From positions 537-64,536 of the forward strand of contig CASEOS010000005.1 of NCBI GenBank assembly GCA_949289635.1: a stretch of DNA of 64,000 nucleotides. The letters are read 5' to 3'. Position 1 is the first letter of the stretch; the number at the start of each line of letters is the position of its first letter. This stretch comes from an uncultured Eubacteriales bacterium (GTDB lineage: Bacteria > Bacillota > Clostridia > TANB77 > CAG-508). Under the pieces are notes generated by a model. The model had not been told where the DNA came from. It did no database searches and saw nothing but the letters and a program-made list of their open reading frames with translations. Positions 1 to 64,000 of the stretch are shown here, one piece after another. Position numbers and translations under genes: made by a program.

Positions 1-1
1 A

Positions 2-133
2 CTAGAAAGATATATCAGTAAAATTATGGATTTAGGAGATTTAGATTGTGATTATGATGAAAATAATCCAAAATGTCAAAGCTGTATAAAAATTACCATA
101 AAAAATAGACTAAACAAAAAAAGCAAGTGTTAA
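2..133 (+). CDS. 3' end of an upstream gene (partial; ...LERYISKIMDLGDLDCDYDENNPKCQSCIKITIKNRLNKKSKC*)
   Basis: Open frame enters from window edge and stops at 131-133; no recognisable domain. Confidence 0.25.
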   Translation, partial: LERYISKIMDLGDLDCDYDENNPKCQSCIKITIKNRLNKKSKC

Positions 134-158
134 ATGAAAGTTGATATAGGAGGTAAAC

Positions 159-872
159 ATGATACTAGAATTAGAAAATATATGTTTTGAAAGGGATAAC
201 AAAAAAATATTAAACAACATCAATTTAAAAATAGATTTAGGAAAATTTATTGCCATCACAGGGCCAAATGGATCAGGAAAATCTACATTAGTAAAAATGA
301 TCATGGGAATTGAACAACCAGATTCAGGAAGAATTATTTTTGATGGAAAAGATATCACCAATATGAAAATTAATGAAAGAGCAAAACTAGGAATGAGTTT
401 TGGATTTCAACAACCAGTTAAATTTAAAGGAATCACAGTTTATGACTTATTAAAAATAGCAGCACATAAAAAAATAACGAAAAAAGAAGCTTGTGATGCA
501 TTAGCAAAAGTTGGACTATGTGCGAAAGAATATGTTGATAGAGAAGTAAATGGATCTTTATCTGGAGGAGAATTAAAAAGAATTGAAATTGCAACGGTTG
601 CTTTAAGACAAACAAAATTAACCATATTTGATGAGCCAGAAGCGGGGATTGATTTATGGAGTTTTAATAATTTAATTGATGTGTTCCAAACAATGAGTGA
701 AATCACAAAAGGGACAACTATTATCATATCACACCAAGAAAAAATCCTAGAAATAGCTGATGAAATCATATTAATGAAATCAGGAAAAATACAAAAAATC
801 GGTACAAGTGAAGAAATTCTAAAGGAAGAAATAAAGGGAAAAGGATGTTGTAGAATAAAGAAGGAATGCTAG
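159..872 (+). CDS. sufC: ABC-type ATPase, SufC-like Fe-S assembly ATPase
   Basis: Walker A GPNGSGKST, ABC signature LSGGELKR, Walker B IFDEPE; RBS GGAGG upstream; followed by SufB/D-like gene. Confidence 0.65.
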   Translation: MILELENICFERDNKKILNNINLKIDLGKFIAITGPNGSGKSTLVKMIMGIEQPDSGRIIFDGKDITNMKINERAKLGMSFGFQQPVKFKGITVYDLLKIAAHKKITKKEACDALAKVGLCAKEYVDREVNGSLSGGELKRIEIATVALRQTKLTIFDEPEAGIDLWSFNNLIDVFQTMSEITKGTTIIISHQEKILEIADEIILMKSGKIQKIGTSEEILKEEIKGKGCCRIKKEC

Positions 873-1076
873 AATTTTTCATAAGCAGTGAATCAAAGCA
901 AATTTTAAAACAAAAAACATTTCTATAATAATAGTACATTAAAATATAAAAACTTAAAAAATGAAAAGTAAAGAAGATGAAAAATGCTTATGAAAAGTGT
1001 AAGAAATATATTTTGTAAAAAATTACTTTGAAAAATAGGAATTGATAAACTAAAATTTAAATAGAAGGAGGACAAG

Positions 1077-2009
1077 ATGGATTCAAAAAAATTAAATGAA
1101 ATAGATGAACAGCTATTGGGTGAAGTATCTAACTTAGAAAATATCACCAAAGGTGCATACAATATTAGAAAAAATGGAAAAGGAGTAGAGCGACAAGTAA
1201 CAGAAAATGTCAATATTGTCACCAAAAAAGATGTATCAGGAATTGATATCTATGTAAAAGAAAATACAAAATTTGAATTTATACACATACCAGTTATTAT
1301 TACGGAAAGTGGATTAAAAGACTTAGTATATAATGATTTTCATATTGGGAAAAACGCCAATGTCATTATAGTAGCAGGATGTGGAATTCATAATGATCAT
1401 CATAAAGATTCAGAACATGATGGTATTCATAGATTTTACCTTGAAGAAGGAGCAAAAGTAAAATATATAGAAAAACATTATGGTGAAGGAAATGGAGATG
1501 GAAAAAGAATTTTAAATCCAGTAACAGAAGTATATTTAAAAGCAGGAAGTAGCTTAGAAATGGAAAGTGTGCAAATCAAAGGTGTCAGTTCAACCATTAG
1601 AGAAACAAAAGGTATTTTAGAAAAAGATACTAACTTTGTAGTAACAGAAAAAATCATGACAGATGGAAATCAATATGCAAAAACGATATTTGATGTACAA
1701 CTAAATGGAGAAAATGCTAGTACACATGTTACTTCTAGGTCTGTAGCAACAGAAAACTCAAAGCAAGAATTTGTATCTAAAATATATGGAAATGAAAAAT
1801 GTTTTGCACACAGTGAATGTGATGCCATTATCAAAGATAATGCTATCGTGACAGCAACACCTGAAATTACAGCGAATAATGTAGAGGCAAACTTAATCCA
1901 TGAAGCAGCTATTGGAAAAATTGCAGGTGAACAATTAACAAAATTAATGACCTTAGGACTATCTGAAAAAGAAGCAGAAGAGGAAATCATTAATGGATTT
2001 TTAAGATAA
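1077..2009 (+). CDS. SufB/SufD family Fe-S cluster assembly protein
   Basis: 310 aa, position downstream of SufC-like ATPase, RBS AAGGAGG; beta-helix-like repetitive composition typical of SufBD. Confidence 0.55.
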   Translation: MDSKKLNEIDEQLLGEVSNLENITKGAYNIRKNGKGVERQVTENVNIVTKKDVSGIDIYVKENTKFEFIHIPVIITESGLKDLVYNDFHIGKNANVIIVAGCGIHNDHHKDSEHDGIHRFYLEEGAKVKYIEKHYGEGNGDGKRILNPVTEVYLKAGSSLEMESVQIKGVSSTIRETKGILEKDTNFVVTEKIMTDGNQYAKTIFDVQLNGENASTHVTSRSVATENSKQEFVSKIYGNEKCFAHSECDAIIKDNAIVTATPEITANNVEANLIHEAAIGKIAGEQLTKLMTLGLSEKEAEEEIINGFLR

Positions 2010-2337
2010 AATATATAATTATCAAATTATATATAAAAAATATTTATAAAATAAAAGATAAAGCTAAAGTATAGAAATAAAATAAAAAGTCAAACGATAA
2101 AATATTAATATAAATAGTATAAAACTGATAATGAAAAAATGATTATCAGTTTTTTTGTGATATGTGATATAGGAGAAATCATTTTTTCTTGTAGTATAAA
2201 AGAAATCACTTTTTTTATACAGTAAAAAATGTCGTATGAGTAGGATTTTTTGCCAGAACGAGAAATGTGAAATTAAGGTGAATTTTAAGAAAAAACAAAA
2301 TTTTATGATATAATGAAATAAAAATGGAGTAAAGTGT

Positions 2338-3312
2338 ATGAATAAAAAAGGGAAACATTCTAAAGAAGAAAAAAGTAAATTAAAAATTGATAGTAAAGTA
2401 CTGAAAATAGGATTTTCTATATGTGTAGTTATTGCAATTGGAATCATCATATATAGCTATATGATGAGAAATAAAGAAGATGCAAATAAGCAAGTAGAAG
2501 AACAAAAAGAAGAGGAAAGCATTGAAACAGCAAACATAGAAGAACCAATTATAGAAGAAACACTAGATAATAATATACAAAATTTGATAAATCAAATTAT
2601 GATAGAAAACAATTTAAACGAAAATAACTTTTTCTTTTTCTTTTATAATGTAGAAGAAAAAAAGTATTATTTTTATAATGAAAACACATATTTTACAGCA
2701 GCAAGCACGATAAAAGTTCCAGTTGCCATGCTGTATTATGATAAAATAGCAGACGGAGAATTAAATTTATCAGACACCATAATATATCATAGTGATGACT
2801 ATGAAACAGGAGATGGAAGTACTGCTGCGGATTATTCAGTAGGAGAAAAAATACCAATTTCTTATTTATTAGAACAAACAATAGTAAATAGTGATAATAT
2901 GGCATTAAATATTTTAATAAATCATATAGGCTATCAAAAATGTAAAGAAGAGTTAAGCAAATATTCAGACATAGAACTTATAGAAGACTTTTATACATCA
3001 AATGTTGCAAATGTTTCATATTATTATGATGTATTACAATATTTATATCAAAATACTGAGAAATATAGTGAATTAATTACAAATATGAAAAAATCATCAG
3101 GTGGAGGATATCTAAAAGCCGATTTACCACAATATGAAGTGGCTCACAAATATGGTTCTTATGATGGATATGTGCATGATTATGGCATTATATATGGTCA
3201 AAATACATATTTAATAGGTGTATTTACAAAAGGAATTGCCAACGCAAGCGATTTAATAGCAGATATAGGAGAACAAGTTGTGACATGTGTAGAAACAGAA
3301 AAATCCCAATAA
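2338..3312 (+). CDS. class A beta-lactamase-like serine hydrolase with N-terminal membrane anchor
   Basis: S-x-x-K (STIK) and SDN (NSDNMALN) motifs; N-terminal TM helix. Confidence 0.6.
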   Translation: MNKKGKHSKEEKSKLKIDSKVLKIGFSICVVIAIGIIIYSYMMRNKEDANKQVEEQKEEESIETANIEEPIIEETLDNNIQNLINQIMIENNLNENNFFFFFYNVEEKKYYFYNENTYFTAASTIKVPVAMLYYDKIADGELNLSDTIIYHSDDYETGDGSTAADYSVGEKIPISYLLEQTIVNSDNMALNILINHIGYQKCKEELSKYSDIELIEDFYTSNVANVSYYYDVLQYLYQNTEKYSELITNMKKSSGGGYLKADLPQYEVAHKYGSYDGYVHDYGIIYGQNTYLIGVFTKGIANASDLIADIGEQVVTCVETEKSQ

Positions 3313-3338
3313 ATAAACTTATTGGGATTTTTTAGCTT

Positions 3339-3719
3339 TTATTCAACTTCTTTTTTCCATAAACCATGTTTATTGCAATAAGCATACAAACAAGATCCAG
3401 GAATGTATGGAAAACGACATTCAGCATTTTGTTCAGGATATAATTTAACCATATATTCTTTATTATCTGTTACTAGGGCTATCCATTCAATAAAATGTTC
3501 TTTTTCCATAACATGATTTACTGTAACAAAAATTTCATCTTCGACTTTTTCATAATTAGGAACATGTTTTTCAACCGCAGCATCAACAGAATTTGGCTTT
3601 AAAATTTCCATTGGTTCACCACAGCAAACAATACCACATCCTTCACAATTGCAGTCTTCAATAACTTTTATAGTTGCTCCACAAGATTTGCATTTTTTTA
3701 TAACGAATTCATTTTTCAT
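3339..3719 (-). CDS. dfx: desulfoferrodoxin (superoxide reductase, 2Fe-SOR)
   Basis: N-terminal desulforedoxin CKSCG...CCGEPM, EKHVP, HVMEKEHFIEWI and C-terminal YCNKHGLWK motifs, 126 aa. Confidence 0.9.
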   Translation of the reverse strand: MKNEFVIKKCKSCGATIKVIEDCNCEGCGIVCCGEPMEILKPNSVDAAVEKHVPNYEKVEDEIFVTVNHVMEKEHFIEWIALVTDNKEYMVKLYPEQNAECRFPYIPGSCLYAYCNKHGLWKKEVE

Positions 3720-4086
3720 AGTAATCTGTCCTTTCTTTTTTACATTTTTATAATGATTGTAGTATAAGGTATTTATTTGTATATTTACCTTTTTGCAAGA
3801 TTAGTATATCACAATATGATAAAAAAATATACTGTTTTTAAATTTTAATTGTTAATTGTTAATTTATCATTTACTATTTATTATTTACTGTTTATTGTAT
3901 TTTTTGTTCTTGTTTTAGTATTTTGTTTCTTTAGCTTAGGAATATTTTTGTTTTTTTGAATATAATATGTAAGATGATAATGTTTGATTGGTGGGGATTA
4001 ATTGGAATTTAAAGATGATTCTAATTTGAAAAGAGGTGTTTAAAATTTAAAGTTTATTGGAAAATATTGTATTTTTGCTGAAAGTG

Positions 4087-4115
4087 TTGACATTGCAATC
4101 TATTAGTAGTATAAT
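4087..4115 (+). promoter_or_regulatory. consensus sigma-A promoter (TTGACA-17-TATAAT) driving tRNA-fMet
   Basis: TTGACA at 4087-4092, 17-nt spacer, TATAAT at 4110-4115, ~20 nt upstream of tRNA 5' end. Confidence 0.6.
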
Positions 4116-4135
4116 TATTTTTGTAAAATTTATAT

Positions 4136-4211
<76 letters not shown>

Positions 4212-4427
4212 AACTTATATCACTAGAACTGTAACGGTTTTAGTGATTTTTTATTGATTAAAAATTAGTTGCAATAATGGGTAAAAATCACCCATTTATG
4301 TCAAATTGGGGAGAAATTGGGGATGAACTCCTCAATTTGATACTTATAAATACCATAAATTTCAACAAAATTTATATTTGATAAATATGAGAGTTACAAA
4401 AGTAGTTTATAAGATAATATTGAACTT

Positions 4428-5627
4428 TTAATTTGCTTTGCTTGATATTAACAAATTTTCTAATACATTTCCAGCTTTTTTATCATGTGATTTTAGTGGA
4501 TGTACATAAAAATTATATGTAGTAGTAATTTGTGCATGACCAAGCCTTGCAGATACTGTTGCAACATCTATTTGTTGTCCTATCAAAAGAGTTGCATTAG
4601 TATGTCTTAAACCATGAAAATTAATTACAGGTAGTCCAATAGATTTTACAAAATCAACAAACCATTTACTAATTGTAGATGGATGAATAGGTTTACCATT
4701 ATCTTGAACAAATAACCTATCTGATTCGTACCAAAAATCGCCTACAATTGATTTTTGCTCTTCATACCATAACCTATATTCCTTAAGCAAAGAAACAATA
4801 AAATCAGGGATTGCAACGTCTCTAATAGAGCTTTCTGTTTTTGGTGACTTTGTAAATACCCCTTTAGGAGCTAGATATTGGCTTGATTTGTTAATATTGA
4901 TAATACCATTTTTGAAATCAATGTCACTCCATTCAAGTCCAACAAGTTCTCCAAGTCTTGCACCAGTAAATATATCAAGTAAAATTGCAACACGATATTT
5001 AATGTCTTTACCAGTGAGCTTTTCTAAGTTATCAACTAAAATTTTAGTTTGATCTTCATCATAATGAGGTCTTATTGGTTTTGCTGCTTTAGGTGGCTGA
5101 ACACGTTCTGCAGGATTACTTACAATAAGTTGCCAATATACTGCTTTATGAAGCATTGCTGAAAGTAAACGGTGATGTTCTAATATTGTTTTTGGTGATA
5201 AAGGTTTCCTTGTCTTTTTACCATTGTTGTTTTTCTTTCTAACTAATTGAGTATCAGCCTCAAGCAAATCATAAAATCTCATAATGTCAGTAGGCATTAT
5301 TTTGTTTAATTTATAATGTCCAAAATATGGAGTGATTCTCGTTTCTAACATACGTTTATATCTGTAATATGTAGATGGTGCAAGTTCTTTTAAACCATAA
5401 TCTCTAGTCCATATTTCGACAAATTGTGCAAATGTAGGAACAGTTCCACCGACTACTAGTCCACTTTCAACTTGTGTTAAAAATTTTGCAAGTTCTATTT
5501 GTGCTTCTGATTTGTTTTTACAATGTACTGTTTTTTGATGTCTAATGGGCTTTCCGTCTAGGTCATATCCTTTAAATACAACTAGCCTGTAACTATTTTT
5601 TCCACGCTTTTCAATACTACCAGTCAC
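4428..5627 (-). CDS. int: tyrosine-type site-specific integrase
   Basis: 399 aa; C-terminal catalytic motifs HGLRHT...LGHAQITTTYNFYVH (R-H-R-Y); adjacent to tRNA 3' end. Confidence 0.9.
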   Translation of the reverse strand: MTGSIEKRGKNSYRLVVFKGYDLDGKPIRHQKTVHCKNKSEAQIELAKFLTQVESGLVVGGTVPTFAQFVEIWTRDYGLKELAPSTYYRYKRMLETRITPYFGHYKLNKIMPTDIMRFYDLLEADTQLVRKKNNNGKKTRKPLSPKTILEHHRLLSAMLHKAVYWQLIVSNPAERVQPPKAAKPIRPHYDEDQTKILVDNLEKLTGKDIKYRVAILLDIFTGARLGELVGLEWSDIDFKNGIININKSSQYLAPKGVFTKSPKTESSIRDVAIPDFIVSLLKEYRLWYEEQKSIVGDFWYESDRLFVQDNGKPIHPSTISKWFVDFVKSIGLPVINFHGLRHTNATLLIGQQIDVATVSARLGHAQITTTYNFYVHPLKSHDKKAGNVLENLLISSKAN

Positions 5628-5882
5628 TATCTTTTGCCTCCTTTCTGTTTTGATTTAGTAATTTTTTGAATTACTATGTTTTTATTGTAGCATATTTTTT
5701 TGGGAAATCGAAACCCGACAGGTGGTTATTGAGATAAAAAATATATTACTCATATAGTTAAAAATATTAGCTAAAGATCAAAATATAAAAGGTAAAAAAG
5801 TATTGACTTTAATAAAAATAAGTTTTATAATATAACTTATAAGTTATACGAAGGGAGTAATCTATGTAAGGAGTGCGTTAAG

Positions 5883-6347
5883 ATGATAAAAAAATATAGA
5901 GAAACATTATACACATTAAAAGAAAAATTAAAGGAAGATGAAACAAAAACACTAATAATAGATGAGTGTTTAGAAGAAATGGATGATATTATAGAAAATA
6001 TTAGTGTTTGTAGAAGTTTTGCAGCTACTCTACAGTCAGATATAGCGCGCTACAATGAACATAGAAAGGAGCTATTAAAATCAGGAAAAACTTTTGAATT
6101 TTTAACCTTAAATGACAAACAAAAGAAAGATAAGATAGGTCCAGATAACATATGTAGTTATAAATTTAAGAAAAAAGGGAATAATAATAAAAACATAAGA
6201 TGCATATATATTACAGATGAGGAGAAAGGATGGAATATATTTTTAAAATGTTTCGTTGAAAAAAGTAATAAAGGTAAAAGAGGAGATTATAATGTGGCTA
6301 TAAATGAAGCAATAAAAAGATATAATGATATTTATAGAGAGGATTAG
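5883..6347 (+). CDS. hypothetical protein (possible toxin partner of downstream HTH protein)
   Basis: 154 aa ORF with RBS AAGGAG; stop abuts start of XRE gene. Confidence 0.35.
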   Translation: MIKKYRETLYTLKEKLKEDETKTLIIDECLEEMDDIIENISVCRSFAATLQSDIARYNEHRKELLKSGKTFEFLTLNDKQKKDKIGPDNICSYKFKKKGNNNKNIRCIYITDEEKGWNIFLKCFVEKSNKGKRGDYNVAINEAIKRYNDIYRED

Positions 6348-6824
6348 GTGATTATTATGGGAATAAATTATGAGAAATTATTTAAAAAAAGTGCAAAATA
6401 TAAAGTAGACAAAGAATTATTGAAAGAAATTGAGTACAATGAAATATTATTAATTATTTCTAAAGAACTAATTAAGTATAGAGATGACAATAAATTAAAA
6501 CAGGAGGATCTAGCTAGAAAATTGGGTATAAGTCAAGTAATGGTTTCAAAGATGGAATCAGGAAAATATAACTATACTATAAAATCATTAGTAAATTTAT
6601 GGAATAATTTATCTACGGTGAAAATAAACTTTGGTGCAAATTTATTGAACAAAATATATAATAAAATTGTAAGAAATTATAATTCAATTAAAATAGAATT
6701 TAATAATGAAAAAATAGAAGAGAAATTTGATTATGACAAAAATAGTACTAAAAAGGAAATTATACATGCACAGAAGGTTTACACAATAAGTAATGGTGTA
6801 TATGAAGAAAAAATAGCATGTTAA
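6348..6824 (+). CDS. XRE-family helix-turn-helix protein
   Basis: HTH segment QEDLARKLGISQVMVSKMESGK. Confidence 0.55.
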   Translation: MIIMGINYEKLFKKSAKYKVDKELLKEIEYNEILLIISKELIKYRDDNKLKQEDLARKLGISQVMVSKMESGKYNYTIKSLVNLWNNLSTVKINFGANLLNKIYNKIVRNYNSIKIEFNNEKIEEKFDYDKNSTKKEIIHAQKVYTISNGVYEEKIAC

Positions 6825-6840
6825 TTAGGAGGACAAGTAA

Positions 6841-7287
6841 ATGGAAAATAATAAAATTATGTCTAGTTTTCAATTTATAGATAGTTATATTAAAAGTAGT
6901 AATATAAAAATACATAATAGAAATATCAAAAATAGTAAATTAGAACTTGGAATAGAAGTAAATATCTCTGAAATAAAAGAGAATGAAAATGAACTTTCAG
7001 CAGAACTAAGATTGAAAAATATAGTAAAAATAAATAACGGAAATGGAGACATATTAGTGGAAATCGATGTGGAAATGGCTGGAATTTTTAGAGCACATAA
7101 TATGGATAAAGAAAAATTTATTCAATTCATGAAATTTAGTGGTACGCCTATTATTTCTCAATCAATAAGGAGTTATGTAATGAGTATATCAGCTTTAAGT
7201 GGCATAGAAACAATTAGAATACCATTAATAAATTATGTTGAATTCTTTAAAAATAATGATGAAAATGAAAATAAGGAAGTAAAATAA
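6841..7287 (+). CDS. hypothetical protein
   Basis: 148 aa ORF, RBS GGAGG upstream, no recognisable motif. Confidence 0.3.
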   Translation: MENNKIMSSFQFIDSYIKSSNIKIHNRNIKNSKLELGIEVNISEIKENENELSAELRLKNIVKINNGNGDILVEIDVEMAGIFRAHNMDKEKFIQFMKFSGTPIISQSIRSYVMSISALSGIETIRIPLINYVEFFKNNDENENKEVK

Positions 7288-7323
7288 ATACTTCCTTATT
7301 TTTTGTAATATATATTTTAAATT

Positions 7324-9048
7324 CTAAAAAGATTTTTTAGTTAAAATGTTTTCTAAATTATCTCCTATTAATTTTTTTCTTTTGTCATAAAAAACTTTGA
7401 AATTATCTATAGAATAATTTAATAATTCTTCATCGATTGCAGGTAAAAATTTAATAATGTTAGAAGGAATCATCTGTTTCTCTTTTAATTCATTTATATA
7501 ATCTTCTAAAAGCATATCACTTTTACTTTTTCTATTTTCTTTTGCTTGTAATAAGTTTAAATTTGCTATCATATCTTTATAAGACTTAAAATATTTATTA
7601 TTTCTTAAAATACTTTCAGCATATAAATGATCAATATCTATTAATTTTGAACTATCAAAATTAGGATCTATTATAGATAAGATCATAAAAGTATAAGGAC
7701 TACCTTTTTTATATGTATCTAACCAATTATCAATATCATCTCTGTTGACAGAATAATTTCTATTGCCAACTAATGAAATATTTTTTAATAAATTAGTCGA
7801 AAATCTTTTCTGATTAAATAATGCCTTTCTAGTTTCAGTTAAAGCAGAGTTACTTGCAACACCAAAAAGATTTTTTAGTTGTGCAATAATAAAATATTTT
7901 TTTATTTCTAATTTTACATCTTCATCTTTAATCTCTCCATTATTATATACATAATAAATAATTGGCATTATTGCATTATAAGAAGTTATATTCCAGTTAG
8001 TAAATCCAAATTCTATAAGAAGATTTCTCGTTTTTATAATAGAGGTTTTTATTTTGCTCCAATTATGCTTCAATTCATCAATATTTAGAGCATTAAAATT
8101 CTTTATATTTAGAATTACAGATATATCAAATACATAGAGAATAGCTCTTATAAGAAAGTCAATGTCAAAACTAAATATTTTTGCTTGTTTTTCATTTATG
8201 TTTAAATTTTTTAGAAAATCATCAAAATTTTCTCTTGCATCACTCCATTTAGCAATAATTGTAGAAAATAAAAGGTCTGGTTTTGACAGTTTTGTTCCAC
8301 CACTATTTATTCTTACAAAAATATCTAATATATCATCTAAACGTGTATCTTTGTTTATTGCATAACAACCAAGTAAAGACCTATCGTTAATGCAAGAGTT
8401 CAATTCTGAAAGAATTGAAAGAGCTTCATCAGTATCATCATCTGTTTGAAAGTTATAATGTTCTTTTATATATCTTCGTCTATCTTTTTCATCTTTTAAT
8501 CCTATAATTTTTCCTACTTCAAACCAATTACTTTTTTCATCATTTGATGCAATGTGTGGTTCTAAAAATTTGAAAGTATAAAAAAGTTTTTCTTCATCTT
8601 GTAAAAAATCTTTTTTTAATTTTATATATAGATTTCTTTTAGGATAAGATTCAATTTTATCATATTTTTTATTTGGTAAGTGAGTTGCATAAGAACCTTT
8701 TAGTCCAATAATCAAAGACTGAATACGTTGTTGACCATCTAAAATTGCTAAGTATTCCTTATCATTAGATGAATTTTTTATTAGTTGATTATATTTATTA
8801 TCGCCATATTCACTATAATTTTTTATAAATTCATAGAAACCTATTGAATTTTCAGCGTTAATTTTTTTCCCAGAAACTTTCCAAGTTAAAAATGTACCAA
8901 TCGGGTATCCTTCCAATATAGATTCAAAAAGATTACATATTTGTTCTTCTTTCCATACAAATTTTCTTTGAATAGCAGGTAAAATTACATGAGTATCTTC
9001 ATCTATGATATCACAAATTTTTTTTGTTTCAATTTGATAGTCTTGCAT
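7324..9048 (-). CDS. GmrSD-like type IV restriction enzyme (DUF262 ParB-like NTPase + DUF1524 His-Me nuclease)
   Basis: N-terminal DGQQR motif (DUF262 signature), C-terminal DIDHLYAES His-Me-like motif, 574 aa. Confidence 0.65.
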   Translation of the reverse strand: MQDYQIETKKICDIIDEDTHVILPAIQRKFVWKEEQICNLFESILEGYPIGTFLTWKVSGKKINAENSIGFYEFIKNYSEYGDNKYNQLIKNSSNDKEYLAILDGQQRIQSLIIGLKGSYATHLPNKKYDKIESYPKRNLYIKLKKDFLQDEEKLFYTFKFLEPHIASNDEKSNWFEVGKIIGLKDEKDRRRYIKEHYNFQTDDDTDEALSILSELNSCINDRSLLGCYAINKDTRLDDILDIFVRINSGGTKLSKPDLLFSTIIAKWSDARENFDDFLKNLNINEKQAKIFSFDIDFLIRAILYVFDISVILNIKNFNALNIDELKHNWSKIKTSIIKTRNLLIEFGFTNWNITSYNAIMPIIYYVYNNGEIKDEDVKLEIKKYFIIAQLKNLFGVASNSALTETRKALFNQKRFSTNLLKNISLVGNRNYSVNRDDIDNWLDTYKKGSPYTFMILSIIDPNFDSSKLIDIDHLYAESILRNNKYFKSYKDMIANLNLLQAKENRKSKSDMLLEDYINELKEKQMIPSNIIKFLPAIDEELLNYSIDNFKVFYDKRKKLIGDNLENILTKKSF

Positions 9049-9169
9049 TTTTATATCTCCTTAATTAATTTTTTAGATAATAGGATTTTATCATTATATG
9101 TTTATAATTACAATAGATATTTATATACAAATAAATAAAATCAATTAAATTGTTGATTTAGTTTTTATA

Positions 9170-10228
9170 TTATTTCCTTATTTTCATACTATCAATCCAC
9201 TTCTCAAATTCTTTACTACTAATTTTACCATGCTGATATTTATCGAGCATCACTGCACCAATTACCTTATATTTTTCATAAAGAGGTAATACATTCGGAT
9301 TACTACTTAAAGAAGCTTGTTTTTGTAAATTTTTATATCTGTTTCTATATCGTTTACAAAGAGGATCATTTGCAAAATTTCTACCAAAAGCAAGATTTTC
9401 TACGTATTCTTTACATGTTTTTCCATTTTCAAAAATCTCATCACAATATAAAGTTTTATGAGCAGTTTTAGGAATAAAATAGTAATCACAATTTTTACAT
9501 TTTATAATCCTAAAACTCTTTTTATTATTCATAAATTCTTTCATACTAACAAATAAAAGGCAAGCAAAGTCATCGGAAGAATAATAATATTTGATATTAT
9601 TTTTTGATTCATTAGGTATAGCGTTTAAAAAGAAATTATCTAAATCAAAATTCATTTTTATATCTTTAAAATTTTCAGCTATGTCATTTAGAATAGATTC
9701 ATATGTTTCATTATCTTTTAATCTTTTCAGTTTTTCATAATCAGAATCTTTTTCGGTAGATGCTTCAAATAATGTTTTAAAATAAACTTTATCTACTATG
9801 TTTTTAAATACATATTGAGCCGATTCTATAAAAGAAAAATATAAAATCTTAGCTTCTTCAGAATATTTTATAATTTCTTCTTCTGTTAAAATTATTTTTG
9901 GATTATCCATTATTTCATAAGTTAAATCAATATTTCTATAATATTCAAAATAAAGATAATTTTTATTTCTAGCTATGAAGTTAACTAAAAAGTAATTAAT
10001 TAAGAAATAATTTAAATGCCAAACATCAGTAAAGTCTAAATTAAGAAACTCAAGTAAAAATGTTCCGATTTTTTTTGCTTTAGGTTTAACTTTTTCAAAT
10101 ACATAGAATTTTTTATCTCGTAACTTTTCTGGAAATTTAACTAGTTCAGTAATTTCTATTGGTTCGTATCTTACAAAGTATTCTTTTGAATTTTTAAAAT
10201 CAAATGCAAGTTCTAAATCATAATTCAT
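9170..10228 (-). CDS. hypothetical protein with C-terminal zinc ribbon (possible Rep-like initiator)
   Basis: 352 aa; Cys cluster CKNCDYYFIPKTAHKTLYCDE...CKEY; tandem iteron-like repeats immediately upstream. Confidence 0.35.
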   Translation of the reverse strand: MNYDLELAFDFKNSKEYFVRYEPIEITELVKFPEKLRDKKFYVFEKVKPKAKKIGTFLLEFLNLDFTDVWHLNYFLINYFLVNFIARNKNYLYFEYYRNIDLTYEIMDNPKIILTEEEIIKYSEEAKILYFSFIESAQYVFKNIVDKVYFKTLFEASTEKDSDYEKLKRLKDNETYESILNDIAENFKDIKMNFDLDNFFLNAIPNESKNNIKYYYSSDDFACLLFVSMKEFMNNKKSFRIIKCKNCDYYFIPKTAHKTLYCDEIFENGKTCKEYVENLAFGRNFANDPLCKRYRNRYKNLQKQASLSSNPNVLPLYEKYKVIGAVMLDKYQHGKISSKEFEKWIDSMKIRK

Positions 10229-10295
10229 TCTATTTTCCCCCCTTAAGTTTACGGTAAATCACAGATATGCGTTTCTGGTTCTATATATATAAAAG

Positions 10296-10575
10296 ACAAC
10301 ATAAAATTTATATTTACACGAAATTTTTAAAATTTTTTTATCTTATAAATATATAGGCGAAATGAGAGTTGCAATTTTCCCAGAATTTCAAAAAATTTTT
10401 TTGTCATATATATAGGCGAAAATTTTATTAAAAATCTGAATAAATTTTAAGAAATTTTTAATTTTATATATAGACAAAATAAGATTTGTAATTTTCCACA
10501 ATTTTTTTAATTTTTGTTCACATATATAGGCGAAATTTTTATTAAAAAGGTTAAAAATTTTTTTTATTTTTTAAA
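10296..10575. repeat. tandem iteron-like repeats (two ~115-bp units, each with a TATATAGGCGAAA-headed half)
   Basis: Four occurrences of TATATAG(G/A)C(G/A)AAA followed by alternating related AT-rich tracts; imperfect, so not CRISPR. Confidence 0.6.
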
Positions 10576-10780
10576 ATTTTTTTGTAACATTGCCCTACAA
10601 AGAAAATAATTGAATAATTTATTGCCTGTCTGGTTTTTTTAAACTAATAAAACAACTAAAATAATAAACAATAATTAGTTAACTAAATTATACAAACGAT
10701 ATCGTAGAAAGGTATAAAATTTAATGGTCTTATACCTTTCTGTAGAAAAACTTAAATAAAAAGTAAAGAGAGGTGATTAT

Positions 10781-10984
10781 ATGAGTGAGTTAGCAAAGGT
10801 AGAACGTACTACATTAACCATGAAAGAAACAGCAGAATATTTAGGAATTTCATATTGGCTAGTAAATCAATTAGTACGTAGAAAACAAATACCATGTGCA
10901 AGAGTTGGTGGTAGAGTATTATTTAGAGTACAAGCCTTAGATGAATACTTAAAAGAAAAAGAAGAAAATTCATTGAAAAAGTAA
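10781..10984 (+). CDS. xis: excisionase / MerR-type HTH DNA-binding protein
   Basis: LTMKETAEYLGISYWLVNQLVRRKQIPCARVGGRVLFRVQALDEYL matches excisionase-family HTH. Confidence 0.65.
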   Translation: MSELAKVERTTLTMKETAEYLGISYWLVNQLVRRKQIPCARVGGRVLFRVQALDEYLKEKEENSLKK

Positions 10985-10998
10985 GGAGGGCAAGAGGT

Positions 10999-11490
10999 AT
11001 GCAATGGATTAAAGTGTTTACAGATATATTTGCAAATCCTAAAATTCAATTATTATTTAAAGAACGTGATGGGGACACGTTCTTTAGAGTATGGATTCAA
11101 TTATTAACAATAGCAGGACAATGTATGCAAGATGGCAAGTTAATGATGTCCGAGAATAATCCAATGACGATACAAGATTTTGCAACAATCATAAACAAAA
11201 CAAACAACAAAATGGAAAATATACTGGACAAGTTAATCCATTTAGAGATGATTATATTTGAAGAAAACACATATATAATTAAAAATTGGTATAAGTACCA
11301 AAGTATTGATAAATATGAAAAAATGTTAAAACAAAGTAGAGAAAGACAAAAGAGGTTTAGAGATAAGAAAAAAGAAGAAAATAACGTTACAATAACGTTA
11401 CGTAACGCTACAGAAGAGAATAGAAAAGAAGTAGAAGAGAGTATAGAAGAAGGTGAGAATGGTAGTGGATTTAAAACAATTGATTTCTGA
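10999..11490 (+). CDS. phage-type replisome organizer (N-terminal domain)
   Basis: MQWIKVFTDIFANPKIQLL...WIQLLTIAGQ pattern characteristic of the phage replisome organiser N-domain. Confidence 0.6.
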   Translation: MQWIKVFTDIFANPKIQLLFKERDGDTFFRVWIQLLTIAGQCMQDGKLMMSENNPMTIQDFATIINKTNNKMENILDKLIHLEMIIFEENTYIIKNWYKYQSIDKYEKMLKQSRERQKRFRDKKKEENNVTITLRNATEENRKEVEESIEEGENGSGFKTIDF

Positions 11491-12295
11491 TATAGTTATT
11501 GATACAGATAACAAAATGCACAAACAGTGTAAATTTTGTGGAAAACATCTTCCAATAATAGATTATTCAGTATTATATGCTAACATTGTTTATAAAAATA
11601 TTGCAACTGCATATAGTAGATGTACTTGTGAAAAAGCAAAAGAAATTTGGAAAGCTTATGATGAATTAAAAGAAAATCAAGAGATTAAAGATTTTTATAT
11701 AAAACAAATTAATAAATTGTTTAAAAATAATAATTTAGGTAAAAGACAATTAAATAGTACATTTGAAAATTATAAAATAACAGATAAAAATAAAACAGTT
11801 TATGAAAATATAAAAAAATACACAACAAAATTAATAGAAGGAAATATCGATAAAGGTTTATTTATAACAGGAACTTATGGAGTTGGAAAAACCTTTATTG
11901 CATCATGTATTGCAAATGAGCTTATAAAAAATGATATTCCAGTTATATTTGGCACTTTAATACAATTATTAGATTGTATTAAAAATACCTATAAAGATGA
12001 TGAAATATCTGATAAAGAATACATTTACTTATATTCGAATGTTGATTTACTAATAATTGATGATTTAGGTAAAGAAAAAACAACAGAATGGGTATTAGAA
12101 AAATTATTTTTAATAGTAAATAATAGATATAATAATTATTTACCTATTGTAATAACAACTAATTATAATAGAAATCAATTGAGAGAAAGACTTTGTGTAA
12201 ATAAAAATTATAGTATTGTTGATTCAATAATTTCAAGATTATATGGAATGTGTGCTGGAATTGAATTAATTGATAAAGATTATAGAATGAATTAA
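11453..12295 (+). CDS. DnaC/IstB-like AAA+ helicase loader
   Basis: Walker A GTYGVGKTF, Walker B LLIIDDLG; follows replisome organizer. Confidence 0.7.
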   Translation: MRMVVDLKQLISDIVIDTDNKMHKQCKFCGKHLPIIDYSVLYANIVYKNIATAYSRCTCEKAKEIWKAYDELKENQEIKDFYIKQINKLFKNNNLGKRQLNSTFENYKITDKNKTVYENIKKYTTKLIEGNIDKGLFITGTYGVGKTFIASCIANELIKNDIPVIFGTLIQLLDCIKNTYKDDEISDKEYIYLYSNVDLLIIDDLGKEKTTEWVLEKLFLIVNNRYNNYLPIVITTNYNRNQLRERLCVNKNYSIVDSIISRLYGMCAGIELIDKDYRMN

Positions 12296-12583
12296 TAATA
12301 TAAAACTGGCATTAAATAAAAAATGCTAGTTTTATTAATATTATAAAGTTAACTATTGTAGGTAAAATTCCCAACATTGGGAAATTCTCTAAAAGTACTG
12401 GTGTACAAACGTTACAGGGTAATTTGAATTGATAATGAATTTGAAGCAATTATAGACCATATTATATACAAAATACAATAAGAGCTTTAAGCAAGATTCC
12501 AATTTGTATATACAAATTGATTAGTGACAGTGTCACATAAGTTGGGAAGTTCCCAAACCCTTTTATAGAATGGAGATGATAAA

Positions 12584-12877
12584 TTGAGTAAAGATAAAGT
12601 AATAACAATTAGAGTTAGTGAACAACAGAAAAACAGATTGATAAAGAAAAGTAAAACAGCAGGCTTAAGTTTATCAGAATATTTAATTAATCAAGGATTA
12701 GATAAACAGATAATTAAGATCGAAGGATTAAATGAATTTATTACTGAACTTAGGAGAATAGGAAATAATATTAATCAATTAACGTATTTAGCAAATAGTG
12801 GAAGAATTTATACTGTTGATTTTTGTGAATTAAAACAAGAGTTAGGTAAGATATGGAGTGCAATTAATAATTTGTAG
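12584..12877 (+). CDS. mobC: MobC-family mobilization (relaxosome accessory) protein
   Basis: 97 aa; RHH-like N-term and ELRRIGNNINQLTYLANSG motif typical of MobC; no relaxase gene follows. Confidence 0.6.
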   Translation: MSKDKVITIRVSEQQKNRLIKKSKTAGLSLSEYLINQGLDKQIIKIEGLNEFITELRRIGNNINQLTYLANSGRIYTVDFCELKQELGKIWSAINNL

Positions 12878-12993
12878 TATAAATGGTGGTAAAAGTTCAA
12901 AATAAAAAAATACAAAATAAGCTAAAATTATGGAAAAATTTGAAACTTTATGATATAAAATATACTAGAAAAATAGATGAAGAGGTAATGAAA

Positions 12994-14448
12994 ATGGATG
13001 GTGCAATAAAAAGTATAATAGATAGAATGTGGAATAACTTTTGGGAAGGTGGAGTAACAAATCCACTAACAGTAATAGAACAAATAACATACCTTTTATT
13101 TATAAAAGGATTAGATGATATAGAAATAGCACATGAAAAAAATGATGTTATGTTAGGAATAACAAGTAAAAGAATATTTGATAAAGAACATCAAAATTGT
13201 AGATGGAGTAAATTTAAAGATTATCCTGCAGAAAAAATATTTAAGATAATGCAAGAAGAAGTATTTCCTTTTATTAAAAATTTGGGAAAAGACAAAGAAT
13301 CTGCTTATGCAAAATATATGGAAGATGCAATATTTATAATACCAACACCAATTATGTTACAAAAAGTTGTAACTGCAATGGACAAGCTAGAAATGAAAGA
13401 TAAAGACACTAAAGGTGATGTATATGAATATTTGTTATCTAAATTAAGCCAAGCTGGTGTAAATGGGCAATTTAGAACACCAAGACACATTATAAAAATG
13501 ATGGTGGAACTAATGAAACCAACACCAGAAGATATAATAGTAGACCCAGCATGTGGTACAGCAGGATTTTTAGTTGCAGCAGGAGAATATTTAAGAGAAA
13601 ATAAAGGAGATTTATTTTTATCAGAAAATCTAAATGAACATTTTAATAATACAATGTTTTATGGATTTGATATGGATAGAACAATGCTAAGAATTGGAGC
13701 AATGAATTTAATGCAACATGGTATAGAAAATCCTAATATTACATATAAAGATTCACTATCAGAAGATAATGAAGACAATGGGAAATATACATTAGTTTTA
13801 GCGAACCCACCATTTAAAGGTTCGATTGATGCAGAAAGAACATCAAAAGATTTATTAGCAATTACTAAAACTAAAAAAACAGAATTATTATTCTTAACAC
13901 TATTTTTAAGAATATTAAAAATTGGAGGAAGATGTGCTTCAATAGTACCAGATGGTGTATTATTTGGAAGTTCAAATGCTCATAAAGCAATTAGAAAAGA
14001 AATAATAGAAAATCATAAATTAGAAGCAATAATATCAATGCCAAGTGGGGTATTCAAACCTTATGCAGGAGTATCAACAGCAATTATGATATTTACAAAA
14101 ACAACACAAGGTGGAACAGATAAAGTTTGGTTTTATGATATGACAGCAGATGGATTTAGTTTAGATGATCAAAGACAACCTGTAAAAGAAAATGATATTC
14201 CAGATATTATAAAAAGATTTAACAATAGAGAATCAGAAGAAGAACAAAACAGAAAAAGAACAGAAAAATCATTCTTTGTAACAAAAAAGGAAATAGTAGA
14301 AAATGATTATGATTTATCGATTAATAAATATAAAGAAATAGTTATAGAAAAGAAAGAATATGAAAAGCCAGATGTTATTTTAAAAAGAGTAATTGATATG
14401 GAAGATGAAATCCAACAGAAATTGAAAGAGTTGGAGGAAATGATATGA
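12994..14448 (+). CDS. hsdM: type I restriction-modification methyltransferase subunit HsdM
   Basis: Motif I DPACGTAGFL, motif IV NPPF (LANPPFKGS); start chosen at ATG 12994 (RBS GAGG 8 nt upstream; longer ORF from 12883 possible). Confidence 0.85.
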   Translation: MDGAIKSIIDRMWNNFWEGGVTNPLTVIEQITYLLFIKGLDDIEIAHEKNDVMLGITSKRIFDKEHQNCRWSKFKDYPAEKIFKIMQEEVFPFIKNLGKDKESAYAKYMEDAIFIIPTPIMLQKVVTAMDKLEMKDKDTKGDVYEYLLSKLSQAGVNGQFRTPRHIIKMMVELMKPTPEDIIVDPACGTAGFLVAAGEYLRENKGDLFLSENLNEHFNNTMFYGFDMDRTMLRIGAMNLMQHGIENPNITYKDSLSEDNEDNGKYTLVLANPPFKGSIDAERTSKDLLAITKTKKTELLFLTLFLRILKIGGRCASIVPDGVLFGSSNAHKAIRKEIIENHKLEAIISMPSGVFKPYAGVSTAIMIFTKTTQGGTDKVWFYDMTADGFSLDDQRQPVKENDIPDIIKRFNNRESEEEQNRKRTEKSFFVTKKEIVENDYDLSINKYKEIVIEKKEYEKPDVILKRVIDMEDEIQQKLKELEEMI

Positions 14449-15500
14449 TGGAGAAAGTAAGATTAGGAGAATGTGCAACATTTATAAATGGCTATGCATT
14501 TAAACCAATAGATTGGTCAAGAAATGGAATACCTATAATTAGAATCCAAAATTTAACAGGTAGTATGAAGCAATTAAATTATTATAACGGAAAATTAGAT
14601 TCAAAATATATAATTAATAATGGTGATATATTAATTTCTTGGTCTGCTAGTTTGGGTATATTTGAATGGAAAAAAGAAAAGGCATATTTAAATCAACATA
14701 TATTTAAAGTTGAATTTAATAAAAAAAATATAAATAAAAAATATTTTGTATATTTAATAAAGTCAAAAATTAATGAGATGAAAAAGAACACACACGGATC
14801 TACTATGAAACATATAACTAAATCTGACTTTGATAAGATAGAGATATTTTTACCTAATATACAAGAACAGGAAAAAATTTCAAATATATTAGATAAAGTT
14901 CAACAAATAATAGATTTAAGAAAAAGACAAATAGAGGAATTAGATGAATTTATTAAATCTCTATTTATAGAGATGTTTGAAAATAATGATTGTGAAACTA
15001 AAAAATGGCAAGACGTATTTAATACAACAACTGGAAAATTAGACTCAAATGCAATGATAGAAGGTGGAATTTATCCATTTTTTACCTGCGCAAAAGAATC
15101 ATTTAGAATTAATGAGTATGCATTTGATTGTGAAGCGCTTTTATTAGCAGGAAATAATGCAGCAGGAGTTTATGATGTAAAACATTATAAAGGTAAATTT
15201 AATGCATATCAAAGAACCTATGTATTGACTTTAAAGAACGAAAAATGGAAATATGAATTATTTAAATTAGAATTGGAAGAAAAGTTGGATTTTTTAAAAA
15301 GTCAATCGAAAGGTTCAAATACTAGATATTTAACAATGAAGATATTAAATGATTTAACTTTTAAAGTTCCGGATTTAAATTTACAGAATAAATTTGCAGA
15401 ACTTGTAAAGCAAATTAATAAACAGAAATTTATACTAGAAAAAACTTTAAAAGAAACAGAAGAACTACAAGAAAGTTTAATGAATAAATATTTTAATTAG
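14445..15500 (+). CDS. hsdS: type I RM specificity subunit HsdS
   Basis: Overlaps hsdM stop (ATGA coupling); 351 aa with TRD plus conserved coiled-coil-like segments. Confidence 0.75.
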   Translation: MMEKVRLGECATFINGYAFKPIDWSRNGIPIIRIQNLTGSMKQLNYYNGKLDSKYIINNGDILISWSASLGIFEWKKEKAYLNQHIFKVEFNKKNINKKYFVYLIKSKINEMKKNTHGSTMKHITKSDFDKIEIFLPNIQEQEKISNILDKVQQIIDLRKRQIEELDEFIKSLFIEMFENNDCETKKWQDVFNTTTGKLDSNAMIEGGIYPFFTCAKESFRINEYAFDCEALLLAGNNAAGVYDVKHYKGKFNAYQRTYVLTLKNEKWKYELFKLELEEKLDFLKSQSKGSNTRYLTMKILNDLTFKVPDLNLQNKFAELVKQINKQKFILEKTLKETEELQESLMNKYFN

Positions 15501-15508
15501 GAGTAAAA

Positions 15509-16765
15509 ATGATTCAGATTATAACAGAAAACAATTATTTAAGAGAACAAACTAAAAATAATAGTGAATTTAAAGTAAATGGTTTCAAGAATATTGAAGC
15601 TATGGACGAATATGATATTAATATTATTGACTTAAATTCTCAAAATTTATGGTACAATAAGGGAGTAAATCAAGATAGTATTAATGAAATAAATGATTTA
15701 AAACATTTAAAAAATACTATAGAAAATTCTCTAAATTCAAAAATAGTAATAATATTGCCACAAAATTTAAATTATTATTGGAACAAATTTAATAATAAAT
15801 ATATTAATGAAGAACAATTAAAAAATGAAACGAAACTTATAGAAAAGATAATAAATGAAAATATATATTGCTTTCCATTTGACTTATATTATGAAAAAAC
15901 TATAACTAAAATAGGAGACAAAAAAATAAGCTCAGATTTTTGCTTTAGCAAAAAACAAATAGATACTAAATGGACTATATGCAATGTCACAAAAATTTTA
16001 AGTTCAACAAAATCTGATAAGATAAATACTATAAAAGTTAATGATAAAGTTTACATGACTTCATTAAATATAAATGAAAATATTGACTTAATAATTGAAT
16101 TCATGAAACATATAAAAATATATAATGAAAATGAGGAAATTGTGCCTATATGGATTAAGGATATTAATATACTAAATGATATTGAAATTAAGAAACAATT
16201 GAACCAAATAGACGAAGAGATATTGCAATTAGAACAAAATAAAATGCACATAAAAGAGGCAATAAATGAAAATAACAAAATTAAAAGTATATTATATGAG
16301 ACAGATAAAAAGTTACAAAATAAAGTTATAGAAATATTAAATGAAATATTAGATTATTCTGATGAAAATTTTGTGGATGAAATGGAAGAAGATTTTAGAA
16401 TAAAAAAAGAAAATATAACGTTTTTAATTGAAACAAAAGGTTTAAAAAGAAATATTGCTGGAACAGATATTAGTAAGACTTTGAATCATGTATTTGCTTA
16501 TGAAGAAACTATTCAAGATGAAAATAAACAAGAAAATGTAAAAGGTGTTTTTATAGTAGCAACACAAAGAGATAAAAATATATCAGAAAGAGAAGAAACT
16601 CCAGACAGGCAAATTAAAATTGCAGAAAGAAATAATATACTAATTATTAGAACAGAACAGTTATTAGAAATATTTGAAGATTTTCGAAATAAAAAAATAA
16701 ATACAGAAGATATAATTAAGTTACTGACTGAACAAAATGGTGAGTTAAAATATAATAAGGAGTAA
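15509..16765 (+). CDS. uncharacterised 418-aa protein embedded between hsdS and hsdR (possible PD-(D/E)xK-like C-terminal nuclease)
   Basis: Same strand, 8-nt and 3-nt gaps to hsdS and hsdR; central coiled coil; C-terminal D...FLIETKG (D-E-x-K-like); no Walker A. Confidence 0.5.
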   Translation: MIQIITENNYLREQTKNNSEFKVNGFKNIEAMDEYDINIIDLNSQNLWYNKGVNQDSINEINDLKHLKNTIENSLNSKIVIILPQNLNYYWNKFNNKYINEEQLKNETKLIEKIINENIYCFPFDLYYEKTITKIGDKKISSDFCFSKKQIDTKWTICNVTKILSSTKSDKINTIKVNDKVYMTSLNINENIDLIIEFMKHIKIYNENEEIVPIWIKDINILNDIEIKKQLNQIDEEILQLEQNKMHIKEAINENNKIKSILYETDKKLQNKVIEILNEILDYSDENFVDEMEEDFRIKKENITFLIETKGLKRNIAGTDISKTLNHVFAYEETIQDENKQENVKGVFIVATQRDKNISEREETPDRQIKIAERNNILIIRTEQLLEIFEDFRNKKINTEDIIKLLTEQNGELKYNKE

Positions 16766-16768
16766 AAT

Positions 16769-19700
16769 ATGTCAAATTTTGATTTTTTAAAACAAAGTAA
16801 AATATTTAATAATTTTTCAGAAGCATGTTGTGAAGCAGAAAATGGAATAGGATTAAACACAGTAACATGTAGCATATTAAGTAGAAGAGCACTAGAATTA
16901 GCAGTAAAATGGCTATATGCCAATGATAATGATTTAAGAATTCCATACAATGATAATTTATCAGCATTAGTTCATGATATAACATTTAAGAATATAATAG
17001 ATGAAAAATTGTTAAAGCAAATTGAATATGTTATAAAATTAGGAAATTTTGCAGTACATAATAATAATAAAATATCAAGAGAAGAGGCAATTCTTTCTTT
17101 AAGATATTTATATAATTTTACTTGTTGGATAGCATATTGTTATTCTGACAGTTTTGAAGAAAAAGAATTTGATGAAAATATTTTACCTAAACAAACTGTA
17201 AATGTATTAGCAGTAAAAGAAAGAGAAACTTTATATCAAGAATTAGAAGCAAAAGACAAAAAGATAGAAGAAACAAAAAAAGAAAATGAAGAATTAAGAA
17301 AAAAACTAACTCAAACAAGAGAAAATAAAAAGAAAAATTATGCATTTAATGTTAAAGATATATCTGAATACGAAACAAGAAAGAAATATATTGATTTGGA
17401 ATTAAAGTTAGCAGGATGGGATTTTGAAACTAATATACAAGAAGAATTAAAATTACAAGGTATGCCTAATAATCAAAATGTAGGATATGCAGATTATGTA
17501 TTATTTGGCAAAAATGGTTTGCCTCTTGCAGTTGTTGAAGCAAAGAGAACAAGTGTAGATCCAAAAGTTGGACAAAATCAAGCCAAATTATATGCAGATT
17601 GTATTGAGCAAGAATATCATCAAAGACCAGTTATATATTACACAAATGGATTTGAAATATATATGTGGGATGATGAAAATTATCCACCAAGAAAAGTAGC
17701 AGGATTTTACACACAAGATGAATTACAGTTATTAATAAATAGAAGAAGTAGTAAACAAAGTTTAGAGCATATATTTGTAGATGACAAAATAACAAATAGA
17801 GAATATCAGTTAGAAGCAATAAAAAGTGTTTGTGAAACTTTTGAAGAAGGACATAGAAAAGCATTATTAGTAATGGCAACAGGTACAGGAAAAACAAGAA
17901 CAGCTATATCAATAGTTGATGTACTATCTGATAAAGAATGGGTTAAAAATGTATTATTTTTAGCTGATAGAACAGTTTTAGTAAAACAAGCAAAAAATAA
18001 TTTTGTAAAGTTATTGCCTAATATGTCTTGCTGTAATTTATTGAGTACAGTAGATAATCCAGAAGATTCAAGAATTGTATTTTCAACATACCAAACTATG
18101 ATTAATGCAATAGATAGTACAAAAAGTAAAACAGGAAACAAATTATTTACACCAGGACATTTTGATTTAATTATTGTAGATGAAGCTCACAGAAGTATAT
18201 ATAAAAAATATCAAGCTATATTTGAATATTTTGATGGCTTAGTAGTAGGATTAACAGCTACTCCAAGAAATGATGTAGACAGAAATACATATAGATTTTT
18301 TGAAATAGAAAATGATGTACCTACATTTGCATATGAATATGAAAGAGCAGTAAAAGAAGGATATTTAGTAGATTATCATACTATAAAAACAAGTACAGAT
18401 TTTATGGATAGAGGAATTAAATATAATGAATTAAGTGCAGAAGAAAAAGAAGAATATGAAAATACCTTTGCAGATGATGAAGATAATATTCCAGAAGAAA
18501 TAGATGCTGCAGCTATTAATAGTTGGTTATTTAATAGGGATACCATAAAAAAATTGTTGGAACTTTTAATGGAAAAAGGATTAAAAGTAGAAGGAGGAGA
18601 TAAATTAGGAAAAACTATTATATTTGCAAGAAATCACAAACATGCAGAAAGAATAGTAGAAATATTTAATGAATTATATCCAGAGTATAGAGGTGAATTT
18701 GCAAAATTAATAGATAATCAAGTTAAGTATAACGAAAACTTAATAGAACATTTTAGTATAAAAGATGACTTTCCTCAAATTGCAGTATCTGTTGATATGT
18801 TAGATACAGGCGTTGATGTGCCAGAAATATTAAATTTAGTATTTTTTAAACCAGTAAAATCAAAAATAAAATTCTGGCAAATGATAGGTAGAGGAACAAG
18901 ACTTTGTAAAGATTTATTTGGAGTAGGGCAAGATAAAAAAGAATTTTACATATTTGACTATTGTAAGAATTTCGAATTCTTCTCTGAGAATCCAAAAGGT
19001 ATAGAAGCAAACACACAAATAAGTTTGACAGAAAGAATATATGGATATAAGTTAGATTTAATTGTAGAATTACAAAATATAAAATACCAAAGTGATGAGA
19101 AATTTAAAAATTATAGAGAAGAATTGATAGATGAATTTATTGAAGAAATAAATAAACTAAATAAAGAAAGTTTTTTAGTAAAAGCAAAAGTACATTATAT
19201 AGAACAATTTTCTAAGAAAGATAATTGGGTATATATCTCTACAATAGATTTAGCTGATATAAAAGAAAATCTAATTCCATTGTTTATAGCATCAGATGAG
19301 AATGAATCAGCTAAAAGATTTGACAATTTATTGTATCAATTACAAGTAAAAAGAATTAGAACAGAAAAAACTGGTAGATGTGAGAATGCAATAATAGATA
19401 CAGTATCTGAATTAGAAAAACTAGGAACAGTACCACAAGTAAAAGAAAAACAAGAATTGATTTTAAAAGTAGCAGAAACAGATTACTTGAAAGAAGCAGA
19501 TTTTTGGAAAGTAGAAGAAATTAGAAAAGAATTAAGAGATTTAATACAATTTATAGATCCATATAATAGACCGCCTGTATATATTGATATGGAAGATACT
19601 TTAAATGATATTGATGAAGAATATGTATATGTAAGTACAGGAAATAACTTCACAAATTATAGAAAAAAACTAGAAAAATTCTTAACAGGTAATTTAGAAA

Positions 19701-20116
19701 ACAGTATTATATGGAAAATAAGGCATAATATAAGATTAACAGAATTAGAAAAAGAAAATTTAGAAAAAATATTATTTGAAGAATTAGGAAGTAACAAAGA
19801 ATATGCAGAAACATTTGGAGATACAAATGTAATAAAAGCAGTAAGAAATATAGTTGGACTTGATAAAAGCGTTGCAAGTGATATTTTTTACAAATACATA
19901 AATGAAAATAGATTGAACATGAAACAAATACAATTTGTAAAATTACTAGTTGATTATGTTGTGAAAAATGGAACTATAGAAATGGAAAAATTAACAGAAC
20001 AACCTTTTAACACTGTTGGACAAGTATATGAGCTTTTTGGAAATAATGTGGATTTATTTAAAGAGATTCGAGAGGATATTGAAGAAATAAATGAGAATGC
20101 TGAGAAATTGGCATAA
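16769..20116 (+). CDS. hsdR: type I restriction endonuclease subunit HsdR
   Basis: 1115 aa; helicase motif I MATGTGKT, motif II IIVDEAHRS (DEAH). Confidence 0.9.
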   Translation: MSNFDFLKQSKIFNNFSEACCEAENGIGLNTVTCSILSRRALELAVKWLYANDNDLRIPYNDNLSALVHDITFKNIIDEKLLKQIEYVIKLGNFAVHNNNKISREEAILSLRYLYNFTCWIAYCYSDSFEEKEFDENILPKQTVNVLAVKERETLYQELEAKDKKIEETKKENEELRKKLTQTRENKKKNYAFNVKDISEYETRKKYIDLELKLAGWDFETNIQEELKLQGMPNNQNVGYADYVLFGKNGLPLAVVEAKRTSVDPKVGQNQAKLYADCIEQEYHQRPVIYYTNGFEIYMWDDENYPPRKVAGFYTQDELQLLINRRSSKQSLEHIFVDDKITNREYQLEAIKSVCETFEEGHRKALLVMATGTGKTRTAISIVDVLSDKEWVKNVLFLADRTVLVKQAKNNFVKLLPNMSCCNLLSTVDNPEDSRIVFSTYQTMINAIDSTKSKTGNKLFTPGHFDLIIVDEAHRSIYKKYQAIFEYFDGLVVGLTATPRNDVDRNTYRFFEIENDVPTFAYEYERAVKEGYLVDYHTIKTSTDFMDRGIKYNELSAEEKEEYENTFADDEDNIPEEIDAAAINSWLFNRDTIKKLLELLMEKGLKVEGGDKLGKTIIFARNHKHAERIVEIFNELYPEYRGEFAKLIDNQVKYNENLIEHFSIKDDFPQIAVSVDMLDTGVDVPEILNLVFFKPVKSKIKFWQMIGRGTRLCKDLFGVGQDKKEFYIFDYCKNFEFFSENPKGIEANTQISLTERIYGYKLDLIVELQNIKYQSDEKFKNYREELIDEFIEEINKLNKESFLVKAKVHYIEQFSKKDNWVYISTIDLADIKENLIPLFIASDENESAKRFDNLLYQLQVKRIRTEKTGRCENAIIDTVSELEKLGTVPQVKEKQELILKVAETDYLKEADFWKVEEIRKELRDLIQFIDPYNRPPVYIDMEDTLNDIDEEYVYVSTGNNFTNYRKKLEKFLTGNLENSIIWKIRHNIRLTELEKENLEKILFEELGSNKEYAETFGDTNVIKAVRNIVGLDKSVASDIFYKYINENRLNMKQIQFVKLLVDYVVKNGTIEMEKLTEQPFNTVGQVYELFGNNVDLFKEIREDIEEINENAEKLA

Positions 20117-20134
20117 ATAAGAGGAGGAATATAA

Positions 20135-20833
20135 ATGGCAAGAGGAGTAATTTATTGTATGACGACTATAGTGGATGGACTTGTAAAAATAGGAAAGACA
20201 AGGAAAGAAAATTTCGAACAACGTATGTATAATTTGGAGCATAATGGTTATGTTCAAATTGTAGGATTAAAAAGAAGATTTGCTATAGAAGTAGAAGATT
20301 ATGATGAAAAAGAAACGCTTATACAAGAGATTTTTAGAAAAAGCAATATAGAAAATACAGAATTATTTGCTGTAAATGTAGATTTAGTTGTTCAATTACT
20401 TTCATCACTAGAGGGAACACAAATTTTTCCAAAGTCAATAAGCAAAGAAGAATCTTTTAATACAGCGACAGATGAGATTCAAGAAAACATACATAATCCT
20501 AATAAATTTTTAGTTCCTGATGGAGAATATTATATTTCTCAAAAAAGTAATGGGAATCAAACTGCAAAAGCAACTATGAAAGTTGATAATGGTAAATTCA
20601 TTGTATTAAAAGGTAGTAGATGTCTTCCTTGTGATAAAGATTGGATGCCAGAAACAAGAAGAACGGCAATAATAGAAAATGGAATATTGATGAAAGATGT
20701 TGAATGTAATTCTCCTAGTACAGCAGGTTGGGTTGTTCTTGGAAGTGCTAATAATGGATGGTTAACCTGGAAAACTAAAGATGGTAAATCAATCAATGTA
20801 TTCAGAAATAACAAGATAACAAGTAATGAATAA
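20135..20833 (+). CDS. T5orf172 (GIY-YIG-like) / DUF4357 domain protein
   Basis: N-terminal GVIYCMTT...GLVKIGKT...R..NL pattern of T5orf172/MUG113 domain; frequently found next to type I RM loci. Confidence 0.55.
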   Translation: MARGVIYCMTTIVDGLVKIGKTRKENFEQRMYNLEHNGYVQIVGLKRRFAIEVEDYDEKETLIQEIFRKSNIENTELFAVNVDLVVQLLSSLEGTQIFPKSISKEESFNTATDEIQENIHNPNKFLVPDGEYYISQKSNGNQTAKATMKVDNGKFIVLKGSRCLPCDKDWMPETRRTAIIENGILMKDVECNSPSTAGWVVLGSANNGWLTWKTKDGKSINVFRNNKITSNE

Positions 20834-21026
20834 ATTTAGCGTGAAGAAGGATAAAATTATGAAAATTAAATGTTTAGTTTGTGGAGATATTATAGAATCA
20901 AAAAGTGTACACGATCTAGTATGTTGTAAATGTGAATCATGCTATATTGATGGTGGAAATTACTATGCACATATAGGTGCAAAAGATTTTGATAAAGTTG
21001 TTGAAGTTAAATTAGATTTAAAATAA
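20826..21026 (+). CDS. small zinc-ribbon protein
   Basis: 66 aa, CxxC...CCKCESC Cys pairs; start overlaps upstream stop. Confidence 0.4.
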   Translation: MNKFSVKKDKIMKIKCLVCGDIIESKSVHDLVCCKCESCYIDGGNYYAHIGAKDFDKVVEVKLDLK

Positions 21027-21106
21027 ACTAAAGAAAGCAAAATAATTAATATACAAATAGTTGTTTAATTATTTTGCTTTTTTATGTCTAAGTGAGGAGT
21101 AATTAA

Positions 21107-23053
21107 ATGAAAAGTATAGGTAAAAAAATAATAAAGATAATAAATGGACTTAATATTATTAATATTAGCATTTTATTAATATATAATTTTGAAAGTACAA
21201 AACATTTTATTAAAACTATAATTGTAGCGTTATTAGATGAAAATATTGCAATAAAAGTAAATGGCATTTATATTATGATACTGCCAACTTTAAAAAATAT
21301 AATATATTTATATATTATTATATTTTTTATTATAGCTACATTTAAAATAATATATTATTATTCGAAAAGGTATTTACAAAGAAAAAAAGTAGAAAAAGCA
21401 GATGAAATTAATAGAAATTTATTTGAGTATTTAAATAATGATGATAAAAAGTGTTTTGTAATTACAGGTGATTGGGGAGTGGGAAAAACATATACAGTAG
21501 ATGAATTTTTTAAAAATTATTTTAAATATGAAAGAAGAGAAGTATATAGAATTTCTTGTTTTGGAATGAAGGATAGGAAAGATGTATTACAGGAATTAAA
21601 AAATATTTTTGAAAAGCAAGATAAGTCTTTTAGAAAATATATGATTAATATTTTGAATAAAATACCTATTATTGGAGGATTACTTGAAGATGCTCTTAAA
21701 AGTGATTATGAATTTAAAGATTTAAAAGAAAAATCAATTTTTGTTTTTGATGATCTAGAAAGAATAAATATCCCCAATTATTCAAGTAGATATAATAGAG
21801 ATTGGTATAGAGTAAAAAACATACGACAAAATCCTTTTGAAAAGATACCATTAAACGAGTTATATAAAGAATTTAAAGAAATTGAAAGTTCTTTTAAAAA
21901 TTTTGATAATTCATTAGAAAAAATAAAAGAAGATATTGATATAGAAAAATTTAATGTTATTACAGGTATTATAAATGAATTAATAGAACGATATAATATG
22001 AAAGTAATTGTTATATGTAATAATGAAGAAATTGATAAAAATTTTTTTAATGATATATTTGAGTGTAAAATTGAAAGTGTTTTTTATAAAATTAATACTA
22101 AATATAAAATTACATTAGATTTGGCAACAAGAAATTTAAATAATAAATTATCCATAGAGGACGGTATTAAAGAAAAAGTAAAAGTTTTTTTTGAAACTAA
22201 TGCAAGTTGTATTGATAAAATATGGTATAAAAATAATGTAAAAAATGTAAGAGTATTATCTAAAACTATAAGTGCTTTTGTAGAAATTGTTGAGAATTAT
22301 AAAATTGAAGAGAAATATTACAAAGATTTATTTTTTACTATATTCATTACTAATATAGCTAATTATACAGGAGAAATATCATATTTAGAAGATATTCAAA
22401 TAGGAGAATTGATAAAAGCTTTTTATGAAAAACATATGTTAATGCTAGGAAATTATAGTAATATGTTGAAAAAAGGAATATTGTATAGTATTTCTTCTGA
22501 AGTAGATACATATGATATAAGATGGATGGGCTTAAATTTAGGTATTGCTTGGAACATGGGGATTCATAGATACGAAGGAATACAACAAGAGATTGAAAAA
22601 TATGATAGTTACAATTATGATGAAGAAAGAAAAATATTTTGTAAAAATGAAGATATAGATTTAGAAAATAATAATATATATAAATTTGACGATTTAGTTT
22701 ATTTGTTAAAAATAAATGTGGATAATGAAGAAAAAGTAAATAGTATATTTAAGATTATAAAAGAAGGAAAAATTGACTATATAAGTCATACATCTTTTAC
22801 ATATGGTGGTAGAGCATTTGGAAATATAAATAATGAGAAAGATGCAAGCAAAAAAGAAATTATATTTGCAACATTGCAATCCTATAAAATTGATGATACC
22901 ATATTGACAAAAATTTTTGAAATATTAGAAAATATTATAGATGCAAACGAAATAGATAATTTTTCAGAAAGAAAGTCAAGTAATTTATTGAAAACGGTAG
23001 AAGACAAGTATATAAACTTTTTAAATAATAAAAGAAAAATTGAAAAGAAATAA
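21107..23053 (+). CDS. KAP-family P-loop NTPase with N-terminal transmembrane segments
   Basis: 648 aa; TM helices at N-terminus; Walker A GDWGVGKTY, Walker B IFVFDDLER. Confidence 0.6.
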   Translation: MKSIGKKIIKIINGLNIINISILLIYNFESTKHFIKTIIVALLDENIAIKVNGIYIMILPTLKNIIYLYIIIFFIIATFKIIYYYSKRYLQRKKVEKADEINRNLFEYLNNDDKKCFVITGDWGVGKTYTVDEFFKNYFKYERREVYRISCFGMKDRKDVLQELKNIFEKQDKSFRKYMINILNKIPIIGGLLEDALKSDYEFKDLKEKSIFVFDDLERINIPNYSSRYNRDWYRVKNIRQNPFEKIPLNELYKEFKEIESSFKNFDNSLEKIKEDIDIEKFNVITGIINELIERYNMKVIVICNNEEIDKNFFNDIFECKIESVFYKINTKYKITLDLATRNLNNKLSIEDGIKEKVKVFFETNASCIDKIWYKNNVKNVRVLSKTISAFVEIVENYKIEEKYYKDLFFTIFITNIANYTGEISYLEDIQIGELIKAFYEKHMLMLGNYSNMLKKGILYSISSEVDTYDIRWMGLNLGIAWNMGIHRYEGIQQEIEKYDSYNYDEERKIFCKNEDIDLENNNIYKFDDLVYLLKINVDNEEKVNSIFKIIKEGKIDYISHTSFTYGGRAFGNINNEKDASKKEIIFATLQSYKIDDTILTKIFEILENIIDANEIDNFSERKSSNLLKTVEDKYINFLNNKRKIEKK

Positions 23054-23409
23054 AGATGCAGATTAACACATAGTAAATGTGTTGATACAAACAACTTATT
23101 ATTTTAAGATAAAATAAAGTAAATTCAATAAAAGAGGAGAAAAATTATACTACTCTTTTATTCTTTTAAACATTTGAAGATTAAACTCAAAACCATCACA
23201 AAAGTCATTCCTATAATAATTTTTATTCCAATAAACAATATAATCTAAAATAAATGTAAACTATGGAATAATTAACGAATTTATGATATATTAATTGCAA
23301 CAAAAAATTGCTTGGGAGGAAAACAGTAAAGGAACAATTAAAAGGAGTTATATTTTATGAATGTAGAATTTATTAACGATGTTATACCAATGATGGATTA
23401 AGATTACCT

Positions 23410-24208
23410 ATGATACATTTTGAAAGTGATAAAAAAGATATATGTGTAATATTTATACATGGTATGTGCCAAACAATATTAGATAATTATTTTGCTATCG
23501 TATGTGGAGAACTTTTATCTAGAAATAGTATAGGTTTTCTTTATGAACATAATAGAGGTCATTCTATAGAGAATGATATATTAATGAAAGATGGCTCATA
23601 TAAGAGATGTGGATGTATGTACGAAATTTTTGAAGATTGCATTTTAGATATCAATTTAGCAATTGAAAAAGCAAAAGAATTAGGATATAAAAGATATATC
23701 TTAATGGGGCATAGTTATGGATGTAATAAATTGATTTATTACTATTATAAAAAACATCCTAATATTTTGGGATTAGTGCTTGCAAGTGCACCAGACATGA
23801 TAGGGTTACAATTACTTCGACAATCTGATTATAAGAAACTTATTAATGAAGCAAAAGACAATATAGATAAAGGAAATCCAACAAAAATACTTAGTAACTT
23901 AATTGAGAATTATATGTATATGAGTTCACAAACATATTATAATTGGTTTAAAAAAGATTCAAATCTTGATAATTTACCAGTTATGGATGAATAATTGGTT
24001 TCAATTTGAAAGTATAGATGTTCCAATATTAACATTTTCAGGATCAGAAGAAACAGATAATTATTTACATTTAGATTTGCTAAAGGATAAAGCAAAAAAT
24101 TGTAATAATTTTAAATATAAAATCATAGATCAAACAAATCATTTTTATGTGGGTAAAGAAAAAGAAGTAAGTTTTTTAGTTTTGGAATGGATAAATAATT
24201 TTAGATAG
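23410..24208 (+). pseudogene. alpha/beta-hydrolase gene split by a frameshift (ORFs 23410-23994 and 23966-24208)
   Basis: HGMCQT and nucleophile-elbow GHSYG motifs in first ORF; second ORF continues in +1 frame with 29-nt overlap. Confidence 0.5.
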
Positions 24209-24230
24209 AAGTTAAGAGAGGAAGTTTTAA

Positions 24231-24860
24231 ATGAATAATAATTATATTATAATAGGCGATAGTATTACATATGGAATTGGAGATTTCGAAAGTGGTGGAT
24301 GGGCTGCAATGTTTAAAAACTATATTGTAAAAAAGGATGATACAAAAGAATGCAGTAATTATGTTCATGTTGCGGGATTTCCTGGAGCTACAAGCACTGA
24401 TATTTTATCCAAAATTGATAGTATATTGAAATTATTTAAAAATGAAGAATTTACAAATATAGTAATACTTTCTATTGGAGTCAATGATACACAAGAATTT
24501 AATGGTAGCCAAAAGAATAGTATTGAACAATACAAAATTAATATAGAAAAAATTGCTAAATGTGTTATAGATAATGGTTGTTATATGATAATTTTAGGAT
24601 TAACAAGAATAGAAAGCGATGAGAAATTTTTGTGGAAACCCAATAAATATTATGACAATGAAATAATATCAGAATATGATAGAGATTTAGAGTTAATTTT
24701 AAATTATGATGTGGAATTAGAAAAATTATGTAAGAATAACAAAATTAAATATATTGCAATGCAAGAAGTATTAAAAAAGGAAGATTTTATTGATGGATTA
24801 CATCCAAACCATAATGGACATAAGAAAATTTGCAATTATATTATTGAAAATATAGAGTAA
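24231..24860 (+). CDS. SGNH/GDSL-family hydrolase
   Basis: GDSITYG block I and DGLHPN block V motifs. Confidence 0.7.
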   Translation: MNNNYIIIGDSITYGIGDFESGGWAAMFKNYIVKKDDTKECSNYVHVAGFPGATSTDILSKIDSILKLFKNEEFTNIVILSIGVNDTQEFNGSQKNSIEQYKINIEKIAKCVIDNGCYMIILGLTRIESDEKFLWKPNKYYDNEIISEYDRDLELILNYDVELEKLCKNNKIKYIAMQEVLKKEDFIDGLHPNHNGHKKICNYIIENIE

Positions 24861-24969
24861 GAGAAAGAAAAAATGTTATTTCTAGAAAGTGTCCATAATA
24901 ATGGAGTACATCTTAGAATATTAGAATAATTAAGAAAATAATTGAAAATTAAGTGGAGGTAATTATGCA

Positions 24970-25731
24970 ATGGAAAATAAAAAAGTTGTTTTAATAACTG
25001 GTGGAACAAGTGGAATTGGATTTGGAACAATAGAATATTTACTGGAGCAAGGAAATTATGAAATTATTTCAGTTTCAAGAGGAAATAAAAATATAGCTCT
25101 TGCTAAAGAAAAACTAGGTGAAAAAGCTAATCAAGTTATATTTTTACAAGGAGATGTTAGCAAAGAAGAAGATTGTAGGAAAATATATAATGAAGTAGAA
25201 AGTAAATATGGAAAGTTAGATGGATTAGTAAATTCAGCTGGAATAATAAAATTAGGTGGAATTGAAGAACAAACTTTAGAAGAGTGGAATAATGCAATAA
25301 ATATAAATTTAACTGCAATATTCTTATTATCAAAAACATTATTGCCATTATTGAAAAAAGGAAGAAATACATCAGTCGTAAATATATCTTCTATGTCATC
25401 AGAAAGGGCAGGAGGATCAATAGCTTATTGTGCAAGTAAAGCTGGGGTTGATATGTTAACTAAATATATGGGACAAGAACTCGGAAAATATAATATAAGA
25501 GTTAATAGTGTAAATCCAGCAGCAGTATATACAAATATTTATGTAGCAAGCGGAGACTACACACAAGAAGGTTATGATAAATGGTCAGAAGAAAAAGCAC
25601 CATTATATCCATTAGGAAGAATTGGAGATGCCAAAAAAGATTTAGCCCCAACAATAGAATTTTTATTGTCAGATAAATCATTATGGACGACAGGAGCGAT
25701 ATATTTAGTAGATGGTGGAAAAAGTATTTAG
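24970..25731 (+). CDS. SDR-family oxidoreductase
   Basis: TGGTSGIG cofactor motif, catalytic YCASK, 253 aa. Confidence 0.75.
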   Translation: MENKKVVLITGGTSGIGFGTIEYLLEQGNYEIISVSRGNKNIALAKEKLGEKANQVIFLQGDVSKEEDCRKIYNEVESKYGKLDGLVNSAGIIKLGGIEEQTLEEWNNAININLTAIFLLSKTLLPLLKKGRNTSVVNISSMSSERAGGSIAYCASKAGVDMLTKYMGQELGKYNIRVNSVNPAAVYTNIYVASGDYTQEGYDKWSEEKAPLYPLGRIGDAKKDLAPTIEFLLSDKSLWTTGAIYLVDGGKSI

Positions 25732-25898
25732 TATAGTACATCATTATTTTTATGAATGACTTGTAACAATGAATCAGCAGTTAGAGAAAATTTAGTATAA
25801 ACAAATGAATTTACTATAATTGCAAGATAAAAAGAATAAAAAGCAGTGAAAACTGTTATAAGTCAAGTTGCATTAAAATGTAAGGAAACGGTGAAACA

Positions 25899-26543
25899 AT
25901 GCAAAGTAAAAAAGAAGTGAAATTAAAAATAATAGATTTAGAAGATATAAAATCAATGGAACGATATCTTAATGAAGAACAAATGCAATTCTTAAAAAAT
26001 ATATATGAAATTGAATATGATGAGAAAACAACAATAAGGCAAATACTAAATTTTTTAATTAATGGACTAAAAGAATATTATATTAATTATAATAGTGTAG
26101 AAGAAATATTTAAAGACTATTTTTTAAAAAGTAGATTTAATATAATTATAAATAAAAAATATGTACGAATTTATGATTTGGACATACCAGTATACATGAT
26201 TTTAAATTATATACAAAATCAAGAAATAGACCTGTCTTTTATATTGGAGCCTGGTGGTGGATTTGATGCGTTAGAGCAATATAATGGAATAAAATATATA
26301 ATGAAAACGCATGAACAGGGAAGACATAATAACCCACACATACATGTATGCTATTCAGGAGAGGAAATTATTGTTAATATTATAAATGGACAAGTAATAG
26401 AAGGAAAAATGAACTCTAAAAAGAAAAAAGAAGCAATTCAAAGAATTATAAAAAATAAGGAAGAATTATTACTTTTGTGGAATACAAGAACAGATGGTAC
26501 TCCATATGAGGTAAGTGAAGAAGACTTTAATTTAAAAGTGTAA
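25899..26543 (+). CDS. hypothetical protein with C-terminal DUF4160-like domain
   Basis: HNNPHIHVCYSGEE...WN pattern typical of DUF4160. Confidence 0.4.
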   Translation: MQSKKEVKLKIIDLEDIKSMERYLNEEQMQFLKNIYEIEYDEKTTIRQILNFLINGLKEYYINYNSVEEIFKDYFLKSRFNIIINKKYVRIYDLDIPVYMILNYIQNQEIDLSFILEPGGGFDALEQYNGIKYIMKTHEQGRHNNPHIHVCYSGEEIIVNIINGQVIEGKMNSKKKKEAIQRIIKNKEELLLLWNTRTDGTPYEVSEEDFNLKV

Positions 26544-26800
26544 AGAATAATTAAAAAGATACTATGCCAATGAAGATAGAAGGACACCTGAGAATGGTAA
26601 TAAATATCGTATGCTATAAATATGTTGAGTTATTTCTAGCATGCGATATTTAATTTTATAAAAATCAACTAGGTAGCTTATTATGATTTAAATAATATTT
26701 GAAACAAAAATGAATAAAAAGTTCAAAAATAGGAAAAATATTATTAAAATTAGTTTACTTTTTTATAAAAATAGCATATAATATATAAAGAGAGGTGTAA

Positions 26801-28087
26801 GTGATGCTAGTTGAATTTAGTGTTAAAAATTTCATGTCATTTAAAGATAAAGTAACCTTTAGTATGGAAGCAGCAACAGGAACAGAAAATGAAGAAAATA
26901 TAATAAGTATACCCAATATAAATGAAAGAATTTTAAAGAGCACAGCAATATATGGAGCAAATGCATCAGGAAAAACAAATTTAATAAATGCATTTACAGC
27001 AGCAATATTAATGATAAGAAAATCAAATAATAGACAGGTTGGAGAAAAATTAACAGAAATGGAACCATTTGCATTTGATGAAAAAACTAAATTAGAACCA
27101 TGTGAATTTGAATTTGTTTTTTATGCAAAAGGAATGAAATATATATATGGATTTATAGCAGATAAAGAAAAAGTATATGAAGAATATTTATATCAGTATT
27201 TTACAGCTAAGCCTACAAGAATATTTGAAAGAACTAATGTAAATGAATATAAATTCCTACAGGCAGATGAAGGAAAATTAAATGCTATAAAAACACAAAA
27301 TATAGATAATAAATTGTTTTTAGCTACAGCAACAACATGGAATTATGATAAGACAAAAGAACCATATTTGTGGTTTGCAAAAAATATAGACACATATACT
27401 GGTGGAATGTTATTAAACGATTTTGTTGTAGAGTCATATAACAACAAAGATGAAGGGGAAGAACTAAAAAAATTTGCATTAAAATTATTAAACGAAGCAG
27501 ACATTGTAATAAAAGACTTTAGTGTAGAAATCGAAGAACGTGATGTAGATAGTAATATGATAATGCTGTTAAAAAACTTTAATATTCCTTCACAAATATT
27601 GCCACAAAAACAAAGAGATGTAAAAATAAGAATGACACATGAAGTTATTAATGATAACGGCGATATGAAAAGTTATGAATTAAACTTTAATAATGAGTCT
27701 TCAGGAACACAAATTCTATTTTCATTTGCACCAATATTAAAAGATGTTTTTGAGAATGGAAAAATATTAGTAATAGATGAAATTGAAAGAAGTTTGCATC
27801 CTAATTTAGTAGAAATGATTATTAAATTCTTTCATAACCCACAAATTAATAAAGGAAATGCACAGTTAATATTTAATACACATGATACAAATTTATTATC
27901 TTTAGATATATTTAGAAGAGATCAGATATGGTTTGCAGAAAAAGATCCACAGAAAGGGGCTACTGTTTTATATCCTCTTGATGACTTCTCAGTTAGAAAA
28001 AATGAGAATATACAAAAAGGATATTTAAATGGAAGATATGGAGCAATTCCTTTTGTAGCTATGGGTAATAGCTTATGGGAAGATTAG
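26801..28087 (+). CDS. AAA_21/ABC-type ATPase (OLD/AbiLi-like)
   Basis: Walker A GANASGKTN, Walker B-like LVIDEIERSLHP; translationally coupled to downstream RloB-like gene. Confidence 0.65.
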   Translation: MMLVEFSVKNFMSFKDKVTFSMEAATGTENEENIISIPNINERILKSTAIYGANASGKTNLINAFTAAILMIRKSNNRQVGEKLTEMEPFAFDEKTKLEPCEFEFVFYAKGMKYIYGFIADKEKVYEEYLYQYFTAKPTRIFERTNVNEYKFLQADEGKLNAIKTQNIDNKLFLATATTWNYDKTKEPYLWFAKNIDTYTGGMLLNDFVVESYNNKDEGEELKKFALKLLNEADIVIKDFSVEIEERDVDSNMIMLLKNFNIPSQILPQKQRDVKIRMTHEVINDNGDMKSYELNFNNESSGTQILFSFAPILKDVFENGKILVIDEIERSLHPNLVEMIIKFFHNPQINKGNAQLIFNTHDTNLLSLDIFRRDQIWFAEKDPQKGATVLYPLDDFSVRKNENIQKGYLNGRYGAIPFVAMGNSLWED

Positions 28088-28701
28088 AAGGATTTAAACA
28101 AAGAGGTAGAAACCGACAAAGTAGGCAACGAAACCCTATTATAGTAATAGGATGTGAAGGTGCAAACAAAACAGAAGAGATTTACTTTAGAAACTTTAAT
28201 AGTAGAAAATGTATTATAAAATTTTCTACAGGAAATAGCACAGATCCAGTTGGAATTGTTAATGATTTAATAAAATTTATAGATAATGAAATTGGGAGAG
28301 AAGATGGAGACAAATATTATGTGGTGTTAGATACGGACGTAAATCAAGATAAACAAAGTCAGATTGATAAAGCGAAAGCATTAGCGATAAAAAATGGAGT
28401 TGAATTTATAACTTCAACTCCAACGTTTGAATATTGGTACATGTTACATTTTGAATATACAACGAAGACATACCATTCAAGTGAGGAAGTTCAAAATGAT
28501 ATAAAAGATAAAATAAAAGGCTATACAAAAAGTATGAATACATATCCTGTTTTAAGAGACAAGACAGATAATGCCATAAAAAATGCTAGAAAAGTTGAAA
28601 AACATCATTTAGATTTAGGACAAGCATTAGATAATGAAAATTGTAATCCTTATACAGCAGCATATAAAGTTGTAGAAGAATTAATGAAAAGAAATAATTG
28701 A
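28075..28701 (+). CDS. RloB-family (Toprim-like) protein, AbiLii-like
   Basis: N-terminal IIVIGCEGANKTEEIYF matches RloB signature; 13-nt overlap with upstream ATPase. Confidence 0.6.
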   Translation: MGRLEGFKQRGRNRQSRQRNPIIVIGCEGANKTEEIYFRNFNSRKCIIKFSTGNSTDPVGIVNDLIKFIDNEIGREDGDKYYVVLDTDVNQDKQSQIDKAKALAIKNGVEFITSTPTFEYWYMLHFEYTTKTYHSSEEVQNDIKDKIKGYTKSMNTYPVLRDKTDNAIKNARKVEKHHLDLGQALDNENCNPYTAAYKVVEELMKRNN

Positions 28702-28830
28702 TACAGATAAAAAGCAAAATATGAAAGTAATTTTAAAATTACAAGAATATTTTGTTTTTTATATTTATTGACAAGTTTCGACAAAAAAATCAAAAGAGAT
28801 ATGTTATAAAAAATTAAGGGGACAAAATAT

Positions 28831-29202
28831 ATGGACTATATAATAATAGAAAAATTGAAAAAATTAAGAAAAAGTAAAAAGATCACACAAGAACAGTTAG
28901 CTGAAAAATTAGATATAAGCCGTTCTAAAGTTTCTAGTTGGGAAACAAATCGAAGAGATATGAGTATAACAGAAGCAATAAGATTAGCTAATATATATGA
29001 GGTTAGTTTAGATAATCTGTTCGAAATAAAAAAAATTACAGAAGAAGAATATGTGAAAATTTCTGATAAATTTTTAAAAGGTACAAACATATCTCTTGAA
29101 GAAAAAGTTAAAATAATAGAATTAATTAGAGAAACATTAAAGAAGAATAATATTGACGAATTCTACGAAATTTACAAAATGACACAAAATGCGACAAAAT
29201 AG
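28831..29202 (+). CDS. XRE-family HTH regulator
   Basis: ITQEQLAEKLDISRSKVSSWETNRR HTH. Confidence 0.65.
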   Translation: MDYIIIEKLKKLRKSKKITQEQLAEKLDISRSKVSSWETNRRDMSITEAIRLANIYEVSLDNLFEIKKITEEEYVKISDKFLKGTNISLEEKVKIIELIRETLKKNNIDEFYEIYKMTQNATK

Positions 29203-29296
29203 ATTTAAAATATCTATTTTGTCGCATTTTGGCTATGTAAAATTAGAAAGAAAATTGGTATAATATTTAAGTAGATATATAAGGAGGGATATAGTT

Positions 29297-29716
29297 GTGC
29301 AAGAACAAACAAATAAAATTGGGCACTTAAATATGATACAAGGAATAATTTCGAGAATGGGAAATAACGCATTTTCTTTAAAACAATGGGCGGTTGGAAT
29401 AATGATTGCTATATATGCTTTTGCAGGGGAAAATTCTCATAAGGCTGTAATAGTAACAATAATTCCATTAATAGTTTTTTGGTTTTTAGATTCATATTAT
29501 TTAATGATTGAACGTAAATATAGATGTTTATATGATGAAGTAAGAAGAAAAAAGGAAAAAAATATTGATTTTAATATGAATACTAATTTGATAAATGTGA
29601 AAATGAAGAATATAAATAATTATTGCTTGATTAAAGTGGCATTCTCAAAAACAATATGGCCTTTTTATATAGTATGTATTGCAACTACATTAATAATTTA
29701 TTTTATAAAATTTTAG
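29297..29716 (+). CDS. small 3-TM membrane protein (SLATT-like candidate effector), GTG start
   Basis: 139 aa; amphipathic N-term then TM hairpin (WAVGIMIAIYAFAG / AVIVTIIPLIVFWFL) and C-terminal TM; ends 10 nt before TIR-like gene. Confidence 0.35.
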   Translation: MQEQTNKIGHLNMIQGIISRMGNNAFSLKQWAVGIMIAIYAFAGENSHKAVIVTIIPLIVFWFLDSYYLMIERKYRCLYDEVRRKKEKNIDFNMNTNLINVKMKNINNYCLIKVAFSKTIWPFYIVCIATTLIIYFIKF

Positions 29717-29725
29717 GAGGTAATT

Positions 29726-30217
29726 ATGAAAAGACAAGTATTTTATAGTTTTCATTATAAAAATGACTGTTGGAGAACGAGTCAAGTTAGAAATATAGGA
29801 GCTATTGAGGGGAATAAGCCTGTTTCAGAAAACGAATGGGAAGAAGTAAAAAGAAAAGGTGACGAGAATATAAAAAATTGGATAAATGATCAGCTGAAAT
29901 ATAGAAGTTGTACAATAGTTTTAATAGGTGAAGAAACGTCAGAGAGAAAATGGGTAAAATATGAAATAAAAAAGAGTTGGGAAGATGGAAAAGGTATTTT
30001 AGGTATTTATATACATAATTTAAAAAATCAAAATGGAGAAAGAAGTAGGAAGGGTAAAAATCCGTTTGAACAATTTACTTTAAAAGGTGGAGAAAAGTTA
30101 TCAAATAAAATAAAAGTATATAATCCACCATATGAATTTGATAGTAAAGCAAATTATAACTATATTGCTGAAAATATAGAGGATTGGATAGAAACAGCAA
30201 TTAATGATAGAAAATAA
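29726..30217 (+). CDS. TIR-like (DUF1863 / ThsB-like) domain protein
   Basis: VFYSFHYKND...TIVLIGEETSERKWVKYEIKKSWEDGKGILGIYIHN matches DUF1863 TIR-like pattern. Confidence 0.5.
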   Translation: MKRQVFYSFHYKNDCWRTSQVRNIGAIEGNKPVSENEWEEVKRKGDENIKNWINDQLKYRSCTIVLIGEETSERKWVKYEIKKSWEDGKGILGIYIHNLKNQNGERSRKGKNPFEQFTLKGGEKLSNKIKVYNPPYEFDSKANYNYIAENIEDWIETAINDRK

Positions 30218-30236
30218 AAAGATAGGGGGGATAAAT

Positions 30237-30371
30237 ATGTACACTACAGGTGAAAAACCAGGAAAAGGTGAATACTATTGTACAAAATGTGGACAAAATG
30301 TAACATTAGATGATAATACTGATACTTTACCACCATGTCCAAAGTGTTCTAATACTACTTATAGAAAATAA
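30237..30371 (+). CDS. 44-aa zinc-ribbon small protein (absent from ORF track: below size cut-off)
   Basis: MYTTGEKPGKGEYYCTKCGQNVTLDDNTDTLPPCPKCSNTTYRK; RBS GGGGGG 7 nt upstream; followed by intrinsic terminator. Confidence 0.4.
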   Translation: MYTTGEKPGKGEYYCTKCGQNVTLDDNTDTLPPCPKCSNTTYRK

Positions 30372-30435
30372 TATTAAAAATCAAAGGCGAGAATATACTC
30401 GTCTTTTTTATTTAGTCATAAATAACTAACAATAT
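30371..30435. repeat. 65-bp direct repeat, copy A (with 32058-32121)
   Basis: ATATTAAAAATCAAAGGCGAGAATATACTCGTCTTTTTTATTTAGTCATAAATAACTAACAATAT, ~88% identical to copy B. Confidence 0.7.
30383..30410 (+). terminator. rho-independent terminator
   Basis: AAAGGCGAG-AATATA-CTCGTCTTT stem-loop followed by T-run. Confidence 0.55.
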
Positions 30436-30745
30436 TATAAATACTAGTCATATAATGCTTTTCATTTCATAAATAATATAATCAAAATGATTTTCGTTAA
30501 GATAGCTTAATTTATTTTTTGAAAATTTTTATTGTCAAAAGACAAATTACTATAAAATATAATACAAAAAACAAATCACAAATCATTGAAATGGAATGCC
30601 ACAAATATTTGAAACAAAAATACTACAATTAACCGAAATAAAAAACTACAAATAACCGAAAAATAATTATATAAATAACCGAAAAACATTGTATAATTTT
30701 AAAAGTAATGGTATAATATAATAAAGTAAAGGAGGGATAAGAGTC

Positions 30746-42307: not shown

Positions 42308-42838
42308 ATGAAAATATTAATGGGAACAAAGAATCAAGGGAAAATAGAAGGCGTAAAAAGAGCATTTGAAAGATATTTTGATAATGTTGAGATAGAGGGA
42401 ATACCAGTTGATTCAGAGGTGGGAGTACAACCTATTAATAAAGAGATTGTTATCGGTGCGAGAAACAGAGTGAAAAATGTAAAAGAATATGCAAAGAAAA
42501 ATAACATAGAAGCAGATTATTATGTGGCAAGTGAAGCAGGGATTACAGATTTATTAGATGAATGGATAGATATTAATACAGTTGTGATTGAAAATAAGGA
42601 TGGAAAACAAAGTGTGGGAACTAGTCAAGGATTTCCTATTGATGCAAAATATATAGATGAAATAACGAGTACTGAACTAGGAAAAGTTATGGATAGAATT
42701 TTTCAAAGCCATGGATTAAATACGGGAAAAGGTGGAATTAGTATTCTAACGCATGATGAAATATCTAGAATTGATTTAACAGAAAATGCGTGTATGATGG
42801 CTTTAATTAAATTTATTAACCAAGGAATATGGGAATAA
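42308..42838 (+). CDS. YjjX-family inosine/xanthosine triphosphatase (non-canonical NTPase)
   Basis: MKILMGTKNQGKIEGVKRAFERYF N-terminal signature; start set at internal ATG 42308 rather than 42260. Confidence 0.55.
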   Translation: MKILMGTKNQGKIEGVKRAFERYFDNVEIEGIPVDSEVGVQPINKEIVIGARNRVKNVKEYAKKNNIEADYYVASEAGITDLLDEWIDINTVVIENKDGKQSVGTSQGFPIDAKYIDEITSTELGKVMDRIFQSHGLNTGKGGISILTHDEISRIDLTENACMMALIKFINQGIWE

Positions 42839-42909
42839 ATACTTGGTGAAAAATATCCAGATGTAAAACAAACTTATCGATTTGAGCTAATAGAACAATA
42901 AAAGGAGCA

Positions 42910-43326
42910 ATGATGATGAAAATATTAGTGATTTGTAGCAAGACATTTTATAATAAAATTGAACCAATTAAACAAAAATTAGAAGAAATGGGACATAGCA
43001 TTGAATTACCAAATTTATATGATAATCCAGGAGCTGAAAAAGAAGCATGGGCGTTAGGAGATAAGGCGCATTCTGAGTTTAAGAAAAGAATGTTCCAACG
43101 AAGTGAAGCAACCATTTCAAATATGGATGCTGTATTAACTTTAAACTTTGATAAAAATGAACAACAAAACTATATTGGTGGGGCAACTTTCTTAGAGCTA
43201 TATGAAGCTTTTATGAAAGGTAAAAAAATCTATATGTATAATCCAATTCCAGAAGGTATGTTATATGATGAAATATCAGGATTTTCACCAATTATTATAA
43301 ATGGTAATTTAGACTTAGTAAAGTAA
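42910..43326 (+). CDS. hypothetical protein (nucleoside 2-deoxyribosyltransferase-like fold suspected)
   Basis: 138 aa, weak resemblance only. Confidence 0.3.
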   Translation: MMMKILVICSKTFYNKIEPIKQKLEEMGHSIELPNLYDNPGAEKEAWALGDKAHSEFKKRMFQRSEATISNMDAVLTLNFDKNEQQNYIGGATFLELYEAFMKGKKIYMYNPIPEGMLYDEISGFSPIIINGNLDLVK

Positions 43327-43345
43327 AAATATAGGAGTAATAAAC

Positions 43346-43873
43346 ATGGAAGAGCTAATAGATGTTTTAAATGAAGATGGAACAAAAACAGGAGAAATTG
43401 TAACAAGGAAAGAAGTGCATGAAAAAGGTTTATGGCATAGGATTGTTGTCATTGCAATTATTGATAAAGAAGGACATATATTGATGCAACAGAGAGCCAA
43501 AGATAAAGAAACCAATCCAGGAAAATGGGATGTATCTGTTGCAGGACATGTATCAGCAGGACAAACTTCAATAGAAGCAGCAATTAGAGAAGTAAAGGAA
43601 GAAATTGGAATCAATTTAGAAGAAAAAGATTTACAATATATGCTAACTTATCAAACAGGAAGAAAAGTAAAAGAACATTTCTATGCAAATCATATATTTG
43701 ATTTTTACTTGGTAAAAACAGAAGTGATAGATGTATCAAAAATAAAAATTCAAGAAAGTGAAGTAGAACAAGTAAAATTGTGTAATTTAGAAGAGGTACA
43801 ACATATGATTTCTAATAACTTAGTAGCAGAAAGAAAACCTGTATATGAAGTGTTAATTAAATATTTAAGATAA
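43346..43873 (+). CDS. NUDIX hydrolase
   Basis: Nudix box GKWDVSVAGHVSAGQTSIEAAIREVKEEIGI. Confidence 0.8.
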   Translation: MEELIDVLNEDGTKTGEIVTRKEVHEKGLWHRIVVIAIIDKEGHILMQQRAKDKETNPGKWDVSVAGHVSAGQTSIEAAIREVKEEIGINLEEKDLQYMLTYQTGRKVKEHFYANHIFDFYLVKTEVIDVSKIKIQESEVEQVKLCNLEEVQHMISNNLVAERKPVYEVLIKYLR

Positions 43874-43893
43874 TATAAAAAGGAGAAAATAAA

Positions 43894-44541
43894 ATGGAAG
43901 AAACCAACAAAAATTTAAAAGAGTATATGGAAAAAAATGTATTATCACAATATGATATAAATAATGTTGGAGGTCATGGAAAAGAACATATAGAAACAGT
44001 TATTCATAGAAGTTTTGAAATTGTAAATGAATTTCATTTAGATGTTAATAAAGATATGGTATACACAATTGCAGCTTATCATGATATTGGATATAGAGAA
44101 AATCCGGACCAACATGAAGAAGTATCAAGTGAAAAATTTAAACAAGATAAAGAAATGAAAAAATTCTTTAATGAAGAAGAAAGAAAAATTATTGCAGAGG
44201 CAATTGTGGACCACAGAGCAAGTCTAGAATATGAAGCAAGAAGTATCTATGGAAAAATTGTTTCTTCAGCAGATAGAGAAACATCAGTAGAAAATATGCT
44301 TACAAGATCAATATTATATCAAGCAGACAAACATAAAGCAGAAAATCCAAGCTTAGAACAAGTAATAGAATATTCATATAAAAAATTATCAAGTAAATAT
44401 GGAAAAGGTGGATATGCAAAAATGTATTATCCAGATGAAAAATATAAAAACTATTTAGATAAAATGCAAGAATTATTAGAAAATAAAGAAAAATTCACAG
44501 AAGCAGAGATGGATTTAGCCAAAAAATTAGGAAAGGTATAA
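43894..44541 (+). CDS. HD-domain phosphohydrolase
   Basis: H...HD motif (AAYHDIGY), 215 aa. Confidence 0.6.
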   Translation: MEETNKNLKEYMEKNVLSQYDINNVGGHGKEHIETVIHRSFEIVNEFHLDVNKDMVYTIAAYHDIGYRENPDQHEEVSSEKFKQDKEMKKFFNEEERKIIAEAIVDHRASLEYEARSIYGKIVSSADRETSVENMLTRSILYQADKHKAENPSLEQVIEYSYKKLSSKYGKGGYAKMYYPDEKYKNYLDKMQELLENKEKFTEAEMDLAKKLGKV

Positions 44542-44544
44542 AAT

Positions 44545-45018
44545 ATGATAAAAGTATTATTTGTATGCCTAGGAAATATTTGTAGATCTCCTATGGCAGA
44601 ATATGTATTTAAAGATATGATAAAAAAGAAAGGCTTAGAAAATCAATTTTCTATTGCATCAGCGGCTACAAGTTATGAAGAAATAGGAAATGATATGCAT
44701 TATGGGACAAAAGATAAATTAGATGAAAAAGGAATTCCCTATACAAAGCACAAGGCAAGAAGAATTGAAAAACAGGATTATGAAAACTATGATTATATCA
44801 TTGGGATGGAAGAAAGTAATCTACGAAATATCCAAAGAATTGTAGGAAATGATATAGACAATAAAATATATAAACTTTTAGATTTCTCAAAAAATCCAAG
44901 AGATATTGCAGACCCATGGTACACAGGAAACTTTACAGTTACTTATCAAGATATTGTAGAAGGATGCACAGGATTTTTAGAACATTTAGAGAAGGGAAAT
45001 ATTGTAAATAATGGTTAA
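44545..45018 (+). CDS. low-molecular-weight protein-tyrosine phosphatase
   Basis: CX5R P-loop VCLGNICRSPMAE at N-terminus, DPWY motif. Confidence 0.85.
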   Translation: MIKVLFVCLGNICRSPMAEYVFKDMIKKKGLENQFSIASAATSYEEIGNDMHYGTKDKLDEKGIPYTKHKARRIEKQDYENYDYIIGMEESNLRNIQRIVGNDIDNKIYKLLDFSKNPRDIADPWYTGNFTVTYQDIVEGCTGFLEHLEKGNIVNNG

Positions 45019-45126
45019 TGATTGAAAAATAATTATAATTTTGATATTGCACAGTGGCAAATTTCATTAAAATGTATTTATTTTTTAATCAGATTTAGAA
45101 CTAGGAAAAGGAACTGAAATAATCAT

Positions 45127-45861
45127 ATGGCAAAGAAATATATAAAAATTAAGGAAAAAGAAATTCCAGTTATCATTAGAAATTATAAACATACAAATTT
45201 AATAACAATGTATTTTAGAGGAAATGTTTTAAATATTAGTAAATCCAAATATTTATCTAACAAAAAAATGTTAGAATTTATTCAGCAAAAAGAAGAACAA
45301 ATATATGAACAATATCTAAAAATCATCTCTAAAGAAAATGACAAAATGAAACATTGGTATACAGGAGAAAAGATAAGCTATAAAGGTGAAGATTTTTATA
45401 TACAAATAGAATATATTTTTAAAAAAAGAATCAAAATTATTTTAGATGAAGCAGATAAACAATTTATTATCGAAATACCAGAAATATTAAAAGATGAAGA
45501 TAATAAAGCAATAATTGATAAATATGTAAAAAGATTTCTTTGTGTAAAAACAAAAGAATATTTAGAAAAGCGACTACCATATTGGAGTCAAAAAATGAAA
45601 ATAGAATACTATGAATGTAAAGTGGGAGATGCAACAAGCAAATATGGTAGTTGTATACCAAGTAAAAAAGCACTTCATTTTAGTAATAGACTCATCATGT
45701 TACCAGAAGATAAAATAGATGCAATTATTGTTCATGAATTATCACATATGGTATATGCTAATCATAGTAGTAATTTCTATAATTTAGTTCAACAATATAT
45801 ACCAAATTATTTCGAAATTGATAAATGGCTAAAGAAAAATGTGAAAAAGGTTATGATATAA
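45127..45861 (+). CDS. YgjP/DUF45 (WLM/M48-like) zinc metallopeptidase
   Basis: HEXXH as IVHELSHMV near C-terminus. Confidence 0.65.
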   Translation: MAKKYIKIKEKEIPVIIRNYKHTNLITMYFRGNVLNISKSKYLSNKKMLEFIQQKEEQIYEQYLKIISKENDKMKHWYTGEKISYKGEDFYIQIEYIFKKRIKIILDEADKQFIIEIPEILKDEDNKAIIDKYVKRFLCVKTKEYLEKRLPYWSQKMKIEYYECKVGDATSKYGSCIPSKKALHFSNRLIMLPEDKIDAIIVHELSHMVYANHSSNFYNLVQQYIPNYFEIDKWLKKNVKKVMI

Positions 45862-45877
45862 AAAAAGAGGATAATTT

Positions 45878-45986
45878 GGGACAATTGGGGACGTTTCTGT
45901 TTGGACATTTTTTATAAAATTATTTTTTAGAAAAGAGTAAATGAATATAATAGAAATGTCCAAACAGAAACGTCCCCAATTGTCCC
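45878..45986. repeat. palindromic repeat family 1: perfect 32-bp inverted repeat GGGACAATTGGGGACGTTTCTGTTTGGACATT (45878-45909 / 45955-45986), 45-nt spacer
   Basis: Arms are exact reverse complements; between convergent gene ends; further solo copies at 50535-50563 and 62426-62451. Confidence 0.8.
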
Positions 45987-46001
45987 AAACTTGTCCCCTT
46001 T

Positions 46002-46919
46002 TTAATCATTTTTATAAAAGAATCCTTGATATAAATTTTCTTCTTTTAATTTTTTATCCAAACCATTTAATATCCACTTTTTGTGTAAATCCCATTCAGG
46101 AGCAATTAATATATCTTTAGGAGCATCACCAGATATTCTATGAATAACAATATCAGGAGAGATGTGTGAAAGAATATATATTAAACAATCTAAATAGTAT
46201 TCTAAAGAAATGGGTTCATATTCACCTTTATTATACATATCTGCTAAAACAGTATTTTCTACAATATAAGTATTATGAATTTTTAAACCTTGGATTTGAT
46301 GTTGATTTATAAAATCTACCGCATTTTGTACATCTTCAAAAGTTTCATTTGGTAATCCTACCATTATATGAGTAATTACATCAATATGATATTGATTAAG
46401 TAATTTGACAGCTTTTGTAAATTGCTCATTTGAATATTGTCTATTAATCAATTTGCCAATTTTTTCATTGGATGTTTGTAAGCCTAATTCTACTGAAACA
46501 TAATATTTATCAGTATAAGAATATAATAGTTTTACAATATCTTCATTAATGCAATCAGGTCTTGTAGCAACTGATAATCCAATAATTTTGGAATTAATTA
46601 ATGCACTATCATATTTTTTCTTCAAATTATCAATAGAATCATATGTATTCGAGAAATTTTGAAAATAAACAATAAATTTATTGGCTCTAGTAGAACGAGG
46701 AGATTTAAAATAGGATATTACTTGCTCAGAAATATCTTTATAAGGGTCTAAATGCTCTCCAGAACCACATTCACTACAAAATATACAACCAGAATGACTT
46801 AACGTTCCATCACGATTAGGACAAGTAAAATGTCCATTAATACAAATTTTTAAAACTCTTTCTCCAAATCGTTTTATATAATATTTATTTAATTTTGTGT
46901 ATCTATATAAACTTTCCAT
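46002..46919 (-). CDS. TIGR01212-family radical SAM protein
   Basis: 305 aa, Cys cluster CPNRDGTLSHSGCIFCSECG. Confidence 0.7.
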   Translation of the reverse strand: MESLYRYTKLNKYYIKRFGERVLKICINGHFTCPNRDGTLSHSGCIFCSECGSGEHLDPYKDISEQVISYFKSPRSTRANKFIVYFQNFSNTYDSIDNLKKKYDSALINSKIIGLSVATRPDCINEDIVKLLYSYTDKYYVSVELGLQTSNEKIGKLINRQYSNEQFTKAVKLLNQYHIDVITHIMVGLPNETFEDVQNAVDFINQHQIQGLKIHNTYIVENTVLADMYNKGEYEPISLEYYLDCLIYILSHISPDIVIHRISGDAPKDILIAPEWDLHKKWILNGLDKKLKEENLYQGFFYKND

Positions 46920-46959
46920 AATACATACAGTATATCAAAAATAAGAGAAAATAACAAAT

Positions 46960-47066
46960 GATGATTTTAGGGACGGAGCAAAAAATCATCGTTTCATAAA
47001 GAATATTTTTTTTAAAATTTTTTGAAGAACAAAACGATGATTTTTTGCTCCGTCCCTAAAATCATC
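46960..47066. repeat. palindromic repeat family 2: 35-bp inverted repeat GATGATTTTAGGGACGGAGCAAAAAATCATCGTTT (46960-46994 / 47032-47066)
   Basis: Exact reverse-complement arms; each arm also internally palindromic (GATGATTTT...AAAATCATC); second locus at 53581-53706. Confidence 0.8.
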
Positions 47067-47323
47067 GTTTTTTAATTTTGAGATTATAAAATCTAAAAAA
47101 ATAGAAATATAAAACAAAATTAAAAAAAATAGTAGAAGTATTAGTAGCTGTTTAATTTGTTCTTCTCTAGAAAGATTATAAAAACAAATGATATAATTAT
47201 TTATCATAAAATATTCCACCTTTTATAGTATTTTATAAGGAATATTTTATGAAAGTAATATATTAAAATCAATATAATATATTCAAAACAATACAAAAAG
47301 CACAAAAAAGTTTAGAAAATCGA

Positions 47324-47671
47324 CTAATTTTTTATGAAAATAGCAATGTCTTTAATTGTATTCATAGCTATTTCAATTTCTTTATCGCTATATGTACTTA
47401 AAAGTTCTTTGCTCTTAGTAATAATTGTATCATCAAGACCATATAAAATATAATCAGCAGAATGACCACTTAAATCTCTAAGTTTTCGAATACTTCGATA
47501 CATTAAATTACCTCTACCTTCTTCAACTAATCCAAGAAATTGACTAGATATGCCAATTTCTTTTGCTAATTGTGTTTTATTCATATGTAACTCATTTTCT
47601 CTAATATATTTAATTCTTTTACCTCTTGAAATTTGTTCTTGTTTTTCTAATTCTAAATCAGATGTATTCAT
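47324..47671 (-). CDS. XRE-family HTH regulator
   Basis: MNKTQLAKEIGISSQFLGLVEEGRGN HTH. Confidence 0.6.
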   Translation of the reverse strand: MNTSDLELEKQEQISRGKRIKYIRENELHMNKTQLAKEIGISSQFLGLVEEGRGNLMYRSIRKLRDLSGHSADYILYGLDDTIITKSKELLSTYSDKEIEIAMNTIKDIAIFIKN

Positions 47672-47828
47672 GGAATATCTCCTCCTATTATTAAAAATTT
47701 TAACTATAAAACTATATGAATTTTATAACATAATATATTTAAACACATGGTAAAATATTTGTAGAATTATAGTATTTTATAGAGAAATATGGTAATATTA
47801 TGAAAAAAGATGAAAGGGGTGTATACAT

Positions 47829-48617
47829 ATGATAACGAAATCCATGAAAATACTAATAATAGAAGATGATAGAAATGATTGTAATAATTTTATTAACAGT
47901 GTGAAGAATAGAGATGATATAGAAATTATCGGAATTACAGATTCAGATATAGAAGGATTAAAATATGCAAAACTAAAAGAACCAGAAGGTATTATATTAG
48001 ATTTAGAGTTAAATAACAGCATGACAGGGAATGCAGATTCTTTAAACTTTTTGTCAGAACTTAAAAAGTTGCATTTAGGTTATGAACCAATTATTGTGGT
48101 AACAACACATATCCATTCAAAAAGAATATATGATATAGTTCATAAAAATGGTGCAGATATCATATTATACAAGAATCATCCCAGATATTCAGCAGAGTAT
48201 GTTTTAAATAAATTAATCAGTTTAAGAGAAGTAACACCAGAAAAAACAATGGAAATGTTAAAAGGAGAATTGGAAGATAATAGAAAAAAGATATCAGATT
48301 GCATTGTCAGAGAATTAGATTTAATAGGAATACCTGCTAAAATGGTAGGAAGAAAATATATACATGATGCAATCTTATATTTGATTGAAAATAAAGGAGA
48401 TAATACAAATGTTATTAGACATTTAACAAATATATATAAAAAATCTGGAAATACAATTACAAATGGCATTCAAAATGCTATTATACATGCTTGGAATAAT
48501 ACGCCAGTAGATGATTTACTGGAATATTATAGAGCAAGAGTAAGTCCAGAAACAGGAATTCCAACACCAATGGAATTTATATATTATTATGTGGAAAAAG
48601 TTGAAAGAGAAATATAG
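47829..48617 (+). CDS. response regulator with Spo0A-type C-terminal DNA-binding domain (Spo0A-like)
   Basis: Receiver domain (ILIIEDD...ILDLEL) plus C-terminal RELDLIGIPAKMVGRKYIHDAI...IQNAIIHAWNNTP resembling Spo0A_C. Confidence 0.6.
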   Translation: MITKSMKILIIEDDRNDCNNFINSVKNRDDIEIIGITDSDIEGLKYAKLKEPEGIILDLELNNSMTGNADSLNFLSELKKLHLGYEPIIVVTTHIHSKRIYDIVHKNGADIILYKNHPRYSAEYVLNKLISLREVTPEKTMEMLKGELEDNRKKISDCIVRELDLIGIPAKMVGRKYIHDAILYLIENKGDNTNVIRHLTNIYKKSGNTITNGIQNAIIHAWNNTPVDDLLEYYRARVSPETGIPTPMEFIYYYVEKVEREI

Positions 48618-48906
48618 AAAATAAAATTTAAAAATTTAAAATGAACATATCATAGGTATCAAATAAAATAGTTGGTATTTATGATATGTTTTTTTCTATT
48701 TCTGACGGATTTCTACCATTTTTTTTCACCAAAAGCTACCGATTTTTTTGCAATAAAAGGTGGTAATTTTTATTTATAGGAAGTATTACAGCTTTCTATA
48801 AATACGAAAGAAAAAGGTGGTGAGAGGTATGGAAGAATGGTTTGACGCCCTTTGGCAATGGGTAAGTAAATGGTTATAATAAATTGTTAATAAAATAGTA
48901 AGAAGG

Positions 48907-50455
48907 TTGCTAACCTTCTTATTTTTATATAAAATATTGAATGTAAAAATAATATGCTATATAATGTATAAAAAATGTAAGAAAGGTTGTAAAATGGATT
49001 TCAAAGTTAATTTTGAAGAAGTAGAATATATAGCAGATATAATAAAGATATTTTTTATCATTTTATATACTTATTATACAAACTTAAAAATTGTTAATGA
49101 AAGAAATTCTTATAATCAATCCATATTAACATATATTACATTTATCATAATTACAGTAGTTTGCAAATTTTTTAAAGGATATATGCGGATTTTTATATTA
49201 TATTATTTTTTTAATTTTTATGTTAGGTTTAGTATATTGTAAAGTATCAGAAAGTAATATTGGTCAATCCATAATAATTACAACAATTTCATTAAGTATA
49301 AATTATGCAATATTTTTTATATCCATAATTATTAGTTTTATACCAAATGGTTTATTGAATATAAATAATAATTATTGGAGTTTAATAATTATATTAATTT
49401 TATATAGTGGTTTTATATGTACTTTTTTGAAAGTCAAAAGATTGAATAAAGGACTAATATTTTTTAAAGAGAAACTGAAGAATGATAATATTGATATGTT
49501 AATATTGAATATTAGTGCAATTATTTTATTTATGATTATAATACTATCTAATTATAATAAAATTACAGCGAGAGAAATAGGATTTAGTCTTATTGTATTT
49601 ACCTTCATCATGTTCATCACCATCCAAAAATCCTTACAATTATATTACAAACAAAAACTACAAGAAAGAGAAGTAGAAGAAATCAAAAAAGAACTAAAAA
49701 ATAAAGAAACAGAAATAAAAGAATTAGAAAAAGAAAATTTGAAACTTAACAAAAAGAATCATTCAATAGCGCATAAGCAAAAATCATTAGAATATGAATT
49801 AGAGCAAATGGTATTAAACAATCAGATAGTGGACAGAAATCATGTAAGAGACAAAATTGAAAAACTATCAAAAGAAATGCAAAATGAAACAATCAGTATA
49901 GAGCTAACCAAAACAAAAATTAATGAAATTGATAATATGTTAAAATATATGCAATCAGAATGTGTAAAGAATAAAATAGACTTTCAATTACAAATAAATG
50001 GAAACATTCATCACATGGTAAATACATATATTGGAAAAGAAGAGTTAGAAATTCTAATTGCAGATTTAATAAAGAATGCTATCATAGCCATTAACCATTC
50101 TAAAAATATAAATAAAAGTATACTAGTAAGATTAGGAATTATTGATGGTGTATACAGTTTATATGTCTATGATTCTGGTATAGAGTTTGAAATAGATACA
50201 TTAATCAATCTGGGAATAAAACCAAGCTCAACACACGAAAAAGATGGTGGTACAGGAATGGGATTAATGAATACATTTGACACATTAAAGAAATATAAAG
50301 CAAGTTTGATTATAGATGAATACGGAAAACCAGTAAATGATAATTTTACAAAAGTAATTAAAATTATTTTCGATAATAAGAATGTATATAGGATAGAGTC
50401 ATATCGTAAAAAGGACATACAAGAAAAAGATATAGACAAAAGAATTTTTAAATGA
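48907..50455 (+). pseudogene. membrane sensor histidine kinase (GHKL ATPase), N-terminus in a different frame (48907-49242) across a T7 homopolymer
   Basis: Multi-TM N-terminus, HSIAHKQKS H-box-like, G-box DGGTGMGLMN; frame change at ~49207-49220. Confidence 0.5.
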
Positions 50456-50534
50456 TAAAAGAAAGGTGAACTTAGGAAGTGTAATTAAGTTCACCTTTAG
50501 AATTTTTATATAAAGATATAAAAAAACAAAAAGG

Positions 50535-50563
50535 GTCCAAAAAGAAACGTCCCCAATTGTCCC
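50535..50563. repeat. solo copy of repeat family 1 (GTCCAAAAAGAAACGTCCCCAATTGTCCC)
   Basis: Matches arm 2 of the 45955-45986 element with 2 mismatches. Confidence 0.7.
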
Positions 50564-50568
50564 ATTGC

Positions 50569-51792
50569 CTAAAATCCAATAATGTCATTATAAATTTCGA
50601 TTGCAAATTTGTCTGTCATACCAGAAATATAGTAAATAATACATTTGTAAAAATCCTGTTCATTATGAAAATCAAAAATAACATCATTTATTAGTTTTAA
50701 TTCTTTTCGATTTCCTAAGTCATAATAATTTGATAAAAATCCAAGGAAACTATCATAAAGTTTTATAGAAATTTTAGATAAGTTATTTTTTAAAGTAGCA
50801 ATTGTATTTTCTTTATCATAGCAAACTTTTAAAGTATTATAAATTTCATTTAAAACCAATTCAAAATATTTAATAGAAGGTTTTAGTCTATCTGAGAAAT
50901 AGATATTTCTATAATTAAATTCTTTAATTTTATTTAATAAATCAAAAGCTTCTTCTGAGAAACATAAGCCTTTTTCAGGTGTGGAATTTTTAGCTAAATC
51001 ACATACTAAGTAATTAATAATAATTGTGTTATTAATTTTCTTTTCAGGTAAATCATAGTGTAGTAAACGGTATAGTTCATCTAAATGTTCATCAATAATA
51101 CCTAAACTGATAGCATCTTCAATATCTCTTCCAATATATGAAATTTTATCAGAAATTTTTACGACGCAACCTTCCCAAGTATATGGTGCATATTGATTAG
51201 GTCTGACATAGGTTGCTAAATCAATACATTCTTTTCTAGGTTTTAAACAATTTTCATCAATTTCTCCACAGTGTGAAATAATACCATCTCTAACTGCATA
51301 TGTTAAATCTAAATTATCTTTATATCGTTCTTTATTTTCTAACAATTCTATTTTATCGACAAAGTCTAAACCGTTTTTTTCATGCCAAAATCCATATCCT
51401 AAATCTCTTTCAGAAATAGTAGACAAAATTTTTTCTCCAGCGTGACCAAAAGGACTGTGTCCAATATCATGTGCAACAGAGATTGCTTTTGTTAATTCTG
51501 TATTTAAGCCTAAGTAACTTGCGATTGTATAACTAATAGATTCTACGTGTGCAACATGTTCACTTCTTGTACAAATATGATCACTTTCTGGGGAGAAAAA
51601 TACTTGTGTTTTATGTTTTAATCTTTTATAAGCATTTGAATGTGTAATTCTTGTATAATCTCTGTCAAAAACAGAACGAATATCCTCCGGGTTGGTTAGT
51701 AAAGGTTTTTCTCTTTTGGATATATTTTCCCAATCTGGATGATGGATATTGGCAGCATAATCTTTAAATAGATTTTCCATAATGTAAATCAT
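50569..51792 (-). CDS. dGTPase-like HD-domain deoxynucleoside triphosphate triphosphohydrolase
   Basis: HDIGHSPFGHAGE HD motif, 407 aa. Confidence 0.75.
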   Translation of the reverse strand: MIYIMENLFKDYAANIHHPDWENISKREKPLLTNPEDIRSVFDRDYTRITHSNAYKRLKHKTQVFFSPESDHICTRSEHVAHVESISYTIASYLGLNTELTKAISVAHDIGHSPFGHAGEKILSTISERDLGYGFWHEKNGLDFVDKIELLENKERYKDNLDLTYAVRDGIISHCGEIDENCLKPRKECIDLATYVRPNQYAPYTWEGCVVKISDKISYIGRDIEDAISLGIIDEHLDELYRLLHYDLPEKKINNTIIINYLVCDLAKNSTPEKGLCFSEEAFDLLNKIKEFNYRNIYFSDRLKPSIKYFELVLNEIYNTLKVCYDKENTIATLKNNLSKISIKLYDSFLGFLSNYYDLGNRKELKLINDVIFDFHNEQDFYKCIIYYISGMTDKFAIEIYNDIIGF

Positions 51793-52200
51793 TCCTTTCT
51801 TTATTGAAATAAAATTTATTCAATATAGTTATTTTTTTAAATTCAAATTTAGTTTATTATAAAAAAATAAAAAAGTCTATAAATAGATGAAAATAAAATA
51901 TTGAAAATAGAAATATGTCGTAGTATAATGAAGAAAACTAAAGGAGGATATGAAAATGTTACATGTTATAAAAGATGATTTTGACGAAAGTCCAGAAGAT
52001 ATTTTAAATTCTATTAATAATATGTTGAAAAATAAAGGACAAGCAAAAAAAGAGGAAAATGAAAGAGAAAGTAACGAGGACAAAAAAGATAACTAATTGT
52101 ATAGTATAAAAAAGGTAAAAAATAAGAAGGAAGAAAAAATAAAAAAAAGTTGAATAAAAAAGATAAATTTATAAAATAAAAATTTTAAGGAGTAATAGAC

Positions 52201-52776
52201 ATGGCAAATTCAAAGTTAATTGTAGTAGAAGGTCCACAAGGAGCAGGAAAAACAACTGTAACAGATTATTTAAGATATTCATTAAGTTATACAAATCTAT
52301 ATAGATTATGTGGAACGGCAGACAGTTCTGCAGAAGGAAAGAAAAAAGCAGAAGATATGTATATAAATTTATTAGAATACATAAAAAAAATGGAAAATAA
52401 AAGTATTAATCTAGTATTTGATAGAACTTTCTTCACAGAAGAAAATTATTGTAGACTTGGAAAAAAAGATTATACATTTACAGATGTTTATGAAAAGTTA
52501 TTAGAAGAATTTAGCAAACTAGATTTTGAAATATATTATATAACCTTATATTTAAAAGATGTAGAAAAATATCATTCAAGATTAGATAGAAAAGATAAGG
52601 CAGCTTTTAAAAATTCTAAATTTGAAGCAGAAAATAGCATTAATCAACAAAAAGTATATTTAGAAATGGCAGAAGAAATAAGAGAGAAATATCCACAAAT
52701 TCAAGTAAGAAATATTGCAAATGATAGAGATTTTGAAGAGACAAAAAAAGAATTACGAGAATTCATAGGATATTAA
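52201..52776 (+). CDS. P-loop NTPase / nucleoside(tide) kinase-like protein
   Basis: Walker A GPQGAGKTT at N-terminus, 191 aa. Confidence 0.55.
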   Translation: MANSKLIVVEGPQGAGKTTVTDYLRYSLSYTNLYRLCGTADSSAEGKKKAEDMYINLLEYIKKMENKSINLVFDRTFFTEENYCRLGKKDYTFTDVYEKLLEEFSKLDFEIYYITLYLKDVEKYHSRLDRKDKAAFKNSKFEAENSINQQKVYLEMAEEIREKYPQIQVRNIANDRDFEETKKELREFIGY

Positions 52777-52885
52777 AATGAAAAGAAAAACAAAGAAAAA
52801 AAGAGAAATTTAATGAAATAGTAAAAAATGGAATTGCTAGAAACAAAGGAAATCCGTACCTGTTAAAATATGGCAAAAATGAAGT

Positions 52886-52915
52886 TTGTCATATTTTATA
52901 GGTATGCTGTATAAT
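52886..52915 (+). promoter_or_regulatory. strong sigma-A-type promoter (TTGTCA-18-TATAAT with adjacent TG) for an ORF-free transcript
   Basis: TTGTCA 52886-52891, TGTATAAT 52908-52915. Confidence 0.5.
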
Positions 52916-52919
52916 ATAT

Positions 52920-64000: not shown

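Follow-up and report, generated by a model that had tools for sequence, protein, structure and literature searches.

Several defence systems have been found lodged within type I restriction-modification (R-M) loci. Defence systems are known to embed between hsdS and hsdR, a slot proposed to be a recombination hot spot for defence genes (PMC12255303), and a further report also describes independent defence modules lodged between hsd genes (PMC11411939). 'Guilt by embedding' has been experimentally validated, and of the genes found inside type I R-M loci, more than half still lack an explanation (10.1101/2024.01.29.577857). PrrC and RloC, which are tRNA anticodon nucleases with an ABC-type NTPase, belong to this slot, and DarTG2 (EPEC RRDM island), TgvAB (V. 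cholerae VPI-2) and the PDC candidates of PADLOC are likewise lodged between hsd genes. END nucleases are found beside type I R-M; each is a single gene with a type IIS-like two-module plan, in which an inactivated enzyme fold serves as a swappable sensor (10.1101/2025.03.31.646159). Among type IIS enzymes, the FokI cleavage domain, the R.BspD6I small subunit and the Nt.BspD6I catalytic domain represent the fold type nearest to the effector domain considered here. Non-catalytic class-I glutamine amidotransferase (GATase)-like domains occur in ThuA-like proteins, as the GIFT domain of IFT52 and as the GH42 trimerisation domain; we know of no such domain with a nuclease as fusion partner or with a link to defence.

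The window analysed here, a 64,000-nucleotide stretch of DNA from an uncultured Eubacteriales bacterium, carries in the hsdS-hsdR slot a gene for a 418-aa protein, which we call X. Like PrrC and RloC, X is co-directional and co-expressed with the Hsd genes and would add a second effector layer. Unlike them, it has no ABC-type NTPase: the Walker A motif ([AG]xxxxGK[ST] and looser patterns) is absent from X and from all 270 family members scanned, and no anticodon-nuclease domain HMM of Pfam, NCBIfam or PADLOC matches X or any of 48 diverse members. X is thus not a PrrC or RloC, as the original prediction had maintained. Its effector is predicted to have a FokI-type PD-(D/E)xK DNase fold rather than that of an anticodon nuclease, the evidence here does not support control by Hsd, and X is embedded in only ~43% of its lineages, while PrrC is hardly ever found outside such loci (10.1101/2024.01.29.577857). 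DarTG2, TgvAB and the PDC proteins are unrelated to X, which is a single gene of another architecture. In place of the wHTH DNA-recognition domains of FokI and BspD6I, X is modelled with a GATase1-like domain and a probable coiled coil; it also lacks a cognate methyltransferase of matching specificity and significant sequence similarity to these enzymes. END nucleases use PLD where X has PD-(D/E)xK and an HhH glycosylase where X has a GATase1-like domain, with the domain order reversed, and DNA-modification sensing has been shown for END but is hypothetical for X.

X is embedded in a type I R-M operon on an integrative island

Four co-directional genes of the + strand, hsdM, hsdS, X and hsdR, make up the operon, with the gaps of 8 and 3 nt on either side of X that had been noted. 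The longest ORF of the type I methyltransferase gene hsdM (N6_Mtase, 3.2e-68, and HsdM_N; PADLOC MTase_I, 1.6e-190, in a match that begins at aa 36) does run from 12883 to 14448, where the gene had been placed. Its true start, however, is probably the ATG at 12994, because a ribosome-binding site (AAGAGG, 12981-12986) lies ahead of this codon and hsdM orthologues have the resulting length of 484 aa. The specificity subunit gene hsdS (14445..15500; Methylase_S, 1.2e-40, in two stretches), a variable cassette gene with two TRDs, overlaps hsdM by 4 nt. X (15509..16765) follows hsdS after the 8-nt gap, with AGGAG spanning the hsdS stop, and hsdR (16769..20116) follows X after the 3-nt gap, with AAGGAG within the final X codons. 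HsdR is type IB/EcoAI-like, combining an N-terminal DUF4145 with HSDR_N, ResIII (1.1e-42) and EcoEI_R_C and matching the NCBIfam EcoAI family (1.5e-77). With HsdM, HsdS and HsdR domains all detected (Pfam, PADLOC, NCBIfam), the host operon carries the type I R-M signature. HsdR's own nuclease motif (D242...E-A-K) is intact here and in the five orthologues checked, so X is not a substitute for a dead HsdR nuclease.

No terminator-like site was found between 12600 and 23400, and X is co-transcribed with hsdM-hsdS-hsdR and probably translationally coupled to them as well; a promoter scan was uninformative at ~24% G+C (105 matches versus 93 expected). The gene order bears out that X occupies the PrrC slot, a position from which it had been predicted to act as an R-M-coupled latent effector. 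In a PrrC-like guard arrangement of this kind, the Hsd complex would hold X inactive until a phage anti-restriction factor, such as an Ocr/ArdA-like mimic or a Stp-like peptide that disables or remodels the type I enzyme, released it as a suicide DNase. The shared slot, the short gaps with Shine-Dalgarno sequences inside the neighbouring genes, and the precedent of PrrC itself (PMC12707154) all speak for this arrangement.

The operon is carried by an island whose left end (4136..5627) is likely marked by a tRNA-Met gene (4136-4211, + strand; ARAGORN) and a tyrosine integrase gene (4428-5627, - strand; Phage_integrase, 2.5e-27). The boundary search found no tRNA-derived direct repeat that would mark an att site, and the right boundary (~23.1-23.4 kb) is therefore inferred from gene content only. 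Two further + strand genes lie downstream as context rather than as parts of X: a PDC-S57 candidate (20135..20833; GIY-YIG-like MUG113 plus DUF4357; PADLOC PDC-S57, 5.7e-97; DUF4357, 2.4e-13), which begins 18 nt after hsdR, and a PDC-S49 candidate (21107..23053; AAA/KAP-like NTPase with N-terminal hydrophobic segments; PADLOC PDC-S49, 1.2e-15; AAA_22; phrog_4740).

X belongs to a large family that current domain models do not cover

X and 48 diverse family members had no match in Pfam or NCBIfam, and X had none among PDB sequences (phmmer and profile search), none in the BFVD viral fold search and no credible one in PHROGs. Among the 5,027 models of PADLOC-DB v2.0.0, only DpdH matched X (E=0.0021), and across the 48 members three different families each matched a single protein, both at chance level. 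DpdH, an HP1 chromodomain (E=0.15) and phrog_21369 were discarded as chance-level hits that relatives of X do not share. The family is new to Pfam, NCBIfam and PADLOC, no model of which covers it; no homologue with a known function was found, and every source that names its members calls them 'hypothetical'. X can nonetheless be accepted as a real gene, since 1,296 cluster representatives (50% identity) match it at E<=1e-3, 409 of them at E<=1e-30, and nearly all of the 150 listed representatives are 400-430 aa long.

X is modelled as a non-catalytic GATase1-like domain joined to a FokI-type nuclease domain

In an AlphaFold2 single-chain model (pLDDT 85.9, pTM 0.52; secondary structure by DSSP), X consists of three parts, whose relative placement is uncertain because the pTM is only 0.52. 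The N-terminal domain (aa 1-205; 15509..16123, + strand) is modelled with a GATase1 alpha/beta fold, not a P-loop, and lacks the catalytic triad. A Cys-His-Glu triad was not found; the family has no conserved Cys at any position, and Cys121, Cys145 and Cys158 of X fall outside the conserved columns of the family alignment. We therefore reject X as an active glutaminase. Compared with the other non-catalytic class-I GATase-like domains, this one has a conserved set of its own: Q3, D33, N38, W48, D63, P84, N86, K105, T133, F144 and T184.

The long coiled coil of the original prediction corresponds to a 40-residue helix (aa 224-263; 16178..16297, + strand) in which 8 of 12 a/d positions are hydrophobic, and which by the model probably does form a coiled coil. 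The predicted PD-(D/E)xK nuclease likewise found support, as the C-terminal ~135 aa (aa 286-418; 16364..16762, + strand) are modelled as a restriction-endonuclease-like alpha/beta core of the FokI/BspD6I type. The D...hhhE-T-K segment noted earlier is present as D295...E308-T-K310; in the model, D295 opens strand 295-300 and E308-T-K310 closes strand 303-310, adjacent strands that are the expected places for a PD-(D/E)xK motif. Together with D290, these are the proposed catalytic residues (+ strand: D290, 16376-16378; D295, 16391-16393; E308, 16430-16432; K310, 16436-16438), and all four are 100% conserved in the 150 listed representatives, which are 26-44% identical to X, and likewise in the most diverse family alignment. 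The net charges of the three parts are 0, -8 and -7, making X acidic overall, an uncommon property among enzymes that bind DNA.

The link to FokI is one of modelled structure only. An hhalign comparison of the family profile with the FokI cleavage domain (its sequence verified against 1fok/2fok) was not significant (E=0.39), and the Pfam FokI and REase models matched none of the 48 family members. We infer from the fold and the invariant motif that the C-terminal domain would cleave DNA. As the active site can be predicted (D295, E308, K310), this proposal is directly testable.

X is a mosaic whose variable half does not follow HsdS

Relative to a closely related locus (L122), HsdM and HsdR of the window are 98% and 97% identical and HsdS is 39% identical, and within X the N-terminal domain is 42% and the C-terminal domain 80% identical. 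At the DNA level (blastn against L122 and L123), the match picks up again at 16265 and extends to 20120 with 93.2% identity. This places a sharp breakpoint at ~nt 16265 (aa ~253), within the long helix, which splits X into a variable and a constant half, the latter inherited as one block with hsdR. Across the family, 62 pairs combine C-terminal domains of at least 92% identity with N-terminal domains of at most 50%, and the reverse was found in 0 pairs. By these comparisons the N-terminal domain is a variable, swappable module, and we propose that it serves as a sensor.

Parts of this pattern would suit a guard released by attack on Hsd: the constant half that travels with hsdR could provide the wiring, and the variable domain could be where fast-changing phage inhibitors make contact, its turnover fitting an arms race. 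The N-terminal domain is, however, unlikely to be an Hsd-docking surface, because it diverges where HsdM and HsdR are nearly unchanged and is indifferent to HsdS. In eight locus pairs, the N-terminal domains of X are 97-100% identical and the HsdS TRDs 12-36% identical, with the exception of one TRD2 shared by L046 and L050; one of the eight pairs includes a shufflon locus. Judged from these alignments, the N-terminal domain does not co-vary with HsdS. Since identical X proteins occur with unrelated TRDs, we reject the idea that this domain matches or docks onto the TRDs so that X could use the type I specificity.

Most X lineages lie outside type I operons

Related loci were sought with the main-clade sub-alignment of the X family, the most diverse alignment having no conserved stretch. 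The hosts are gut and rumen Clostridia, Bacilli, Erysipelotrichaceae, Turicibacter and Fusobacterium. Of the 54 lineages that could be classified, 23 sit within type I operons, 15 belong to prophages or viruses, and 16 lie elsewhere. The survey of hsdS-X-hsdR synteny that had been suggested showed that the layout recurs in many genomes: hsdM-hsdS-X-hsdR was found in the window and in loci L001-L003, L005, L114-L119, L122 and L123, and five of the seven lineages sampled from X's own clade are embedded with this identical layout. Context is phylogenetically clustered (13 switches versus ~25 expected at random), so that the embedded state appears stable, as a guard held by Hsd would predict.

Against such a guard stand the 31 lineages (of 54) that have no type I genes nearby, in which the architecture is complete and none of the invariant residues is lost. 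These include prophage copies between a late regulator and terS, a copy fused to a DpnII cassette (a type II system), copies among housekeeping genes, and copies that stand alone. In L002 and L003, moreover, X is intact while the adjacent hsdR is frameshifted. Neighbour clustering and Pfam/PHROGs censuses revealed no obligate partner gene; X is accompanied by Hsd genes, by phage packaging genes or by mixed defence, mobile and housekeeping genes, and the hsdS-hsdR slot also houses Fic, DUF559 and AbiH genes. The R-M-coupled latent effector of the original prediction is therefore unsupported as stated, given that the same architecture occurs in prophages, beside DpnII and alone, and it is weakened further by identical X proteins with unrelated HsdS and by the frameshifted hsdR. 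We regard it as rather unlikely that X is an R-M-coupled FokI-type DNase, wired through its constant half and firing on attack on Hsd, with the GATase-like domain as anti-restriction decoy or sensor. If true, X would be a counterpart of PrrC that targets DNA and has an unrelated structure, and the coupling would explain why ~40% of a family of more than 1,000 clusters stays between hsdS and hsdR.

The copies outside type I operons bear on two other readings. Many have no methyltransferase of any kind nearby, let alone a cognate one of matching specificity, so self-DNA must be spared in some other way. X might be a restriction endonuclease of a modification-dependent (type IV-like) or otherwise DNA-feature-specific kind, in which the inactivated N-terminal enzyme fold recognises DNA that is modified or unusual and the FokI-like domain cuts nearby, a modular plan as in MspJI-type enzymes or END nucleases that requires no cognate methylase. 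END nucleases, which sense through an inactivated EndoIII fold and were found beside a type I system (10.1101/2025.03.31.646159), offer a parallel, and a GmrSD-like gene on the same tRNA-Met integrative island indicates that type IV-like functions travel with cargo of this kind. We nevertheless consider this specific form of recognition improbable.

The prophage copies often lie in the order late regulator-X-terS-terL, and 22 IMG/VR contigs carry the family. Neither X nor a prophage-clade member matched any INPHARED isolate phage genome, and the evidence for a phage context accordingly comes from prophage-like loci in metagenomes and from IMG/VR predictions. Free-standing homing endonuclease genes occupy intergenic slots between conserved genes, and the pre-terminase position is where packaging-assisting phage HNH nucleases are found. 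X sits in intergenic slots of both operon types, its prophage copies take the pre-terminase position, and the family shows at least 13 context switches and wholesale recombination; it could accordingly be a selfish, homing-type endonuclease or a phage DNA-processing nuclease that hitch-hikes without benefit to the host. Several features make this very unlikely. Embedded copies have kept their place across deep divergence, to identities as low as ~30%, with an intact ORF and intact catalytic residues. X differs from known homing endonucleases in its size and in its three-part build, isolate phages in INPHARED do not carry the family, and many copies lie outside both phages and conserved operons. 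Furthermore, the prophage copies are flanked on both sides by spacers of ~90-200 nt (measured at L087), as morons are.

Discussion

With moderate confidence, we interpret X as autonomous sensor-nuclease defence cargo that is co-expressed with an R-M system. The non-Hsd contexts, the unrelated HsdS partners and the frameshifted hsdR favour a module that acts on its own and has found a stable home in the hsdS-hsdR slot. Some coupling to Hsd retains a measure of plausibility, given the 23 embedded lineages out of 54 and the phylogenetic signal in context, and the clustering of contexts and the five embedded lineages out of seven would allow a specialised Hsd link within X's own clade. X is accordingly a good new candidate for an anti-phage nuclease, for which a PrrC-style partnership with the restriction enzyme is not demonstrable.

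As autonomous cargo, the X family would comprise ~410-aa single-chain nucleases, each built from a dead GATase1-like domain, a ~40-residue helix and a FokI/BspD6I-type cleavage domain. They would be self-contained mobile genes that settle in defence hot spots, with two main homes, the hsdS-hsdR slot and the slot between late regulator and small terminase of temperate phages. FokI itself needs the pairing of two cleavage domains to cut. By analogy, X may oligomerise through its long helix, and recognition by the variable N-terminal domain of an infection cue, for instance a phage protein or another invader-specific feature, could let two FokI-like domains pair and cleave DNA. X would thereby complement the type I enzyme with another nuclease as a second line of defence, one that does not read the DNA specificity of the type I system.

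The study of genes that sit inside defence operons has already brought new immune systems to light, and X provides one anatomy for such a gene: a design that pairs a variable sensor with a constant effector and in which recombination at one defined position reshuffles the two. If active, X would represent a new nuclease defence encoded by a single gene, and its FokI-like cleavage module would be compact and come with a targeting domain that is exchangeable by nature. It would also be a test case for whether embedding in a type I operon reflects functional coupling or a safe harbour.

The type I operon and its genomic island

All four open reading frames of the original prediction were recovered on the plus strand: hsdM (12883-14448), hsdS (14445-15500), the unannotated gene for the 418-aa protein X (15509-16765) and hsdR (16769-20116). 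The hsdM and hsdS frames share 4 nt, and the 8-nt and 3-nt gaps flanking X were as predicted, with AGGAG spanning the hsdS stop and AAGGAG within the final X codons; we found no terminator-like sites inside the operon. HsdM matched N6_Mtase (3.2e-68) and PADLOC MTase_I (1.6e-190), HsdS has two Methylase_S stretches, and HsdR, with DUF4145, HSDR_N, ResIII and EcoEI_R_C domains (NCBIfam EcoAI family, 1.5e-77), is a type IB/EcoAI-like subunit. The hsdM coordinates are those of the longest ORF. Since the PADLOC profile matched HsdM from residue 36 onward only, the 484-aa orthologues lack its 37-codon N-terminal extension, and an AAGAGG box (12981-12986) stands at the proper distance from the ATG at 12994, the true start is probably 12994 and not 12883.

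The operon sits on an apparent integrative, mobilisable defence island of ~19 kb (4136-23400) at a tRNA-Met gene (4136-4211). A tyrosine integrase (4428-5627, minus strand) is followed by a three-gene set (5883-7287; a 154-aa ORF, an HTH_3 protein at 6348-6824 and a SecB-like protein at 6841-7287) that resembles toxin-antitoxin-chaperone (TAC) modules. Then come GmrSD-like HEC-05 (7324-9048, minus strand), a DUF6076 gene, an HTH_17 excisionase-like gene (10781-10984) and, before hsdM, a phage replisome organiser, a DnaC/IstB-like ATPase and a NikA/MobC-like gene. PDC-S57 (20135-20833; GIY-YIG-like plus DUF4357) and PDC-S49 (21107-23053) lie beyond hsdR. The same backbone, from DUF6076 through NikA to hsdM, was present in L117, a fetched locus carrying an X relative; no att repeat of the island was found. 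Three imperfect ~76-nt direct repeats (10276-10586), each with ATATATAGGCGAAA[TA], lie in the intergenic stretch that precedes the HTH and replisome-organiser genes; these iteron- or operator-like repeats may serve as the island's origin of replication or bind a regulator. The slot right after hsdR (10-18-nt gap) also holds variable cargo: in the window this is PDC-S57, and related operons (L114, L117 and L118) have a 297-aa DUF5655 protein there.

X carries a predicted PD-(D/E)xK nuclease domain

X matched nothing in Pfam or NCBIfam, nor any PDB chain by sequence. Its hits in PADLOC (DpdH, E=0.0021, reproduced by 0 of 47 relatives) and PHROGs (E=0.053) were at chance level. X and all 270 homologues examined lack a Walker A motif and, with family matches also missing, X is neither PrrC nor RloC, in agreement with the original prediction.

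An AlphaFold2 model of X built from a 32-sequence alignment (mean pLDDT 85.9) fell into three parts: an N-domain (residues 1-205), a single long helix (224-263) with hydrophobic residues at 8 of 12 a/d positions, and a C-domain (286-418). The pTM was 0.52, and the modelled inter-domain geometry is therefore uncertain. In the C-domain, D295 starts one strand (295-300) and E308-T-K310 ends the next (303-310), a placement that in the model corresponds to PD-(D/E)xK geometry. D290, D295, E308, K310, G311 and R361 were invariant (100%) in 150 cluster representatives 26-44% identical to X, in line with the nuclease fold originally suggested. Because the family profile did not significantly match FokI by hhalign (E=0.39; FokI sequence checked against 1fok/2fok), we assign the modelled C-domain by fold and motif and not to the FokI sequence family. 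About a dozen N-domain residues are invariant or nearly so, several at or just past the ends of predicted beta-strands, which hints at a conserved candidate pocket under an otherwise variable domain.

Genomic contexts of the X family

An HMM scan of 1.84 billion representatives placed 1,296 clusters in the X family at E<=1e-3, of which 409 pass E<=1e-30; the best 150 of the 1,296 representatives are nearly all 400-430 aa and align end to end. None of the 240 proteins listed by two word-indexed searches has a Pfam domain, and wherever a source names one the name is "hypothetical protein". Named sources among them are Clostridia, Ruminococcaceae and Turicibacter, and genome matches added Bacilli, Erysipelotrichaceae and Fusobacterium vincentii. 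Most of the family carries the motif TF[IV]GEIKG, and X's own clade TFLIETKG.

For 125 fetched loci we predicted genes and ran searches on those next to X; a census was based on the 54 lineages (clusters at 90% identity) with sufficient flank. The hsdS-X-hsdR order recurs, with X embedded in a type I operon in 23 of the 54, mostly in this layout; variants included hsdM-X-hsdS, X-DUF559-hsdR and one X behind an HsdR of a different family. Fifteen lineages were prophage or viral and 16 lay elsewhere. In the prophage pattern X sits between the late regulator (phrog_36) and the small terminase, with the large terminase, SPP1-type portal and minor capsid protein 2 next in line; X genes occurred on 22 IMG/VR contigs, and none was found in INPHARED isolate phages. 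At one locus (L007, 62-4210) a 37%-identical homologue adjoins, with an overlap, a complete DpnII cassette (Dam-type D12 methylase, N6_N4 methylase, DpnII endonuclease), which links the family to type II R-M systems as well. Other copies lie amid housekeeping genes (L006, L008) or adjoin SLFN-like or UvrD helicases and Fic (L004, L120). No partner gene recurred among the neighbours searched outside the Hsd and phage sets, and X is thus a single-gene module.

Context is phylogenetically clustered yet labile, with 13 Fitch changes on a neighbour-joining tree (shuffled labels: mean 25, minimum 19). Of the 7 lineages sampled from the clade of X itself, 5 have the hsdM-hsdS-X-hsdR order, and their DUF4145-HsdR is 1113-1115 aa where intact and frameshifted in L002 and L003.

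A ~120-aa DUF559 (Vsr-like endonuclease) gene lies between X and hsdR in at least 7 loci, and a 335-aa gene of no identified family does so in L005; loci with extra X-hsdR inserts are L005, L020, L023, L024, L027, L046, L050, L056 and L091. Fic/DOC and AbiH genes recur immediately ahead of hsdM or X. These inserts are consistent with a hot spot between hsdS and hsdR that stacks several cargo genes.

A constant C-domain behind an exchangeable N-domain

Compared with locus L122, HsdM (98%) and HsdR (97%) are nearly identical, HsdS is only 39% identical, and X is split: 42% in the N-domain, 52% in the helix region and 80% in the C-domain. DNA identity is 94.5% until 14470, is lost over hsdS and roughly the opening 250 codons of X, and returns to 93.2% from 16265, at residue ~253 within the long helix, to the hsdR end. 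In a comparison of the 118 nearest listed full-length relatives of X, 62 protein pairs had C-domains >=92% and N-domains <=50% identical, and none showed the reverse. X is thus made up of a constant effector and an exchangeable front end, much as immune receptors and type IIS enzymes are.

Coupling to the Hsd complex

We considered whether embedded X acts as a PrrC-like guard, PrrC being, like X, a module embedded in a type I operon. Tight coupling with hsdS and hsdR, a long-term stable embedded state and inheritance of the constant half together with hsdR speak for such a role, but N-domains differ greatly in near-identical HsdM/HsdR backgrounds, which is unexpected for a docking surface. Moreover, in 8 locus pairs N-domains 97-100% identical sit beside HsdS TRDs only 12-36% identical (except one TRD2 common to L046 and L050); one of these pairs involves L003, whose hsdS genes are shuffled by an integrase. 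X is also kept intact in L002 and L003 beside an hsdR (9266-12606) that two frameshifts, next to A5 and A6 tracts, break into three overlapping ORFs, identically in two independent metagenome assemblies; this hsdR could be a pseudogene or reflect slipped-strand phase variation of the restriction subunit. Several tests therefore argue against X depending on Hsd specificity or the HsdR nuclease, and a guard role in the embedded clades seems unlikely. The structural part of the original prediction was right, but its functional parallel with PrrC is unproven and, for the family as a whole, on balance disfavoured.

Substitution for the HsdR nuclease was rejected because the HsdR D242...E-A-K motif is intact in all orthologues examined. 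The L003 recombinase lies between two hsdS genes (4613-7999), a phase-variable shufflon, and tyrosine recombinases occur upstream in three further X-carrying type I loci (L026, L028, L033); in recombinase-bearing loci X is unchanged and the neighbouring HsdS altered.

Discussion

FokI-type domains, as established for FokI, cleave only once two of them pair. X, in which a predicted coiled-coil stalk joins a variable, non-catalytic N-domain to one predicted nuclease domain of this type, would be well suited to act as a trigger-gated DNase: the N-domain would recognise some sign of infection, the oligomeric state would change so that two nuclease domains pair, and the pair would cut DNA. We lean towards a protein or small-molecule cue more than DNA, because the N-domain is neutral to acidic and its fold matches include no DNA-binding relatives. 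A modification-dependent, END-nuclease-like mode is a serious rival.

Type I operons are already known to harbour independent defence modules, among them PrrC and, between hsdS and hsdR, DarTG2 (PMC12255303), and a guilt-by-embedding survey reports that over half of embedded genes are still unexplained (10.1101/2024.01.29.577857). X belongs to this fraction, since no PADLOC model matches it, and we found no earlier description of its three-part architecture in the literature searched. X would represent a novel, predicted nuclease family housed in a gene arrangement of a kind already known.

Follow-up and report, generated by a model that had tools for sequence, protein, structure and literature searches.

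Three genes located directly downstream of hsdR of a type I restriction-modification (RM) system in a low-GC gut Clostridia bacterium are probably independent single-gene units that adjoin one another within a hotspot for cargo genes in an integrative element. The genes were analysed within a stretch of 64,000 nucleotides, referred to here as the window, and encode a nuclease-like protein (ORF-A), a cysteine-rich mini-protein (ORF-B), and a P-loop NTPase (ORF-C). The original prediction had regarded them as possibly one module; however, the genes occur independently of each other and have no conserved linkage. ORF-C is present in 0 of 60 ORF-A loci (tblastn), ORF-B is positioned 3' of ORF-A in 3 of the 54 analysed ORF-A loci (the window, L011, and L020), and neither ORF-A nor ORF-B is found in the nine other ORF-C contexts, counts which derive from metagenomic, partly redundant samples, with that of ORF-C being small (10 contexts). 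The co-occurrence of all three genes is limited to the window. The same is true of the pairing of the NTPase with the zinc-ribbon gene, since ORF-C is the downstream neighbour of a DUF7695 gene, the family of ORF-B, only in the window.

Gene order and the variable cargo segment

The three open reading frames are arranged on one strand at the predicted positions (Table 1), and hsdR is indeed their direct upstream neighbour. Eighteen nucleotides separate the hsdR stop codon from ORF-A, whose ribosome-binding site reads AGGAGG, and the gaps between ORF-A and ORF-B and between ORF-B and ORF-C measure 25 and 80 nucleotides. The assignment of the genes to defence-island cargo agrees with their surroundings: the island lies inside an integrase-bearing element, and its other contents include GmrSD and a type I RM system as well as AbiL and ThsB-TIR genes. 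A megablast search with positions 12500–24000 against plasmids and phages returned 0 matches, and the right-hand att site of the element, a repeat of the 3' end of tRNA-Met, was not found within the window. The simple terminator scan demands three G-C pairs, and therefore missed the AT-rich hairpins.

Table 1. Positions in the window of the genes, hairpins, and cargo segment
Feature	Position	Strand	Evidence
hsdR of type I RM	16769..20116	+	Pfam ResIII, HSDR_N, EcoEI_R_C; PADLOC REase_I E=3e-175
ORF-A, 232 aa, T5orf172/GIY-YIG-like and DUF4357/RAMA-like	20135..20833	+	Pfam, PADLOC PDC-S57, AlphaFold2 model
ORF-B, most likely 55 aa, DUF7695 Cys-rich (zinc-ribbon-like) mini-protein	20859..21026	+	Pfam DUF7695 E=1.6e-16, homolog alignment
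AT-rich hairpin and U-run, predicted intrinsic terminator of ORF-B	21031..21085	+	RNA folding, shuffles
ORF-C, 648 aa, KAP-like P-loop NTPase with N-terminal hydrophobic helices	21107..23053	+	Walker motifs, hydropathy, AlphaFold2
Terminator-like hairpin and U-rich tract past ORF-C	23127..23170	+	fold of 23054–23180 z=-2.7; read by eye
Variable cargo segment, 9.6 kb	20871..30450		conserved flanks vs L012

The DNA of hsdR and ORF-A is 94–96% identical to the window in loci L011, L012, and L013 and forms a conserved left flank, and conservation resumes in the right flank at position 30451. L012 matches the window at 16746–20870 (95.8%) and 30451–32534 (96.8%), and only 3 kb of unrelated genes lie between these flanks. 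The homology to the window stops at 21050 in L011, 20870 in L012, and approximately 20819 in L013, and the genes located downstream of hsdR and ORF-A in these loci are a sigma-like gene, a transmembrane (TM) protein gene together with an RT-like gene, or a second type I RM system. In the window, the segment contains ORF-B, ORF-C, a hydrolase gene, an SGNH gene, SDR genes, DUF4160, AbiLi/AbiLii, an HTH gene, and the ThsB-TIR gene. The flanking of swapped defence genes by hsdR–ORF-A on the left and an AAA_14/DUF4143 gene on the right corresponds to the organization of cargo hotspots of defence islands, a likeness which is based on the four related loci compared. Together with the contexts of the relatives, L011, L012, and L013 indicate that the hotspot holds three separately exchangeable units.

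It is highly improbable that ORF-A, ORF-B, and ORF-C constitute one defence module, in which the nuclease, a zinc-ribbon adaptor, and the membrane NTPase act together. The genes are compact, adjacent, and on one strand, as would be expected of a module, and the expression of ORF-C by read-through is possible. The interval that separates the ORF-B terminator from the ribosome-binding site of ORF-C shows no promoter-like site; therefore, ORF-C may need read-through from the hsdR–ORF-A–ORF-B transcript, a dependence which may represent physical rather than evolutionary coupling. The ORF-C homolog of L007 has its own TTGACA-17-TGnTAAAAT promoter past a terminator. However, a strong hairpin with a U-run separates ORF-B from ORF-C, and thus a shared transcript is not required. 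Furthermore, near-identical hsdR–ORF-A loci are devoid of ORF-B and/or ORF-C, and relatives of ORF-C occur on their own after other restriction genes. A compact run of genes on one strand of a defence island thus need not be a single system.

Domain architecture and genomic context of ORF-A

ORF-A can be divided into a nuclease-like domain (approximately residues 1–100), a linker helix, and a DUF4357/RAMA-like domain (approximately residues 130–225). The Pfam profile DUF4357 (PF14267) matches residues 182–219 with 50.2 bits (cut-off 38.4), and the RAMA profile matches residues 174–226 weakly, below its cut-off (E=2e-4). The Pfam profile T5orf172 (PF10544) does not match ORF-A, and MUG113 of the same superfamily is the sole match, below cut-off (E=0.004). 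Nevertheless, the original assignment of ORF-A as a T5orf172/DUF4357 protein is sustained by the DUF4357 match, by its relatives, and by the predicted fold. Precomputed PF10544 annotations are present in most of the 120 ORF-A relatives listed, including one that is 92% identical, and the pairing of PF10544 with PF14267 is the architecture of the relatives. The AlphaFold2 model of ORF-A (pLDDT 83) produced 12 hits at E<=1e-3 in a Foldseek search of BFVD, and the hits of the N-terminal domain include several T5 Orf172 or GIY-YIG proteins, the best local fit among them having an rmsd of 1.8 Å over 86 columns. Foldseek comparison of the model with the PDB gave nothing below E=0.2. Across 27 ORF-A sequences, residues Y7, K18-I19-G20, R30, and E76 do not vary, but all of these sequences are at least 58% identical, which gives the comparison little power; judged from the alignment, Y7, R30, and E76 may be catalytic-type residues.

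The PADLOC model PDC-S57 matches ORF-A over its full length (residues 1–226 against model positions 1–227 of 229, E=5.7e-97). ORF-A shares with PDC-S57 both the two-domain architecture and the association with type I (m6A) RM systems, with no structural difference between them. The PDC systems are candidates, as yet untested, that were drawn from genes lying within RM, BREX, and DISARM systems (bioRxiv 10.1101/2024.01.29.577857). Iyer et al. (2015, PMC4738411) predicted that fusions of RAMA with T5orf172 function as restriction nucleases in N6A-modifying RM systems, and other DUF4357 fusions include GmrSD and McrB homologs (PMC4619093, PMC11090510). That the DUF4357/RAMA-like domain binds or discriminates methylated adenine in DNA is a prediction based solely on the domain architectures in PMC4738411. 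ORF-A would be co-transcribed with hsdR, and its C-terminal DUF4357/RAMA-like domain would read the adenine-methylation state of DNA and steer the N-terminal T5orf172 (GIY-YIG-type) nuclease onto wrongly patterned DNA. The protein may thus provide a second restriction activity alongside the m6A-writing type I system, and this PDC-S57 nuclease, a predicted m6A reader encoded beside an m6A writer, is a clonable candidate.

As had been claimed, type I RM systems are recurrent neighbours of the family: an hsdR-like gene is located at most two genes away in approximately 14 of 54 ORF-A loci. In all of the closest relatives, hsdR is directly upstream of the ORF-A homolog, and in this lineage ORF-A is welded to hsdR. 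More distant relatives often do not adjoin an RM system.

An alternative is that ORF-A is not an immune effector but a selfish T5orf172 endonuclease of the homing type, which would mark and promote the boundary at which the cargo hotspot recombines. ORF-A has a weak match (E=1.9e-4) to a family of homing endonucleases in PHROG, T5orf172 genes of phages serve in homing at the borders of genetically exchanged regions (PMC10448857), and the synteny breakpoints at 20819, 20870, and 21050 are all directly past ORF-A. We consider this function improbable, because the nuclease is fused to a DUF4357/RAMA-like domain typical of restriction enzymes (PMC4738411, PMC4619093), retains an operon position behind hsdR in all closest relatives, and belongs to a family that owes its candidate status, as PDC-S57, to being embedded in RM systems.

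Structure and contexts of the ORF-C NTPase

The P-loop core of ORF-C contains the Walker A motif GDWGVGKT (G121–T128) and the Walker B motif FVFDDLER (F212–R219) with two aspartates at 215–216. Residues G121, W123, G124, G126, K127, F212, F214, D215, E218, and R219 are invariant across the relatives of ORF-C. Aravind and colleagues are said to have described, in 2004, the combination of Walker A GxxGxGK[ST] with Walker B hhhhDD-x-[DE]R as the form typical of KAP proteins. Two hydrophobic segments, residues 7–26 and 53–86, precede the Walker A motif and are kept in at least 13 of 17 relatives, according to hydropathy and AlphaFold2 models. In classical KAP proteins the TM helices sit inside the NTPase domain, whereas the domain of ORF-C has no such helices and its hydrophobic segments are N-terminal. 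The insert past Walker B (residues 222–294) is hydrophilic and is predicted to have a low-confidence or long-helix structure. The C-terminal part of approximately 320 residues (330–648) is helical and has no Pfam match.

The description of ORF-C as a TM-anchored KAP NTPase agrees with the N-terminal hydrophobic helices and the KAP-like core but not with the Pfam family: KAP_NTPase (PF07693) does not match ORF-C even at E<=1, and AAA_22 alone does. Among the 17 relatives, KAP_NTPase matches five (best E=5.4e-9) and AAA_22 all. A PDB sequence search with the ORF-C profile gave chance-level matches only, and Foldseek comparison with the PDB retrieved generic AAA+/ORC/Cdc6/RFC structures with TM-scores of at most 0.26 on the query and no specific relative. 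The family comprises about 110 clusters at 50% identity (E<1e-30). PADLOC model PDC-S49, an untested candidate of approximately 620 residues, matches the P-loop region of ORF-C (E=1.2e-15; best stretch residues 100–223 against model positions 8–147 of 624) and of 16 of the 17 relatives (best E=1e-20). The best-scoring stretch spans no more than residues 100–223, and the model begins past the ORF-C membrane segment; therefore, ORF-C is at most a distant, TM-anchored relative of PDC-S49.

The layout of ORF-C, with two N-terminal TM helices, an NTPase with Walker A and B (DD) motifs, and a domain-free tail of approximately 320 residues, is the same as that of EF_KAP, a KAP NTPase that protects against phage (2025 RADS preprint, PMC12632615), the likeness being one of architecture alone. 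The Walker B DD>AA mutant of EF_KAP lost defence, and three other gut KAP proteins were also protective (PMC12632615). Like proteins of the EF_KAP kind, ORF-C is encoded by a single gene in mobile defence islands of gut Firmicutes; it differs from EF_KAP and PifA in missing the Pfam KAP model, which five of the 17 relatives do match. We propose that ORF-C works by itself as a KAP-like NTPase anchored in the membrane, a kind of protein for which phage blocking was demonstrated recently. The two N-terminal helices would fix the protein at the membrane, the binding of a phage component would set off NTP hydrolysis at the Walker A/B site, and the helical C-terminal half may then carry out or relay the block. 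This diverged family, with an architecture recently shown to block phage, offers a second clonable candidate.

The 10 distinct contexts in which ORF-C was compared contain homologs that are 31–72% identical. In addition to the window, the gene is located after GmrSD_N (L001), after a type IIG MTase-REase (L006), after Dcm, HNH, and Mrr (L007), after MTase-S, GmrSD_N, and a gene of approximately 195 codons (L008 and L231), near Mrr (L233), beside HU and UvrD with SIR2 (L002), after Hypoth_Ymh (L010), and before HicAB (L228). Several homologs lie within elements with relaxase, TnpV, or replication modules, which would also fit a membrane NTPase that serves the mobile element itself in transfer, exclusion, or maintenance. 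PifA, the classical KAP protein, is plasmid-borne, and a statement quoted in PMC12632615 holds that phage exclusion is not its primary role. Such a non-immune function is nonetheless unlikely, since restriction genes are positioned one to three genes upstream on the same strand in seven of the 10 contexts, toxin-antitoxin or SIR2 genes are near the homologs in others, ORF-C partly matches the defence candidate PDC-S49, and phage protection is reported for proteins with this architecture (PMC12632615).

The DUF7695 mini-protein and its genomic contexts

ORF-B is a clear member of Pfam family DUF7695 (PF24749), which it matches with 60.2 bits (cut-off 25), and the profile is carried by all 111 clusters of ORF-B homologs. 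Its cysteine-rich motif, CxxC ... H ... CxCxxC, is in keeping with the predicted zinc-ribbon-like mini-protein. Residues C8, I12, E13, K15, and H18 are invariant in the homologs, and C5, C23, and C28 are nearly so. The gene had been described as encoding 66 residues with a start that overlaps ORF-A. However, nearly all DUF7695 homologs begin with MKIKCL in the alignment, and therefore the start is most likely not at 20826 but at the ATG listed in Table 1, which is preceded by an AAGGA site and makes the gene free of overlap. A literature search on DUF7695 returned nothing; it is a family without a described function.

The hairpin past ORF-B has a minimum free energy of -18.8 kcal/mol (z=-4.5), and none of 200 shuffled sequences folds as well. 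Of 42 close homologs, 13 keep it 3' of the gene. The idea that the hairpin is attC-like or a site of recombination was rejected: it behaves like an ordinary terminator conserved with ORF-B, and it is present in only those 13 homologs. The hairpin upstream of the ORF-C homolog of L007 is similar, but is a generic AAAGCAAAA...TTTTGCTTTTT terminator. The DNA of the window from approximately 20845 to 21083 is homologous to L071, L148, L154, L157, and L212. In loci with unrelated upstream genes, the homology begins at the ribosome-binding site, and in several it ends at the hairpin. ORF-B may thus move as a unit of approximately 240 bp, which comprises the ribosome-binding site and the reading frame and, at some loci, also a terminator of its own. 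It would use the transcription of whichever gene stands upstream and would be specific to neither ORF-A nor ORF-C.

DUF7695 genes are located behind at least seven unrelated nuclease/helicase gene families, a context pattern that is new here and the one fresh lead of this analysis. Their upstream partners include SLFN-g3/DUF2075, RE_AlwI, YhcG, GmrSD, and ResIII. An ATPase of approximately 650 residues that is common upstream of DUF7695 was considered as a relative of ORF-C; it is SLFN-g3/DUF2075 and has no BLAST or HMM similarity to ORF-C. In non-redundant metagenome contexts, a same-strand upstream gene is at most 60 nucleotides away in 40 of 62 cases, in contrast to a downstream gene as close in 15 of 61, and 32 of the 50 tight upstream partners belong to nuclease/helicase families.

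These counts would be compatible with a portable accessory that modulates the nuclease it follows, for example by restraint, licensing, or help in folding, or with ORF-A and ORF-B forming a two-gene unit. The pair is also present in the diverged locus L020, at 71% and 49% identity, which makes some functional tie between the two possible, and its adjacency is retained in L011. Both forms of coupling are doubtful. ORF-B is absent from 51 of 54 ORF-A loci, including L012 and L013, in which ORF-A is 97–98% identical; specific binding to seven unrelated folds is unlikely for one 70–98% conserved mini-protein; and nucleases are abundant in defence islands anyway. Furthermore, distant DUF7695 homologs in phage contigs are beside ParA-like, primase, terminase, and phosphatase genes. 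Our best guess for the independently moving ORF-B is a general accessory that binds nucleic acids or a host factor.

We know of no universal small accessory common to restriction-type defences. DUF7695 could conceivably be one, although we assign this a low probability: a portable mini-gene cassette, comprising a ribosome-binding site, a zinc-ribbon reading frame of 55–62 residues, and sometimes a terminator, that would act as a generic modulator of unrelated nuclease/helicase-type immune genes. Its hosts would be DUF2075/Schlafen-like helicases, RE_AlwI, YhcG, GmrSD, ResIII, and T5orf172-DUF4357 proteins, and it might serve, for example, as a safety catch or licensing factor that works through something all of these proteins encounter, for instance DNA ends or a host factor. 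If so, the phage-borne cousins would be candidate counter-defence mimics. As a highly conserved mini-protein that recurs behind many different nucleases, DUF7695 is also a clonable candidate that is cheap to test.

Linkage of the genes downstream of hsdR

The three genes that follow hsdR of the type I restriction–modification (RM) system are located on one strand, as proposed in the original prediction (Table). A gap of 18 nt separates the hsdR stop codon from the gene of ORF-A, a T5orf172/DUF4357 protein, which is preceded by an AGGAGG site. The gene of the Cys-rich mini-protein ORF-B was initially thought to overlap that of ORF-A; however, its start was reassigned to an ATG 25 nt past the ORF-A stop, because nearly all aligned DUF7695 proteins (n = 29) begin with MKIKCL(I/V)CGDIIESK. 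The gap before the gene of the KAP-like P-loop NTPase ORF-C contains an AT-rich hairpin of 19 bp that leads into a U-run (minimum free energy of −18.8 kcal/mol, z = −4.5, equal folding in 0 of 200 shuffles), which is a predicted intrinsic terminator. A second terminator-like hairpin is positioned 3' of ORF-C. The G+C content of the window is about 25%, and its closest genomic relatives are MAGs of gut or rumen Clostridia.

The suggestion that the three genes may constitute one module did not hold. According to tblastn searches of 60 loci encoding ORF-A relatives, ORF-C is present in none, and ORF-B follows ORF-A, besides the window, only in loci L011 (ORF-A 99%) and L020 (ORF-A 71%, ORF-B 49%). 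A search of the genes flanking DUF7695 with an HMM of the ORF-C family identified no member except in the window, the sole one of the loci compared in which the KAP-like NTPase gene adjoins the zinc-ribbon gene. The clearest evidence on linkage is provided by a natural series of near-identical hsdR and ORF-A loci. The homology of L011 to the window stops at position 21050, and its ORF-B is followed by a sigma-factor-like gene. That of L012 stops at 20870, and the next two genes code for a membrane protein of 235 aa and an RT-like protein of 668 aa with a YVDD motif, whereas that of L013 stops at approximately 20819, ahead of non-coding DNA and a second type I hsdM/hsdS. L012 is again 96.8% identical to the window over 30451–32534, and its counterpart of 20871–30450 is 3 kb of different genes. 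Therefore, ORF-B and ORF-C belong to a variable cargo segment. Judged from these sequence comparisons, the three genes do not form a real module; the genes themselves are largely as first described, and their assignment to defence-island cargo is correct, the region being ordinary but well stocked. The L012 pair that occupies the ORF-B/ORF-C slot (L012 6815–9564) could be a defence RT pair.

Features of the window
Feature	Position	Strand	Remark
tRNA-Met	4136–4211
Tyrosine integrase	4428–5627	−	adjoins tRNA-Met
GmrSD_N type IV restriction gene	7324–9048	−
Three direct repeats	10276–10586		~76 nt each, 114–121 nt spacing
Phage-type replisome organizer and DnaC-like genes	10999–12295		downstream of repeats
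418-aa gene	15509–16765	+	between hsdS and hsdR
hsdR	16769–20116	+	upstream neighbour of ORF-A
ORF-A	20135–20833	+	232 aa
ORF-B, as first called	20826–21026	+	66 aa
ORF-B, corrected	ATG 20859	+	55 aa, AAGGA site ahead
Variable cargo segment	20871–30450		9.6 kb, conserved flanks on both sides (L012 comparison)
Hairpin and U-run	21031–21085		predicted terminator
ORF-C	21107–23053	+	648 aa
Alpha/beta-hydrolase	23410–24208	+	two overlapping ORFs (194 and 80 aa)
AbiLi/AbiLii pair	26801–28701	+
HTH_3, DUF3278-like and TIR genes	28831–30217	+
OLE RNA	52908–53525	+	full length

ORF-A and ORF-B

ORF-A is a member of the already known phage defence candidate family PDC-S57, which it matches over its full length (PADLOC, E = 6e-97). 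Its Pfam match to DUF4357 exceeds the cut-off, those to RAMA and MUG113 are weak, and the T5orf172 model itself is not matched. The T5orf172 part of the predicted assignment is derived from relatives and fold instead of the protein's own profile: most of the 120 listed relatives (among 1186 clusters) carry precomputed PF10544 and PF14267, and the N-terminal domain of the AF2 model (pLDDT 83) is similar to T5 Orf172 and GIY-YIG proteins in BFVD (Foldseek; for example, rmsd of 1.8 Å over 86 columns). Foldseek found no match to the model in the PDB. Residues Y7, KIG18–20, R30, and E76, and the C-terminal NNGWxxWK motif, are invariant in the 27 aligned sequences.

The predicted recurrence of type I RM neighbours applies to the closest relatives (L011, L012, L013, L015, L016, and L020), in which an hsdR-like gene is immediately 5' of ORF-A, and to approximately 14 of 54 loci with such a gene at most two genes away, but the contexts of remoter relatives are varied. 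PDC systems are candidates, drawn from genes that lie within RM, BREX, and DISARM systems (bioRxiv 10.1101/2024.01.29.577857). RAMA domains are fused to nucleases including T5orf172, occur mostly in the restriction endonucleases that belong to N6-adenine-modifying RM systems, and are predicted to discriminate m6A (Iyer, Zhang and Aravind, PMC4738411). DUF4357 also occurs in fusions with GmrSD, GIY-YIG, and T5orf172 domains (PMC4619093); its fusion to McrB homologs is described as well (PMC11090510). ORF-A may thus be a second nuclease alongside the type I system; its C-terminal domain would sense the adenine-methylation state of DNA, and its GIY-YIG-type domain would cleave it.

ORF-B matches Pfam DUF7695 with 60 bits; no mention of this family was found in the literature. 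C8, I12, E13, K15, and H18 are invariant in the alignment, and C5, C23, and C28 nearly so. We sampled about 160 DUF7695 loci (120 non-redundant). A same-strand gene is located 5' of DUF7695 in 53 of 62 non-redundant metagenome contexts, within 60 nt in 40 of them, whereas a same-strand 3' neighbour lies within this distance in only 15 of 61. The tight upstream partners with a length of 150 aa or more (n = 50) include SLFN-g3/DUF2075 helicases (14 contexts), YhcG PDDEXK nucleases (6), weak DUF5677 matches (4), RE_AlwI (3), small phage GmrSD_N (3), PDC-S57 (2), GmrSD (2), and one each of ResIII helicase, AAA_11/12 with DUF2726, and DUF5655; the remainder are phage- or plasmid-type genes (ParA-like, primase, terminase/portal-like, PHP, metallophosphatase). 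The DUF2075/Schlafen-type helicases of L079, L148, L154, and L164 differ in their N-terminal domains (one GIY-YIG-like) and share the C-terminus VAE(D/N)SE-Y(R/K)YE just ahead of the DUF7695 gene.

In comparisons with loci that have unrelated upstream genes, DNA homology starts at the ORF-B ribosome-binding site (~20845), which, together with the varied partners, indicates that ORF-B behaves like a small, portable unit tied neither to ORF-A nor to ORF-C. Homology to L071, L148, L154, L157, and L212 spans the hairpin, up to ~21083, but of 42 close homologs only 13 have the hairpin. Our best guess is that ORF-B may be a generic zinc-ribbon accessory binding nucleic acids or a host factor. The one new finding is that DUF7695 occurs promiscuously at the tail of many nuclease-type genes; however, defence islands are nuclease-rich anyway, and it is improbable that DUF7695 is a universal accessory of nuclease defences.

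ORF-C

Within the KAP-like class, ORF-C is a divergent protein. The expected KAP-like NTPase with N-terminal transmembrane helices is supported by Walker A GDWGVGKT (121–128) and Walker B FVFDDLER (212–219), invariant in the alignment, and by two hydrophobic segments (7–26 and 53–86) preceding Walker A and kept in at least 13 of 17 aligned relatives. KAP_NTPase is matched by 5 of the 17 (best E = 5e-9) and not by the window protein, the sole Pfam match of which is AAA_22. PADLOC PDC-S49 is matched by 16 of 17 relatives, with the best-scoring stretch confined to the P-loop region. A word-indexed search returned only 20 relatives; a profile search yielded 1140 clusters (50% identity) at E < 1e-3, of which 111 were at E < 1e-30. 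The AF2 model (pLDDT 75) comprises N-terminal helices, a P-loop core with a hydrophilic insert (222–294), and a C-terminal half made up entirely of helices. In the PDB, Foldseek detected only generic AAA+/ORC/Cdc6/RFC similarity, and a PDB sequence search found nothing.

In classical KAP proteins the transmembrane helices are inserted within the NTPase domain, a feature that ORF-C lacks. It has instead an EF_KAP-type architecture, the comparison being one of architecture. In a 2025 preprint (PMC12632615), the E. faecalis protein EF_KAP is reported to combine two N-terminal transmembrane helices with a KAP NTPase domain and 322 aa that contain no known domain; its protection against phages does not involve abortive infection and is lost in a Walker B DD>AA mutant, and three additional gut KAP proteins are likewise protective. 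ORF-C may similarly be a membrane-anchored NTPase triggered by a phage component, with its helical C-terminal half carrying out or relaying the block.

Ten distinct contexts of ORF-C, including the window, were compared (homologs 31–72% identical). On the same strand, the relative follows GmrSD_N (L001), a type IIG MTase-REase adjoining a relaxase (L006), Dcm, HNH, and Mrr (L007), MTase-S, GmrSD_N, and a ~195-aa protein (L008/L009 and L231), or Hypoth_Ymh (L010); it is close to an Mrr gene (L233), beside HU with UvrD and SIR2 downstream (L002–L005), or before HicAB (L228). Restriction genes are positioned one to three genes upstream in seven of the ten contexts, window included; ORF-A and ORF-B are absent from all nine others. 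The L007 homolog is preceded by a terminator and, after it, a canonical promoter of its own. The order N6_Mtase/Methylase_S, GmrSD_N, ~195-aa protein, and ORF-C homolog is common to L008 (3544–9893) and L231 (2163–8395) and absent from the window; it may represent an arrangement conserved in part of the ORF-C family. The GmrSD_N proteins of the two loci are 57% identical and the ~195-aa proteins, which have an RN(V/K)LAHE motif (Rx4H, HEPN-like), 31%; their ORF-C homologs share 31% and 64% identity with the window protein.

Other features of the window

An integrative element probably has its left end at the tRNA-Met/integrase site; the window contains no second copy of the tRNA-Met 3' end. 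The direct repeats look like iterons of an origin. The 418-aa gene, a candidate for defence through guilt by embedding, has a weak PADLOC DpdH match (E = 2e-3) and none to Pfam, NCBIfam, or PHROG. The hsdS/hsdR slot is variable, with three other genes in L012 (272, 90, and 250 aa) and none in L013. The split hydrolase may be a frameshift or pseudogene. The AbiLi/AbiLii pair consists of an AAA_21 ATPase (PADLOC AbiLi, E = 1e-98) and an RloB-like protein. Next come an HTH_3 regulator, a protein weakly similar to DUF3278, and a TIR protein of the ThsB type (Pfam ThsB_TIR, E = 1e-28) that stands alone, no ThsA being seen nearby. The OLE (ornate, large, extremophilic) RNA covers model positions 1–616 of 616 (Rfam, 340 bits), and L020 contains a homologous stretch.

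Follow-up and report, generated by a model that had tools for sequence, protein, structure and literature searches.

The window, that is the whole stretch of 64,000 nucleotides analysed here, belongs to an uncultured gut Clostridia lineage and has a GC content of about 25%. A defence island within it contains a short gene cassette with the following features.

28831–29202, forward strand: gene for an XRE-family HTH regulator of 123 aa (HTH_3, 1.2e-14), a clade-specific accessory of the cassette
29185–29231, no strand: perfect 19-bp inverted repeat, CAAAATGCGACAAAATAGA-N9-TCTATTTTGTCGCATTTTG, candidate XRE operator and/or terminator hairpin of the XRE gene
29256–29264, forward strand: putative extended -10 promoter element TGgTATAAT of the thsF-thsB-zinc-ribbon transcript, from sequence reading and conservation
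29297–29716, forward strand: thsF, coding for a 139-aa three-TM protein, the putative effector of type V Thoeris (PADLOC PDC-M50A)
29726–30217, forward strand: thsB, coding for a 163-aa TIR protein (DUF1863/ThsB_TIR, 1.4e-28), the putative sensor and signal synthase
30237–30371, forward strand: gene for a small zinc-ribbon protein, 44 aa from the ATG at 30237 (DUF1451 C-terminal zinc ribbon, 1.9e-11)
30383–30406, forward strand: intrinsic terminator at the end of the operon (9-bp stem with 4 GC pairs, then a T-run)

All three ORFs named in a sequence-only reading of this DNA (an XRE regulator, a 139-aa membrane protein with a GTG start and a TIR-like protein) were confirmed, and the coordinates it gave were exact. 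The GTG start codon of thsF has AAGGAGGG 8–16 nt upstream (29281–29288), and the N-terminus of the protein is conserved among its homologs. Between the thsF stop and the thsB ATG we measured 9 nt, essentially the 10 nt proposed before; this spacer contains GGAGG, and the ribosome binding site overlaps the thsF stop codon. The last gene of the thsF-thsB transcription unit codes for the zinc ribbon. Its ORF begins mechanically at 30204, although the likely start is the ATG at 30237, with a GGGGGG motif ahead of it. Both this ORF and the terminator at 30383–30406 had been overlooked in the earlier reading. Two intrinsic terminators were found, against 0.2 expected. At the predicted promoter, the sequence TTGnTATAAT is kept in 10 of 10 aligned loci; a consensus promoter scan missed the extended -10 element because the -35 region is weak.

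The surrounding island includes a type I R-M system (12883–20116), PDC-S57 (20135–20833), a PDC-S49-like gene (21107–23053) and AbiL (26801–28701) on one side of the cassette, and PDC-S01 (30746–32020) on the other. A related locus (L001) comes from a chicken-gut MAG of uncultured Clostridia, with proteins 97–99% identical to those of the window.

The second gene of the pair had been described as encoding a ThsB/DUF1863-like TIR protein, and the profile search bears this out with a match to the Pfam model ThsB_TIR/DUF1863 (1.4e-28). Among the PADLOC models it hit ThsB (3.6e-77) and, over the full length, PDC-M50B (2.3e-68), and among PDB entries 8WCF (8.6e-49) and BcThsB (6LHY/9B7D, 8e-20). 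The catalytic glutamate, E80, is intact, the motif WVKYEI aligning with WVRYEI of BcThsB. The absence of a SIR2, Macro or SLOG ThsA, also part of the earlier description, was borne out as well. A tblastn search of the 64-kb window with SIR2-SLOG, Macro, TIR-SLOG and SLATT examples gave no homolog apart from thsF itself, a PADLOC scan of the neighbouring genes gave no ThsA, and none of the effectors of types I, II, III and IX (SIR2-SLOG, TM-Macro, SLOG, TIR-SLOG) was found beside this ThsB.

The gene that does precede thsB encodes a small membrane protein matching PADLOC PDC-M50A over its full length (1.7e-42), so that the two adjacent genes correspond to components A and B of PDC-M50 in PADLOC-DB v2. 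PDC-M50 is a computational candidate without an attached function, and its B model describes only the 163-aa ThsB subtype, whereas the membrane protein pairs with many TIR classes (see below). The same kind of pair appears as type V in a recent survey that listed 29 putative Thoeris types and verified seven new ones (Yirmiya et al., bioRxiv 10.64898/2025.12.03.692087, December 2025). Type V consists of ThsB and ThsF; the latter has three TM helices, carries the label DUF2270 and was modelled by AF3 as a homo-heptameric channel with basic pockets between protomers; the verified systems are those of Bacillus thuringiensis DAR 81934 and Bacillus sp. 1NLA3E (bioRxiv 10.64898/2025.12.03.692087).

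For a direct comparison with a verified effector, the ThsB sequence listed for it in the preprint's Table S1 was matched to an identical protein (P0270, 100%) and this to its locus (L029). There, the gene 13 nt downstream of ThsB encodes a protein of 141 aa, a position that fits the effector ID of Table S2, which is the TIR ID + 1. This B. thuringiensis DAR 81934 protein matches PDC-M50A at 1.8e-48, and the window protein is 38% identical to it over nearly the full length (BLASTP, E 8e-32). A profile of the family aligns with it at 100% probability (hhalign, E 4.6e-42). BLAST shows no similarity between the window ThsB itself and the ThsB of the verified B. thuringiensis system, but the preprint's Table S1 gives the label "DUF2270 - Type V" to TIRs 54% identical to the window ThsB. 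Given the homology of the membrane protein to a verified ThsF and these type V-listed TIRs, we consider it very likely that the thsF-thsB pair of the window constitutes an anti-phage Thoeris system of type V and works in the manner outlined below.

Family-averaged hydropathy places three TM helices in ThsF (approximately residues 31–44, 50–64 and 121–138), and the AF2 model (pLDDT 83) has helices at 2–42, 47–84 and 121–138. The third TM segment (121–138) is kept across the family. Basic residues are conserved at K7, R20, K29, R73 and R76, and their location in the predicted cytosolic hairpin is compatible with a ring-shaped homo-oligomer with basic pockets between protomers. At position 25 the window protein has Ala where 94% of its relatives have Ser. 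Among 1.84 billion cluster representatives, HMMER recovered 4520 relatives of ThsF at E ≤ 1e-3 (2676 at E ≤ 1e-10), nearly all of them 130–145 aa long; for the window TIR the number of relatives is 3523 at E ≤ 1e-20. Numbers of this order put the reality of both genes far beyond chance.

The family is poorly served by domain databases. In Pfam and NCBIfam no family was found for the window ThsF, which gave only sub-threshold matches to DUF3278 (7e-4) and DUF2270 (PF10028; E 0.052, 13.6 bits against a cutoff of 25). PF10028 reaches E ≤ 0.01 in 6 of 125 ThsF relatives, and the verified B. thuringiensis ThsF does not match it at E ≤ 0.1, giving instead a weak full-length match to 8xMP. For ThsF, "DUF2270" is a remote annotation that cannot be recovered with the Pfam HMM and is unusable as a criterion of membership. 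The sub-threshold likenesses seen across the family (DUF3278 in 22/125, 8xMP in 8/125 and DUF2270 in 6/125) were not taken as family membership either.

The sequence-only reading had likened the membrane protein to SLATT-type (DUF4231 and relatives) pore-forming effectors, which would make the operon a type VII-like Thoeris. The general architecture of the AF2 model, a cytosolic helix, a TM hairpin and another cytosolic helix, is indeed similar, and pairs of SLATT and TIR genes do exist, as in a plasmid locus of S. chromogenes (L146) and in type VII of the preprint. However, ThsF has three TM helices as opposed to the two of the SLATT architecture, and none of the 125 family members matches the SLATT/DUF4231 Pfam models at E ≤ 0.01; for the window protein no model of the SLATT clan matches even at E ≤ 0.1. 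The S. chromogenes protein, used as a positive control, scores 1.1e-23 with DUF4231 and 2e-10 with SLATT_1, whereas the ThsF profile aligns with it at a probability of 0.2% (hhalign) and BLASTP gives no alignment. The direct homolog of the window protein is, as described above, the B. thuringiensis effector with 38% identity. Membership in the SLATT family is accordingly very improbable, and that part of the earlier interpretation does not hold. ThsF may nevertheless work like a SLATT effector while standing outside the SLATT family.

Another part of the earlier interpretation, that TIR and mini-TM effector form a Thoeris-like pair, could be examined across 133 loci of the ThsF family (25 from GTDB species genomes, 80 from metagenomes and 28 from IMG/VR). 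TIR ORFs among the neighbours were detected by iterative phmmer from 28 seed TIRs and counted as adjacent when they lay within 150 bp of the ThsF gene on the same strand. A TIR gene was adjacent in 117 of the 133 loci (88%), namely 23/25 in GTDB, 69/80 in metagenomes and 25/28 in IMG/VR; a lack of co-occurrence elsewhere, named beforehand as grounds for giving up the pairing, is thus not what the loci show. The TIR gene lay downstream of ThsF in 67 of these loci, upstream in 46 and overlapping in 4. The adjacent TIRs span at least 10 seed classes, including those of both verified type V systems, and ThsF is a fixed effector with interchangeable TIR sensors, the hallmark of Thoeris. Most loci that lack an adjacent TIR have short flanks or a TIR of an undetected type. 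When the window ThsB was used as query against viral contigs, nothing was found.

The same set of loci bears on the idea of a toxin-antitoxin or prophage-type regulatory pair made up of the XRE regulator and the small membrane protein, with the TIR gene as a separate neighbour. The XRE gene does lie directly 5' of the membrane protein gene, and it has weak matches to HTH families of antitoxins and phage repressors. Yet it accompanies the membrane protein in 9 of 133 loci, compared to 117 of 133 for the TIR, and it is the TM and TIR genes that are separated by just 9 nt, with the ribosome binding site of one overlapping the stop codon of the other. We find this explanation scarcely credible.

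Taken with its effector, the proposal of a Thoeris-like TIR and mini-TM pair lacking ThsA stands on both the pairing in 117 of 133 loci and the homology to a verified ThsF. What does not stand is its novelty, for PADLOC had catalogued such pairs as PDC-M50 in 2023, and the preprint of December 2025 describes them as type V Thoeris.

A third explanation assigns the killing to the TIR protein, as an NAD+-depleting effector, and leaves the membrane protein as only an anchor, sensor or regulator. Sequence alone cannot separate signalling from NAD-depleting TIRs, and many bacterial TIRs are NADase effectors, for instance in CBASS, Pycsar and TIR-pAgo contexts (bioRxiv 10.64898/2025.12.03.692087). 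Against it are the results obtained with a homologous type V system, that of B. thuringiensis DAR 81934, whose defence in B. subtilis is recorded in Table S2 of the preprint: its ThsB on its own synthesised 3'cADPR in an infection-dependent manner, 3'cADPR specifically was toxic and only when the type V system was present, and the Tad1 sponge inhibited the system, relieving defence (bioRxiv 10.64898/2025.12.03.692087). Proteins closely related to the window ThsB also adjoin canonical effectors that respond to a signal, a SIR2-SLOG protein in L142 and a TIR-SLOG protein in L143, and the TM module of ThsF occurs fused to a SLOG sensor domain. This SLOG::ThsF-domain fusion was found after a TIR gene, and it indicates that the TM module is a signal-driven effector. 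(An apparent 343-aa "fusion" in L109 was discarded as an over-extended ORF in GC-rich DNA.) We therefore give little credence to a TIR that kills by itself and retain the reading in which ThsB signals to ThsF.

The partners of related ThsB proteins also provide a hint about the signal. Relatives with 62–71% identity to the window ThsB adjoin ThsF-family genes in three loci (L139, L140, L144) and, in L143, a TIR-SLOG protein characteristic of type IX, while the ThsB of an Alteribacillus locus (L142), 64% identical to that of the window, adjoins a SIR2_2+STALD ThsA (type I). In the preprint 3'cADPR is the signal of types I, V and IX (bioRxiv 10.64898/2025.12.03.692087). Since this ThsB clade is paired with effectors of precisely these types, 3'cADPR is the likeliest product, and the signal of the window ThsB is probably this molecule. 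Some uncertainty attaches to this assignment because the Table S1 TIR cluster of the window ThsB also includes TIRs of type XI, a type in which none of the known signals was detected, and because one of the two verified type V systems showed no toxicity from 3'cADPR (bioRxiv 10.64898/2025.12.03.692087).

Compared with the verified type V systems, the window operon has a homologous three-TM effector of about 140 aa, encoded next to a ThsB TIR in a two-gene operon within a defence island, and its TIR clade is classed as type V in Table S1. It differs in several respects. The window ThsB is a BcThsB-like DUF1863 protein of 163 aa, from another TIR clade than both verified systems; the effector gene comes first, whereas in B. 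thuringiensis it is downstream of ThsB; in the window clade the pair is preceded by an XRE gene with a conserved palindrome and followed by a gene for a 44-aa zinc ribbon; and the host is an uncultured, AT-rich gut Clostridia lineage. With type I Thoeris (B. cereus MSX-D12; ThsB with a SIR2-SLOG ThsA) the window shares the ThsB family and the conserved catalytic Glu, and also probably the 3'cADPR signal, because the L142 ThsB adjoins a type I ThsA. The effector, however, is a 139-aa membrane protein and not an NAD+-depleting SIR2-SLOG enzyme. Types VII (ThsB with the SLATT protein ThsH) and II (ThsB with TM-Macro) resemble the window in that a TIR signal acts on a small membrane effector thought to oligomerise and breach the membrane, but the window ThsF has no SLATT/DUF4231 similarity in sequence or profile and no Macro domain, and their reported signals are different, canonical cADPR for type VII and His-ADPR for type II (bioRxiv 10.64898/2025.12.03.692087).

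The XRE gene, the palindrome and the zinc ribbon are additions of a single clade. An XRE gene lies directly upstream of thsF in only 9 of the 133 loci, the closest ones (L001–L007, L031 and L032), all with a ThsF at least 72% identical to that of the window. The proposal that XRE is part of the system therefore stands for a clade-specific accessory of these nine loci and fails for a general component. Seven of the nine also have the zinc-ribbon gene, which is absent from L002, L003 and every more distant locus. Genes outside the cassette differ among the nine; XRE-thsF-thsB, with or without the zinc ribbon, thus travels as one unit. The two loci that lack the zinc-ribbon gene have XRE and ThsF proteins 85–89% and 82–84% identical to those of the window, respectively, but a ThsB of 53% identity, a pattern that points to a sensor swap and shows the zinc ribbon to follow the subtype of ThsB.

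The left arm of the palindrome is formed by the last codons of the XRE gene, and the right arm, TTTTGTCGCATTT, is non-coding and nearly invariant in ten related loci, while the loop is variable. The arms are the sole exact copy pair within the window. A search of the window for further copies, for example upstream of XRE, found only these two, with 0 mismatches, and thus gives no evidence for a second, autoregulatory operator. We infer that the palindrome, which abuts the operon promoter, serves as XRE operator and/or terminator. In PADLOC the XRE protein has capH-like (1.3e-9) and RmrA-like HTH matches; for a CapH/CapP-type regulation, no peptidase gene adjoins XRE, its neighbours being AbiLii and thsF. 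A further variation of the type V reading would make XRE-thsF-thsB-zinc ribbon a regulated sub-variant in which the zinc ribbon is a true third component (e.g. a trigger adaptor, or a brake on ThsB) and the signal might differ from 3'cADPR. Another signal is conceivable because the window ThsB clade shares its TIR cluster with type XI, but on the whole we regard this version as unlikely.

The type V mechanism that we propose for the window would run as follows. ThsB would be the sensor. Triggered by phage infection, its TIR domain, with Glu80 as the catalytic residue, would turn NAD+ into an isomer of cyclic ADP-ribose, of which 3'cADPR is the most probable. ThsF would be the effector, its long N-terminal helix and the helix following TM2 forming a cytosolic hairpin that carries the conserved basic residues. 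Its protomers would assemble into a homo-oligomer in the membrane, with positively charged pockets at their interfaces to take up the signal. Once the signal is bound, the oligomer would breach or permeabilise the membrane, and the cell would be halted before completion of the phage cycle (abortive infection). Transcription is predicted to proceed in the order thsF, thsB and zinc ribbon, from the extended -10 promoter to the terminator at 30383–30406, and in the Clostridia clade only, the XRE repressor probably acts at the conserved palindrome abutting this promoter. Any role of the zinc ribbon is conjectural.

The operon leaves the concept of Thoeris signalling unchanged, and what it adds is small: a ThsB clade other than those of the verified systems, paired with ThsF, together with the clade-specific XRE gene, palindrome and zinc ribbon. 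With it, uncultured gut Clostridia of very AT-rich DNA do enter the probable range of type V Thoeris, and a large family of ThsF proteins comes into view (at least 4,500 clusters, formed at 50% identity) that is almost always linked to TIR genes and frequent on viral contigs. Annotation pipelines relying on the Pfam name "DUF2270" will miss these systems, which can be found with PADLOC PDC-M50A or a dedicated ThsF profile. With the XRE, palindrome and zinc-ribbon additions, the transcriptional control of a Thoeris operon could be put to the test, and the window ThsB clade, common to effectors of types I, V and IX, would be a natural test-bed for the compatibility of signals and effectors.

The ThsF family, three-TM effectors that act with the TIR protein ThsB in type V Thoeris, cannot be retrieved with Pfam by means of the published 'DUF2270' label. 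The experimentally verified type V effector of Bacillus thuringiensis (L029:3773-4198) gave no match to Pfam DUF2270 at E<=0.1, its sole match being a weak, full-length one to 8xMP (PF24838, E 0.012), and the most frequent sub-threshold match among 125 ThsF relatives was DUF3278 (22 members). At residue 25 (codon 29369-29371), which falls within the conserved N-S-F motif, 94% of these relatives carry Ser; the window ThsF has Ala, as does its 99%-identical counterpart in L001, a chicken-gut Clostridia MAG, and this may be a neutral or tuning change. For the window ThsB (29726-30217), the nearest solved structure is PDB 8WCF (E 8.6e-49), deposited as 'Molecular chaperone Tir', for which a literature search found no paper mentioning the entry; BcThsB (6LHY/9B7D) is far more distant (8e-20).

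The Thoeris operon is flanked in the window by more uncharacterised defence candidates (20135-23053, 25899-26543 and 30746-32020), and a type I restriction-modification operon is also present:

12883-20116, type I restriction-modification operon (HsdM, HsdS, HsdR)
20135-23053, PDC-S57, a PADLOC candidate system (5.7e-97), and, in the same block, a PDC-S49-like 648-aa protein (1.2e-15)
25899-26543, 214-aa protein carrying a DUF4160 domain at its C-terminus
30746-32020, PDC-S01 (AAA_14+DUF4143; 3.8e-64)

Between its S and R genes the restriction-modification operon holds an additional 418-aa ORF (15509-16765) with no match in PADLOC.

Among the related loci, ThsF is found in several other arrangements:

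L002:190-1589 and L003:5534-6924, XRE-ThsF cassettes with another ThsB
L139:2019-3693 and L140:2018-3691, divergent 156-aa ThsF-like gene, then two different ThsB genes
L028:2501-3745, ThsB, then a 135-aa ThsF (Clostridium botulinum p6CSt)
L023:5980-8718, ThsF, 60-aa TIR-like fragment, 719-aa ORF
L147:1189-3637 (locus span), 378-aa SLOG::ThsF fusion protein P0153, from domain and family HMM matches

The first two cassettes are otherwise conserved (82-89% identity) and are without the zinc-ribbon gene; their ThsB is substituted by a version only 53% identical, in what looks like a recent exchange of the sensor module. In L139 and L140 the single ThsF-like gene is followed by ThsB genes of 163 and 228 aa, and a phage-type integrase gene adjoins the set in L140; this is a type V layout with more than one sensor, carried by a mobile element. 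The p6CSt replicon is a phage-like plasmid encoding a terminase small subunit, and its ThsB, of the PDLC00430 class, shares 45% identity with the verified ThsB of B. thuringiensis; ThsF-family genes also occur on 28 IMG/VR viral contigs. In L023, the TIR-like N-terminal fragment overlaps the 719-aa ORF, which has weak P-loop/helicase matches, and the arrangement would be either a frameshifted TIR-NTPase fusion or else an assembly error. Lastly, P0153, whose gene is preceded by a TIR_2 gene and an unassigned 152-aa ORF, has a SLOG cluster-2 domain (Pfam PF18163, 1.7e-15) at its N-terminus and, fused to it, a three-TM module at the C-terminus that resembles ThsF (family HMM, E 1.7e-66); a dedicated SLOG sensor can therefore drive the membrane module of ThsF.
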